Shown here: piece after piece, positions 1-63,507 of the stretch
How the letters are laid out: each line of letters begins with the position of its first letter
How positions within the stretch are numbered: the first letter of the stretch is position 1
Source of the DNA: Takakia lepidozioides
Lineage: Eukaryota > Plantae > Bryophyta
Length of the DNA stretch: 63,507 nt
Assembly: GCA_030704615.1 (NCBI GenBank)
Contig: CM060732.1
Coordinates: 62,494-126,000 of the forward strand
Direction: 5' to 3'
Notes under the pieces: generated by a model
Database searches by the model: none
What the model was told of the DNA's origin: nothing
What the model saw: the letters and a program-made list of their open reading frames with translations, nothing else
Translations under genes and position numbers: made by a program

Positions 1-1342
1 TCTATAAGACACAGAGTGAGAACTGCTTCAGTTCTCAATTCCTCATACTCTACAGGATTCACCACTTTTGCACACAACTTCTTAAATACACGACATACTC
101 GCAAAATGGCCCTTCGAGGACACTTGGCATGAGCCCACGGATAGCAAGCGGTATAATTTGCTGCATGAGCACATGATAGTCATGTGATTTCATGCCAGAC
201 AACTTCTTCTTCACCACATGCTTTTTGAAAGCTGATGCGTAGCCTGTTGGCACTTTCAAGTTCTGCACAATCTCCAGAAAGACTTGTAACTCAGCCTCAG
301 TGAGGACATAAGGGACAGGAGGCATAATTAACGTATCTGCTCTGTCAGGATCACGTTGTAGCCACAATTCTGGGCGCATCCCAAGTAGCTCCAAATCACG
401 GCGAACTTTCAATGTGTCTTTCTCACCAAAGATAGTTTTAATAATATTTTCAGCCAAGTTCTTCTCGCAATGCATTGCGTCAAACGTGTGGCGGATGAGG
501 AGACCCTACAAAATGAACACATAAGCAATTGAGCATTTACTCATCACAATTTAAACAAAAAACACAAAAATGTACACAGCCAATTTAAAGGCCATGAAGG
601 AATTACCTCCCAATAAGGTAAGACATATAGAATTGACAATCGCTTAACTCCATGAGTTTTTGCTGGGTCTGTCCTGCTATCTGGCGTCCCTCCGTTTTCC
701 ACCCATGCAGTGCGAGTTGTTGCAAGTTCCTTGATTTGTGTTCCAGTCTGCGTTTTTGGAGGAGTTCCATGCTCAGTAGCGCCATTGAACATTCTTGACC
801 TTCTATATGGATGATTGCGGGCCAAAAATCTTCGGTGGCCTAGGAAAACAATTTTTCCACATGTGTGTAACTGCTGTGAAGTCACCCCGGGTCCACAAGC
901 TGGACAACCAGCATAACCTTTCGTCACTTGACCTGAGAGCAAGCCATATGCAGGGTAGTCATGGATTGACCACATCAACACTGCCCTCAGTGTGAATTCG
1001 CGTTGACCACGAGGACGGGAAACATCATGAACTGCAATCCCTCTCCATAGTTCCAGTAGCTCTTCCACTAGGGGCATCAGGTAAACATCTACGTTGTCCG
1101 AGGTAACAGACTCCTTACCAGGAATCAGTAGCGCTAACATGACAAAGAACTTTTTGGTCATTAACCATGGAGGCAGATTGTAATTGACCAAGAGAACGGG
1201 CCATGTGCTCCAACTTGTGGATTGAGCTCCGTAGGGATTTACACCGTCTAAGGCCAATCCAAATCGCAGAGATCGTGGCTCTGCAGCAAAATCCGCAAAT
1301 GTGGTGTCAATGTGTCTCCATGCTTTGCTATCAGCTGGATGT
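1..1342 (-). pseudogene. CACTA Tnp2/TnpD transposase, 3' part (Transposase_21 core and downstream region); exons 607-1342 and <1-505
   Basis: Motifs ALDGVNPY, WSTWPVLLVNYNLPPW, WSIHDYPAYG..SG...GY..CP.C, LPYWE|GLLIRHTFDAMHCEKN and LSGMKSHDYHVLMQ. GT-AG intron at 506-606. Interrupted upstream by the Gypsy insertion. Confidence 0.92.
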
Positions 1343-2429
1343 TGTTAGAGGACTGTAGGGGACTTAGACACTTATACGGGATCTGTAGGGTACCCTTAAT
1401 TTTTGCACAGACTGAGACAAACAGGAACCTTAGGGGTGACAGCAGCGCACTGTAGAGGGGGGTTACATAGCCCACACAGCCGACACAGCAGTCACAGCCC
1501 ACACAGCCGTCACAGCCCACACAGCCAACACAGCCCGTCACAGTCGTCACAGCCCACACAGCCAACACAGCCCGTCACAGTCGTCACAGCCCACACAGCC
1601 AACACAGCCCGTCACAGTCGTCACAGCCCACACAGCCGTCACAGCCCACACAGCCCACACAGCCGTCACAGCCCACACAGCCCGTCACAGTCGTCACAGC
1701 CCACACAGCCCACACAGCCAGTCACAGCCCGGCACAGCCACACAGCCAGTCACAGCCCGACACAGCCAAACACAGCCAGTCACCGCTTGACACAGCTGTC
1801 ACGATAATAGGGAACGAAGAGTAGGACAGGGAACGACTGTGGGGAACAACACCTGTGAAGGGAACATGTTAATTCACATACGACGGTTAGAGAGGGAAAC
1901 GGTTAGAACCGCGGATAGGAGGATAAAGGGAAAAACGGGGAATGATGAGGGGATGAGGATGATTATTATGATGGGAAGGAGGATTTCGGAGTGAGACGGG
2001 AGGGAAGTCGGTGAGCACGATGAAGGAGGAAAGAGGATTAGTAGATGCTCGTTATATGCAAAGCTGTAGGGATATTGTAGAGGAGAATAGAGACACAATG
2101 GCTTCGGCCTGATACCTGATAAATCATAATCTGATACTTATACGATACAATCACACTGTGTAGAGAGATCTGAGTGAAGCTGTGGATTGAATGGAGGAGT
2201 GAAGGAAACCGATAAATTGATGAAGCAAACTGATACTTAATTATCAATGGTAAGGTAGCTAAGATGAATGCGGAAAAGGAAACAAATAGGAAACACCCCC
2301 ATGATACACTAGCTGTAGGTCATGACTGATTGTTCTGCGCGGGCTGAGTACTTAGAGATTTCCAACTCTTCTATCTTGGAATTTCCGCCTCGGATAGCGA
2401 AGGGATGGGTGAGTAAAAGCCGCGCGACA
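1343..2429 (+). repeat. 5' LTR (1087 bp) containing a CACAGCC-type tandem array at about 1468-1800
   Basis: Starts TGTTAGAGGAC, ends CGCGCGACA; near-identical to 13616-14649. Confidence 0.96.
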
Positions 2430-3017
2430 TTTGGCGACCGTACTGGGGACCTGGGACATGAACAACCAGATGTGACAGGCATCTGGTGGGATCATGGTGG
2501 TTGGACCATTAAAGAATTTGAAGTGAATCAAATTCCCTGTGGAACGAAGGAAGAAAGATTGTCCAAACAATTCTTTCAAAGGTTCTTGGAATTGCCAGAC
2601 GGATGTAAAGAAAATATTCTTAAACGAGTGCATGATGCTGATCCAGAATGGGGTCTGGAGAAAGGAGTGATAAAGATTTATCAGGTAGCCTGTAGAGGAA
2701 GAGCACGTTGGTTACCAACATTAGTTTATGTGATAGCGTTGCTATCCATTAAACGAGTAGAGTTTGAAGGCTGGGAAGAAAGAAAGGTGAATGTTTATAC
2801 TCATATGCATGAAGAGCTTGTACTGGTAAAGAATTGGATTCCAAAGGATATTTTGTGGATCAAACTCACACCAAGAACAGCTTTTCAGACTTGTTTGCCA
2901 TATGGTTATATGGTAACGGAGACTTCAAGTATAGCCAAGGGTGCATTGAAGCTTGAAAGAAATCCAGGCATATACGAGAGATATTACAGAAGAGAGTTTT
3001 GGTTATTGCCACATTAA
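2322..3017 (+). CDS. Extra ORF upstream of gag, unknown function (up to 231 aa; the true start is probably downstream of the PBS)
   Basis: Uninterrupted, non-low-complexity ORF between the LTR/PBS and gag; no family motif recognised. Confidence 0.5.
   Translation: MTDCSARAEYLEISNSSILEFPPRIAKGWVSKSRATFGDRTGDLGHEQPDVTGIWWDHGGWTIKEFEVNQIPCGTKEERLSKQFFQRFLELPDGCKENILKRVHDADPEWGLEKGVIKIYQVACRGRARWLPTLVYVIALLSIKRVEFEGWEERKVNVYTHMHEELVLVKNWIPKDILWIKLTPRTAFQTCLPYGYMVTETSSIAKGALKLERNPGIYERYYRREFWLLPH
2432..2449 (+). promoter_or_regulatory. Primer-binding site TGGCGACCGTACTGGGGA (resembles the tRNA-Arg-type PBS of Tat/Ogre elements)
   Basis: Begins with TGG, 2 nt after the LTR end. The tRNA identity is inferred from resemblance to TGGCGACTC..CTGGGGA-type PBSs. 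Confidence 0.75.
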
Positions 3018-3038
3018 AAGAAATGAAAGACATGGGAC

Positions 3039-5560
3039 ATGAGTGATGAAAGAGAAGCTAGACGACAAAGATATTCATCAAAAAGAGAAAGCTATCTGAA
3101 AGCTAATTATCCATATCTTTGGGAGAGAGGAATAGACATAGGGGAATCATCTGGACCTCTCACACCATCAAGATCAAAAAGTGCATCACCTATACCGGAA
3201 GAAACTAGAGTTGGATGCCACTCCTTCTGTTTCTTTGCAAGAAAGATTAAGGGAATTGGTACAGGAAGAAGATCAATCACGAGTGTGAAAGATCTGAGGT
3301 ACATCTTGGATAAAAGACTTGACAGAAATCTTTGATAAGAGTTGGCATGGAACACCAAAAGCAGGAACTCCAGTTTCTGAAGCAGAAGATGAAGAAGGAG
3401 ATGAGGATGTGGCAGAGCCAACGGAGAGTTCAGACTCTCCAACACCATTACAGTGAGTTACATGAGTGAAGAAGAAACCCCAAGGGCAGAACTTGGAGGA
3501 TGAAAACAGAGAGAAGAAATTAGAAAGAGAAGAAGAATATAAGAAGTAGACCCAACAGCTGAGGTTGAGACTACAACCAGGACATCCCAACCCGTTGGAC
3601 CTGGATCAAGTGGAGCACTTGGATCACAGGCCAACGAAGGTGTCGGCTCAGGGGGGATCAGGCGGGCTGCCTGGATCTGGCTCTGGGGGGGACAGGGAGT
3701 GTGGGAAGTAGTGCAACTGAAGCTGGGAATACTGTGAATATCGTGGGGCCAGAAGCAGGGAGTGCTCAAGGGCCACCACTTGGTGGAAGATCCACCACAC
3801 AAAAACAACAGGTCCAGAAGGACCAGCACCAGCAAGGGTGCCAGCACCTGTCAGTGGGCAGAAGGTAGGGCCACAGATGGCGTTACAACCAACACGGGCA
3901 AAACCACCCTTTCCAATATATTCAGGAAAAGGGGATCCCGATGTACACATTAGCCAATTTGAGCACATGTGTATAGTGAACAATGAAGAAATGGCGATGA
4001 TGCCAAGATGAGACTGTTTTCCTTGTTCACTTATCAAGAAAGCAAGTGAATGGTATGCAAGATTCCCTGATAATCATTTCCTAACCTGGAATGGCTTGAA
4101 TACAGCATTTTCGAAATAGGTTCAGGACAAGTAAAACTGAGGATGAATGAAGTGTATGGAGTTTACAACAGCTGAAGCAGAAGAAGCATGAAACTGTTGA
4201 AGAGTATATGGAGAAGATGGAATGATGATGATGAAAAAGCTGGCTGCAGTACCAGCACCCCGGTTTACAGAAGACTTGGTTTGTGAGTGGACTAAGACCA
4301 GAGTTGCAGAAGAAAGTGGATATGTTACCCCATAATACAGTGGAGGAGGCATTTGAAACTGCAAACAGAATTGAGCAATTGGGAATGCTCAGGAGAGAGA
4401 AAAAGGAAGATGATGAGGACTCTGAAGATGAGTCAGATGAAGAAGAAGAGCAAGAACTAAAAAGAAAGAGTAAGAGAAAGGAAAAAAAGTTGAAGAGGGA
4501 TAACTATGAGAAAAGATTGGAAGAAATCTTGAAGAAGAAGTATGCCACAGAGGCTGCAACACATTGGAGGAAGGGTGTATGGTGTGCAAAGTGCCAGAAT
4601 GAAGGCCATACCACTACAGAATGCCACATGAAGGAGAAACACTGTACTATCTGTAAAATGGATAACCATTCTACTGAGAATTGTTACTACAACAGAAGGA
4701 CAGCTGCAAGAGAACCTAGGCAAGTGAGGGTGCATCAGGTGCAGCCCCAGCCAAGAAGAAGAAGAAGCAATGATCAGGACCACTATGGTAGGTCTGGTGG
4801 TTATAACAATGGCATGGAAGGGAGAGGTAATTCAAGAGGGAATTACCAAGGAAATTCCAGAGGCAACTATCAGGGTAATCCAAGGGGGAATTACCAGCCC
4901 GGGAATCAGGATTATAGAAATAATCCAAGACCAGACCAAGGGCGAGGACCCAATGGTGAAGAGCTATGTTACTATTGTAATCAGCCAGGACATCGCAAGG
5001 CAGCCTGTTCATTCTGGATAAGACACCAGAATGAGATGAGAGCTCCTGTGAATGAGGGCCCAGTGGTGGCAGCTCACATGGTTAGGCCATGTGTTGTACC
5101 AGAAGTAAGTACAATGATAGTAACAAGAAGTAAAGCCAAACTAATACCTCCAGTAGTAGAAGAGGAAGAAGATGAGACTGGAAGTGGCAATGATATGCCT
5201 GAAGATGAAGAGACTTGGAAGATGAGAAGGAACTGCACAAGGAAGTGGCAGATACTATAAGGGAAATGCAAAAGAGTACTGATATTCCTGTGGCAGATTC
5301 CTCTGATTCGGATGGAGAAAAAGAGGGGAGTGAGGAAGAAAGGAAAAAAAAAGAGATGCAGACATGCAAAGTAATGAAGAGACTTTGGCTGAAGTAATAT
5401 GTCAGACCAAAGCAGAAATTACCATTGGACAGCTATTAGCTGTGGCACCTTATTGTAGGCACAGGCTGTATCAGGCAATCAATCGAATTGCCCAAGAGAC
5501 AGGAAACACAGACCTGAACAGCAAGGTGACCAGTTATAATGTGAAGCCGAAGGGCGAGAA
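3039..5560 (+). pseudogene. Gag (retrotransposon gag core plus CCHC zinc knuckles), frameshifted in this assembly
   Basis: Y.GKGDPDVHI..FE and LFPCSL...A.EWY motifs at about 3915-4070; SGLRPELQ; knuckles CAKCQNEGHTTTEC, CTICKMDNHSTENC and CYYCNQPGHRKAAC. Confidence 0.85.
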
Positions 5561-5566
5561 CCAGTC

Positions 5567-6000
5567 ATGGACTTTGATGATTCTATGCCAGTAATCCAAT
5601 TGAGAATTGGAAGCACAGAACTAACTGATGTACTGATAGATGGTGGTTCTGGAGTAAATATCATGACAGACCAATTAAGGAAGAAGCTTGGTCTAAGTAA
5701 CATGAAACCAGCCCCATTTACAGTAACAATGGCAGATCAAAGAAGTGTACAGCCATTGGGATTAATAAGAGGAGTTAAGATACAGATACAGAAAATGATC
5801 TTTATGATCACAGTAACTGTATTAAAAATGGATGAAGTCATGGAGGCTTACTCCTTATTATTGGGACGTCCGTGGCTGAAACAGGCCAGGGTATTCCATG
5901 ACTGGAATTCTCAGTTACTAACTGTGCATAATGGGATGCACGAGATACAAATTACCACAAAGAAATCTAGTAGATTACCTGCTACAAGAAGACCTCGAGG
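5567..6000 (+). pseudogene. Gypsy aspartic protease
   Basis: VLIDGGSGVNIM and YSLLLGRPWL motifs. Confidence 0.92.
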
Positions 6001-6338
6001 AGTCAGAGAGTATGACTGGAGAGAGGAGGACTGGATGAGGAGCAGGAAGCTACCCTATTTGCTGCACACCCAGAGTGGGAGCAGGTTGCAGAGATGCGGC
6101 TGGAAAGCCTAAGTTGTTTGAGAGGTATCTGCTGTGGTGTAGTGACAGCAACACCAACTGAAGAAGGAAACCAGCATTTACCCATCACATTTCTATGAAG
6201 AAAGAGAAGGAGAGAAATAGAAATCCTAGAAGAACCAGCCACTGTGAGCTTACAGGATGAAGTGGTGACTGGTTGGACAATCACAGCTGATGAGCAGGTG
6301 AGAGAAGTAAATGTGGGAACTCAGGAGGAACCGAGAGG

Positions 6339-7951
6339 ATGGTGAAAGTAGGAGCTGATTTGGAGCCGGAATTCTTCGAAGAAGCTAAAAGCTTGTTCAT
6401 CAAATACAGAGATGTATTTGCTTGGAGCTATGAGGATCTAAAAGGGATACCACCTGAAGTCTGTCAGCATAAAATTGAACTGGAACCAGGGTCAGTACCA
6501 ATCAAGCAGGCGAGGTATAGAATGAATCCCAACTACGCACAGAAGGTTGGAGAAGAGATAAAGAAGTTGGCTGAGGCTAAGTTTATATACCCAATAGAGT
6601 ATACAACTTGGTTGTCACCCATTGTTATAGTTCCCAAGAAGAATGGCAAACTAAGAGTATGTGTGAACTATAAGAAGCTGAATGCTTGTACGAAGAAAGA
6701 TCCTTTCCCTTTGCCATTCACAGAAGCAGTATTAGACACTGTGGCAGGCCATGAGATGTACTCATTCATGGATGGCTTCAGTGGTTATAATCAAGTGCAA
6801 GTGGCAGAAGAAGACCAAGGGAAAACAGCTTTCATCACAGACTGGGGGGCTTATGCATACAAAGTCATGCCCTTTGGACTTTGTAATGCACCAGCGACCT
6901 TTCAGAGAGTGATAAGTGAATCTTTTCATGAGTATCTGGATGATTTCATGCAGGTATTTTGGATGATTTCAGTGTGTACAGCTCTAAGAATGAGCACTTG
7001 CATAAATTGGAGTTATGCCTGGCCAGATGCAGGATGAGAGGTCTGGGCTTGAATCCAGAGAAGTGTACTTTCTGTGTGAACTCAGGGGTGCTTCTGGGAC
7101 ACATTGTGTGTAAGAAGGGACTCCTGTGGATCCCAGGAAGACAGAGTCCATTAAAGTCTCTCCACCACCAGTGAATGTTAAGAGTTTAAGGAGATTCCTT
7201 GGGCAAACCAGTTATTACAGAAGATTTGTCAAAAGGTATGCACAAATAGCAGCACCATTGAGCAAGCTTCTGAAGAAAGATGCAGTGTTTGCATGGACAG
7301 CTGAATGTCAACAGGCGTTTGAGGAACTTACACTGTCAGTAACAACTACACCTGTGCTGATTAACCCCTCACTGGCATGTAGTATTTCATGTTCACTGCG
7401 ATGCATCAGGAGAAGCGTTGGGAGCGGTGTTAGCCCAGAATGTTACAGGGAATATAGATTCACCTGTGTACTATGCTAGCCGGTTGATGAACAGTGCTGA
7501 GAGGAACTATAGCACAACGGAAAGAGAAGCATTGGCAATGATCTATGCAGTGAAGAAATTCAGGCATTACCTATTGGGAAGAAAGTTTATGTTTTATGTG
7601 GATCACCAGGCTCTGATATATCTGGTGAACAAACCTTTGATAAGTGGAAGGATAGCGAGGTGGTTAATAATCTTGCATGAGTTTGAGTTCGAGGTTATTT
7701 ACAAGCCTGGCCGTTTGCATCTTGTGGCAGATCATTTGTCACGACTAACAACAGGAGAGGCCGCCACAGGAGTGGACGATCAGTTACCTGATGCGAGTTT
7801 ATTTGTAATGGAGGTGCAAGGAAGTGCAGATGAATGGTTAGATTGGCAGTGGCCAATCAGATACTACCTTGCTCATGGTCAGTGCCCACCTAGTTATGGT
7901 AAGGAGCAGAGGAAGAGAATGCTATCAAAGCTTTACCTTATACTATGGTAG
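6339..7951 (+). pseudogene. Reverse transcriptase and RNase H (single-base frameshifts near 6960, 7125 and 7370)
   Basis: WLSPIVIVPKKNGKLRVC, YSFMDGFSGYNQ, MPFGLCNAPATFQR, F-(L)DDFSVY, YYASRLMNSAERNYSTTEREALA, FYVDHQAL and VADHLSR. Confidence 0.95.
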
Positions 7952-9070
7952 GAAGCAGAATGTATAAGTTAGGACCTGATGGAGTACTAAAACGATGCTT
8001 GTACCACCATGAAGTAAATAAAGTCTTGGAGGAAGTTCATAAAGGAGTGGCTGGAGGTCATTTTGGAGAAGAGACTACCAGTAGAAAGATACTACTCGCA
8101 GGATACTGGTGGCCTACTTTGTTCAAAGATGTACATGAGTATTGTCAGAAGTGTGATGAATGTCAGAGGCTAGGACCTTTGCAGAGATCTGGAAGAATGG
8201 CCTTGCATCCTACAATGCCTACGGAACCATTTCAGAAATGGGGACTAGACTTTGTTGGACCAATTAATCCACCATCCAAGAATACACAAAACAGGTACAT
8301 AATTACAGCCACTGATTATACTACAAAGTGGGTGGAAGCTAAAGCTTTGAGGGACAACACAGCCAAGTCCACAGCAAGGTTCCTGTACGAGAACATACTT
8401 ACACGATTTGGATGTCCCTTAGAATTTATCAGTGATCAAGGAAGTCACTTCATGAATGAGACCATTGAGTTATTGACTAAAGAGTTTATGATTGTGCATA
8501 GAAAGAGTAAACATATTACCCACAGGGTAATGGACAGGCAGAGGCTACCAACAAAATACTATGTACTATCTTGGCTAAGATAGTCAATGCAAACAGAACG
8601 GATTGGGATACAAAGCTGCTGACAGCTTTATGGTCATACAGGACTTCATATAAAGTCACCACAAAGTATACACCATTCCAATTAGTTTATGGTATGGAAG
8701 CCTTACTTCCAGTGGAATTCCTGTTACCTACCATGAGAACGGAGTGGGGAAAAAGAATGGAATTGCAAGACTCCATCAAGGTCAGGAAACATGAATTATA
8801 CCATGTGGAAGAAGTACGTGCTGATGCAGCTGATAATATGACCAGAATTCAGATGAAGCGAAGGAACAGTTTGATGAAGGCAATTAAAGACTTTTAAAGG
8901 GGGATTTGGTTCTATGGTTGCAGAAGAAAGGAAAGATTCAAGCTTCTAAGCTTAAATCACCATGGAAAGGACCTTATGTCATACAAAAGATGTATGATAA
9001 CAACACAGCCATGTTACAAACCATTAACAAAGAAATGCTGGGAAGAGTCAATGCAAATAAGTTGAAGGGG
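7945..9070 (+). pseudogene. Integrase (HHCC, DDE core, GPY C-terminal motif)
   Basis: H...AGGHFG...GYWWPTL..CQKCDECQR, WGLDFVGP, ATDYTTKWVEA, ISDQGSHF, ALWSYRT and KLKSPWKGPY. Confidence 0.95.
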
Positions 9071-9219
9071 TACAGTGGTATCCATGACAAACCCCTGCAG
9101 CATGATTTGCATGTTGAACCGCAAGAGCAGTCACGGGCTGCACCAGTGTTACGAACGGAGTATGGAACACTTGTCGCTAGGCCCAGTATATATGACCGGG
9201 GTGGGCAAAACAAACGTGC

Positions 9220-9385
9220 CTATCACAGCCCATCACGGCGTGACACAGCCTATCACAGCCCCATCAGACACAGCCTATCACAGCCCGTCACGACGTGACA
9301 CAGCCTATCACAACCTACCGCAGCGTGTCACAGTATCACAGCTTACACAGTGACACAGCCTGTCACAGCTCAACACAGCCTACTA
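9220..9385 (+). repeat. Internal CACAGCC(TAT)-type tandem repeats just after pol
   Basis: Repeated TATCACAGCC / GACACAGCC units related to the LTR array. Confidence 0.8.
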
Positions 9386-9822
9386 AAGTTACACGATCCA
9401 TAGAATCAGTGACAAGTGGACACATAAAAACTTCAGGAAAATGGCTGGAAACGGAAATTAATTTAAAAATAGACACGTGGAGGTCAGGGTGCGACACACA
9501 GCAGAGAATGAAGTGCAAGGACAGGTGTCAAAAGAAAGAGGACAAGAACGGCCGTCAAAAGGGATGAAAGGCGGGCCCATTAATGAATACGGAAAAAGGG
9601 AAACAGACGAACGGCAAGTACAGAAAAACTGAATTCATGTCGCATGTGTGATCCTAGTGGACTATCCAACAGGGAAAGTCCACTAAAGAAGATAAAAGTT
9701 AAAATCCAGTCACAGCGGATACCAGAGAAAATGATCAAGAAAATGGAGGGAAATTAAGCGCAAGAGGCGGCGTCGTTCTGAGTAACGGGCGTCTCGACAG
9801 GACAGGCCATAAATGCTATAAC

Positions 9823-12800
9823 TTGGAAACTATGGAGGAACTAACAGACTATACGCTCGCAATATTACTTACGCAATGGCAGAGACACGAAACGAAAGAG
9901 CAGAGCTTTTCTCTTGAACAATGCTTGCAAGCCCCGCAGGCTTACAAGAGATTACCCATAGCTTTCTGCGGCAACCATACGTTTCTGCTTTGTGCACTAC
10001 AGGCATTCCTGCAGTGTTACAGCCAAAGCAGCAGTTCTGTGAGTCTAAGATGAAGAGAGTGAGAGGAATGGAGGAAATCAGGGTGAAGAGCACCACAATT
10101 CTGCAACAAACGATGGCTACCCCACAGCGATATAAAGATACTGAAGGAGCTGAGATTGGAAGGATTGCAAAGCATGGATTGGACACTACACCATAGACAG
10201 TACATGTTACAATTTTTGCAGAACTTTGAGCCAAAGACAGGAACAACAACGGTGAAGGGAGTTGAATTAATGATTACTCCCCTATACCTCCAGCAATTGT
10301 TTCGATTGCCAGCAGGTCATGTGTATGTGGAGGAACACAGGGAAAGACTGCAAATAGGGGATTTATTCCAAGAAGGGAGTTTCTTTAAAAAACTCAGGGT
10401 TATGCTGTACCAAAGCTGTGTACCCAGGGTTAAAAGACATAGGCCAAGTATTGAACGTTCTGATTGCCCTGAAACAGAACCAACAATATTTGAGCAGATC
10501 CTTCACAGAGGAAATCCTCAAAGGCTTGAAGGGACAAGAGGTACCATGGGCGGACATAATGTACAACGCACTGGTAGAGGAGATGAAAGCAGGTACTACC
10601 GCAAAATCTCCTATCATAGTGTCTGGCCCAATCATTGCTCAAATAATCCTTGATTCTGGCATACTTAATGCACAAGAAAGGAAGGAAATGGGAGTGTTTG
10701 AGCCAGAACAACTGCAATGGAAGAGCAAGGCTCTTCACACAGTGAGGGTGGACTAGCAGCACAACCCGAGACTAAGAGGCAGAGAAGGGAAAGACTGTAG
10801 TGGCGGATCCACTGGCTTCACGGATTCCGCATGATAATGTTTCCCAAGCTCATGACCAGGAAGGGGCACAGCAGCACAAAAGAATGTTATTACTGGAAGC
10901 AGGACCTTCAGAGAGGGAGGAAGAAAGTTACTTCTGCATCACAACCAACACAGCCACTTGAACGACTTGTCACAAGGTCACAAGTTATCCATGCAGCTCA
11001 ACCCGAAATAATTGATTTGGAAAGTGAAGGGATAGATATTCCAACTACAGAACAGATAGTGGCAGAAATAGAGAAAGGGGACCTTCTCTATGAATATTCT
11101 GGTCTGGTCAAGCAGACAGAAATCCCAGAGGTGCAACAGTTGCCCAAGAAATCCTGAGGTACATATAATGCACACACCTGTGTCGGAGGTACCACAGGCG
11201 GAAGGCCATGACACTGTAGCACCGGTCATAAATGAAGTAGTTCAGGAAGAAAATCCGGTGGGACAATGGTCTGAATGGTTAGTGAGACATCATACTGTTG
11301 AAGATCAAGAGGAACAGCAGCAACCTCACCATGATGACCCTCAACAGGCAATGCTGATGAGTTCCATAGGCAGGACACTTAATTTGTTGGGGACTTATGT
11401 CAAAACCCATGTTCCAATTACCCAATTGACAGCCTTGAAAGAAGAACTCAGGAAGGAGTTTGAGGCTCGACTTGCCACTGAGTGTGCAAACAAGGTCGAT
11501 GAAGAGGTCACTCTCAAGATGAAGCAGGACTTGGCCAATACAGAAATGGCTTTGCAATTGGCCAAGCAACAATTGATTGAGGCAGGCCTCGCGCAAGACC
11601 AGTTGCACGAAGCACATAAGCAACAGCTATACCAAATGCAGGTGCAGCATGAAAGCAAGTTGCAAGAACTGAATGCACTACATACGGAGTTGCAGACAGT
11701 GCATAACAGGATGGCGATACAATGCGCTACATTTACAACTATGCTTGACCAATCAACAAAAGAAACAGTCAAGCGGAAAAATGTACAGAAGAAGAGAATG
11801 TGGAGCAAATGAAGCTCATTGTCGATATGAAGAATACAATCTGTCGCAATGAAGATACTTTCAAGCAATACAGGCAGATGGAAGCTGAGCAAGAGAAATA
11901 CATCGTGGAGTTGCAACAAACCATCGTGGCCAATAGAAATGAAATCGCGGTCAGTAACAAGGCTTCGAAAGAAGCCAATAATCTACTTGCTGCCTATGCG
12001 CAATTGGTTGAGCCACAGGCGAAGCGCATGAAGGCTTTACAACAGCAGTTGGAATTGTATAAGCTAAGAGAGGAGCAAACTCTCAGGGGAACCACAAGCA
12101 GCTTGGTGGATAACAGCCTTATGCAGGTCTGGTTAGCACAAGGGCCAGTAGAAGGCAAAGCCCCACGGAAGCTCACCCAAAGAGATGAATGAGCTTAGAC
12201 TGCAGGTGCAGAACATTGCCACAACTACTATAGACAATGTCTATAGTAGGATAGCAGAGTTACAAGAGGATGTAGACGGACTCCAGACTCAAGTGGAAGA
12301 CCTCACTTCAAACATCGACCAAAGAGTCTATATCCCTCAGGAACAGCTAATGGCTTCTTATTTGCAAGCCAGAACTCTGGCTTTTCAGTCTTCACAGGAG
12401 GTGCAGGAGATGCCAATGGTACAGGAACCAGTACCACCACCACCACAACAGTCAGTGTACCAGTAGCTGAACCTGTGGTTACTACAACCCACACCACAGC
12501 CACCCACAGCCGGAGGTATGGGGCAATGCAGCTTTTAACCCACCTAAAACTCCAGCTGCCAGGGAGTACAGTAGGGCTATGATTATGCCCTTCAACCAAA
12601 TTCCCATCATGTTGGATTTGGCTTGGAAAGAATTTAGTCCTCCGCAGTCATTCGCACATTACTACCAAATCATGCGTATTTGGCTGCCAGTGGCAACCAG
12701 GACTAAAGTTCTTCCAAACAATCGACATATTGAAGATCATCACTTTGCACAATACTGGCACGAGGCAGGTACCATGTTGAGGGAATTGGTTGCTTTCCAG

Positions 12801-13577
12801 GTTGTACATGGACTCATTTATACCAAGACCAAGGAAATAGCAAGTATTGTCATGGGGTGCGGGCTATACTACGCTGCTTGTTTTCTGATACGTTACCACA
12901 TTGAGCAACAAAAGATGCAAGCACGCTTTCAAAGTTACTCCAGTGGAGATCATTGGGTATTACCTTCGGTGCCACCTCATATGTACCTATATGACCCAAA
13001 AGTATGATACAGAAGGATTCTCAAATTCGTTCATGGTTTCAAGCAGCCTGCAACAATTTGTCAACACAGAAATTCGGACTTGATGACATTTTCTATAAGG
13101 GACATATCGCATGGAAATACTTGCACGCTGCACCAGTAATGGTACCCCACTCATTTGGACAGACAAGGAGCTCAGTGTCTACACCAATTTTGCTGTTCAA
13201 CGGTTACACCAGGTTGTAAAATGCAAACTTCCAGACATGGTAGGACAGCATTGTATGCCCAGATGATTCCACAAAAAGTTCGAAAATTAAAACACCTGAG
13301 AGGCGATGAGGATTCTGATACAACTGTTTCTTCACAAAATTCTTTTGACATGGGAGAAGACTATGCAATTCAGATGAAGAGAAGAAACAAAGGGGATCTC
13401 CTATGCCGGAAAAGATTACCTCGATATCAGCCTCCAGAAGGCCTCACTTATCCAGGTAGTGATCAACCATCTCCATCAACCAGAGACAGACCTCGGGCTC
13501 GTACACACAGCCCACCACGAAACTCTCAACGTCAACAAGGTGCTCACTCACAAAGGTTTGCTACTCGGAAACAGTAA
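9823..13577 (+). pseudogene. Long sense-strand accessory ORF 3' of pol (Athila-type accessory-like N-domain, long coiled coil, aromatic-rich C-domain), broken by frameshifts
   Basis: Chain of overlapping + ORFs from 9823 to 13577. QFLQNF...TVKGVELMIT...LFRLP and WADIMYNAL..EM..GPIIAQII resemble plant retrotransposon accessory ORFs. Q/E/K/L heptad-rich region at 11400-12350. Confidence 0.7.
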
Positions 13578-13598
13578 ACCGTGAGGACACGGCTTTTT

Positions 13599-13612
13599 GA
13601 GGGGGGAAGGGG
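13599..13612 (+). promoter_or_regulatory. Polypurine tract GAGGGGGGAAGGGG
   Basis: Purine run ending 3 nt before the 3' LTR. Confidence 0.9.
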
Positions 13613-13615
13613 TAA

Positions 13616-14649
13616 TGTTAGAGGACTGTAGGGGACTTAGACACTTATACGGGATCTGTAGGGTACCCTTAATTTTTGCACAGACTGAGACAAACAGGAA
13701 CCTTAGGGGTGACAGCAGCGCACTGTAGAGGGGGGTTACATAGCCCACACAGCCGACACAGCAGTCACAGCAGCCGTCACAGCCCACACAGACACAGCCC
13801 GTCACAGTCACAGCCCACACAGCCGTCACAGCCCACACAGCCAACACAGCCCGTCACAGTCGTCACAGCCCACACCCGTCACAGCCACACAGCACAGCCA
13901 CACACAGCCCGTCACAGTCGTCACAGCCCACACAGCCCACACAGCCAGTCACAGCCCGGCACCCACACAGCAGTCACAGCCCGACACAGCCAAACAGCCA
14001 GTCACCGCTTGACACAGCTGTCACGATAATAGGGAACGAAGAGTAGGACAGGGAACGACTGTGGGGAACAACACCTGTGAAGGGAACATGTTAATTCACA
14101 TACGACGGTTAGAGAGGGAAACGGTTAGAACCGCGGATAGGAGGATAAAGGGAAAAACGGGGAATGATGAGGGATGAGGATGATTATTATGATGGGAAGG
14201 AGGATTTCGAGAGACGGGAGGGAAGTCGGTGAGCACGATGAAGGAGGAGGAAAGAGATTAGTAGATGCTTGTTATATGCAAAGCTGTAGGGATATTGTAG
14301 AGGAGAATAGAGACACAATGGCTTCGGCCTGATACCTGATAAATCATAATCTGATACTTATACGATACAATCACACTGTGTAGAGAGATCTGAGTGAAGC
14401 TGTGGATTGAATGGAGGAGTGAAGGAAACCGATAAATTGATGAAGCAAACTGATACTTAATTATCAATGGTAAGGTAGCTAAGATGAATGCGGAAAAGGA
14501 AACAAATAGGAAACACCCCCATGATACACTAGCTGTAGGTCATGACTGATTGTTCTGCGCGGGCTGAGTACTTAGAGATTTCCAACTCTTCTATCTTGGA
14601 GTTTCCGCCTCGGATAGCGAAGGGGTGGGTGAGTAAAAGCCGCGCGACA
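13616..14649 (+). repeat. 3' LTR (1034 bp)
   Basis: Direct repeat of 1343-2429; differs mainly in CACAGCC array length plus a few substitutions and indels. Confidence 0.96.
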
Positions 14650-15979
14650 GATGTCGAACCAACCCATCCTGGCTCTTATGTCTGTCGTGCCATGTCATGA
14701 GGTTAGCGATCGATTTACATCGGTACATACGTTTCAACCTTGGAATGACAGGGAAGTGTCGCAATACTTTCTTGGGCACACTTCCATGACCTGGAATGTA
14801 ACGGGAACTGCGGCACACTGGGAAAATGTCTACATTCTCATACTCCCCACGCACACACGCTCACATGCATGAATCATCGTGTACTGCAATCCCATCTTGG
14901 CAATCAAGGTTTTTGCTTCATAGTGAGTTTTCGGCAATGAATTCTCTTTAGGCAAAAAACTCTTACGCAACAATCCCAGAAGCTCATCCACAAATGCATT
15001 GGTGCACTTGTGGGTAGTGCATGCGTTCAGCAACGTCAAAGTTGCTTGCAGCCGGCTGATGGAGCACCCTTCAAAAAGTGGACATTGCGACTGTCGGAAG
15101 AGTTTATCATACTCGGGATCAACGTGCAGGTGAGCATTCTCATCAAATTCATTGTCTCCGGAATCGTCGAGATCATCGTCATGATTGGCAAATGTGTGAT
15201 CGGTTCCACCATGAATGGGGTCCTCTCTGTTTGCATCTGCAAAGAGAAACGTTTCCTGCAATGCACGCTGCATTTCTACCTCCAATCCACCACTCTCATC
15301 TGCGTTCTCTATGACATTGGGCTCCTGCTGTGCCGCAGGGCCTTCGTCTTCATCATCTGAATATTCACATCCCTGCATCCCAATAGTCATCTTGTGAGTG
15401 GACCAACAACGATGTGACACTTGTTCATATTATGACATAGGAGGCACGGTGACGTTGCAGTGATGCAGTCATATTTACGTATGTATCTTATGAATATACA
15501 CCCAATCAAAACACGACATTTGTAACCATTGAAGTCATAGTTGCAGTCACTTACTTAGTCATATATGACTACATGACTACACATGACCAATGAAAACACA
15601 ACATGTGCATTAATTAAAGTGATAATGGAAGTGGCGTAGTCATAGTCACGTCTGTATCTTATGACTTCTTGACTACAATCACCCAACGAAATGTCGACAT
15701 GTGGAGAAGATGATCGTTGCATTCAAAATTCAAACTAAAGTGCTGAAGGGAAAGTGGCGATCTTACCAGAAGAGAACAGCGTTGGAGAAGAGGATCCCTC
15801 CCGTGTATCATGTAATGATTCCTCACTGTTTCCAACAACAGTACTTTTCCTCCATGACACTCATCGCAGTTGCATAGCATTTTTGTATGCCCATTCCTTG
15901 TGGCATAAGCTTCTTCCATTCGCCATAGACGGTCATCTATTCTACGCATACGCATCCGTTCGCCACCTGCACTGTACAT
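14650..15979 (-). pseudogene. CACTA transposase, 5' part (transposase-associated C-x-C-x2-C...H domain, acidic linker, zinc finger)
   Basis: KMLCNCDECHGG...VRNHYMIHG; PLFEGC, LPKTHYEAK, IHAC, KKVLRHFPVIPRLKRMY, MTWH...DGLVRH. Removing the Gypsy element and one TSD copy restores GLVRH-PADSKAW. Confidence 0.92.
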
Positions 15980-16539
15980 GCTTTGAACGTCACCCCTTCC
16001 CTCTTTGCATGCTACGCACAGTGCATTGTCTCTAGTTTTGCACCAGCTGCCAATGTGCTATTTCTATATCTATAGTATACTATAAGTATCGTTTCTGAGT
16101 GTCCATGGTGGAGTGGAAGGTCTTCGAAGTGACAGTCCCTCTCACTGAGTACGAGAAGTTCCGAGAGCGCCGGATTGCTACCATAAAGGAGGTGGAAGCA
16201 AAGTTCAAGCAGTCGATAGATGGGTGAGTTTAGTTCCTGACTTTGGATACCCACCCACTAAACTTGCAATTTGCCTTATCCTCTAACCTTCCTACAGCGA
16301 TCATAAGCTTCATAGCACAAATGGGGGCGAGTAGCTGCGACTTGTACAAACAGAGAGGCAAACAACATGCAGTGAGTGACGATTAAGTTTGAGGAGGGTG
16401 TGTCATTAGGCGGGAGATGTCCGCCGTCATTCGTGGGCAGCCATTACGTCCTGGTAGGGTGCGGCTGTGTTTTAGCGTAGGTTTAAGAGTATTAGGGTAT
16501 GTATGCTTGCATTTGTTTGTGATTGTTTGAGAGGGAGGT

Positions 16540-17721
16540 CATGGAGGTGTTTGTGCGGGCTTGCGGGAGCGAATCGCCCTTGCAAGCCACGCGCTCCGAA
16601 GGAAAAAGCTAGGGATCAAGGTCCTGCAAGGCAAAGTGCCAGACTGAAGACGATGAAGACTACGATTCTGCATGAGGGCTCTTCTGAGGACGATGAGGAC
16701 GATCCACTCCTCCCACGCTAGTGCGAGGCGAGTGCGTCGTCGGCGGATGCCACGGCAAGCCGAGGAGAACATGCCCATGCTCATGTCGCAGGACAAAAAT
16801 GCCCATCATCTACACTACGAACACCTTCTCCGTCTGTGAGTTATAGTTCTTCACAATGACCATGATTCAAATTATGTATGTTTTTGGTAAAATCACGAAG
16901 AGATAGGGTATGTCTGTCAAGACAGGGAAGTTGGACAATGCAGGGGTCAGCCAAGGCACAATCACAAATGATTTCCACTAGACAAGTTGAAGTGCCAAAG
17001 GCATGATGTCAGGCCAATGTAGACTTCAGGTGTGTTCAAATTCTTTGCCCCATGAAACCAACGTCCTGGTACTAAGCTACAATGGCTACTTATAGAGATA
17101 CTTGGGTTACTTATGCACCCAGAATATCAGTAAAACTTGGAGGGATACTTCTCATGGACCCATCAGGTTTGTCCATTTGAATTCTTGCTATGGATTTCAG
17201 GAACACCCCATACCTAAGAGGGCTAAAAAATGTACGGGAGACATCATTGGGGCCAATCAAAAGATTTTTTTACTGCCCAAGATCATACTGAGTTTTGGGG
17301 TAATCTTGTCTTTACAAATGATATGTGCTTCCAGTTTGTTATATTGAATTCAAGGATTTGCTGCTTGCTGCCTATATGTATGTGTAATCACCCACATTGT
17401 ACTGGGGGAATTTCTTTTCAGGGCAAGCACAAGCGCACTGGATCCACGATCCCTGCTGCTAGCAATGGAGATGGCGCCCACAAGAACGCAGGAGGTGGCC
17501 CTAACTCTCCCATCGTTGTGGGTTCTGTGCCACCAGTACCCCCACCTTATTATGGTATGCCTCAGTACCCACAGTCTGGCACTCAGTATGGTCAGGGTCA
17601 TATATGGTGCTCTCCATATGGGCAGTATGGCCAGTATCCTCCTCCACCATATTTGCCACCCCCTAATAGCTATGGGGGTGGCAGGCCACCGGAATATCCT
17701 CCGGGGGCTGCTATTTCATGA
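16540..17721 (+). other. Possible spliced accessory gene inside the CACTA element with a Pro/Tyr/Gly-rich last exon
   Basis: Basic/acidic ORF at 16503-16721; acceptor-like TTCTTTTCAG at 17412-17421 followed by a PPPYYG..PPPPYLPPP exon. No family motif. Confidence 0.3.
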
Positions 17722-18164
17722 GCCATGAGCCATGAGCGGCATGAGCCATGAGCAGAGTCGTAAGTGTGGAAAAAAACATGAGCAGCACTATTTTCCGGAA
17801 ATGAGTGTCCGCGGGAATAGGGTTTAGGGTGCCACGGTCATAGGGGGAGAAGGACCTCCCGATGAAGGAGGTTCGACAATGTTATTTAGAATTATATATT
17901 GAAAGGCAATGTTTCGCGAATGGTAGGGTGGTACTGCTCTGTACAATGGGGGCCCATTTCAGCCTACCAGCCACTTGCAAAATCCACCCACACTCCCAAT
18001 CCCAAACGAAATGAGCAATGACGCATTCTGGGAACGATGGACACAGAATAGAATAAAAGAGGGCACAATGAGGTTTTTATTGATCCACATGAATTGCATT
18101 TGAAGCACGTCTACTGTGCTGATTGTGCAATCAAATCTTTAGCCCTGTGCCTACTGAATACAAG

Positions 18165-18745
18165 TCACGTTGTCAATGGGACTTCGACTGCTCTCAGAAC
18201 TAGCTCATGAGTCATGGGGCTCCTCCATGTAAAGTCGATTGCAGCCGTTGTACCGCCCCTAGTGATGTTCACCACAATGTCCTGCCCTTCAATCATACCA
18301 CCATCAAATATGGAAATCTTCACGTTTTCGTCGTCCACACCAATGCGAATGTCCCCATACAATGGAGAAGAGGAGCGCACTCCTTGAGGAGAATAGGTCT
18401 CTCCGATGGAGTCCACCCACGTCCAGTGGCAGCAGTTCCACCGCAACAGCATAGCAGTGCGCCTTCTTCTGCATGGGTGACCGTCGTAGCTGGGAAAATC
18501 GGAATCGAGGATGCGCAGGAGCCACGGACTCCTCAGACCAAGATCGTCACCCCGCTCGAAGGCGTAGTGGCCTAGGATATACTCAAAAGCCACCAATGTT
18601 TCCACAATCGAACCAGTATCTTCTCTGTAATCTGTGTACCAGATAACAATGTCTCCGATGTGGCCGAATACATTGCATAATCGATGCCTCCAAATGGGCA
18701 GTCGTCCCGGTTCCGGAAGCACGTCATCCTTGCAAAGGAGGACCT
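18165..18745 (-). CDS. Unknown protein of about 190 aa, paralog A, inside the CACTA element
   Basis: Open frame; colinear similarity to 19265-19823; AATAAA on the minus strand at 18076-18081. Confidence 0.65.
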
Positions 18746-19264
18746 GAGGACGACTTGGATGCAGATGACAATGACCTTGCGGACAGCTACGAAGCCCTTA
18801 GATTTTGGAAATGATAGCGCAAGAGCAGTCCGGCCTCCAATAATGGAGCATCTGGGTCCCACGTACCCACCGACGGAGGTGGAACGTGTTCATCACGCCG
18901 GCGGTGGATGAACCCATACATCTTTCTCATCAACAAGTTATAGTTTGAGATCTGCCACCGAAGTCCATCCCCCCGGATGGAAATTCGGCGCCGCATTTAC
19001 ATCGAAGAGGGGATGGACTTCGTCGTGTCCAGTGGCTATCGGCCCACCTGGCAGTGAGTGCCCATAGTTTGCATGGCAGGGTAGGAAACTGAAACGGCTA
19101 CATTCATGAAGCAGCCAATCTTCATCGGTCCAGGATCTGTAGGGGGGAAAATTTAAATGTGCCCTGGAGTGTTTGTGAGGAATTGCAGCGTTAGCTTGAA
19201 CTTTTTCCAGCCACCGCGCTGCTCCTCCTCCATCCGGGAGCTGCTGTCATTGAGCGTACTCCGC

Positions 19265-19823
19265 TACTCTTTTTCAAGGATGCCGTGCCGCCGAAATCTA
19301 GCCGACTGCCCTTATCATGGCCACGATTATGCTATGTTCAAACCAGAATCAGGGACATCATTGTCTGGCTCTTTGTTTTCACAGACGCTGCTGGAATCAA
19401 GCAAGAGTCTTTGCGCGCAATGGAGTATCTGGAGGGCTATTACCGCTTTGAGCGAGGTGAGGGCGAGGGTCAATGCGGTCCGTGGGTCCTGAAAAATTGT
19501 TGACCTGATATACCAAGCTGGAAAGGGATGCCGGACAGATCACGCACGGCCTCGCTTTGGCGCTGAACTGCTGCCAGTGGACCAGGGAGGACACCGGGGA
19601 AAACTATATACGTGCAGATCACTCCGCTCTTCCAGTGTATGGAGACATTCGGCTGAGTTGCGAAGACGAATCGCACGGGCACATGAGGCCCACAATGACC
19701 TTGTCAATGTATGATGGTGGTATCATTGATGGACATGACATTGTCGTTGGCTCCAGCAAGGGCAGCAGAACGACCGAATTGCAGTTTTTCGAGGTGCCCG
19801 CAGCAGTGATGAGCTTGTTTTGA
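19265..19823 (+). CDS. Unknown protein of about 185 aa, paralog B (one frameshift in an A-run near 19495)
   Basis: Shares RLP...RLC.V...I.DI..W, EY..G.Y.FERG, PW.L, NCC.WT, P.YGDIR and S..DGG.I.G.DIVV with paralog A; AATAAA at 19922-19927. Confidence 0.6.
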
Positions 19824-20109
19824 GGGGTATCGAAGTTCCGTCGACTTGGTGAAGCCCATGTAGAAGGAGGAAGGGCTTAGTTTTGTCTGCAGTTGGTAAA
19901 TGTGAGACATCGTGTCCGATCAATAAACCCATCGTACCTCACTTCTGTATGATTGTGTTTCATTCTGTTGAATAACTGTCGGAATTGGCCCACTGTTTAC
20001 AATTTGATGTCTCATTTCTACAATGTGTCTGTCCGGATGAATATAGCAGAGTAACCGGTATGTGAGTCATGTGTCAAGAATATATACCAGAGTAACGCCA
20101 TGTCGGACA

Positions 20110-20603
20110 TTGAAATGCGGCACCGCATTTCCATGTCGGACAAGGAAATGCGGTGCGTGCCGAATTTCCATGCCGACATGGAAATGTATGAACCGCATTT
20201 CAGTGTCGGACAATAAAATGCGGTGCATCATTTCCGTCCAGGTACACGAAATACCAACACGGGTCTATAAATTGGATAGACAACGAGGTTGGCATTGCAA
20301 ATGCGGCGACGCATTTCCAGCTTGGCAATGGAAACTTCTTTTTGGACAAGGGAATGCGGTGCCGCATTTCCGTCCAACACTTCAAAAAGTGTGACATTTC
20401 CGACCAGCGCGATGGAATGCGTTACCGCATTCCGTGAGAGGGTCTGCAAATGGACAAATTGCGATGTCCGTTCTGGAAATGCGGCGCCGCATTTCCATGT
20501 CCGTCATCGACTTTTTTTTTACAATGGAATGCGGTGCCGTTGCCAATTTTGTGATGGGCTGCAGTTCGAACAACGACCATCCCCAATATGGAAATGCGGC
20601 ACT
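20110..20603. repeat. CACTA subterminal array of palindromic GGAAATGCGGYRCCGCATTTCC motifs (about 10 copies)
   Basis: Copies near 20112, 20144, 20180, 20214, 20297, 20350, 20414, 20475, 20526 and 20590. Confidence 0.85.
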
Positions 20604-22000
20604 GTAGTGTGAATGCAGGGGAGTAACATGGAAATTTTGCTTGGCATCAGGATCCGGCATTACTACAAAGGGAGTGCCCGGGTACTAATAACGGGAGGGA
20701 ACTATCCATGCCTACAGGTAATTCCATGGGCACACTATGCTATTGCTCTGCCAGGACAAAATGTGGCTAAGTCATGAAATACGCCTTTTCATCCATAGGA
20801 TGAATGGCTTTCATCGCTGGTGATTACCGTAGAAACGCGGGGGTCGAGGAAGCTTAGGGCTTGCTGGGAGGTAATCGTGCAGGGAACAGCTAGGTAATTT
20901 TGCTCAAGCCAGGAGAAGGGAGGCGGTGCAGGACGATTCATCAAGGGCAAGGGGAAGTAATATCATGTACTACTGACAGAAGTAATGAAGCATAGAGGCG
21001 GTGCTTCCTGTGATTTGACCGCTGAAGGTGTAGGAGTTGCGGGGAAAGCAGCTCGGTGGAGGGGCAGCAGTGCCGTCGTTACTCTCATAACCACGATGAC
21101 AAGGAGGATGAACCTGCAAGGGAAACAACCTGCTGCCAGGGAATAGGAAGGTGGGGTTGCAGACTTGATCAAAGGCTAGTTAAGATGATAGAGCAGCTCC
21201 ATCATGACGGGCATCTGCCAGAGGTAGGGTGTGCAAACTGATACCGCTGCCATTGCATTCATGTGCAATTATAGGAAAGCTGCACTTGTGGAGAAGCAAT
21301 TGCTGCCAGATCAAGGGGCAGAGATGGGATTACTGACTTGACCACTTGTGAAATGGTGCAATCGCCAGAATGAGGGCATTGGCTTGTGGACAGTGATACA
21401 GGTTATCTGTAAATAAAGAAGCAAAGAGTGAAATATGTAGAGCATGAAGCTTTCAGATAATGACTGTCTTCTTGTTATCACATCAGATCTTAGGGTAGAT
21501 TAGCAGAGATGGTAGGATAGGGTAGTTAGTTGGCAAGCAACAAGGTTACTGCCATAGGTTGAAACAACAGAGCTGTCAAGACTCACGGAACGCTTGAATC
21601 GACGAAATATCTGAAGGTGGAGTGGCATAGCAATGACAGGATCTGACATGCATAGATCTTTGTTTTTACAACGTGGCATTCAAACGACAAAAGGAGTTAG
21701 GGGAGCTGCTGACAGAGATGGTGAGGTGCCATTTCAGGCAGGCGATCCCACCGCTTCAGCTGGAGAGTATAAGAGAGCTAAGTTCATAGATGCAAGGCCC
21801 CTCTCTGACTTAGGGATAGTTGCTATGGAATTTCGCTAGAGAGACTCTCAATAGAGATGAGGGAGATAGAAAAAGATTTTTTGGCAAATGGAATGGTGAC
21901 TTCTGGAATTCATACCAGTCCTGGAGGTAGAGAGGAAAGTGAGTAGGGTGGAAGTTGTGTGGAGTGCTGCAAGAAGTTGGGAAGTCAGCTCTCAAACATA

Positions 22001-22500
22001 NNNNNNNNNNNNNNNNNNNNNNNNNNNNNNNNNNNNNNNNNNNNNNNNNNNNNNNNNNNNNNNNNNNNNNNNNNNNNNNNNNNNNNNNNNNNNNNNNNNN
22101 NNNNNNNNNNNNNNNNNNNNNNNNNNNNNNNNNNNNNNNNNNNNNNNNNNNNNNNNNNNNNNNNNNNNNNNNNNNNNNNNNNNNNNNNNNNNNNNNNNNN
22201 NNNNNNNNNNNNNNNNNNNNNNNNNNNNNNNNNNNNNNNNNNNNNNNNNNNNNNNNNNNNNNNNNNNNNNNNNNNNNNNNNNNNNNNNNNNNNNNNNNNN
22301 NNNNNNNNNNNNNNNNNNNNNNNNNNNNNNNNNNNNNNNNNNNNNNNNNNNNNNNNNNNNNNNNNNNNNNNNNNNNNNNNNNNNNNNNNNNNNNNNNNNN
22401 NNNNNNNNNNNNNNNNNNNNNNNNNNNNNNNNNNNNNNNNNNNNNNNNNNNNNNNNNNNNNNNNNNNNNNNNNNNNNNNNNNNNNNNNNNNNNNNNNNNN
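22001..22500. other. Assembly gap (500 N)
   Basis: Run of N. Confidence 1.
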
Positions 22501-23246
22501 TGGAAGTGTACTCCGTACTCTGCGTTGGCTCAGCCATAGCCAAGCTGATAATCCAAGTCAAGCAGTTGAGATCCATTATTTGCCCCAACACCTGACGACG
22601 TGATGCCTCAGAAAGAGATGGCACCGCCGTGGTACCAGTGGTGAAACCCATCGCCCGTTCGCGCTCGTCAGCATTGGGGCTCCACTAACTGCTGCAACTG
22701 GCTATCCCTTATAGGCCAGGTCCACCATCCTGGAAAACATGAGATCCTGGAAAGCTGAGCAGTGTAGGCAATGCTGCTCGTGGGTGACCCACCTTATTGA
22801 CCACTGCCAAAGGTGATCGGTCATCGTGTCTCACACGCTGAGACTGCCTCTCTATGTCCAAAATGTTATCCAACGTGAGGTTTGGTGGCCGCTGCACCCC
22901 CATCAAATGCACGCTTGAGTAGTGCAGGTGGCATCAAGTTGGTCCACCATAGTCGTGGGCGATGAGCCCGTGACCCCACTGCAGCTGCATCCAGCAACAT
23001 TGCTGACCCAAGCCAAGACCGCACTTGATGTACACTGGCCATCACCTTGGCCCAAGAATCACCCATCAATGGCATATTCTCCAAGATATATGCCGGAGAG
23101 TCTGTCTACTAAAGCTGTAAATAGCGCAAGACCCTCAACATCTCCCAAAACAGGCGTGACCTTGAGTCTTGTAACCCATTGCCATACCCGGCTGATGAAT
23201 GCCCTTGGCAGGGCCAACCTGCCACTACCAAGTGAATAGGGCCAAT
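22501..23246 (-). pseudogene. C5 cytosine DNA methyltransferase, C-terminal half (motifs IV-X), DNMT3-like
   Basis: IGPIHLVVAGWPCQGHSSAG (catalytic PC at 23208-23213), GLQDSRSRLFWEMLRVL, YILENMP, LLDAAAVGSRAHRPRLWWTNL, ERERAMGFTTGTT and RRQVLGQIMDLNCLTWI. Contains stops and frameshifts. Confidence 0.9.
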
Positions 23247-24370
23247 GGTCAAGACTTCTACGGCTGCGCCATGGCAAGCTGCAGCTGCCAGCTCAGCCAG
23301 TCATTGAACGCGCAATGGTGACACCTGGAGCTGTCTTGTTAGACAACCAGGATGACATTTTCTCTTTGAGTGGATCGGCAGGCAAGAGGTACTGACCACT
23401 GCGGGTCTTGTTGGACTCGGGAGCTGAGCCACTGATGTTGGGCAGAGTTGCTATTGCAGGTTTGGGCCTCATGGAGGCGGATATGGAGTCTTGTCCTTTC
23501 CAGATACAGACATCTCTGGGAGGATCAGAACAGGCTCGGGGCATGACACGGCGTGAGTTGGCCATTAGACTACAGCCGGATCATCCTATAGATGGCTCAG
23601 TGATACGAGCCAAGGCCATTGTGACAGACGCGGTCTCTTATGATGTCTTCGTTGGTGGGGTAGTGTTGTATCCCATGGGCTTCACCCTGGATTTTTGGGA
23701 GGAGTCAGCATCCTTCAGGCCTGGATGGCAGTCAGGGGATGGTTGTCATGTACAGCTCCTTGTGACATTCATTGGGGGTGTTGCTGCTGCCCAGCGGGGC
23801 AAGATGCCAACACTAGCAGCCTTCACAGCTGCAGTTAGTTGGCCTGGAGAGTTGCTGGAGGGCAATGCCCACGCAGAGGATGTGCCACCTCTAGCAGAAC
23901 AGGATGACATGCATGGTATGGCGGAGTTGCCTGCTATGGTTGCTCACACTCCATTGTGGGGTACGAGCAAGGATTTGCAGCAGACTACTGATAGACGGGT
24001 GCAACAAGCCTAGGTAGATGCCTTTGTACCGTCAGGAAAGGAGGAGAGTGCGGTGATTGCACTAGGATCACCTTAGTTATCGCCATTGGTTACCACACCT
24101 CTTGTGTGGCAGTGCCGGGATGAAGGCATATGCCTTTTGGACTTATTTGGCAGGATCAGCACTGGATTGGCTGCAGTGCTGCAGGCAGGTGTACGAGTTC
24201 AACATTACCTGTATGTGGAGAGGGATGAGACTACATGACGCGTCTCACTGCGCCATGTTGCTCAGTTGATGCAGCAATACCCTGATTTGTTGCCAGTGTC
24301 TGCAGTTCGTGGATACCAACAAGCCTTGCCAGCAGACATCTCTTTGCTGGGGGCGCATGATTTGGAGCGG
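23247..24370 (+). pseudogene. Retroelement aspartic protease fused in frame to the DNA methyltransferase N-terminal half (motifs I-III)
   Basis: RVLLDSGAEPLMLG...SYDVFVGG (retropepsin-like). The same frame, read through TAG/TGA stops, gives GICLLDLFGRISTGLAAVLQAG, YLYVERD and PADISLLGAHDLER. Confidence 0.85.
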
Positions 24371-24374
24371 GGTC

Positions 24375-25307
24375 AGCCAGGGTATTCTAATTTTGCACAG
24401 ACTTACGGATGGTAGACTCAGACCAACACATGCCTTAGGGGTGACAGACACAGGCCTTAGGGGTGGTAGACAGGCTTACACAGTCAGTCACAGCCTTACA
24501 CAGTTAGACATAGCTTGACACAGCCTGACACAGCCTGACACAGTCAGTCACAGCCTTACACAGTCAGACACAACCTGCCACAGTCAGACACAGCCTAACA
24601 CAGTCTGACACAACCTGCCACAGTTAGACACAGCCTAACATAGTCTGACACAGCCTGACACAGCCTGACACAACCCAACACAGTCACAGCCCGACATAGC
24701 TTGGCACAGCCCATCACAGCGTTCACAGGGAACGGTTATCATTGGCAGAGAATGACTGTGTGGGAACGACATCTGTAGAGGGAACATGCATTCTGTCTTG
24801 GATGGCAGTTAGTTAGTTAGGCGGTTAGAACAGCTTGCAGGTATAATAGGCAGAGTAGCGACATGGAGGGGGGACTTTTGAGACCACTTCTTGGACATCA
24901 CTTGAGGAGATCAGGTGGAGAGCATGATCTTGGAGCACAGGGATGGAGATTACATAGAGGAAGAGATACGACGAGATGATGCTTGATTCATGCAAGTTGT
25001 AGAGATGCACTGTAGAGCAGATTAGAGACACCATGGCTTCAGCCTGATACATGATAGATATTACTATGATTCATATTCCATATTCACACCGTATAGAGAG
25101 ATATGAATGAAGCTGTGGAATGAATGCTTGAGTAGATGAATTTGATATTTAATCATAGACAGTAAGGTAACTCGTTAATATGAATGCGAGAAGGAATACA
25201 AATAGGAAGCACCCCTATGATACACTAGTTGTAGGTCAAGACTGATTGTTCTGAGTGGGCTGAGTGCTTAGAGATTTCCAACTCTTCTATCTTGGAGTTT
25301 CCACCTG
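24375..25307 (+). mobile_element. Diverged LTR, truncated at both ends, related to the 1343-14649 element
   Basis: Colinear similarity: TAATTTTGCACAGACT, CCTTAGGGGTGACAG, CACAGCC/CACAGTC array at 24480-24725, AGAGACAC..TGGCTTC.GCCTGATAC and CTTAGAGATTTCCAACTCTTCTATCTTGGAGTTTCC. Confidence 0.88.
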
Positions 25308-25839
25308 TGGTGGCGGGTAGCATTCATATGGGTGAACAACCATTGGATATGCTGTATCTGTTCAAATTGTAATTGCTGGAGAGATCAAATTTTGGGAGAT
25401 AAACAGAAAGCGGAGATGGGAGACTGTTTCATCTACAAGAGGAGCATATAGTTGAGGCAGAATGTAATACTCCATGATGTCGACCAAGAAACAACCATGA
25501 CCAATTGGGCCAGTTGCTCTCTTGCCATACCATTTGGGCTCAGTTGTGGGTTGATGTATCTCGAGGCAACTTAGAGGTAGTTGTCAGAACAACTGCAAGA
25601 GACTCTTGAACCATTTCTTGCTAATAATACCACAACTATAACTGTTGCTTTTACTCACAAAATGCTGGGAGCCTGCTGGTGTTGGTGCTTGTGCTGGTCT
25701 TGCTGTTCCTGGTCCTGCTGGTCCTCGTCCTTCTGCTATCTCCCTACGCCTCTCCTGATACTCGAACGATTAGCACTCTGCCAAAATATCCATTATGCAA
25801 CAGCCCAGCCGATACCTAGGATTTAAAAAAAAAAAAACA

Positions 25840-26740
25840 AACGGGACAGCCAGCGCTGACGGTCCCGGCCAATTTATTGTACGGTTTAATAAAACAGTTT
25901 ATTTAACCAAAAAAACTAAAAAAATTTAAAACATAAACAAAAAAAACAAATTACCTGGGGACCGCGAGGGCTAGAGGTCCCATTCATCATATTAAAAGTA
26001 TATCGGGACCGGTCGTTAATGACAATGCGGGCGGACATTTTGCCGCTCGCCCCTTCTACCGAACGGCATTCTCCCAGCGGTCACCCCTCCAAACCAAATG
26101 AGAGGCTAAATAAATAAACACATGGCGTATCAAGTGGGACCGCTGAAGCCGTTGCCCACTCTAAGTATAACGGTGGGTGTCAGCGCCCGCGCAATTGGGT
26201 GCTATAAGGGCGGCAAAAATACAAAACGGGAACGCCACCCGCTGCGGTCCCGACATTTTAAAAAAAAGAAAAAGAAATCCTACAGACGGGACCACAAATG
26301 CAAATTCGGACCGCTGGATATGGAATTTCAGAATTGAGATTTTTGATACGTCTTTCGAAAATTTGCCACGGCCAATGGCGGTCCGGGTGGGACCGCTGCA
26401 GCGGTCACCCACTTCAAATATAACCGTGGGCGACCGCATCAGCGGTCGCGTGATCGGGTGCGAAAAGGGCGGCAAAAAAAAAAACGGGAACGCCGCCCGC
26501 TGCGGTGCCCACATTATTTTTTTGACAAACAGAAACCCTACAGACAGGACCGCAAATGCAAATTCGGACCGCTGGATGTGGAATTTCAGAATTTCGATTT
26601 CAGAAACATCTTTCGGAAATTTGCCACCGCAATGGCGGTCCGGTATTCGGGGGTCCAAAAGGTTATCGTTTATCTTTAAAAGCAAAACGGAATGTGGGCT
26701 GCCCAATGGCGCCCCCCTCGCCCCTTCTACCGAAATAATG
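25840..26740. repeat. Array of GGGACCGC...GCGGTCCC dyads, including a tandem duplication of about 258 bp (about 26130-26640); probably DNA-transposon subterminal DNA
   Basis: CAAATGCAAATTCGGACCGCTGGAT..GGAATTTCAGAATT occurs near 26295 and 26553; multiple dyad motifs. Confidence 0.7.
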
Positions 26741-27835
26741 TGCAACCGCCATATGGTAAAGCGTGCTAATATTGCTCATTTTCAGCATCCAGCTGTCACA
26801 TCTTGCTTAACCTAGTGGATTTCAAATTTCTTTTTATATGCGTCCTCTTTTTTACACTTGGCAACCCATAAACATTTTTCATTATGTGAAATCTATAGAT
26901 TTGAGAATAACCCATCAGATTTCATTTTCTTCAGTTTATTATCATTGATCACGGAGTGAGACACAAGGCTACAGCCATCAACATCTAAAGAGTACATCTT
27001 ATCTTTTCAACAAGAGTTTTACACAATATTGTCAAGTGTTTGGAGGTAAAATTACTTTCGATAAAAGTATGTTCCATCATTTGTGGCATGATATGCCCAA
27101 GCCACCAAGATGTAGCCAGGAAGAGATTGGGAATTGGCACTGCCAGTAGAACAAAAAAATGGAGGGCAGAATCACCGTAATCTTTAACTGTTTGGTAGCA
27201 AGCCTGTGCATGCAGCAATAACAATATTTGCAGATCATTTACTCCAACAATTTTAATCTCCCACAACAATGTAGTCTATGAAGGACATATTCTCCAACCG
27301 TCCCAATGTTTCCAGCATAGATTGGGCCACTCATGACTATGACATGTTGGCCCTGCCCCCTCCATAGCGCACCCAAACTCAACCAGTGTTCAAGTGAGTA
27401 GTATGATGATGTAGGCGCAGCCCTGTCAAGGAAACTGCAAGCTCCCTACTCAGTAAGAATTTCTTGGGGTTGAAGACACTCAGTAATGAATTTATTGGCG
27501 CTGAAGACACTCCACTCTGAAGATGAAAGTGGTCATGTAGTGGCAATGTCAACGAGTGCTGCTTCCAGAAAATGGCACCGAGTGTTCTGGTACAACTCTA
27601 CTGTTGAAGTGTTTCCAAGAACATGCATGAGTCTACAAAAAGAGTCTGGGTGTGCTGAGCCTATTAGCTTTCCCCCCTCTCCTCCATCACTATGTCTTAC
27701 CGAATGTGACATCACATTTCCTTGAGCATTCTCAACGTGTTAGATACAAGGAGCAGGATCACTCCAACCTCCCAACTGGATTCCATCATAAAATGTACAT
27801 GACCCACGTGAATGGCTCCAGGGTGTAAGCTTACA

Positions 27836-29376
27836 CATAGATGAAAGACAACTTGGCTATTGTGGCCGTGACTCATTCTTCATCTTCATCTTCATCTTCA
27901 TGACGAACAGAGCATGTGCCAACGCTGCATTGTTCATCTTCATCATGAACATTGCAGCGTTGGCACATGCTCTGTTCGTCACCTTCCTCTCTAGGAAAGC
28001 AAACAATAGCAAGACTCCAATGCAATCTGCACTCAGAAATCAGAACCCTCTATCTATTGAGGGCGCTGACTGCGCACTGTAAGCCTTTCCACGCGTGCCT
28101 GGGGGAACAGTCGGCCCCCACAGAACAAACACCCAGCGGTGTCAATGCACCCAGCAGAAAACCAAGCTTGTGCAACACTTGACAAGTGCAGAATAGGCCC
28201 TGCAAATTAACAGTTCAGACATTATTGGAAAATGCCAACACTTACTTCTATCTTTTCAAATCCCGGACAACTTTGGCAAACAACAATCCAAAGCAGAAAC
28301 CACAATAACTTCTGTCTTATCTATCCATCATAGATACGTATCTCATAATAGGCAGATGCATCTCCCTCCACTTTAAAATGCTACTTCTGAAGAAAATCAT
28401 CTGTAGAGACATTATATATACTATATATTATACAAATAGGCTTCCAGCAACAAATAAATAGCAAGAACAGCGTGTTACTAACTTGTCATGAATTGGGACG
28501 AATAGATAGTCCTTCTCAAATATGTTGGACCCTTTTGTCCACTTCCTCAACTTCAAAAAGCCACCACCACCCTTCTTTTTCAGGTCAGGACAAAATCACA
28601 TAAGAACTTCTTGTGACTAAGCATATCACTCTGTCACATCATATCAACCACTACAAACACTCATCTATATCCAGTGACATAACTTTCACAGCTTATCCTG
28701 ATACAAGTTCTCCATCAAAGCCATTATACTTTGACAAAAAGTTGAACCACAAATCACCTGCTCGTTGCTGAGCGGCAACAATGTCGACAAGCAAAATATA
28801 TACCTAGATGTCAATCAGCTGGTTACTGACCTCTACACAAAAACCTCAAATCCTCTACGTTTCAAAGCCCAAAATAAACCATGTGCATGAGTTGAAACAA
28901 GATTAAGAAATGTTTGAATAAGCACAAGGCGCTGCCCAGCTACTACTTCACTCAGTTTCTTGTAGAAGTTGTTGAAGAAATGGAATCGTTTTTTCTGTCC
29001 CAAACCACGGGCTTCTGGTCTCTGAATGTACCTACGACAGTCAGGTTATATACACATTAGTTAATGAAATCTGAAAGAAAATCTCCCATTGAACCTCAAA
29101 GCAACACTTTCCATTCTTTAAACAAAAGTGCCAATGGTTACCATCTACCACCATGATGGGTTACAGAAATATCAACCTCCACATGACCATCCACTCATCT
29201 CGAACTTTCAGTCCTGAAGACAATTTGTTTGCCGGAGTAAGCAAAAAGTTGATACCAGCTGTTGAACTTTGGCCCACAGAATGGCTACCGTACTTGATGT
29301 AGAAGTCACTCATTGAAGCATTCAAATACTCCATTGTAGGTCCGAGTAGAGAACTTCAACTACCTCCGGATCATCC
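27836..29376 (-). pseudogene. Host-type ULP1/OTS-like SUMO protease (Peptidase C48) pseudogene; exons at about 29294-29376, 28926-29031, 28483-28580 and 27836-28026
   Basis: Spliced translation: DDPEVVEVLYSDLQ..EYLNASMSDFYIK|YIQRPE..RFHFFNNFYKKL|FLKLRKWTKGSNIFEKDYLFVPIHDK|LHWSLAIVCFP. Frameshift in the first exon, one mutated acceptor, and no catalytic-Cys exon found. Confidence 0.88.
27901..27981. repeat. Near-perfect hairpin (37-bp arms, 1 mismatch, 7-nt loop) with adjacent (CTTCAT)n inside the ULP1 exon
   Basis: TGACGAACAGAGCATGTGCCAACGCTGCATTGTTCAT / ATGAACATTGCAGCGTTGGCACATGCTCTGTTCGTCA. Confidence 0.95.
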
Positions 29377-30569
29377 CTGCATAGCAAAGATATGGTATTT
29401 CTCAATTCAACCATGAATTGTAGAGTGCAAAGTAAACATGTTGTCCCCTGTCACACAGATTTACTGATTCAATTGTGCCATCCTAGCCTTCACTTGGTCT
29501 GGCAGTGAAAAGCTACCTGGAATGAGCACTTTGCAAATCCCAAGCTCAGCTCAGTCTAAAACAATTGCAATTTGTCCCTGTGCACGGCCATACACTAGCT
29601 TGTCGCCTTCCCTCCTGAAACCAAAAACTACATGGCCACATCTTAGGACCAAAAATGCTACATATCACAAAGAATAATGTGACAGCCTTGTGATAGCAAT
29701 CCATGTATTGGGTGGTATCATAGCTCTGATGCAAGGGTTGCAAACCAGGATACCCCGCTTTAAGTTAGAAAGAGTTCACCACGAATGCCATTCAAGATAG
29801 TTGATGAGGGTGCAGATACATATTGTCAGTAAATCAAGTCTTGGCACCACGTAATCCACCATTACATTCAAGCCTACATAAACTGATTTCTAAGGCACGG
29901 ATGGTTGAAATACAAAATCAGGGCTCAAATGGTAAGTTCAGTTCCAAACGTGAGAGCGACCGTGCTTCGCAGTCCCTCTCTTCCAGGCTGATCCTGACCA
30001 GATGAGTTGAACACTGACAAAGAACCTCATTTTCATTTTTTCCTCCTCCTCATCAGAGGAACCAAGCTCCATAGCTGTGTCCTGGAGAAGCCATATGAGC
30101 TCCATCAGTAACATTACTTGAATCTAGTTGTACTACATGGACCCCAATTTTGGTATGTACTAACCAGTTGGTTCCCTTGAGATAAATTACTACAACAACC
30201 ACCCTTAATAGATGAGCTTCGACTACTATCTTGACGTGCTTACAGTAAGTAGCTACTTTGCACTCTACACAACACTGAAGATGACATCTTGCACAAGAGG
30301 TACCAGAGTCCATACTGGTGTTCCTCCCAATGCATCTGCCTCACGTGTTCTCATTCCAGGGCCTCCTCTTCCCACAGTTTTTCTGGCTGGTGCCTGCAAG
30401 AGAGACAAGCACCATAATTTGTGCATCTGAATGGATCACTGAATCACGAAATGCAATACAGACTTGGCCTACGTCTAAAAACTAAATATTTGCACACATA
30501 AGTTACGCTCCCTTCGGGAGGCGTCATACCTTTTTTTTTCTTTTTTGCACACACGTGCTCGTCATGAGA

Positions 30570-31060
30570 ATATACTAATTGATGATGTCAGCTTTGACCT
30601 CCTTGCCTTTCCTTGGGCTGCCATGCTAGCACATGCCTTGAGAATAGAAATGAATGTGACCCGATTGGGTGTCACCCCTTCCTGTATAATTTGATCATAG
30701 AGCTTGATGCCCTTCCTGCCATTCCCATGCTTGGCATATCGTGCCATCACTATATTCCACGCAAACAAATTCCGTTCAGGCATATTGTCAAACCCTCGGC
30801 GTGCATCCGCCACGCTTCCACACTTGGTATACATGTTGACAAGGGTGTTTAGAGGAAAGAGTTTTGTCTTGAATCCACTTTCGATAATGTGCGAATGAAC
30901 CTGCTTTCCTAGGTCTACATTCTCAATCTAAGTGCACTCTCGCAATAGATAGACATAAGTATTTGAGTCTGCCAAAATGCCTCCTTGGTTCGAAATGTCC
31001 TACACCGCTTTGAGTTGTGCTGGCTTACATAAGATCTTACATAAGTGTGCCAGAGGAGTT
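30570..31060 (-). pseudogene. PLS-class PPR gene fragment
   Basis: DSNTYVYLLREC, GKQVHSHII.SG, LNTLVNMYTKCGSVADARRGFDNMPERNLFAWN, PNRVTFISILKACAS; contains stops. Confidence 0.9.
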
Positions 31061-31659
31061 CTTATTTCCTCCTCCGCTTGGTCCTGCCTCAAAAGCAGTT
31101 GTCATGGTGGGAGGCGATGCGGATTCCGACCACTGTACCTGATTCAACCCTGCTATCCTGCACGACTCAATACCTTCGGTTACACTGAAAAGCCACATAA
31201 ATCTATACCAGAGCTCCTACATACTTCAGAAAAACAGATCTTCGGTAAAATAGGCTCTTCGCTGCACACAGCAGGGTTTCTGACAAATAAGTTGTTTTCG
31301 TCGTGGTTGAGTGCCCATCTCTTTCTCCTCAATGAATACCTATCCATATCACACACTATGAGGTTCATGCTTGCAAAAACATATATGTTGTACCTGCTGC
31401 AATACGGAGACTATCATTTTGTATCAAGTAACCCTTCTGAAACCTGTGTTCAGCACGTCTCAAGGGAGAGAAGCAAATCTCTCTCTCTCTCAGTCAAGAA
31501 CATACAAACTTTGCTCCTTTGGGTTAGGCCTCTTGCACCTCAAATCGGGTCCGCTTGGATCAATCTGCACCCACACTCCTTTCCTCCTTCACCTATCGCT
31601 GCATCCTCAATGGCCCCTTCCACAGAAACCTACTAACCCTATCGCCGCCTCTATACCAA

Positions 31660-32225
31660 AATACAAACGGAACGCGAAGCCGACATTATCAAATAATAAA
31701 ACCAATCTACTCGGGACCGCCACCCGCTGCGGTCCCGTCTCTATTTTTTGAAAAAGCACTACAAACACGAAATACTGCAGCCACAATCCGCATGCCACCT
31801 GCCCGCACTCGAAAACGTTTTTGAAAAAAAAACCCATAAACGCGACCGCCCAATCGTCTCTAGCAAATTATTGTGGTCGCCCATAGCGGCGTTCGCGCAC
31901 TTCAACCACAGGGCGGGCGACCGCCTCGCCGGTCGCCTCGTCGGGTGCGGAGGGCACGCCCGGACACTCGGAACCGCCGACAGCGGCGGTCCCGAGTTCG
32001 TATTTTTAATTGAAAAAGCCCGTTATCTCGGGGCCGCCACAGCGGCGGTCCCCACATTCATTGCAGTAAATGAGTGGGGACTGCCCCTGTGGCGGTCCAC
32101 ACATTGTTTTTTGTAATTGCCCAAACCCGCTATTTCAGGACCGCCACAGTGGCGGTCCCCATATTATATTTTTAATCGGAAAACCCGCTAATTCGGGACC
32201 GCCATAGGGGCGGTCCGGATATAGC
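31660..32225. repeat. Second GGGACCGCC...GGCGGTCCC dyad array, homologous in direct orientation to 26130-26640
   Basis: Shared blocks AAAATACAAA.., CGCCACCCGCTGCGGTCCCG and GGGCGACCGC...CGGTCGC....TCGGGTGCG. Confidence 0.72.
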
Positions 32226-34147
32226 GTGGATCTGCCGCTCGCCAACGGTCCAGATTGACCGGTCGCTCGCGCCATGCCATGTAGTGCGGCGTGGGTGCGC
32301 CACGTGTCCATCATTACCGGGTCCTGCAGCGGGTATATAAGGGCCCAAAGCCCTATGAGGTCTCACTTGACCTCATTCCCGCGCGCGTTGTTATGGGGGC
32401 TTGGAGGCACCGCATTCATTGCCCAGGACCACACACGCACTAGGGGTCGGGTTGTAGGGAGAAGTTTTTGAAATGTTTTTGTGTGATTTACGTGCGTGCA
32501 ATGTCAGAATCCACGTCGAACAAAATGGTCGGAAGCTCCTCTAGAAGTAGGGGCAGGGGCAATAAAAAGAAGCACAGGAGCCAGCGTAATAGCAATCTTC
32601 ACAAAGAAGATTATCCTGGACCGAATGCGTTGAAGTTGGTGAGGGAGGTGGTGCGCGACTACTTCATGAAAACGGACCATGCGCACTTGCACAGTTCGTA
32701 CGTTTTCTACGGCCACGAAGGGTTCCTGAAGTTCTAGAATAATATGGGGAGAATAATGCGGGTGGCTATGGTAGGGGAGGAGTGGGCCGAGGACAGGATG
32801 AAACTGAAATTCAATGAATGGAGAGTCGGGCATAAGATGCGACGCGGAACACGAAGCAACTCGTGGAAACAGTTGTTAAGAGAACAACTACAGGACGACC
32901 ACCATCTTCGGAAACAAATATCCACCCCATCTCTGGTACCCCAGGATACCCCTCGGTACCCTAGGTACCCAGAGGTACCTCATACCCCCGATTACTTGGT
33001 GTCCCCTGGACACCTGTCATATTTATATATGGCCCACCCTCGAAAGGGGGCAATAGCCACAAGGCGAAGTGACTCTTAGTTACGCCGGCCTCGGCCGGCG
33101 TCTTCTTTCTCTCTCTCTTGGTTCATTCCCTAACCAACCTCTCGTGCCACCTCTTACACATGGAGAACTTCCCGAAGCCGGTGCACAAGTTGAGGAACAC
33201 AACACAAAGCAGATGATGATGAGGGCATTCAAGACCCGTTGTATCTTCTTACACAGATACATAATTGTCTCTCAACATTGTTGTAACATGATGTTATTAT
33301 ACTATAATCTTGTGTCGGTGTCATGTTGTAGTATAAACAGTCTTTGGTATATATATTCAACAGCATAACATGCTATTAGACCGTGTGCATGCCGGGGTAT
33401 TCCATGTCCACAATGACCATTTAATATCCTCGTGGAGGAGTTTCATGCATTGATACGTCACTCACAAGTTCGTTGATTTGGCATACTGTATGGAAGCAGG
33501 AAGCAGCAGCAATCCGGGATATGGCATATGAAGTTGCCAAGGATCATTTTAAAGAGATGGAGCGCCGGTATTTGCTGCATTTGACATTGACAATGGAGTG
33601 TAGAGAGGCATCAATGTTTCAAGGAGGAATCCGAGCTTATTTCGAGCTAGTTGGCGTACAAGCAACAACAGAGAGACAAGTGGCCGCTTCATTTATATTG
33701 GGAGTGATGGTTGAACAATAGTTATGGCTCAAGGATGAGTGCAATATGAGGCTCAATCGTTTTGAACTTCGCATACCATTTATTAATTCTTTATTTGGCA
33801 ATAAAAGTGGACTTTTGGCCATCATTGCCTTGGTGCATGTACGAACGTTGATTGAGCTGTCATTTACCACTACATGTCCGATTCATGTGCCATGTTCATA
33901 TGTCTTGACATTCCCAACCTGACAAGGGCAGCCTAAGGCCCCCCCACACCCATCCCAACCAAAAATCCCTTGGCAACATACTGAATTGGGAGGACTTTCC
34001 AACCTCCAAAATGCTATGCAAATTAAAAGAGCGAGACTCAATGGGAGTGGCCACCACCCGCATGACCATCTTTCATGCACTGTGGATATAAGCTCACAAT
34101 GACAAAGAATACCTCTACTTGTGTTTGAAACATGGAGTTGACTTTCA

Positions 34148-34392
34148 GGTGATACCTCTGTAACGATGTAGGGTACGACTGACAGACCTCCGTTGCTATA
34201 TGAGACAGAGATTACATTGTTGGGTGATACCTCTGTACAGATGTAGGCTTTGACGGGCATACTATACATCTATTCGTGTATGCAACATGGATTATATTTT
34301 AAGGTGATACCTCTATCACGATATAGGTTGCGAGTGGCAGACTATACCTCTATAGGTATACGAATGTAGATTTTAGGGTACCACCTCTGCAA
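34148..34392 (+). repeat. Degenerate tandem repeats with GGTGATACCTCT / GACTATACCTCT cores; a second cluster lies at about 37935-38170
   Basis: The motif recurs several times in both clusters. Confidence 0.6.
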
Positions 34393-34921
34393 AGACAGTC
34401 GCAGTGAATGGCAGACTACACGTCAGCCTCATATCCTGTTCCTACTTCACCTTCGCCCGTCTTTCGTGTGTATCGTTCCACGACAACTTTCCTTATGTTA
34501 CATGTATGTGGAAAATGGACGTGGACGATACAAACGCACCTAGCATGTTGCGATGAGTATGCTTGTCAACGAATTATGTTATAGCTATGCAGGCCCGGGA
34601 ACGTGCCAACATAGAAGAGTCACGTCTACAGGCCTACTCGCATAAATATAACGTAATTCGTTCAGAGGCAAATTAATCACGAAATGCAAGGTACGTTTCT
34701 CTCGCCACATCCACTTTGATGGCCGATTCGGCGACGAAATAACATCTCATGACAGTTTCTCCTGAGGGTGGATACACCAGTATTCTCGGTGCAGACATGA
34801 ACGTTCGCACTGACAAGTGCTAGGACTGTTAGTTAAAACGGTTAGACAACCAAGTTGTGCTCATTAAGACAGGCCGCAATTGTGTTGTTTCGGAACAATG
34901 CAACCCATTGCACATGGCTGA

Positions 34922-36125
34922 ACGGGAATGTGGTCCCGCATTCCAGTTCGATATCATCTTCTCGGTGATTGTGATCGGAAATGTGGCACCGCATTTTCAT
35001 CGACAGGGAAACCAAACTACTAGTGCAATGGAAATGCGGTAGCACATTTCAGTCCACTGTACAAGCAGACACATGGTAGAACAGAAATGCGGTATCACAT
35101 TTCGGTCGAGTGGGACTACGAAGACACGGTAGAAAAGAATAGCGACAACGCATTTTCATTGACTGGGACACTTTGGATAGGCAGGAACGGAAATGCGGTG
35201 CCGCATTTCCGTCCGGGCTCTTTCAATGGAATCCAGAGGATGGAAATGAGGTTCCGCATTTCCGTCCGGTATGCTACTTTCGATTGTTGTTGGACGAAAA
35301 TGCGGCACCGCATTTCCGTCCGAGGTGAACCTTTCTATTTTCAAAAACGGGAATGTGGCTACTCATTTCCGTCCAACATGCAACGCCTGTAACAGTGGAA
35401 CGGAAATGCGGCATTGCATTTCTGTGCAGGGGAATCCTTTCTACTTTCCAGAATGGAAATGCAGCACCGCATTTCCGTCCGTGGAAACCTTTCTACTTTC
35501 CTGAACGGAAATGCGGCACCGCATTCCCGTCCAACATGTCAGGTATATACGACTCGGACGGCAATGCGGCGCCGCATTTTCATTCTGTTCTAAATCATGA
35601 AACAGTGCAACTGAAATGCGGCACCGCATTTCCGTCCGACTCGTACCTTCCAACATTGCAGAATGGAATGCGGCGCCGCATTTCCGTTTTGCATCTCAGG
35701 CATGCAGCAAAGCGACGAAAATGCGGGCCACATTTCTGTCCGGGGGAAATCTTTATACTCTCCAGAACGGAAATGCGGTGCCGTATTTCCGTTCAACAAG
35801 TAAGGTATGTAACAGTGGAACGGAAATGCGGTACCGCATTTCCGTTGTGATTGAAAATCATGAACCACTACAACTGAAATGCGGCACTGCATTTCCGTCC
35901 GAGTCGTACCTTCGGACTTTCCAGAACGGAAATGCGGCGCCGCATTTCCGTTTTGTATCTCAGGCATGCAGCAGTGGGACGGAAACGCGACACCGCATTT
36001 TCGTCCAACAAGTAAGGTATGTGATACCGCATTTCCGTTTTCACTCTAACTCATCAGACGCTGGGACGGAAATGCCATGATATGTGAACACGTGGACCAA
36101 TGGAATTGCGGCATCGCATTTTGAT
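34922..36125. repeat. About 23 copies of the 22-bp palindrome GGAAATGCGGYRCCGCATTTCC at a period of about 53 bp, with variable spacers of about 31 bp
   Basis: Copies near 34925, 34977, 35030, 35083, 35136, 35189, 35241, 35296, 35349, 35402, 35455, 35507, 35560, 35612, 35665, 35717, 35769, 35822, 35874, 35928 and 35981; same motif as 20110-20603. Confidence 0.92.
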
Positions 36126-37649
36126 GTCTGCACTCATGCTAGCTGAAGTAGCAGGAGGCGGCGCGGCCTGACCGTTGGTTAATGATGTTTGTTTTGCAGA
36201 CGGCAGGCGTACCTTTGACGATTCAAACTTCGTAATGACGCATTGTCCACGAGGAGACACTTCCATTACAGCCTTTCGAACCCAAGTGGTGCATCATCGC
36301 CGTTTCATCTTCTTTTGTCGTATCTACTCATTCACCTCTCTCGCGCCCTTTCCATTTGCACTCTTCGCCCCTTTTCCGTGTCTGTGTTTTTTTTATGCTC
36401 CAACCTGAGAGGGAGGAAGTTCCTGCACTAGAGAAGCGACATCGTCGCAAGCTCCGCAAGTTCTACTTCAGGCGAAGGCCAATGCCGAAGGGGAGGAAGC
36501 AGATGCGTCTTCAGGAGGAGATGGTCATCTTGCAGCAGTAGGCAACGCAGGCAACCCAGCCACCAGTGAGAGCTCCGTGCTATCGGGATGCGCGCAGCTG
36601 ATCGAGCACCGAAACCCTCCCTGATTTTCGTTGTGCAATTCTTAGACTGTATGATAGGACACTTGAATGCAGAAGATGTTTGCATGCCTAACTTGAAAGG
36701 TGGAGGTGGTGGAGGGATTGCAGGAATCCGAAGAGCCGTAGGAAGAATCCGTGGAGGTGGCTGCAGCACGAGCACCCAGCCGATCCACGAGCACGGGTCT
36801 TCCTGCCGGGCCTAGCCCTGTGCGTTTCAAGGACGCGGTTTGGAAAGGCAAGTCTTTGCAGTTCAAAGCCCCAGAAGAAAGACTCGCGTTTGAAGGTCAT
36901 GGAGAATTGCCAGCAAGGGTCGAGCCCTTCTCCAGCAAAGATGAAGAAGAAGAAGCAACCCGTCCTTGAACTGGTTTCTGAACCGGACCAGGCCCCCCCC
37001 CCCCCCCCCCCCCCCAAGAGAATGAAGGAGAAGGGTGCAGTGCACATTCAAATGAACCACCGGAGCCTCCCCAGATGGTGAAAGAGAGGATCATGGGTCA
37101 AATATCTGCATCACCTTGCAGCTATAGTATTCCATATTCTTGCGAAACTGGAGAACAATAGATGCCTAAGGTAATTACAACCATTCTGCGCCAGCACTAC
37201 TACCTCCTACACCCCCTCGGGCACAAATCCGAACTATCTGTAGCGTCGAACGCAAGGCTTGAAATGAGAAGTGTATCGAGGGCAGGACCAAGACAGTTGC
37301 CAATCCAGTAACCATGTATAACCGATATCCTCACATCAAGGACCAAATGTTGTCTTCGAAGATATGAAATACTTCTTGTATAATAGTGCCTCAAACACAC
37401 ACACTCTCTGTGCCCTACAGCCCACAATCTCTGTTGATATGTTGGTCTCTGTTAGTGTGGAATCCTCACCCTCCGCCATTTTAGGATGATTGACTCCATG
37501 TCCCGAGCTTGCATCGCAGCGGCCATGGGCGGCCGCTTCAGCAATCGCCCATCGAAACAAACTACTGAGCGACGGCTTTCGGGTCATACCTTTACAAAGG
37601 CGTATGCAACGAATGAGAACTCCACATCATCGTCACATGCTTCACCTTC

Positions 37650-38430
37650 ATAACGGGCGACAGCCGTTGGCAGTTGCCCTTTTAAGAATGACAATGGGCG
37701 ACCGTATAAACGGTCGCCCGTCGTCTAAAGAAGATAATGGGTGGTCGCGAGTCGCAAGAAGAGGCGGTCGCCCGTTTATGGATGGCAATGGGCGACCATA
37801 TTCGCAGTCGCCCGCCTAAAGAAGATAAGCCCGGCGAGACACATGACATGGCGGGCTCCACACTTTTTACAAATAAGTGGCGACCGTCGAAGCGGTTGCC
37901 GATGTGTTTCGGAAAATGGAGGGTTAGACTTCCAGGTGATACCTCTGAAAGGATGTGCGCTTAGTCACGGACCACGCCTCTACTGTACAGTTAAGGTGAT
38001 ACCTCTAAATTGATGTACATATTCAATGAAAGACTATGCCTCTGATGTGTCCTTGCAAGAGGGCATGGACTTGCAGGCGATACCTCTACAGGGATGTACA
38101 CATTGGATTGCAGACTATACCTCTGCTAGTGTATGCAACAGGGCATCGATTTGCAGGTGATACCTCTGCAAGGGTGTGTCCGCGGTCCACATTGGCGGTC
38201 CGCGGTCGGGCTCACACAATGGGCGACTGGTGAGGCGGTCGCCCGGCGGGTCCACATAGGACAGGGTAACCGTGGGCGACGGCTTAGTCTGTCGCCTCTA
38301 TGATGAAAAATGTTGTGCGACAGTTGCAGCTGGCCGCGGTTTAAACACAGCACGGGGCGACCGCCTAAACCGGTCGCCCATGCTAAGAATGAGAGTGTTG
38401 GGCGACCGGCAGTAGCAGCGGTCGCCTAAG
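37650..38430. repeat. Cluster of GGGCGACCG / CGGTCGCCC dyad motifs upstream of the second CACTA transposase
   Basis: Examples: GGGCGACCGTATAAACGGTCGCCC near 37695 and GGGCGACCGCCTAAACCGGTCGCCC near 38355. Confidence 0.65.
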
Positions 38431-39099
38431 CGGCCCCATGGGCCCCACTTCATGTAGAGTCGCAATTGGATATGCGGGGCAATAAAATATTCATGTGTGG
38501 CATGACATATACATATGCATCTGAATTCATGGATCTGATAATATGACATGATATGTGTGCCATGACCATGTAATGAATATGAATGCCTCCTAGAAATGAA
38601 CAGTAGGTTGGGAAGAAGTGGGTTGTTCCAAACAAGTAGGTTGTCCGGAACAAGTAGGTTGTTAACAACGAGTTGTTCTTAATAAGTAGGTTGTTAACAA
38701 ATCTGAAAGCATATTTGGAAGATGCTTTAAAGAGAAGCATATTTGGGAAGATGCTTTGGTTTGAAGCATCTTTTTGCACATCACTTTGATGTAGTGAAGG
38801 GTGTAGATGTGGTCGAATGGTACACACTTAGTGAATACTTTTTGACCACATCTACAACCCTAACAACTCGTTGTGAAGCACATCACGTTGATGTTGTTAG
38901 GGTTGTGACAGGGTTTGTTATGGGTGTGACAGGGACATCGACGGGGCGAAACAAGGACAGGGTTTGTGGTCAAAAAGTATTCCATAGGTATAATTAACGC
39001 CAATTTGTACTGCCTATCCGTTTTCTGAAAAAGGATATGTTTTGTTTGATGAAGAGAACGGGGGGGGGGACGCCAAAGGGAGAGGTGTGAATAGGATTG

Positions 39100-40575
39100 A
39101 TGAAGCACATGGATACAGAAATGCTGAAGAATTTGCAGATAATGGAAATGGCGAGCAATAGTTGGCAGAAGACATGCAGCGTGCTTTGCAAGAGACATTT
39201 GCGATTTCGGATGAATTAGACAGGAGCCTCACCCTAGAAACATATTTTAAGATCATGTATCCGACACAATGGACCATCTAGTAGAGACAAAGTGTGATGA
39301 TACAACAGAATTTGAAGATGGTTTTCCTTTCACTAGTGCCCAACAAGCCGTTTTATTTTGGAAGTCTCGAATTGAGTTATATCCTGGTTGCCCCCTTGAT
39401 CGTTTGTCAAGCACTGTGCTGTTGCTTAACACCTCCATGACGCACGGAGTAACTAATGCCTTTGTTGATGAACTTCTGAGTTTGTTGAGCAAGTCCCTTT
39501 TTCCCAAATCCAATTGTCTGCCAAAATCTCACTATGAGGCCAAGAAATTGATGATGAGGCTTGGCTTGGATTACACCATGATACATTGTTGTGAAAACGG
39601 CTGTGTTCTGTACCATGGGGAGGTTTTACAGAACGCGGAGCACTGCCCTAAGTGCAAGAGCCCAAGGTACATTCCGGGACATAGGAACGTTCCCAAAAAG
39701 GTTCTGTGTCATTTTCCTATCTTTCCAAGGATAAAACGTATGTTTCGATCCAGGGAGATGGCTAAGCATATAACATGGCATGCGGCTAACAAAAGCACAG
39801 ATGGTATGGTCCGTCGTCCTGGTGATAGTATTAACAGACGTTTTCCAGAGTTTGAAGCATATCCTCGAGACATTCGATTTGCATTGGCACTGGACGGTGT
39901 TAACCCATATAGTGCTCAATTGACGGTTGACTTGGCCCGTCCTCTTGCTTAATTATAATTTGCCTCCATGGCTGGTAACCAAGAAATTTTTCGTTATGTT
40001 GGCGTTGCTCATTCCAGGGAAGGAGTCTGTCACTAGCGATTGCATTGACGTGTATCTGCGCTGGATGAGTTCAAAGAATTGTGGGCGGGAATCTTAGCTT
40101 CCGATGTGACAAAGTCTTTGGGAGAACAAGTTATTACGTACTAGAGAACGCGCCCCCTAGGGCGCATTATGGCTCCTAGTGAGTCACTAGGGCGAGACCT
40201 AGGGACGAACTAGGTGCCATAATGCGCCCTAGGGGGCGCGTTCCCTGGCGTAAAGGAATTTTGGGGGCAGATTCTGCGAGGCCCTGATTGGCTGCAGGCC
40301 ATAATGAGCCAATAAAAGTCAAGCTGCCGATTAGGAACGCAGAATGCGCCAGCGGCGTGGAACGTCCATCTTCTGCTTCCTAATTTGCCTCAAAAACGGC
40401 AGAATTTGCCCCCAAAATCCTTTACGGTTCGCGCTATGTTGGTGTGGTGCATGCACAATTACCCAGCTTATGGGATATTGGCAGGCCAATCCACCAAGGG
40501 GTATGCAGGTTGGCCCGCGTGTGGGCCTCAAGTAAATTGCAGATATTCTCAACCTTGCGGTAAGAATGTGTTATG
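39100..40575 (+). pseudogene. Second CACTA Tnp2 transposase, decayed and 3'-truncated, paralogous to the first
   Basis: LPKSHYEAKK, IHCCENGCVLY, CPKCKSPRY, KKVLCHFPIFPRIKRMF, FALALDGVNPY, NYNLPPW and FTVRAMLVWCMHNYPAYG; deletions, frameshifts and an insertion. Confidence 0.9.
40134..40426. mobile_element. MITE-like insertion of about 290 bp made of two abutting inverted-repeat units, inside the transposase
   Basis: IR A arms at 40146-40180 and 40209-40243 (GAACGCGCCCCCTAGGGCGCATTATGGC); IR B arms at 40249-40277 and 40399-40426. TTACG at both edges; the transposase resumes after it. Confidence 0.75.
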
Positions 40576-40969
40576 TGTACAAGCAACGGTAAACAGTAAA
40601 GTCAGTCTGATCGCCCTTGAATTTTTGGTAGCCATGTCATAATGACCGTGGCTCCGCAGTCCCCCACCTGCGCACCTCTGAGGGCTCCTCACCAGTGTTA
40701 TTTTTTTCATATTTCCAAAATCGCTGGCGGGGCCACCTGTGAATTCCACCCAGTGCCCATGTGGCGAGAATATCGAGGTGACAAAGTTAGAAAAGTGACT
40801 ACATTCCAGGTATCACGTTTGTATTGGTCCACGTTGGCAACATTAGGCTCCTAAAATTTATTTCCTGGTGCTTTTTGGAGAAAATCTCGGATTTTACCCC
40901 CCATAATTCCTTTGTACAAGTAGCTGACCGAGTTTCCAGGTCGAAATCTGTGCCAGAAAGAAAAACACT

Positions 40970-41136
40970 CTCCTCACACCTGGCCACACATGTCGGGCCG
41001 TCCCACTCTATGCCTTGGTGTAGCTCGCAAAACTGTACTAAACACGCACCTCGGGAGGCTCCTCACACTTGGCCACACATGTGGGCCCGTCCCACGCCAT
41101 GCCTTGGTCTAGCTCGCCAAAACTGTACTAAACACT
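40970..41136 (+). repeat. Tandem duplication of about 90 bp
   Basis: TCCTCACAC.TGGCCACACATGT...AAAACTGTACTAAACAC occurs twice. Confidence 0.8.
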
Positions 41137-42147
41137 TGTGGGCCACCCTTTCCCCACAGTCATTATGTGGCTACCAAAAATTTGCTGGCGGTCTGATCCA
41201 TGATCATCTATCTATCCCAGTGGTAATGTTCGCAACATTCATCTCCTCCTCCAATTACGTTTCAGTTAAGAATCAATGTTCGTTGCTCGTCGATTAAATC
41301 GGAGGGCCCACCGCTTTACAATCATGTGAATCTTTGTTGTGTTATGTATACATATGTATGTCAATTCTTGGACCAACCAGCATATCTACGTATGAAAACA
41401 GAATGGCTGGTGGGTCGCTGAAGTGAATTGATAGATGCATTATGTGTGGGCCCATCTTTCCACTGTAGGCTCCGACATCAACTATGTTTGCGTGGACTGA
41501 ACTCAAGCCCATTTCGAGGCTGGAGGGTTTTAAACGATCATTCCTGTGCTACACTTCCAAGGAATATCTTTCTGGAATCTGAAAAAGAAAGAACCTTAGA
41601 TGAGGTGTTTCACACGCACGTCTGGTATACGCAGATTGTCATTTGCAGCATGAATCCATGACTCCCAGACGACCATGTTGTGAATAGGTGGTGACACAAC
41701 CACACAGGCTCACAGAGGTGAGGTCATGCAAGCTCTCTTGGTGTGAAAAGTAATCTCTCACATGTAGGCGCACTGTCCTCGTATGATGAAAATGATAGTC
41801 CTGTGAGCAATACAATGGAAGATTTTGATGCAGATACCTTCAAAGCAAATGTACAAGGCAAGTAGGCTGTCATCGCTTTCACAGCTTATCTCACCCCACA
41901 GCCAACTTTGAATGAAGGTGGCACTGCCTTTGACAGTGGTTACATGTCAAAGTTGGCTCTGCCTATCTAAAAGTAATTCTCCTGAGATGTCTGCAGTAGG
42001 GTGGACTCTAGTACAACCCAAGTTCCGGCACCAACATAGGCATGCTCCCTCCCTTCATCCAAGCTTCAGACATTGACATGAGGGAAATGCAAAGCTGGGT
42101 CAACTGCCAGAGTAGAAATACAGTTAAGATACCCACTAATAGCCCTA

Positions 42148-45100
42148 TTAGAAGAGGTTAAGAGCTGAAGCTAGTACGGCAGCACCCACTGACAGTAACA
42201 AAGGAGTTGCCATGCTCAAAGTAGGACTGCTGTTTGGTAGAGAGGGATAATCTTGTAATTCTGGAAGAACACAGTCATCTCCATTGAAGTACACCCGATG
42301 TGGAAATGCCCACCCATGGGCCCATTGGAATGACGGATCCTTCCTAAACAAGATTTCTGATTGGACATTTCCATCTGGCCCAGCTTGCATCAGCATCTCG
42401 TTGTAGTACTTAACTCCATAGAAAATAGCTGAGTCATCTGTACAAGTAACCCGAGCCATTAGTTAAGCCTTTTGCACCAAAAGTTGAAATTTAATAGCAC
42501 ATCTCAGAAACAACTTCTCCTGTCACAACCCCATATTAATAAGAGAAGTTGAGGACTCAATACAGTGCAGAAGCTTTGCTGTTTGAGCAAAAGACTCAAG
42601 AGTTTAAATTAAAGCAAGTCTCGCAAGTAACAGCCATGATAAGGTTACCAGCAGAGAGGCACCTGACCATTTACGGATTGCAGCTGCATATCTTCAAAGA
42701 CCCCATGTGATCCCCACTAGGATGCATGACTAAGCCTATCAACCTAACCTGAGATATTTACTATTATCCCAAATTGCAACAAAGTGAGTACACAACAAGC
42801 CCTTTGATATTTGCAACTTGAACATCAAGCAAAGAACTTACTGCTGTGTGATCCATAGGGGTTTAAGCTCTTGTAGCTGAAGCTGAAAGCCTCCGTAAAA
42901 TTGATGAAATTTGGGTGCTGGATCACCAAGTTCCATTGCGAGTAGTTCCTTGACAGGTCTCGATTTGTAATAGTGATTTTCACCCGCCAGTACTCCTGGT
43001 AATTGGTCTTAACATGCCAGTGCACTTTTACAGGGCACATATCCCTGGTGCAATACAGCATATCTGGAGTTTTGGTCAGACCATTGCTCTTGGCAGGAAT
43101 GTAATGTAGTGGGCTGTTCCTGCACTCACAGAACAAATTGCATAAACACACAGTGAGATAGAGACAGATATGTAAGGGATGAACCCATTAGACTTTGCTT
43201 GACACAGCCTCATGGAGGCCTGGATGGATATCATAACGTAAGTCCATACTGTAGATTGACTTTACCTCCCTGTGGATCAATAGCTACAAGAAACCTGCAT
43301 GGGTAAATGGTCAACTAAAGGCAGCAGCTGCAGCGGCATAGTTGATAAAATCAGGCACGTCAACCATTACCACAGCTTCTGAAAGAGGATCATTAAGAGA
43401 GAGAGTCCACAATGCCTCTTCTGGCACTTCTGGGCATGTGAAGATGCGTTGTGCGGCAAGCAGACTGACAGAGGCTCTACAGACTTTAAACCAAGGAGGC
43501 ATTTCAACAGATTCAGATACGTATGTCTGTCTCTTACGTCTTAAGTGCATCAGGATGGAAGGTCTGGAAGCTGGAAAGCAGATGCACAATTTGTCTTCTT
43601 CAGGCCCTTATTGGCGCCATATGCGCAAGATTTGCACGCTTGAGCTCCTCAGTCTCAGACGCGTAGAATCCTTTCGACATTATCCAAGAGTGGATTCACG
43701 CCAAATGTTTTCTACTCAACACCCTTGTCAACATGTATGTTAAGTGCGGGAGCATCATGGATGCTCACCAACTGTTCAACAGAATGCCTCAACGATCTTT
43801 GATAACGTGGAACATGATGCTTGCAGGGTATGCACAGCAGGGGCGTGGTATGGAGGCCTTGGAGACCTATGATCAAATGATGGGGGAAGGGGTGAAGCCC
43901 GACCACATCATGTTTTTGTGCATTTGCAATGCGTGTGCAAGCCTGGCAGCTCTGGAAAAGGGCGAAGAGGTGCATGGCGACATTGTCAGAGCACATAAAT
44001 GGTATGGAGAAAACCATTATAAATTTTCTTGCCAGATCCTTTTTCTCAGAATTTGGAAGATAATGCTACTTTGGCCTGCAGGACACCACCCCAAGACAGA
44101 CCTAGTCAAACCCAAACCAGGCAGCTGTACCACTGGAAAGAACTTTTAAGTAAGACATGGTCAATGAAGATCTTACGGGTCAATGCAGCTCTGGCTGCTT
44201 GTTGTCGTCAGGGCCGTAGAATTGGATTGACAGGCACATGCGCACTCAGCGCAGGGAACAATGGTGGAGTTGTAGAATGACGAAAAGGAGACACAACATG
44301 TTTGTGCCTTCTGAGCCAAGTGTTGTGAGTAAAGGCATATCACATTCCAGGTCACTGCACAAACACAACTGCTTTTTAGTGACGTATTCTCAATCCTCAC
44401 CATGACCTTACTTTGGATGGGACGGTCTCCATCTCCACAGCGACATGGCAGTGCTAAGCAGATGGCCAGGCTCTTACAAGGACTCTTTCAGCAATCATGA
44501 TCCAGATGGCATCTTATCCATACCTACCAATGGAAAACAAATCATGAGATGAAAGATATTCACCGCATCATACACAACTAATGTGAGCCCTCACCGACCA
44601 AAGACGATCACTTGACTCTTAGGGAAGGAGAGGAGACCCACTTAAGGCTTGAGTGAATCTTCTCCCGTCTGGTGAAGGAAATAACGTCTTTGCCACCTTG
44701 GTTGCAGGCCCACAAGTATATCCAGTCCCAGGTGACAAGAGAGTAATATTCTTTGGAAGTACAACAGTGGTGTTGGTATTCCCAGAATTCCCCACTGTAA
44801 CCTGGAAAGAAGCAACTGCAGATTTTGGATCCTGGCTGAAAGATGACAGCACCCCACCTCTGCAGCAATTTGCTACTTGTTGACTGTAGGGGACTCCCGG
44901 CAACAGGTCAATAACATTGGGATTGGGTGCACAACAATGAGGTGGTGGGCCAATCTTCCATTTGGAGCAATCACCCTGAAACGTTGTTTGACCACCCACC
45001 ATGTTCCAGATCACCTCCTTCTTGCCCCAGTGCCATCCCAAAGTCCAGCCAGGTGCCTCAATGTGCCGGTATAGCTGCCAATTGTACATTGTCACCACCG

Positions 45101-45984
45101 CCTGCACAATGCTAGTTTTGAGCGCTGGCCATAGGTGAAAACCACAGCTTATTTTCATTTTCCAGAGAAAACAATCTGTAGTTATCCATGATGCGAAGGC
45201 AAAGAGAGTGACAAGGTCACAAAATGATTGACTTTCAGTTAGGAAAATCTGCATGTCGGATTCGCACTTTGACTTCCCATCCATGCACTTTGACTTCCCA
45301 TCCATACATAACCCACATATCAAGCAAACATCCATGGCAATGCGCCTTGAGTGTCCAACATCTGATTATCTGATTATCCACCCCAGCGCTAGGCAAACGT
45401 TACAAACCAATGAATCATGATTCACCTCCACGCACCACAACATCCTCAGCATCATTCTTCACCCACTTCCTCGCATTCTTCCCGTAATGATGATCTCAAC
45501 TCGTGTGATAAGGCGACTTAAGCAGCTTGTGGATTTTGTGCTGGTCGTTGCACACACTAGATTTTAAGGTCGTCAAGGAAACAGAAACTACATACCGTGT
45601 ATCCGTCTGGAGTCCACTGTATGACATCCCATTTGATGGTGATATTGCCAATTGGATCCAAGGGATCAAAAGCCTCTGCGCACAAGTCAGCGAGCGAATT
45701 CAGCTCGATTGCCGATCTTCAGGTGTGCGTAGATTATTACAAACAAGCCACATAAGTGAAACCGCTTGCAGGGATTGCAGATCTGAGGGTCGATTTAACA
45801 TCAAAGGCTGCACAATACACTCCTTGAACAGCCAATAGTGGACAGAGGTTCTACAATAATCTGCAAGTATACGTAAATTACGAAAAAATAATGAATGCAA
45901 TCCAAATAAAGACTTACCAGCAGTTTTGAAAGCGAGAAGGAGGACCAATGCTACTGCCAAGGGGCCCAGATTCCAGGACTTCAT
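42148..45984 (-). CDS. COBL: COBRA-family GPI-anchored cell-wall protein, 450 aa; exons 45918-45984, 45596-45675, 44642-45101, 44177-44354, 42842-43119, 42148-42437
   Basis: All introns are GT-AG and the exons sum to 1353 nt in frame. Signal peptide; FDPLDPIGNITIKWD, YRHIEAPGWTLGW.W.KKEVIW, CCRGGV, CCVSFSSFYN, HWHVK.NY..YWRVK, GWAFP.RVYFNGD.C; hydrophobic GPI-type tail. Confidence 0.97.
43390..43995 (+). pseudogene. PLS-class PPR fragment antisense within COBRA intron 4, containing a cytochrome P450 insert (about 43591-43677)
   Basis: DSDTYVCLLR, GKQMH, NTLVNMYVKCGSIMDAHQLFNRMPQRSLITWNMMLAGYAQQGRGMEAL, ACASLAALEKGEEVH. The insert reads GPYWRHMRKICTLELLSLRRVESFR (CYP71-clan WxxxR region). Confidence 0.88.
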
Positions 45985-47308
45985 TCTGTTGTAGAGCTTA
46001 CGTCCACCACAGGGAGCTACCTTCGGGCGCCTGTCTGCAATCTACAGGTGCCAAAAAGCTGTCTTCCTTTCCCTCACGGGTGACAGCTCCATTCCCCACC
46101 TCCCCACAACCATTTTCCGGCTCTTTCAAGAATCCAATCGACTACAAAGAGCTGCAAGCCAAGAAGTCCATTCAGCTCAGATAGAACTTCTCAAGGCTCC
46201 GTGTAGTGCAAAGTTGGACTGCAATGTCACTGTCCGAGGCTCTCTGCAACAAGGCACTGCTACAGATACTAGTCTAATACTCCAGACGCATGCACAACCC
46301 AAGCGGCTGAGCTCAAGGAGAGACACGGGCTGCTCACCAAGAGCGAGGAGGAAGAAGAGACTGACGAGGGTGGCCCCACCGGGATGTCTGATGGAGTACC
46401 GACCACACTGATGTGGCCTTCCGAGAGTGGGTGAAGCCAGGACCCCAGCTATTATTGAGGCTGCCAGTCCTCTGAGCTTGCATCAGAGCCCCATGTCTGG
46501 GCCTGGGAGAATTGGCATGGAGCTGTCCACGGAAAGCTTAACAACAACTTAGGGTTCGCTTGCAGAATAATAATGCAGAGCACTGCTCCTGCGTTTGAAG
46601 TGAGAGTTGTTCATCAAGCTGTTGCATGCAATCAACAACAGTTGAAGGAAAGTTCTGGGCCCATGATTGAGTGTGGGGAAGATGTTTAGTTTTGTCTGAG
46701 TTGGTTGAGAGGCAAAAGGCACATCAATCATGCTGCCACCCCCGCGAGCGAAGACGACATAAGAATTCGAAGACAGCCGAGCAGAAAAAGCGGTGCCGGT
46801 CTGGGCCCACCCCTCGCCTTACTTTCTTTTTTTCTGTTTTTTAAGAGAGAGGGGACAGAGGCCCTGTTAATATGGAATACCAAATGCTCCACAATTTTAC
46901 TATCATCTACAACCCTCGACAAATCATCTAGGACCCTTGACAAATCAAATTTGTCCAGGGTTGATTTTGTGGGCAAACGGTATGTGTTGGAATACCAAAT
47001 GCCCATGTCTTCATCCCACTTGTTCAGCGAATATTCTCTAATAGATTCTTAGATCCTTCAAATTTATGCTTAGATGCTTTCATCTTTGATTTGTCGGGCA
47101 TTTGGTACATGAAGGAATACCGTATGACCACGTCCCTCGACAAATCAACTTAGTTGTTCACACCACTTGTTGACAACATGGGCGTCAACAACGTAGGTGG
47201 CGCCACTAAGGCACGGGGCGCCAACAAGGTTCGCGGCGCCACTAAGGGAGGCGGCGCTAGGTTGTTGGCACAACTTAGTTCAGATTGGCACAACCTAATT
47301 TCTCATAA

Positions 47309-47311
<3 letters not shown>

Positions 47312-47343
<32 letters not shown>

Positions 47344-47381
47344 GAGGGTTTAGGGTCATTTGCACACACACACACACACAC

Positions 47382-47415
<34 letters not shown>
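47312..47415. repeat. Compound (AT)n/(CA)n microsatellites
   Basis: Directly visible runs. Confidence 0.95.
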
Positions 47416-47416
<1 letters not shown>

Positions 47417-47479
47417 CATAATTCAAATATGATGAGACTTGTCTTTAAGAATGTTGGACTATAACGTAATAATTTGATG

Positions 47480-48930
47480 ATATTTAAAGAACAACTAGAT
47501 CTAATATGTGGACGTATAATCTATAGTGTTCTAGTTTATTCGTATTACTTAATTGTTTTATATTATGAGATATGCAATAAAATATTATGAATTAAAAAAT
47601 CACAAAGGGGTAGAGATTGAATTAAAATCTATCCTATAACAGCCTTATTAAATGCATATGAAATATCACAATTCAGTGTTCACTCTTACACATGTTTTCT
47701 ATTATTATATTGGTCATTATGTGTACAGAGTCTCATAAGTAGAATATTTTCATTGTCCTGCAATAAGTTATTTTTAATTACAAGGATGTGTGAGACCGGA
47801 TTATTTAAAAACATTTTTTTAATTTTAAAATACAGATAAGATATCATAATTTAATATTCACTTGTACACGCACTTGCTATTATTATTATATAGATCATTT
47901 ATGTGTATCCCATGAATTCAAGAAAATTATGAGTAACCTATGCATAGGATGGATGCATAGGAACTCTGATAAAGAACAATTGGATCTAATAACATGTGTG
48001 CGAGTATACTCTATAGTTTTCTAGTTTGTTCGTAATACTTGGAATTTTTGTATTGACACATATGAAATGAAATATTTTTAACTAAACAAAATTACAAATA
48101 TGTGACAGATCCAATTAAAATCTATTCTATAACAGCCTTCTTAAATGCATATAAAATGTCACAATACCCTGTTCATTCTTATTTTAAATTTTAAATTTTA
48201 TTTTAAAATACAGATAAATATTAACTCGTACATGCACTTGCTATTAATATATAGATCATTTATGTGTATCCCATGAATTCAAGAAGATTATGAGTAACCT
48301 ATGCATAGGATGGATGCATAGGAATTGTGATAAAGAACATTTGGATCTAATAACATGTGTGCACGTATACTCTATAGTTTTCTAGTTTAATACTTGGAAT
48401 TTTTTTATTGACAGATATGCAATGAAATATTTTGTATTAAAAATAATTACAAATATGTGACAGATCGAATTAAAATCTATCCTATAACAGCCTTTTTAAA
48501 TGCATATAAAATATCACAATTCCCTGTTCATTCTTACAATGTACCTTTTATTATTATATTGATCATTTATGTGTACAAAAATTTTCATTGTCGTGCAATA
48601 AGTTGTTTTAATCTGCATATTAAAATGATATTTGTTATTTTTTTTTTCAATTTGATCTCCCAAATCCATGTGATTTTTTTCTAGATCATTTATGTGTATC
48701 GCATGAACTAAGTGACCTATACAACTGAGTGTTCTGAGTGACCTATACATAGGCTGCACGCTTTAGAGATGATGTATAGATATATAGTCAATGCATTTCT
48801 GTACTTAAATACTTATAAATGTTTGAAATATTGTGTTCATAAAACTTAGAATGTTTTGTATTGCTAGACATGCAATGCAATGTTCTCAATAAAAAATCAC
48901 AAGGATGTGACAAACGAAATATAAAAGATT
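47480..48930. repeat. AT-rich degenerate tandem repeats (units of about 360-490 bp)
   Basis: ATTAAAATCTAT.CTATAACAGCC near 47621, 48114 and 48469; GATCATTTATGTGTATC near 47893, 48254 and 48683. Confidence 0.8.
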
Positions 48931-50274
48931 ATATAGCATCATTTATAAATAGGTATAAGATTTAACAATTTAATTTTTATTTCTACAATGTACATGATAC
49001 ATGTACCCCCCAATATTATGTAGGTCATTTATAATAAGTATATCATATAACCAAGATGAAGTACTTATACAAACAAACAACATCACAAAATATACATATA
49101 TATGTATATATATTGCAAATGACAACATGTCACTTGTAAATATTGTTTGCTTTTTCTTCATGGAGTTATTGTCTCCTCCACTAGACTACACAAAGCAATG
49201 CCCACCCACCTAAATCCCAAAAACAATGTTTCTTTGCACATGGAAGTACTAAAACCCAAAAATAAATGAATGGGCGGGGTCTAAATATCACATGGCTAGG
49301 AATGACATGCAGTTCAATTTAAAAACTCTTCTTCAATTAATGTTACCTTATGGCCCTGTTTAGGTTAATTTTTTCCTCTATCTTTTTAATTTGAGTAACT
49401 CAACCTTTGTCCCGTTTCGATGGAGTTGCATCTGATTGATGCATCTGGAATTCTTGTGTTGTCTGGCCATGTCACAAAACTCTAGCTCTCTAGCACTTAT
49501 GGACAGAGTTGGACAGACAAACTCTAGCTCTCTAAAAGGACAGAGTACCCATATGGGGAAGAGGCTCTTCTTGACGCTACCTTTGGTTGGCGTCGATATA
49601 CATATATATGATTTTAATACATGATTATTACATTCAACGGTTAGTATATAGAATATAGAGTATACTATGTATCATTATACAAAATAAAGCCATAATTCTG
49701 CTTATTTTATTGTATGAATATTATGCGGCTTGTATTTGTGTAATATAGAATTGCTTCTCATTTAACAATAATAGGATCATGAATGCCCGCACATGTGGCT
49801 GCGGCGGGGCCCGCGTGTGGCAGAGGGGGTCGCGGAGGGTGGGAGCGCCCCTACCCAGACCCCGCCAATCCCCGCCAGTATGCTTGTTGGGTCTGCCCGG
49901 CAAGCTGGTCTGCTGGGGCCCACAATATGCACATAAAGCATTAGTTATTGCAAGGGTTTGTAGAAAGCGGCGGGTAGTGTGATGGTTAAGAGCAATGAAT
50001 CATAAACATGAGGTGTAGTGTTCAAATCTCGTTACGTTGTACCGTGGCAATAATGTGTGTTATTACATATATATTTGGTCGAAGGGTCTGCCGGTCTGCT
50101 GGAGGAGGGTCTGCTTGGAGGGTCTCAATCCCGACAGACCAAACTGTTCCAGTAGACCCTGTGGCAGTAGACCATATGCATTCACCATCTTTGTGTCCAT
50201 AAGGAAGAAGAATAGCCGATGTCATTGTCAGTGACAATTCTCACTTGTCTGCTAATTGTGAATTGTCGTTTCAT

Positions 50275-50815
50275 GCAGTTCCCCTTGTACACATTAATGG
50301 TGTTCGACCAATGGTTGAACGGAATTCCGGTCGCATACAACCGAACATCAAACCTCATCCCGTGGATGTCATCATTGCGTGATTCCCTCCTAGCAAAAAA
50401 GCCCAGCTGGCGCCCGAATGCCTTCATTGTGGACGATGTTGAAGCAGAAATCAATGCAATCCGGTATGCCAATGATTTTATTGTGCTCTCTAGTATCCTG
50501 TGTGGTCTGCTCCATGGTCTGCAGTATGGTCTGCTATATGGTATGCTTGGTGCTCTGCCCGGTGGTCAATGCCATTCTGACTATGTGGTCCGTGCAGGTC
50601 TGTTTTCGCAGGAATAAGCATTTTCCTCTGCCTTTGGCATATGCGCTTGGGTCAAGCAATCATGCCAGAAAATCAGTGATCCAGGATCAGCCTCGAAACT
50701 GTTGGCAGATATGGGAGACCTTATGTACTGCAGAGGTGGACCTCATAAAGAAGACGAGGCTGTCAAATGGGTAAAGAAAAAATTGAGGGCAATGAAAAAG
50801 AAATATCCTACAGGT
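50275..50815 (+). pseudogene. MULE (MuDR-like) transposase core fragment
   Basis: FPLYTLMVFDQWLNGIPVAY, FIVDDVEAEINAIR|intron|..IFLCLWH (CxxH motif); N- and C-terminal parts are absent. Confidence 0.82.
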
Positions 50816-51256
50816 CATTTGTTTCTCACATTCATGTGTACTGGGTTCCCAAGTGTAAACCACCGTGGTATGGAAACCAAGGCAGGCAAACACGGAAGGC
50901 AGTAGACCAATGAACACCAACACAGTAGACCACGGAAGGGAGTACACCATTAAACACCAAGACAGTAGACCATGCAAACGAGTAGACCAACAACCCAATT
51001 GGCACTACACCAAGACAGTACACGCAAAATGGAGTAGACCAACGACAAGACAGTAGACCAATGAAGCGCGACAACGATAGACCAACCCTAACATCAACAA
51101 ACCTACAGACGGACACACCTACAGACGTTCCGTAAGCATACCAACACGGCGGCAGACCAATGAAATGTTGAACCGACCATTTCAAGATCCGACCACTCTT
51201 GTACACCATACAAAACTACATAGCAGTCCATTGGAGCACCGAAAATGGCAAGTTTT

Positions 51257-54200
51257 TCATTTATTGCCAGGCCTAGAAGAAACAACCCGAACATCAGAAG
51301 AGTCTGACATGTCCGACAACCTTCTAGATGACAACTGCCTCTCTACAACTACATTCTCCATAGTAGTAAGTGCTTTCAAAATGTACTCCATACACTTTAC
51401 ACGCTGCCTACAAGCATATCGGAATGTACACCACTTAGAAGTAGAAGGCTTTTTTCTCTCCGCCCTATTAGCCTTGCCACAATCGTCCTTTAGCCAGTCA
51501 TAGAATTCCTCGATAAATGACATGACGTAAAAGCCACATTCCCACGAGAAGGGTTACTGCGGCACTTCTGCGACATTAAACAAGAATGCAGTGGCCTCGT
51601 TCCACTCCGGGGTCATGTGCTTCAAACCAAGGCATTCTCCATACAATCTTTTTATCTAGGGCAGTATCTCCAAAGTGGTGTGCAACTCCTTGATGGAGTT
51701 GAGATGAATGAACACACATTTGACCCGGTCAATAATCACCAGACTCCAATGAGATCTGCCACATCGCACGAACAGACGTATCAGCATAGGGGACAAAAAC
51801 ACCTCTTGACAGACCCACAGGTAGACCCATGGGCAGACACAAGGACAGACCCAGTCGTAGAGTCAGTGACAGACCCACCGGTAGACCACGGTTTGACAGG
51901 GCAGACCGTGCAGACCCAAGACAAGAACTTGGCAGACCCATATAGGGCAAAGGGACACTTACCCATCAACTATTGGTACCAGTATGTACTTGCAGGTCTT
52001 CAAGTCCTTCCCAATTCGTTGCACCGTCAATCCGTGCTCCACCTACGAGCGAACCCGTTCCTGGCCTGCATCCCAATGCATCTTCACTATACTCCAAACC
52101 CACGTCGGCAAAATTGCAACAATACTATATGTCGCGACATCCACATCTTTCTCATAGAACCTACACCACAACTCAAGCAATCGGTCTGTAGCCTCGGATT
52201 CCTGTTTCTCTAAGGCTTTCAGGTCGTCGGTGGCAATACTGCACTTTCCAAAAAAATACAGCATTGCCTTTCCACTCGCAATATGTGCTGCGAAAGTGGA
52301 GCCAACTCGGGCAATGAACCTGCAGAAACTCGGAAAAACCCTTTTAGAAAAAAGACACATCAGCGGACCCTCCACACTGCAGACCCATTCCCGCAGACCT
52401 ATGGAGACCAGGGTGCCAGTCGAGAAGTGCTAGAGCGCGGTATGAGGGGAAGGAGCAGACCCATAGGAGCAGACCCATATTTTATTGCAACATCCTGCAG
52501 ACCCATGATCCTGGTCTGCTCATGGGTGGCAGACCAACGACAAGATGGAGAGACTTATTGGTGTTTATTACGGAGCTCCGCAACTTCGCTCTCCACTTCG
52601 AAACAGATCTTGCGGTCAGCACTCATGAACACTCCGGTCTTGGCTTTTTTAGCAACGCCTTTTTTGGGGGGAATTGGTTTTGTCACCGGGTCTGGTATGC
52701 GCTTCTTCGCAGCTGCTGACACCATTGCTCTGTCTGGTTCAGCACGTTTGTCCAACTTTCTTTCCAATGCAACGACTGTCTCCTTCATACCTTCCCGAAG
52801 TTGGTTAGTTCGGCTTCGCAACAACACCTTGTCTGGGGGTTTATTAATACTTTGTGGACCCGTTCTAGACGCTTCATGCAAACCATGGGTGGAACTGGCC
52901 CCAACAGTCAGCGTAATCACCACAGGACCGCCCTTTGTGGTAGACCCCATGTTAACGACCTGCGACCGACCATGAGCTGAGACCTCAGACGCCACAACCT
53001 TCACACGATTGACAGACCACAACATCAGCAATGCCGAAAGTACAAAAGACAATGTAACAGACTGCCAAAATGCAATGGAGTCGGACCTTTGGGGGCGCTA
53101 TGGGTGTCTATGATTCCGGCACTTGTGTGGCAGGCACTTCTTCGAATGGAGTGACTGGACCCAGCGAATCAGAAGTGGCAGAAACCTCTGTGTGGTCTGC
53201 CGCAAGGTCTGTGCAGGCCTGCGTAAGGTCTGCCGACCGTGATACAAGGTTTGTTGTGGGGTCTACCTTCTCCGTGGCAGAGTCAAACATAACAAGCACC
53301 CTATCAACGGACTAGTCTAAGGACATTAGGGGTCTACATCTGACTCAGGGTCCACAGACCTTATAGGCATAACGTCTATAGATGCATTTGGTTCATACAG
53401 GGACTCTGACAGAGCAGGAAGGTCACTATACTGCAGGTCAAAGTCCACTGTAAGATGTATCTGTGCCTGGTACATTGGCCGAGAGCACCACGATGGAAGT
53501 GCATCGGGACGCAGGTATGGACGCCTCACATTCCAACACGAGCAGACCCTACCAGTGCATGTCATCAGGGCAGGTGACATTCAGCATGCGACGCCGATTC
53601 CCCCCTGACACATACAAATTGCCAAAAATGAGAGGGGAAATTCCTTTCCCCCCCACTGCTACATCTGCTGAGAAGCAGAGAATGGTAGTGGACCTCATCC
53701 TTGCCACAAGACCTTCAGATATAGCACATCCTGAATCCACACAGCAGACCAATGTTGGAAGCTTGTCACAGCCTTATATAGCATATCACAGCCTATCACA
53801 ATCTATCACAGCCCGACACAGCCCGACACAGCCTCACACACGGTCTACTCTGGACGGTTTTCCTCCTCCAAGGTCTCCTCGGGGAAGGTCTGCTCCGGAT
53901 CGAGGTCTGCTGGTCTGCTGTGATAGGGTCTGGCAATGTCTCGCCTGGAAAGGTCTGTTGTGGGTCGGTCTGTTGTCGCATGGTCCAGGACCTGACATGG
54001 TCTCATCCGGCAGGGTCTGCGCCTGATCTGCGAAGGTCTGCTCCGGAAAGGTCTCCTGGAAGATCTGGTCTTGCCCACTAATATCGGCAGACCGCCGTAT
54101 CTCGCTCTGTGCTGGTAAGGTCTGCTCCTGCAATGTCTCCTTTGCGAACGTCTGCTTTTGAAAGGACTGTTGGGGCAAGGTTTGCGGCACCAAGCTTATG

Positions 54201-57200
54201 CCACCCAAAGTAGTCTGTCGGAGTCTGCCCAACGATTGCAGGAAAATGGCTTCGGACGTGGGATCTCCTATCATGTCTGGCACGCGGGGAGTACTGAGAA
54301 TCTAGTCGGGGGTCTGTTGCTCCTTGTTCTCCACTGACAGGGTCTGCTGGTTCGCATCGCGATACTTCACATTTTCCTGTGACGGGTCTGCTCAGTCCAC
54401 GGTCTGCTCGCTAACCTCCTGCTGGGTCTCCATGATGTTTGGTTTGTGTGATGGGTCTGCTGTTGCATGCACTCCAATGAGCCTGCATTTAACAGGTGAG
54501 TCGATACCAGCATGGCCACGGAGGGCCCTTAGAAGCTGCCTCGTGCCATTAGCATATTGGTCAAGGGCCTTGCCAACAACCTCGTCCTCGGGGTCATACT
54601 CTGTAGCAAAGACACCAACATTGTCAGCCACATACCACTCATCCACATAGAGGTCTGCTGATTCAACAAGGTCTATTGGTCTGCTGCTTCAAAGAAGGTC
54701 TGCCGGCGGTTCCTACAAGGTCTGTTGGTCTGCTACTTCAAACAAGGTCTGCAAGTCTTTTGGTCTGCAAGTCTGACAGAAGGTTAGTTGGTCTGACATA
54801 CCATGATCGAAGACTCTCGTCCATAGGCCAATATCTTTCATGAGGCGATCCATGAAAGCCTCATCAAGCTCTCCCAATGCTGCGGGGCGGTCCTCTGCTG
54901 GCAACCCGCTCCACAGAACTTGGAAAACATGTGCTTTGTTGAAAACTATGTCGAGGACTGCTCACTCCTGCACACTCACAAACCACAACATGGCGTCCTG
55001 CGTAACACTTAACCGACAATCTTGGCTTCCGCCCAGCAGGTCCATATGCAAATTTTGAAGGTCCTTCTTCAAATTTGTATAAGACCTGAAATTGCCAGAC
55101 TACATCCACTGGCGGCGGAGAAAAGACATCGCCATGTCCTGGTAAGCACTCTCTGTCAAGCTGGCAAAGTATTTGGGACGAACACCAAATATTGGGTGGG
55201 CGATGGACATGTGCCTTATCTCCACTGGGCGAGGGTCTTTCATGAGGAAAAGTTGCGCGAGAAGCGGTGGGTCGGTCTCCTCTCCCAGAATCGCCACTCC
55301 GTAGTCTCGTGCTTTCTCCAAAAGACGATTACCTTCCTATGCGGTGAAGCTCATTGTACCAGTCCAGATGCCGATTGCTTTCCCCACAACGGAACTTAGG
55401 AAAGGTAGGGTCATTGTCATCTGACGCAGACCGCTGTGGAGGTCGCCAGGGGGCCCCAAATGGGAAATCAGTGCCGGTCTGCCAAAGCATTACGAAGGTC
55501 TGATGGATGACGGGTCACAGAAGAAAGATCCATTGAACCGGGTCTACTAGACAGACCCACAGTATGCGATGCAGGGTGGACCTGTTGGAGTGACAGAGGT
55601 GGAGGGAGGTCTGCTGCCGGGCCGCTTGCACTAATTGCTGTAATAGCATCGGCGGACTGTGGATACAGACTGAGGATGTACTCCCGAATATCCCTAACCT
55701 CCTTCTGGTCCTTCCGGACAAGTGCATTTTCCAAGGGAGGACCGTTGGACTTATGCGCGCTTCCAGATTTGCAAAGCCTTGTGAATGCGGTTGTCCTGAG
55801 CGTTTGCCTCCTGAAACTAAACAAAATATTTTTAGCCCATGGAAAAAAAGAATGCAGACCCCTGTATAGACAGTACACCCATAACCATATCGAGCAGAAC
55901 AGAACTTAGACCTGGTGGCAGACCGGAACTTAGACTTAGGTGGCAGACCTGTAGACCATATCTGGCAGACAAGAACTTGTATGGGTGACCAGTAGAACAC
56001 AACAACAGACCACAACCATAGACCATGTTGGGCAGACCAATAGACCATATCTGGCAGACCGTTTCTTATATGGGAGGCCAGCAGACCACAACAGTAGACC
56101 CAGTACAGTAGACCAAGCACAGTATACAGCTTAAGAAAACACCGGGAAGACCCTACAAAGAGCCTGTAAAGTACCAGCAGGCCGTTGTAGTCTTCATCCC
56201 GTGGGCGTGATCGTGCCTCCACCCACTTCCTCTCTACTGTGTAAATGGTTCTTTGTATTTGCCCCGATCTGACATAACCATACAAAAACGGGAAGAACTG
56301 CGGATCTGATTCTTGTGGGCACTCGGAAGGAGGCACAGTGTGCCAGGGCGGACAGGAACGTCATCGAGCGTCTGCTGGTCTAGGGTCTGCTGGTTTAGGG
56401 TTTGCTTCTTGGGTCTGATTGAGGGTCTTCTGATTGGGTCTGCTTGAGGGTCTATTTCCTCCATGGGAGTATCCGAGTCAAGGTTTATGTCATGTACCGG
56501 CGGGGCATACCCAATGGGATCTGAGACCAAATACGGTCTCACGATTAGCTGCGGCAGCTCCGTCGTCATGTCCTGCACATCTCCCTCTTCATGGGACTCT
56601 TCGTCACTAGAGTCATCCTCACTGGATGACAGACTTTCAACAACAGGGTCTGGTCTGCTGGCCTTGGTCCATTGGGATGGTCCTGCTTGCACTTCTTTGC
56701 TTGTCACTCTCTCATCCCGTGGTTTGCCGGAGGCACTGGCAGACCTGTGGCTTTTGCACTCTACATTCTTTTTGTGCCATCACTGAGCTTCCTTTTCTTC
56801 ACTGGCACATCGCGGCCGGGGCCCAGCAGACCTGCTTGAGTGTGAAAACGCTGTCGCATTTCATCGACAGACCGAGCGACGGCAGATGCACCCCTCAACT
56901 TTATGACGATTTCTTTGCCAGCCTTTGAAGAACTTGGCTTGGGCCACGGCTTGAAGTTGTCGGGGATGACACCTTTGCATCCTCCATCAAGGACATGCCG
57001 GTTAAGAGTCTCTTTGTCCTTCACGATATCACGGCAAAAGGGGCACTGAAAACGATCCTTCGGCCCATTTCTCTTTCTCCTTGTCTACGCGCAAGTCCAT
57101 AAATGCTTCTACTATTTTAGCGTCGTAGTCATTTGGCTCATACCAGTACCTTCTCTTTGGCTTGTAGCGGGGGGCATGCACATATTGCACCCAATCCGGT

Positions 57201-57226
57201 CCAGCCTTTGGACACGCTTCTTCCAT
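51257..57226 (-). pseudogene. Multi-exon MULE accessory gene ending in a Peptidase C48 (ULP1-like) domain
   Basis: KYILVPIVDG|SHWSLVIID...IHLNS (catalytic His near 51750) and EVPQ*PFSWECGFYVMSFIEEF (catalytic Cys; second Gln now a stop). Long low-complexity N-terminal exons whose exact structure is unresolved. Confidence 0.75.
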
Positions 57227-58888
57227 GGCTGCAACATCAGCAGGAAGAATGTCAGGGACCGTCTGCTCAAAGCAATTATAGAAGCGGGAGTGAGAATGGG
57301 TTGAAGGTGAAGAAGGAAGGTGAAGTTGATACCTTCTGATCGGTCTCTGGCAACGACGGCAACGCGACCTTTCACGAAAGGGCGGGACCTTTGCTTCTCA
57401 ATCGGCAAGCCTGTACACAGGAATTGTCGCGCTACTATGGAAGAGGCACCAACCGCGACCCTAAACACACAACATGCAGAAGGAAAGTGGAAAGACGCGC
57501 AAGACGGAAGAGGAGGAAGAGGCGAGTGACCCAGCGTAACGGCTCGCTGCACAAAGAGGTGGGCGCACACGTGCGGAAAGCGCCACGTACGCCATACACG
57601 CGACCGCGGTCCATTGGATGGGCGCCGGAAACATATAATGACCGCGCGGCGCAATAATGGCCGGGCCCGTCAGGGTCTGCCATCCTGGTCTGCCCTAAGT
57701 CTCCGCCACATTGGTCTGCCAAACGGGTCTGCAGCAAGGGTCTGCCACATGGGTCTGCCACAATGGTATTGCCGCACCGGTATGACACACAGCTCTGCCA
57801 CACCGGTCTGCCACTATGGTCTGTCACTATGGTCTGCCGCAATGGCGGCCTGCCACACTGGTCTGCCAATGATTGACTGTATTGACTCCCAATGAGCAGA
57901 CCCATAATTTACTACAAAACCGTTTCCAGGCTGGTCTGTTGTGCCGGCTATATGGTCTGGTCTGGTATGGTCTGCTCTTGTGTTCTCCTGGTCTGCCCAT
58001 CTCGTGTGCCCTCTGTCTGCATTCTCCGCCAAACATTCGCACTGGCCCGGTCCTGCGGTTGGGCCCACCTGCAAACAACATTCAAGAGACGCAACCCGGG
58101 AGCCAATCTGAATTTTATACAGCCAACCATGCACATATGCTTCCGCCATTTTTGCAATGCTATTCTACACATGGCATATGGAGGACAAGCCTCAAAGAAG
58201 ACAATGCGAAGCCGGAAAGGCCGATTCACAATTGTTGTATTGCATGTTATTAGATCAGAGCTACATACTTCCATTGAAGTCTGCACTGTAAACTCAATGT
58301 AAACACCGACGTCTTCCGCGCCCTCATATACAGTCCCATCAAAAGGCGAACAACAACGCAAAAATAGTAGAAGCATATGAACAAAAGAGGCTGTGGCTTC
58401 AAACGATGGATTCCGACGTTGGCACGGGAGTCCACGGCTCCTTCACGCTCAATCTTCCAGACGTCAAACAACCAACAACATACACCAAACGGGGATTGCT
58501 AAACCGTGAGCAGAATCCGTGAGCAGAAAATTTCGTGAGCAGAATTCTACTCACGCTTTTGGATGTGCTCACCTATAACCGCGGACACCTATTCGGCTTA
58601 GAGGACCTATTACTGCGGGTAGTTCCAGTATAACATGCATACAATTCATCGTTATGGATGAATGATGGATGAATGGGCGATTGAATGTATGTTGGACGAA
58701 TGGCACATGGATGAATGTAGTTTGTGATTGAATGCAGAATTAAAAAGCATTTTTGAGTAGTGGTTGCCAAATCCCCCGAGCTCCAAAGTGAACCTCTGTC
58801 AACTGCAGCCGATTCATTCCGACGAAGAATATCCACTGCTACTAGAGTCGGAGTCCAAAACAAAGGAGAGGATTTTGTGCAGAGCTTT

Positions 58889-59720
58889 GTTGTCATGTCC
58901 TTCTTCCATGTGATCAAAAATCCATGCTGGGTAAACGCCAGATCTTTTGCTTGCAAAGCAGGGGTTGGGTTCATTTGCAAGTTTTTCAATTTTTATTTTT
59001 ATTTTATTTTTCCCCGAATGTGCCAGATTAAGGTGTCGTCAACGACACCTTAATCTACCTTAATCTGGCTAGTCTTTTGGTGTGTTATTTGGGGTGAATG
59101 GCATCTACAAATTGCTCGGACTACATAATTTAATGATTCGTTGTCATGTCATTCTTCCATGTGACCAGAAATCCATGCTGGGTAAACGCTAGGTCTTTTA
59201 CTTGCAAAGCAGGGGTTGGCTTCATTTGCAAGTTTTCCAATTTTTATTTTTATTTTTATTTTTTCCCGAATGTGCCAGATTAAGGTGTCGTCAACGTCAC
59301 CTTAATCTGGCTGGTCTTCTGGTGTGTTATTTGGGGTGAATGGCATCTACAAATTGTCGGACCACATAACTTATGATTCATTGTCATGTCCTTCTTCTAT
59401 GTGACCAGAAATACATGTTGGGTTAACGGTCATTTGCTTGCAAAGCAGGGGTTAGGTTCATTTGCAAGTTTTCCAATATATATATTATTTTGTTTTATTT
59501 TATTTTTCCCCCGAATGTGCTTGATTAAGGTGTCGTCAACGACACCTTAATCTGGCTGGTCTTTTGGTGTGCTATTTGGGATGAATAGCATCTACAAATT
59601 ACTCGGCTTATGATTCGTTGTCATGTCCTTCTTCTAGGTGACCAAAAATCCATGCTGGGTAAATGCCAGGTCTTTTGTTGCAAAGCAAGGGGTCGGTTCA
59701 TTAGCAAGTTTTCAAAAAAT
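58889..59720. repeat. About 3.5 tandem units of 240-250 bp, each full unit containing the palindrome GATTAAGGTGTCGTCAACGACACCTTAATC
   Basis: Unit starts TTGTCATGTC.TTCTT near 58889, 59141, 59381 and 59618. Confidence 0.9.
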
Positions 59721-61150
59721 AAAAATAAAATAAAAATAATTTTATTTTATTATTTTATTATTTTATTAGTCTGCTGGAGAGGTGCCAATCCGCTCGTCGG
59801 TCTGGAGGGTCTGCTAGAAGGTTGGAGTCGGTCTGTTGGAGGGTCTGCCCAGTCCGCTAGAAGGTCCGCCACGGTAGATTAACAAGGACTTAGAAAAATT
59901 TCAGAATCTCGCCGACCTGGTGAATGGGCGGTGGGCTTATGAGCTCACCCCAAGGGTCGTACTGGCGGGGCCCGCCCGTGCATTCATGACCCTATTATTA
60001 AACAATGAGAGGCTATAGAATCTCTCTTTAGATCTTAGATATCATAATGCAATATGACCATTTTGTGCTTCCTACTACTTTAAGTTCATCGTTGATATAT
60101 AAGTTCATCGCTAGTTTATTGGTTTTTATGTTCTGATTATTACTTGTACTTTCAGTTCTCTATCAATGAAATATTGAGAATCAGCCAAAAATTATTGACT
60201 TGATGAATATGGATTGAAAATATAGTAACACAAATTAATACAACATCTTGTTAGTTTGGGTGGTATAGGGACCATAAATAAAAATTGCGTGTCAACAGAA
60301 TACCATGTTTGATCTATCACCGCAAGAATATCATTCGTCCAATACTTCTCTTGAGATATGGAAGGTCGCAATGACTCAAGAGATCCTATGCGCCACTAAG
60401 ATGAGACATGTATAATGGATATGAGCAGTTGTATAGAAGAGGAAGAAGTAGACTAGGATCTATACTCTATAGAATTAAAAACGGTGGAAGATAGAGAAGA
60501 GAAAAAATGAAGACAAACATGTAAGTTACACATCATGTACACCAATGTTGTTCTGAAGCAATAAAGTTGATTGCATAATCCCCCATCAATTGATGCACTA
60601 GCCATAGTAGTTTTGTTACAATAATACTTGTTGCAGGATTCATATTTACACATAAACTGGGCAATAACAAAAGATTATAATGAGAACCAACATTCAATGT
60701 ATGAGAACGGTTGAAAGGATAATAAGAAGTAAATTTGCAAGAGGAGAGGAGGTGACACTTGAACGAAAGGCATAATAGGAGTTTAGCGATCCTTAATTTT
60801 TGACATTGATTTCTAGTCTTCTCTTTTGAGTAAACAAAAGCCAATAAATAATATAACAAAATTGTTCTAATGCCTCTTGAAAACATATTAATTGAAGCCC
60901 AAATGTGTGTTTATTTCAGCTTGAGCAAAGTACATGAAAAAAGAGGAGAAAAAAACAAGTAATAAATAATCCCCATTCTCATATCCCATTGTGTCGAAAC
61001 ATTATATCGCCAAAATGTTGCTTACAACTATGAATCATATATCCATTGATAAATTTTGTGAATTCAAGAATTTGTACTTGGTCCGCACTACGACTTCAAC
61101 ATGATGAATTTTCTAGAATACCGGCCGATGAAAATATGCTAAGATCTAAT

Positions 61151-61240
61151 ATGATACCACTGTAAGAGTATCAACTTATAAGAGTTCGTTATCCCTCACC
61201 TCTATCAAACGTACATCCCAATTTAAACATGATATTTTTG
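61151..61240 (+). repeat. Dispersed repeat of about 85 bp; second copy at about 63420-63507
   Basis: ATGATACCACTGTAAGAGTATCAAC.TATAAGAGTT...TCTATCAAAC..ACATCCCAA. Confidence 0.75.
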
Positions 61241-61859
61241 TAAGAGTATGACACAAAATCCTTTTATATAGTAATCTGATTTAATATCATGATCCGTTCG
61301 TTGGCTTACATTGGACTTAAAAATGACTGTGGCACTGCTACAACTCTTTCCAAATTTGTAAGAAAATATTATAAAATTCCACAACCATTTTCTACTTGTG
61401 GATTGCGAATGTTCCCAAACGCTAGAATATTGGCCAAAGCGCTTTTCTACTTCTAGTTCATAATCTTGTATTTAAGACCCTAGGTCCCCATGACTAATCA
61501 TGTTTCCAATCATTCCCACTTCACATTCCCAACCCCCCCCCCCCCCCCCCCCCCTTCGTATTTATGTAGACTGCCGAGTGTATACGTTTCAGAAATTCAA
61601 TGCTTCAATACATCAAACAAGTCAAAGATACTCAACTAGCTTTAAAAAAAAAAAAAAAAACACTTGTTCATTTTGCGGTATTATATGTCAAAAATACTGA
61701 TAGTCTGGTGAAAATATATGGTTGAAAATATAATAACATCCATCAAATGTTCATATAATTAAACCGATTAGCACACATTCATTATCGTATGTATATATAT
61801 ATATGGCTTTGAAGCATCATACTTCAATGATTAACTATAATTTTAATGCAACATCACCA

Positions 61860-63100
61860 TGGCTGGTGGTAAGACACTCGTGTAGAAGAGAAGAGATAAT
61901 AAGAAGATTCCGGCCGAAGCTGGCGTAACTAAGAGCCACTTTGCCTTGCGGCTATTGCCCCTTAACATAGGTGGGCCCTATGTAAAAATCGAGGCCCAGG
62001 GGATACCTTGGGGCAGATTGGGAGAACGGTAGTAGTGGTGAAGGGTGCCGCTTGGCACTCATGGGCCCATGGGCCCCATGGGTACCAGTGGTGCCTAGAG
62101 GCGTATGAGGTGCCTAGGAAGCGGGAGGGAGACTGGATTCGAGTTTGTCGTTTGTTGGTGATGATTGCAATGAGGGATCGGAGCGCGGTTAGGTGTATGG
62201 CTTTGAAACATTTGTGAACAGATGTGATAGGGATTTGAAAATTATTTTGAAGGGTAGAGATGCTGGCATTATGGATGCCTCATCTGGTGCCAGCAGTTAT
62301 GACAGTGAGTGGGCCGGTGCCCCACCCTCGTCGGCGGATGCCAACGATTAATGGTGCGTATTTTTTACGTTTTTCTAGAATAGAGACGTTAGGGAAGCGG
62401 TCGTGGTAGTATATGAATTCTATAAATTGTATGGTGATGATGGTGTAGGAGGGTAGGATTTTAACGGGGAGGCCCTGGACTATGAGGATGTCCGGGCATA
62501 GTTTAGCGGGGCATGTGCAGGACCCGCAAGGTTGACAGACATGGAAGGAGCCAAGTACGTACTGTATGGTCTGGAGGCCGACCCTGGTAGGTGCCAACGT
62601 TGATGAGTGTAAACCATCTGGTTGCACTACATTGTAAGAGAAGTGTGTGGATGTGCCATACGGTGTGATTATGACGAGCGATTCGCAACCCGTGGATGAC
62701 AGGGTGTGGACATTCACTGAGAATACGAGGCCAGGTATCACGTTTAGCATGAAGGTGTGAGCAGAGTGGGCAGTGTGGGGATGGGAATAGGGTTGACCAG
62801 AAGGTGTGTTTGCGTTGATGGCCCATATATTGGGCGTATCTAAATTTGAGTGTTTGCCTTATTTTGTGCATTTAAGGTGGCTTTGGAGTTCCAGAAGTGG
62901 TTTGATAATTTATGGTGCAGGACATTGGAAAGGGTCCATTTTTTGATATGAAGCTTGGTATGGCTGAGAGAGGTTGAGGCTTGTTTTTTGGCTTCTTTAG
63001 TGAGGGTTTTAAGGAGGTTGCGGATTGGACGAGGTGATGGAGGGTCAGGTACCGGGTAGATCATCTAAAAATGGTGTGCATGGCCGACGTGAATGAGGTA
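61860..63100 (-). mobile_element. 5'-truncated non-LTR retrotransposon: CCHC knuckle, restriction-like endonuclease and 3' UTR
   Basis: CPLC...DTWPRILSEC, RIARHN, PDILIVQGL...IQFIEFIY, EKRKKYAPL..RRRGW; frameshifted; boundaries approximate. Confidence 0.8.
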
Positions 63101-63507
63101 GACCGGTGGTTCAACTGAGGGTTTGGAGGCCCCCAGCTCGGCTAAGAGGGGCACTCGTGTATCAGCATGTCGGTCTGTGGTTTAAACACTTGTCATCTGT
63201 CTCTCTTACCTTGGGGCTAATGCCTCCATGGCGAAGAAAGGGGTTTTTTTTTCCCCACCTCAAGGGCCAATTGCTTGGGCTGGTGTTTGTTTTGAATCTA
63301 AAAAGAAAAACAATAAGAAAAAAAAAAGATTGACCTACAGAATCATATTGAAGTTGGCACATATGTCAAAGTACTAAGTGATAAAAATGTGCCAATATGG
63401 CTATGTACCTACATCAAACATGATACCACTGTAAGAGTATCAACGTATAAGAGTTTGATATATTAAATATCTATCAAACAGACATCCCAACTTCGACATG
63501 ATACCTT

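Follow-up and report, generated by a model that had tools for sequence, protein, structure and literature searches.

Two-component transposons of the En/Spm type (maize En/Spm, Tam1, soybean Tgmt*, Arabidopsis Spm1/Spm3) are the closest described systems to the locus examined here, with which they have in common a Tnp2 transposase (PF02992) and a reiterated subterminal motif. In En/Spm, the TnpA protein binds the subterminal repeats and regulates the element (PMC2613891), and the Arabidopsis TnpA is described as binding clustered motifs, demethylating the termini and activating the genes of the element (bioRxiv 10.64898/2026.08.24.746577). According to the same preprint, in which mosses, ferns and head-to-head genes were looked for by term and are not mentioned, TnpA-like proteins bear tandem HTH motifs and are apparently confined to flowering plants, and Spm elements also carry various unrelated accessory proteins. 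For TnpA and TnpD, encoding either through splicing or by genes in head-to-tail order is reported, and VANC is described as a dicot-specific, MAIN-like protein (PMC13547354). The capture of sequence by Pack-CACTA elements has been reviewed (PMC13317346), MURB is reported to bind MURA, and an identifiable domain is given for only 52.3% of the non-transposase proteins of active plant TIR elements (PMC12973397), with further general context in PMC9033089. An accessory pair duplicated in mirror image was not described in the literature searched, subscription journals, repeat databases and supplements lying outside that search.

Within the 63,507-nt stretch of DNA analyzed here (the window), we observed a pair of paralogous genes arranged head to head as mirror images of each other. 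This pair, which was first described in a sequence-based first-pass annotation, is a real feature of the locus, and several details of that description needed correction. The features to which the text below refers are the following, with coordinates given in the window:

1 to 1342, minus strand: continuation of the transposase gene (Transposase_21/tnp2, PF02992), which runs off the window
1343 to 14649, plus strand: LTR retrotransposon inside the transposase, with the TSD GATGT
14650 to 16057, minus strand: 5' part of the Tnp2-type transposase gene, with a weak Transpos_assoc match (E 0.02, below the cut-off)
16105 to 17721, plus strand: gene X, a decayed multi-exon candidate with a GTGAGT donor near 16225
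17703 to 20602, no strand: high-depth segment holding the pair and the subterminal array, with a summed contig depth far above that of 15900-17702
18076 to 18081, minus strand: AATAAA of the left gene, 84 nt past its stop
18165 to 18727, minus strand: conserved core of the left paralog, from the shared Met at 18727 to the TGA at 18167-18165
18959 to 19022, no strand: imperfect palindrome at the center, about which the pair is symmetric, with a motif copy at 18980-18999
19013 to 19053, plus strand: candidate first exon of the right gene, with an ATG at 19013, a GTGAGT donor at 19054 and phase 2
19173 to 19933, plus strand: stretch missing from a deletion variant that lacks the entire right gene (joint 19172>19934)
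19280 to 19852, plus strand: conserved core of the right paralog, from the shared Met at 19280 to the TGA at 19850-19852
19922 to 19927, plus strand: AATAAA of the right gene, 70 nt past the homologous stop
20097 to 20602, no strand: subterminal array of the palindromic motif GAAATGCGGNNCCGCATTTC, with four copies at up to 2 mismatches and six at up to 3
20603 to 20660, no strand: start of another abundant repeat (TGTAGTG...), presumably LTR-like from its TG start

The transposase matches PF02992 over 547-1344 on the minus strand (E 1.1e-73) and has 180 relatives at E<=1e-60, among the best 120 of which the closest are 55-60% identical and that of the liverwort Riccia sorocarpa is 53% identical, a likeness that would hint, weakly, at a non-flowering host. 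As the LTR element splits the transposase, the copy of the CACTA element in the window is dead. Gene X is located between the transposase and the pair, head to head with the former; its last exon is Pro/Tyr/Gly-rich and contains a repeat whose length differs among copies (joint 17702>17617 in X5, one of the public runs introduced below). No family was found for gene X in Pfam, and it is a candidate for the motif-binding factor of the element. The annotated position of the pair holds, with the PF02992 transposase to its left and the palindromic subterminal repeats to its right. Its assignment to a CACTA element is sustained by the Tnp2 transposase and the reiterated subterminal motif, whereas the terminal TAGTG is ambiguous. 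This TAGTG (20605-20609), a possible CACTA terminus, overlaps the other repeat that starts at 20603, so that the CACTA TIR is not secure, and the other end of the element lies outside the window. The boundary is visible in contigs of the runs X8 and X14, which begin to fit at 20603, and in one X5 contig, which ends at 20602. From 20603 on, the X8 and X14 contigs (presumed RNA runs) fit the repeat at a depth of 300-750 and then diverge.

The homology of the two arm ORF regions was evident at the protein level (BLASTP E 2e-18 and 4e-17; tblastn E 6e-29) and in the DNA alignment of the two arms, which scored 435 in comparison with 24 +/- 16 for 30 shuffles; these results agree with the earlier description of two paralogous genes head to head. 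The DNA of the paralogs has diverged, as had been stated, and is nonetheless still alignable, at ~70% identity in three blocks. The pair as a whole is a decayed palindrome of 1.9 kb, with a single copy of the subterminal motif at its center. The two AATAAA signals are confirmed and sit in a 10-nt GATCAATAAA common to the left and right arms, and of the interval of ~85-100 nt after each stop that had been given for them, the left value is close, at 84 nt, and the right one falls to 70 nt once the homologous stop is used. With N placed at the indel sites, the cores become stop-free over 187 codons in the left gene, where the single frameshift at 18654/18655 has to be read through, and over 192 codons in the right gene. 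The left frame stays open 5' of the shared Met 18727.

In the window, both genes are broken, the left one by one frameshift and the right one by a stop and several frameshifts. The right ORF had been placed at 19265-19823; it is not intact in the window, where it has a TGA at 19501-19503 and indels at 19353, 19492, 19506, 19564, 19591 (3 nt), 19788 and 19797, and its homologous tail (DELVLRGIEVPST vs HELVLRAVEVPLT) sits in a different frame, which extends to the TGA at 19850-19852, so that this TGA and not 19823 is the homologous end. Of fifteen public runs listed, 11 contain part of the stretch in question, and evidence on other copies came from the contigs of seven of them (X1, X5, X6, X8, X9, X10 and X14), for which indel tables were drawn up from the best-supported rows. 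An extra base after 18654 in the left gene was present in contigs of X1, X5, X8, X10 and X6. In the right gene, the contigs of X1, X5 and X6 together exhibited +1 at 19353, -1 at 19492, +1 at 19506, +1 at 19564, +3 at 19591, +2 at 19788 and -1 at 19797. The contig indels of X1, X5, X6, X8 and X10 abolish the stop and the frameshifts in both genes, and in the commonest contig forms both frames are open over ~190 codons. The indels in the window may be mutations or assembly errors.

These indels also bear on the N-terminal block, in which the match KDDVLPEPGRLP/KDAVPPKSSRLP had been put forward as part of the conserved protein. This match turned out to be an off-frame shadow of a 73% DNA identity over 83 nt. 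It reaches 12/28 identities and a BLOSUM score of 45 and was rejected against the neighboring frame, LRSSFARMTCFRNRDDCPFGGIDYAMY/LRYSFSRMPCRRNLADCPYHGHDYAMF, with 17/27 identities and a BLOSUM score of 91. The mismatches by codon position in this short block (6/8/9 vs 10/7/9) do not by themselves decide the frame; we prefer LRSSFARMTCFRNRDDCPFGGIDYAMY/LRYSFSRMPCRRNLADCPYHGHDYAMF because the extra bases after 18654 and 19353 join it to the rest of each ORF. Further upstream, the right frame has an in-frame ATG at 19157, and splicing of the candidate exon at 19013-19053 to the AG at 19277-19278, a pyrimidine-rich acceptor, would keep the frame. The left gene has a matching acceptor-like sequence but lacks a GT where the corresponding donor would lie, and its frame is open back to the center with the indels of X6 and X10 (-6 at 18763, +4 at 18815).

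Selection on the encoded protein had been deduced from its conservation, and the comparison of the two paralogs upholds this. Among the 179 codon pairs without N in the cores, 85 conserve an identical residue, and we obtained a dS of 0.75, a dN of 0.44 and an omega of 0.585, which lies below 1 (bootstrap 0.39-0.86; P(omega>=1) = 0.002) and is unchanged at 0.585 after masking 8 window-private sites. The mismatches are distributed over the three codon positions as 55/57/84 (chi-square p 0.018), and 26/40 four-fold sites differ vs 57/179 second positions. The shifted control frames and two of the three antisense ones gave omega values of 1.28-1.63; the in-register antisense frame gave 0.5, but it contains 17 stops. 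The paralog protein was thus under purifying selection of moderate strength, and the duplication that gave rise to the pair is old, with a signal that is silent on whether the transposon was the setting of this constraint. Of the 23 differences that separate the window from one X8 contig of 477 nt, the 21 listed comprise 5 synonymous and 16 nonsynonymous changes, for 115 synonymous and 352 nonsynonymous sites, 3 of the 16 nonsynonymous changes being upstream of the shared Met. These differences look near-neutral, as expected for inserted copies, and give no sign of current selection.

The center of the pair had not been described in the first-pass annotation. Perfect arms of 14 nt, reading GGGGATGGACTTCG on each strand, flank the motif copy at 18980-18999, and the palindrome folds with a z of -4.6 (0/200 shuffles). 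This copy has 2 mismatches to the motif GAAATGCGGNNCCGCATTTC, which at up to 2 mismatches occurs 21 times in the window vs 0.00 expected by chance: 4 copies lie at 20112-20495, 16 at 34978-35948, and the one at 18980-18999 stands alone as the sole copy in the window outside the two subterminal arrays. The hairpin is centered on 18990, and position 19003 lies halfway between the two Met codons. Apart from the 14-nt arms, the spacer aligns poorly between the two arms of the pair. At a neutral identity of ~53%, a perfect 14-mer would have a probability of 0.53^14 = 1.4e-4, a rough figure that applies to one chosen position. With a neutral chance in the order of 1e-4, the center has been kept either by constraint or by hairpin homogenization. 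Contigs of X5 and X6 carry the center next to different flanking sequence, their loose ends being at 18970, 18971 and 19002, and the central palindrome of the pair thus also occurs in further contexts. Judged from its sequence, the symmetric center fits a shared bidirectional control region.

The segment that holds the pair is repeated. In X1, the summed contig depth, which is not a copy number, rises from 560-1,660 over 15900-17648 to about 7,000-23,000 over 17649-20510, and in X5 it amounts to 33-43 on the transposase side vs about 120-450 over the pair segment. The run X6, with 1.75 million letters of contigs, covers 30/30 bins of 17650-20000, a full coverage that would be expected for a high-copy repeat in a shallow run. 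The step in depth falls at 17703, shortly before gene X ends, and the contigs show several different left neighbors there; this combination suggests that most pair copies are unattached to this transposase subfamily at an identity of at least 80%. The pair and the transposase are continuous in the window, no contig spans the whole stretch, and the link of the pair to this particular transposase is shown in this window only. A deletion variant without the entire right gene was detected through the joint 19172>19934 in X1 (5 contigs), X6 and X9, and the X1 depth of the right gene is about half that of the left gene. Moreover, a second CACTA relic in the window (34900-40700) has the same motif and a related transposase, and a search of it for the pair came up empty (best E 0.13). 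Given the deletion variant and the relic without the pair, the pair is not universal: it is a widespread yet non-obligatory part of motif-bearing elements.

Some contigs match the pair only in part. One X8 contig (3215 nt, depth 78) and one X14 contig (1046 nt, depth 92) end in right-gene-like pieces (19452-19550) and run on into other sequence, as would be expected if the copy had diverged or if a fragment had become lodged in a different transcript or locus. X9 and X10, which are labeled as two other organisms, contain parts of the spacer and the left gene (18569-19238) at ~96-99% identity. For these pieces, close relatives and carry-over are indistinguishable; X9 also holds the deletion joint.

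The encoded protein has no recognized family, as had been stated. A profile search of 1,835,955,588 representatives produced 0 matches at E<=0.001, word-seeded protein searches, Pfam and PDB sequences gave none, and the searches of viral, prokaryote and metagenome DNA yielded no homolog, the single locus matched there being a chance peptide match. The match to an ordinary host family that had been named as evidence against the proposal was looked for in the protein collections, and none was found. AlphaFold2 models of the C-terminal 162 residues, which leave aside the N-terminal ~25 residues, are of low confidence (pLDDT 37.6 and 42.2). Both models contain a C-terminal beta meander, to which the second adds a helix at residues 14-34, and fold searches with them gave nothing above background. 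A lead to CrtC/Svf1 lipocalin-like barrels, obtained in the ESM Atlas at 0.78-0.82, is at chance level, as shuffled proteins score this high in a third of cases; the right-gene piece did not repeat the match, and Pfam had none for this lead at E<=10. The cores are net acidic (27 D/E vs 17 K/R and 28 D/E vs 21 K/R), with six Trp each and four Cys common to both paralogs, a composition that would suit a module for protein contacts more than one that binds DNA. The role in anti-silencing or motif binding that had been suggested for the pair draws no support from the acidic cores, the low-confidence models, which are beta-rich and not of the helix-turn-helix type, and the absence of a VANC or TnpA match.

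In comparison with the described systems, the locus resembles En/Spm in having non-transposase accessory genes within the element and a motif copy in the likely promoter region. The En/Spm TnpA is reported as a spliced isoform or a head-to-tail 3' gene with tandem HTH (PMC13547354; bioRxiv 10.64898/2026.08.24.746577), whereas the pair consists of two short, opposed paralogs upstream of the transposase, acidic and predicted to be beta-rich, without similarity to TnpA. The pair has one gene per strand, and gene X stands between it and the transposase, an arrangement that differs from the isoform or head-to-tail encoding of TnpA. With VANC of the VANDAL elements (Mutator-like), the pair has in common an element-borne, fast-evolving accessory gene and a short repeated motif in non-coding DNA; unlike VANC, it belongs to another superfamily, its adjacent transposase being Tnp2 and not VANDAL/Mutator-like, and VANC/MAIN-like sequence gave no match to the pair protein in PDB chains or Pfam. 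MuDR belongs to the Mutator superfamily, and its MURB is a single gene in a convergent layout, unlike the pair. MURB of maize MuDR is similar to the pair in being a small accessory protein of orphan type, encoded opposite to the transposase strand and described as a protein-contact helper (PMC12973397). As in Pack-CACTA elements, a non-transposase coding sequence lies between putative CACTA ends in many copies; Pack-CACTA elements carry identifiable host gene fragments, whereas no donor was found for the pair in the protein collections searched, and in the pair two whole ORFs diverged under selection about the motif of the element. By analogy, the pair would work like the accessory gene of a two-component TIR element, a likeness that stops short of identity with TnpA or VANC.

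We lean toward the reading, in our view a somewhat probable one, that the two genes are old, selected orphan paralogs of ~190 aa in mirror arrangement about the element's motif, which are likely accessory genes of the CACTA element and are probably co-activated through the central motif. A single accessory gene 3' of a motif-bearing promoter would have been duplicated by fold-back or by an aberrant transposition centered on the motif, and the center would have stayed symmetric as a shared control site read both ways, by analogy with Spm elements, whose motif-bearing promoters are bound and activated by TnpA-type factors. The DNA-binding protein of the element itself may occupy the central motif, such that both genes are switched on together. 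The acidic, Cys/Trp-bearing and predicted beta-rich product would act by protein contacts and not by binding the motif, with transposition helper or silencing antagonist as its candidate role, and it presumably acts in trans, so that individual copies could decay or lose one gene. It is unlikely that the pair instead goes back to Pack-CACTA capture, in which a lineage-specific host gene or gene pair was picked up, its selection signal dating from its time in the host and the transposon copies being passengers. For a captured host pair, symmetry about a motif that belongs to the element would not be expected; the contig forms seen most often have two open frames, and the searched plant and other proteins hold no homolog, at a sensitivity sufficient for a 40%-identical relative. 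A donor could be invisible, however, since host proteins seem to be missing from the searched collections, where the closest transposases are 55-60% identical; CACTA elements are reported to take up genomic sequence (PMC13317346), and the recent copies differ in a near-neutral manner.

The near-neutral differences to one other copy would also agree, together with the broken window copy, with a formerly selected and now dispensable pair, carried by a non-autonomous derivative of high copy number for which the subterminal array is sufficient, but neutral drift after insertion is expected of any copy and is no measure of selection on the master lineage. The variant without the right gene, the X1 right-gene depth of ~half that of the left gene and the depth step at 17703 point in the same direction, whereas the commonest contigs keep both ~190-codon frames open and both poly(A) signals persist in a homologous context, and we regard this reading as quite unlikely. 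Very unlikely is the proposal that the pair proteins are themselves the motif binders, standing in for TnpA or VANC, in which case the two would form a heterodimer on a site of two-fold symmetry and thereby control their own promoter. Against it, both cores have a net acidic composition, Pfam and PDB sequence gave no HTH, TnpA or VANC match, gene X or the N-terminus of the transposase are equally good candidates, and the right gene can be lost. This proposal is favored by the palindromic motif at the shared center of the pair, by the four Cys conserved between the paralogs and, if the host is non-flowering, by a vacant role, as TnpA-like proteins are reported to be restricted to flowering plants (PMC13547354; bioRxiv 10.64898/2026.08.24.746577). 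A bolder reading of the locus, which we hold to be unlikely, is that a non-flowering CACTA lineage without the classical TnpA evolved a new counter-silencing or transposition family, unrelated to TnpA and VANC and mirror-doubled into two subunits on a motif-centered bidirectional promoter, which would constitute a self-activating switch.

Under the favored reading of co-activated accessory genes, the interest of the locus lies in that the known plant transposon regulators TnpA and VANC come from flowering plants, and the pair, as a selected orphan family in the CACTA elements of another lineage, would be a concrete candidate for a separately evolved answer to silencing by the host or to the control of transposition. 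It also represents a clear case of a gene pair arising by inverted duplication within a transposon, and its mirror layout leaves the motif, the promoter and the two small proteins all open to assay. Caution is called for, since plant TIR elements often carry orphan accessory ORFs.

The remainder of the window reads as repeat-rich plant DNA with PPR gene fragments and LTR elements. The LTR retrotransposon at 1343-14649 looks complete, with LTRs ~94% identical that contain ACAGC-rich tandem repeats, and has a long, coiled-coil-like extra ORF region 3' of the integrase (about 9700-13577). The CpG observed/expected ratio is 0.85-0.87 in the pair genes, 1.2 in the subterminal array and 0.31 inside the LTR element (3000-13000); the higher values in the pair and the array may mean less methylation-driven decay, a comparison confounded by age and coding constraint. 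The second CACTA relic (34900-40700) is more decayed, with its transposase on the plus strand and 16 motif copies spaced regularly, 53 nt apart; an ACTAGTG near 35016-35025 may be its terminus. Isolated long hairpins resembling MITE-like insertions were found at 40143-40246, where the hairpin interrupts the second transposase, and at 27901-27981 and 38791-38867. Finally, a second family of repeated motifs (GGTGATACCTCT...), with a spacing of ~75-80 nt, occurs at 34109-34425 and 37933-38170, flanking the array at 34920-36120.
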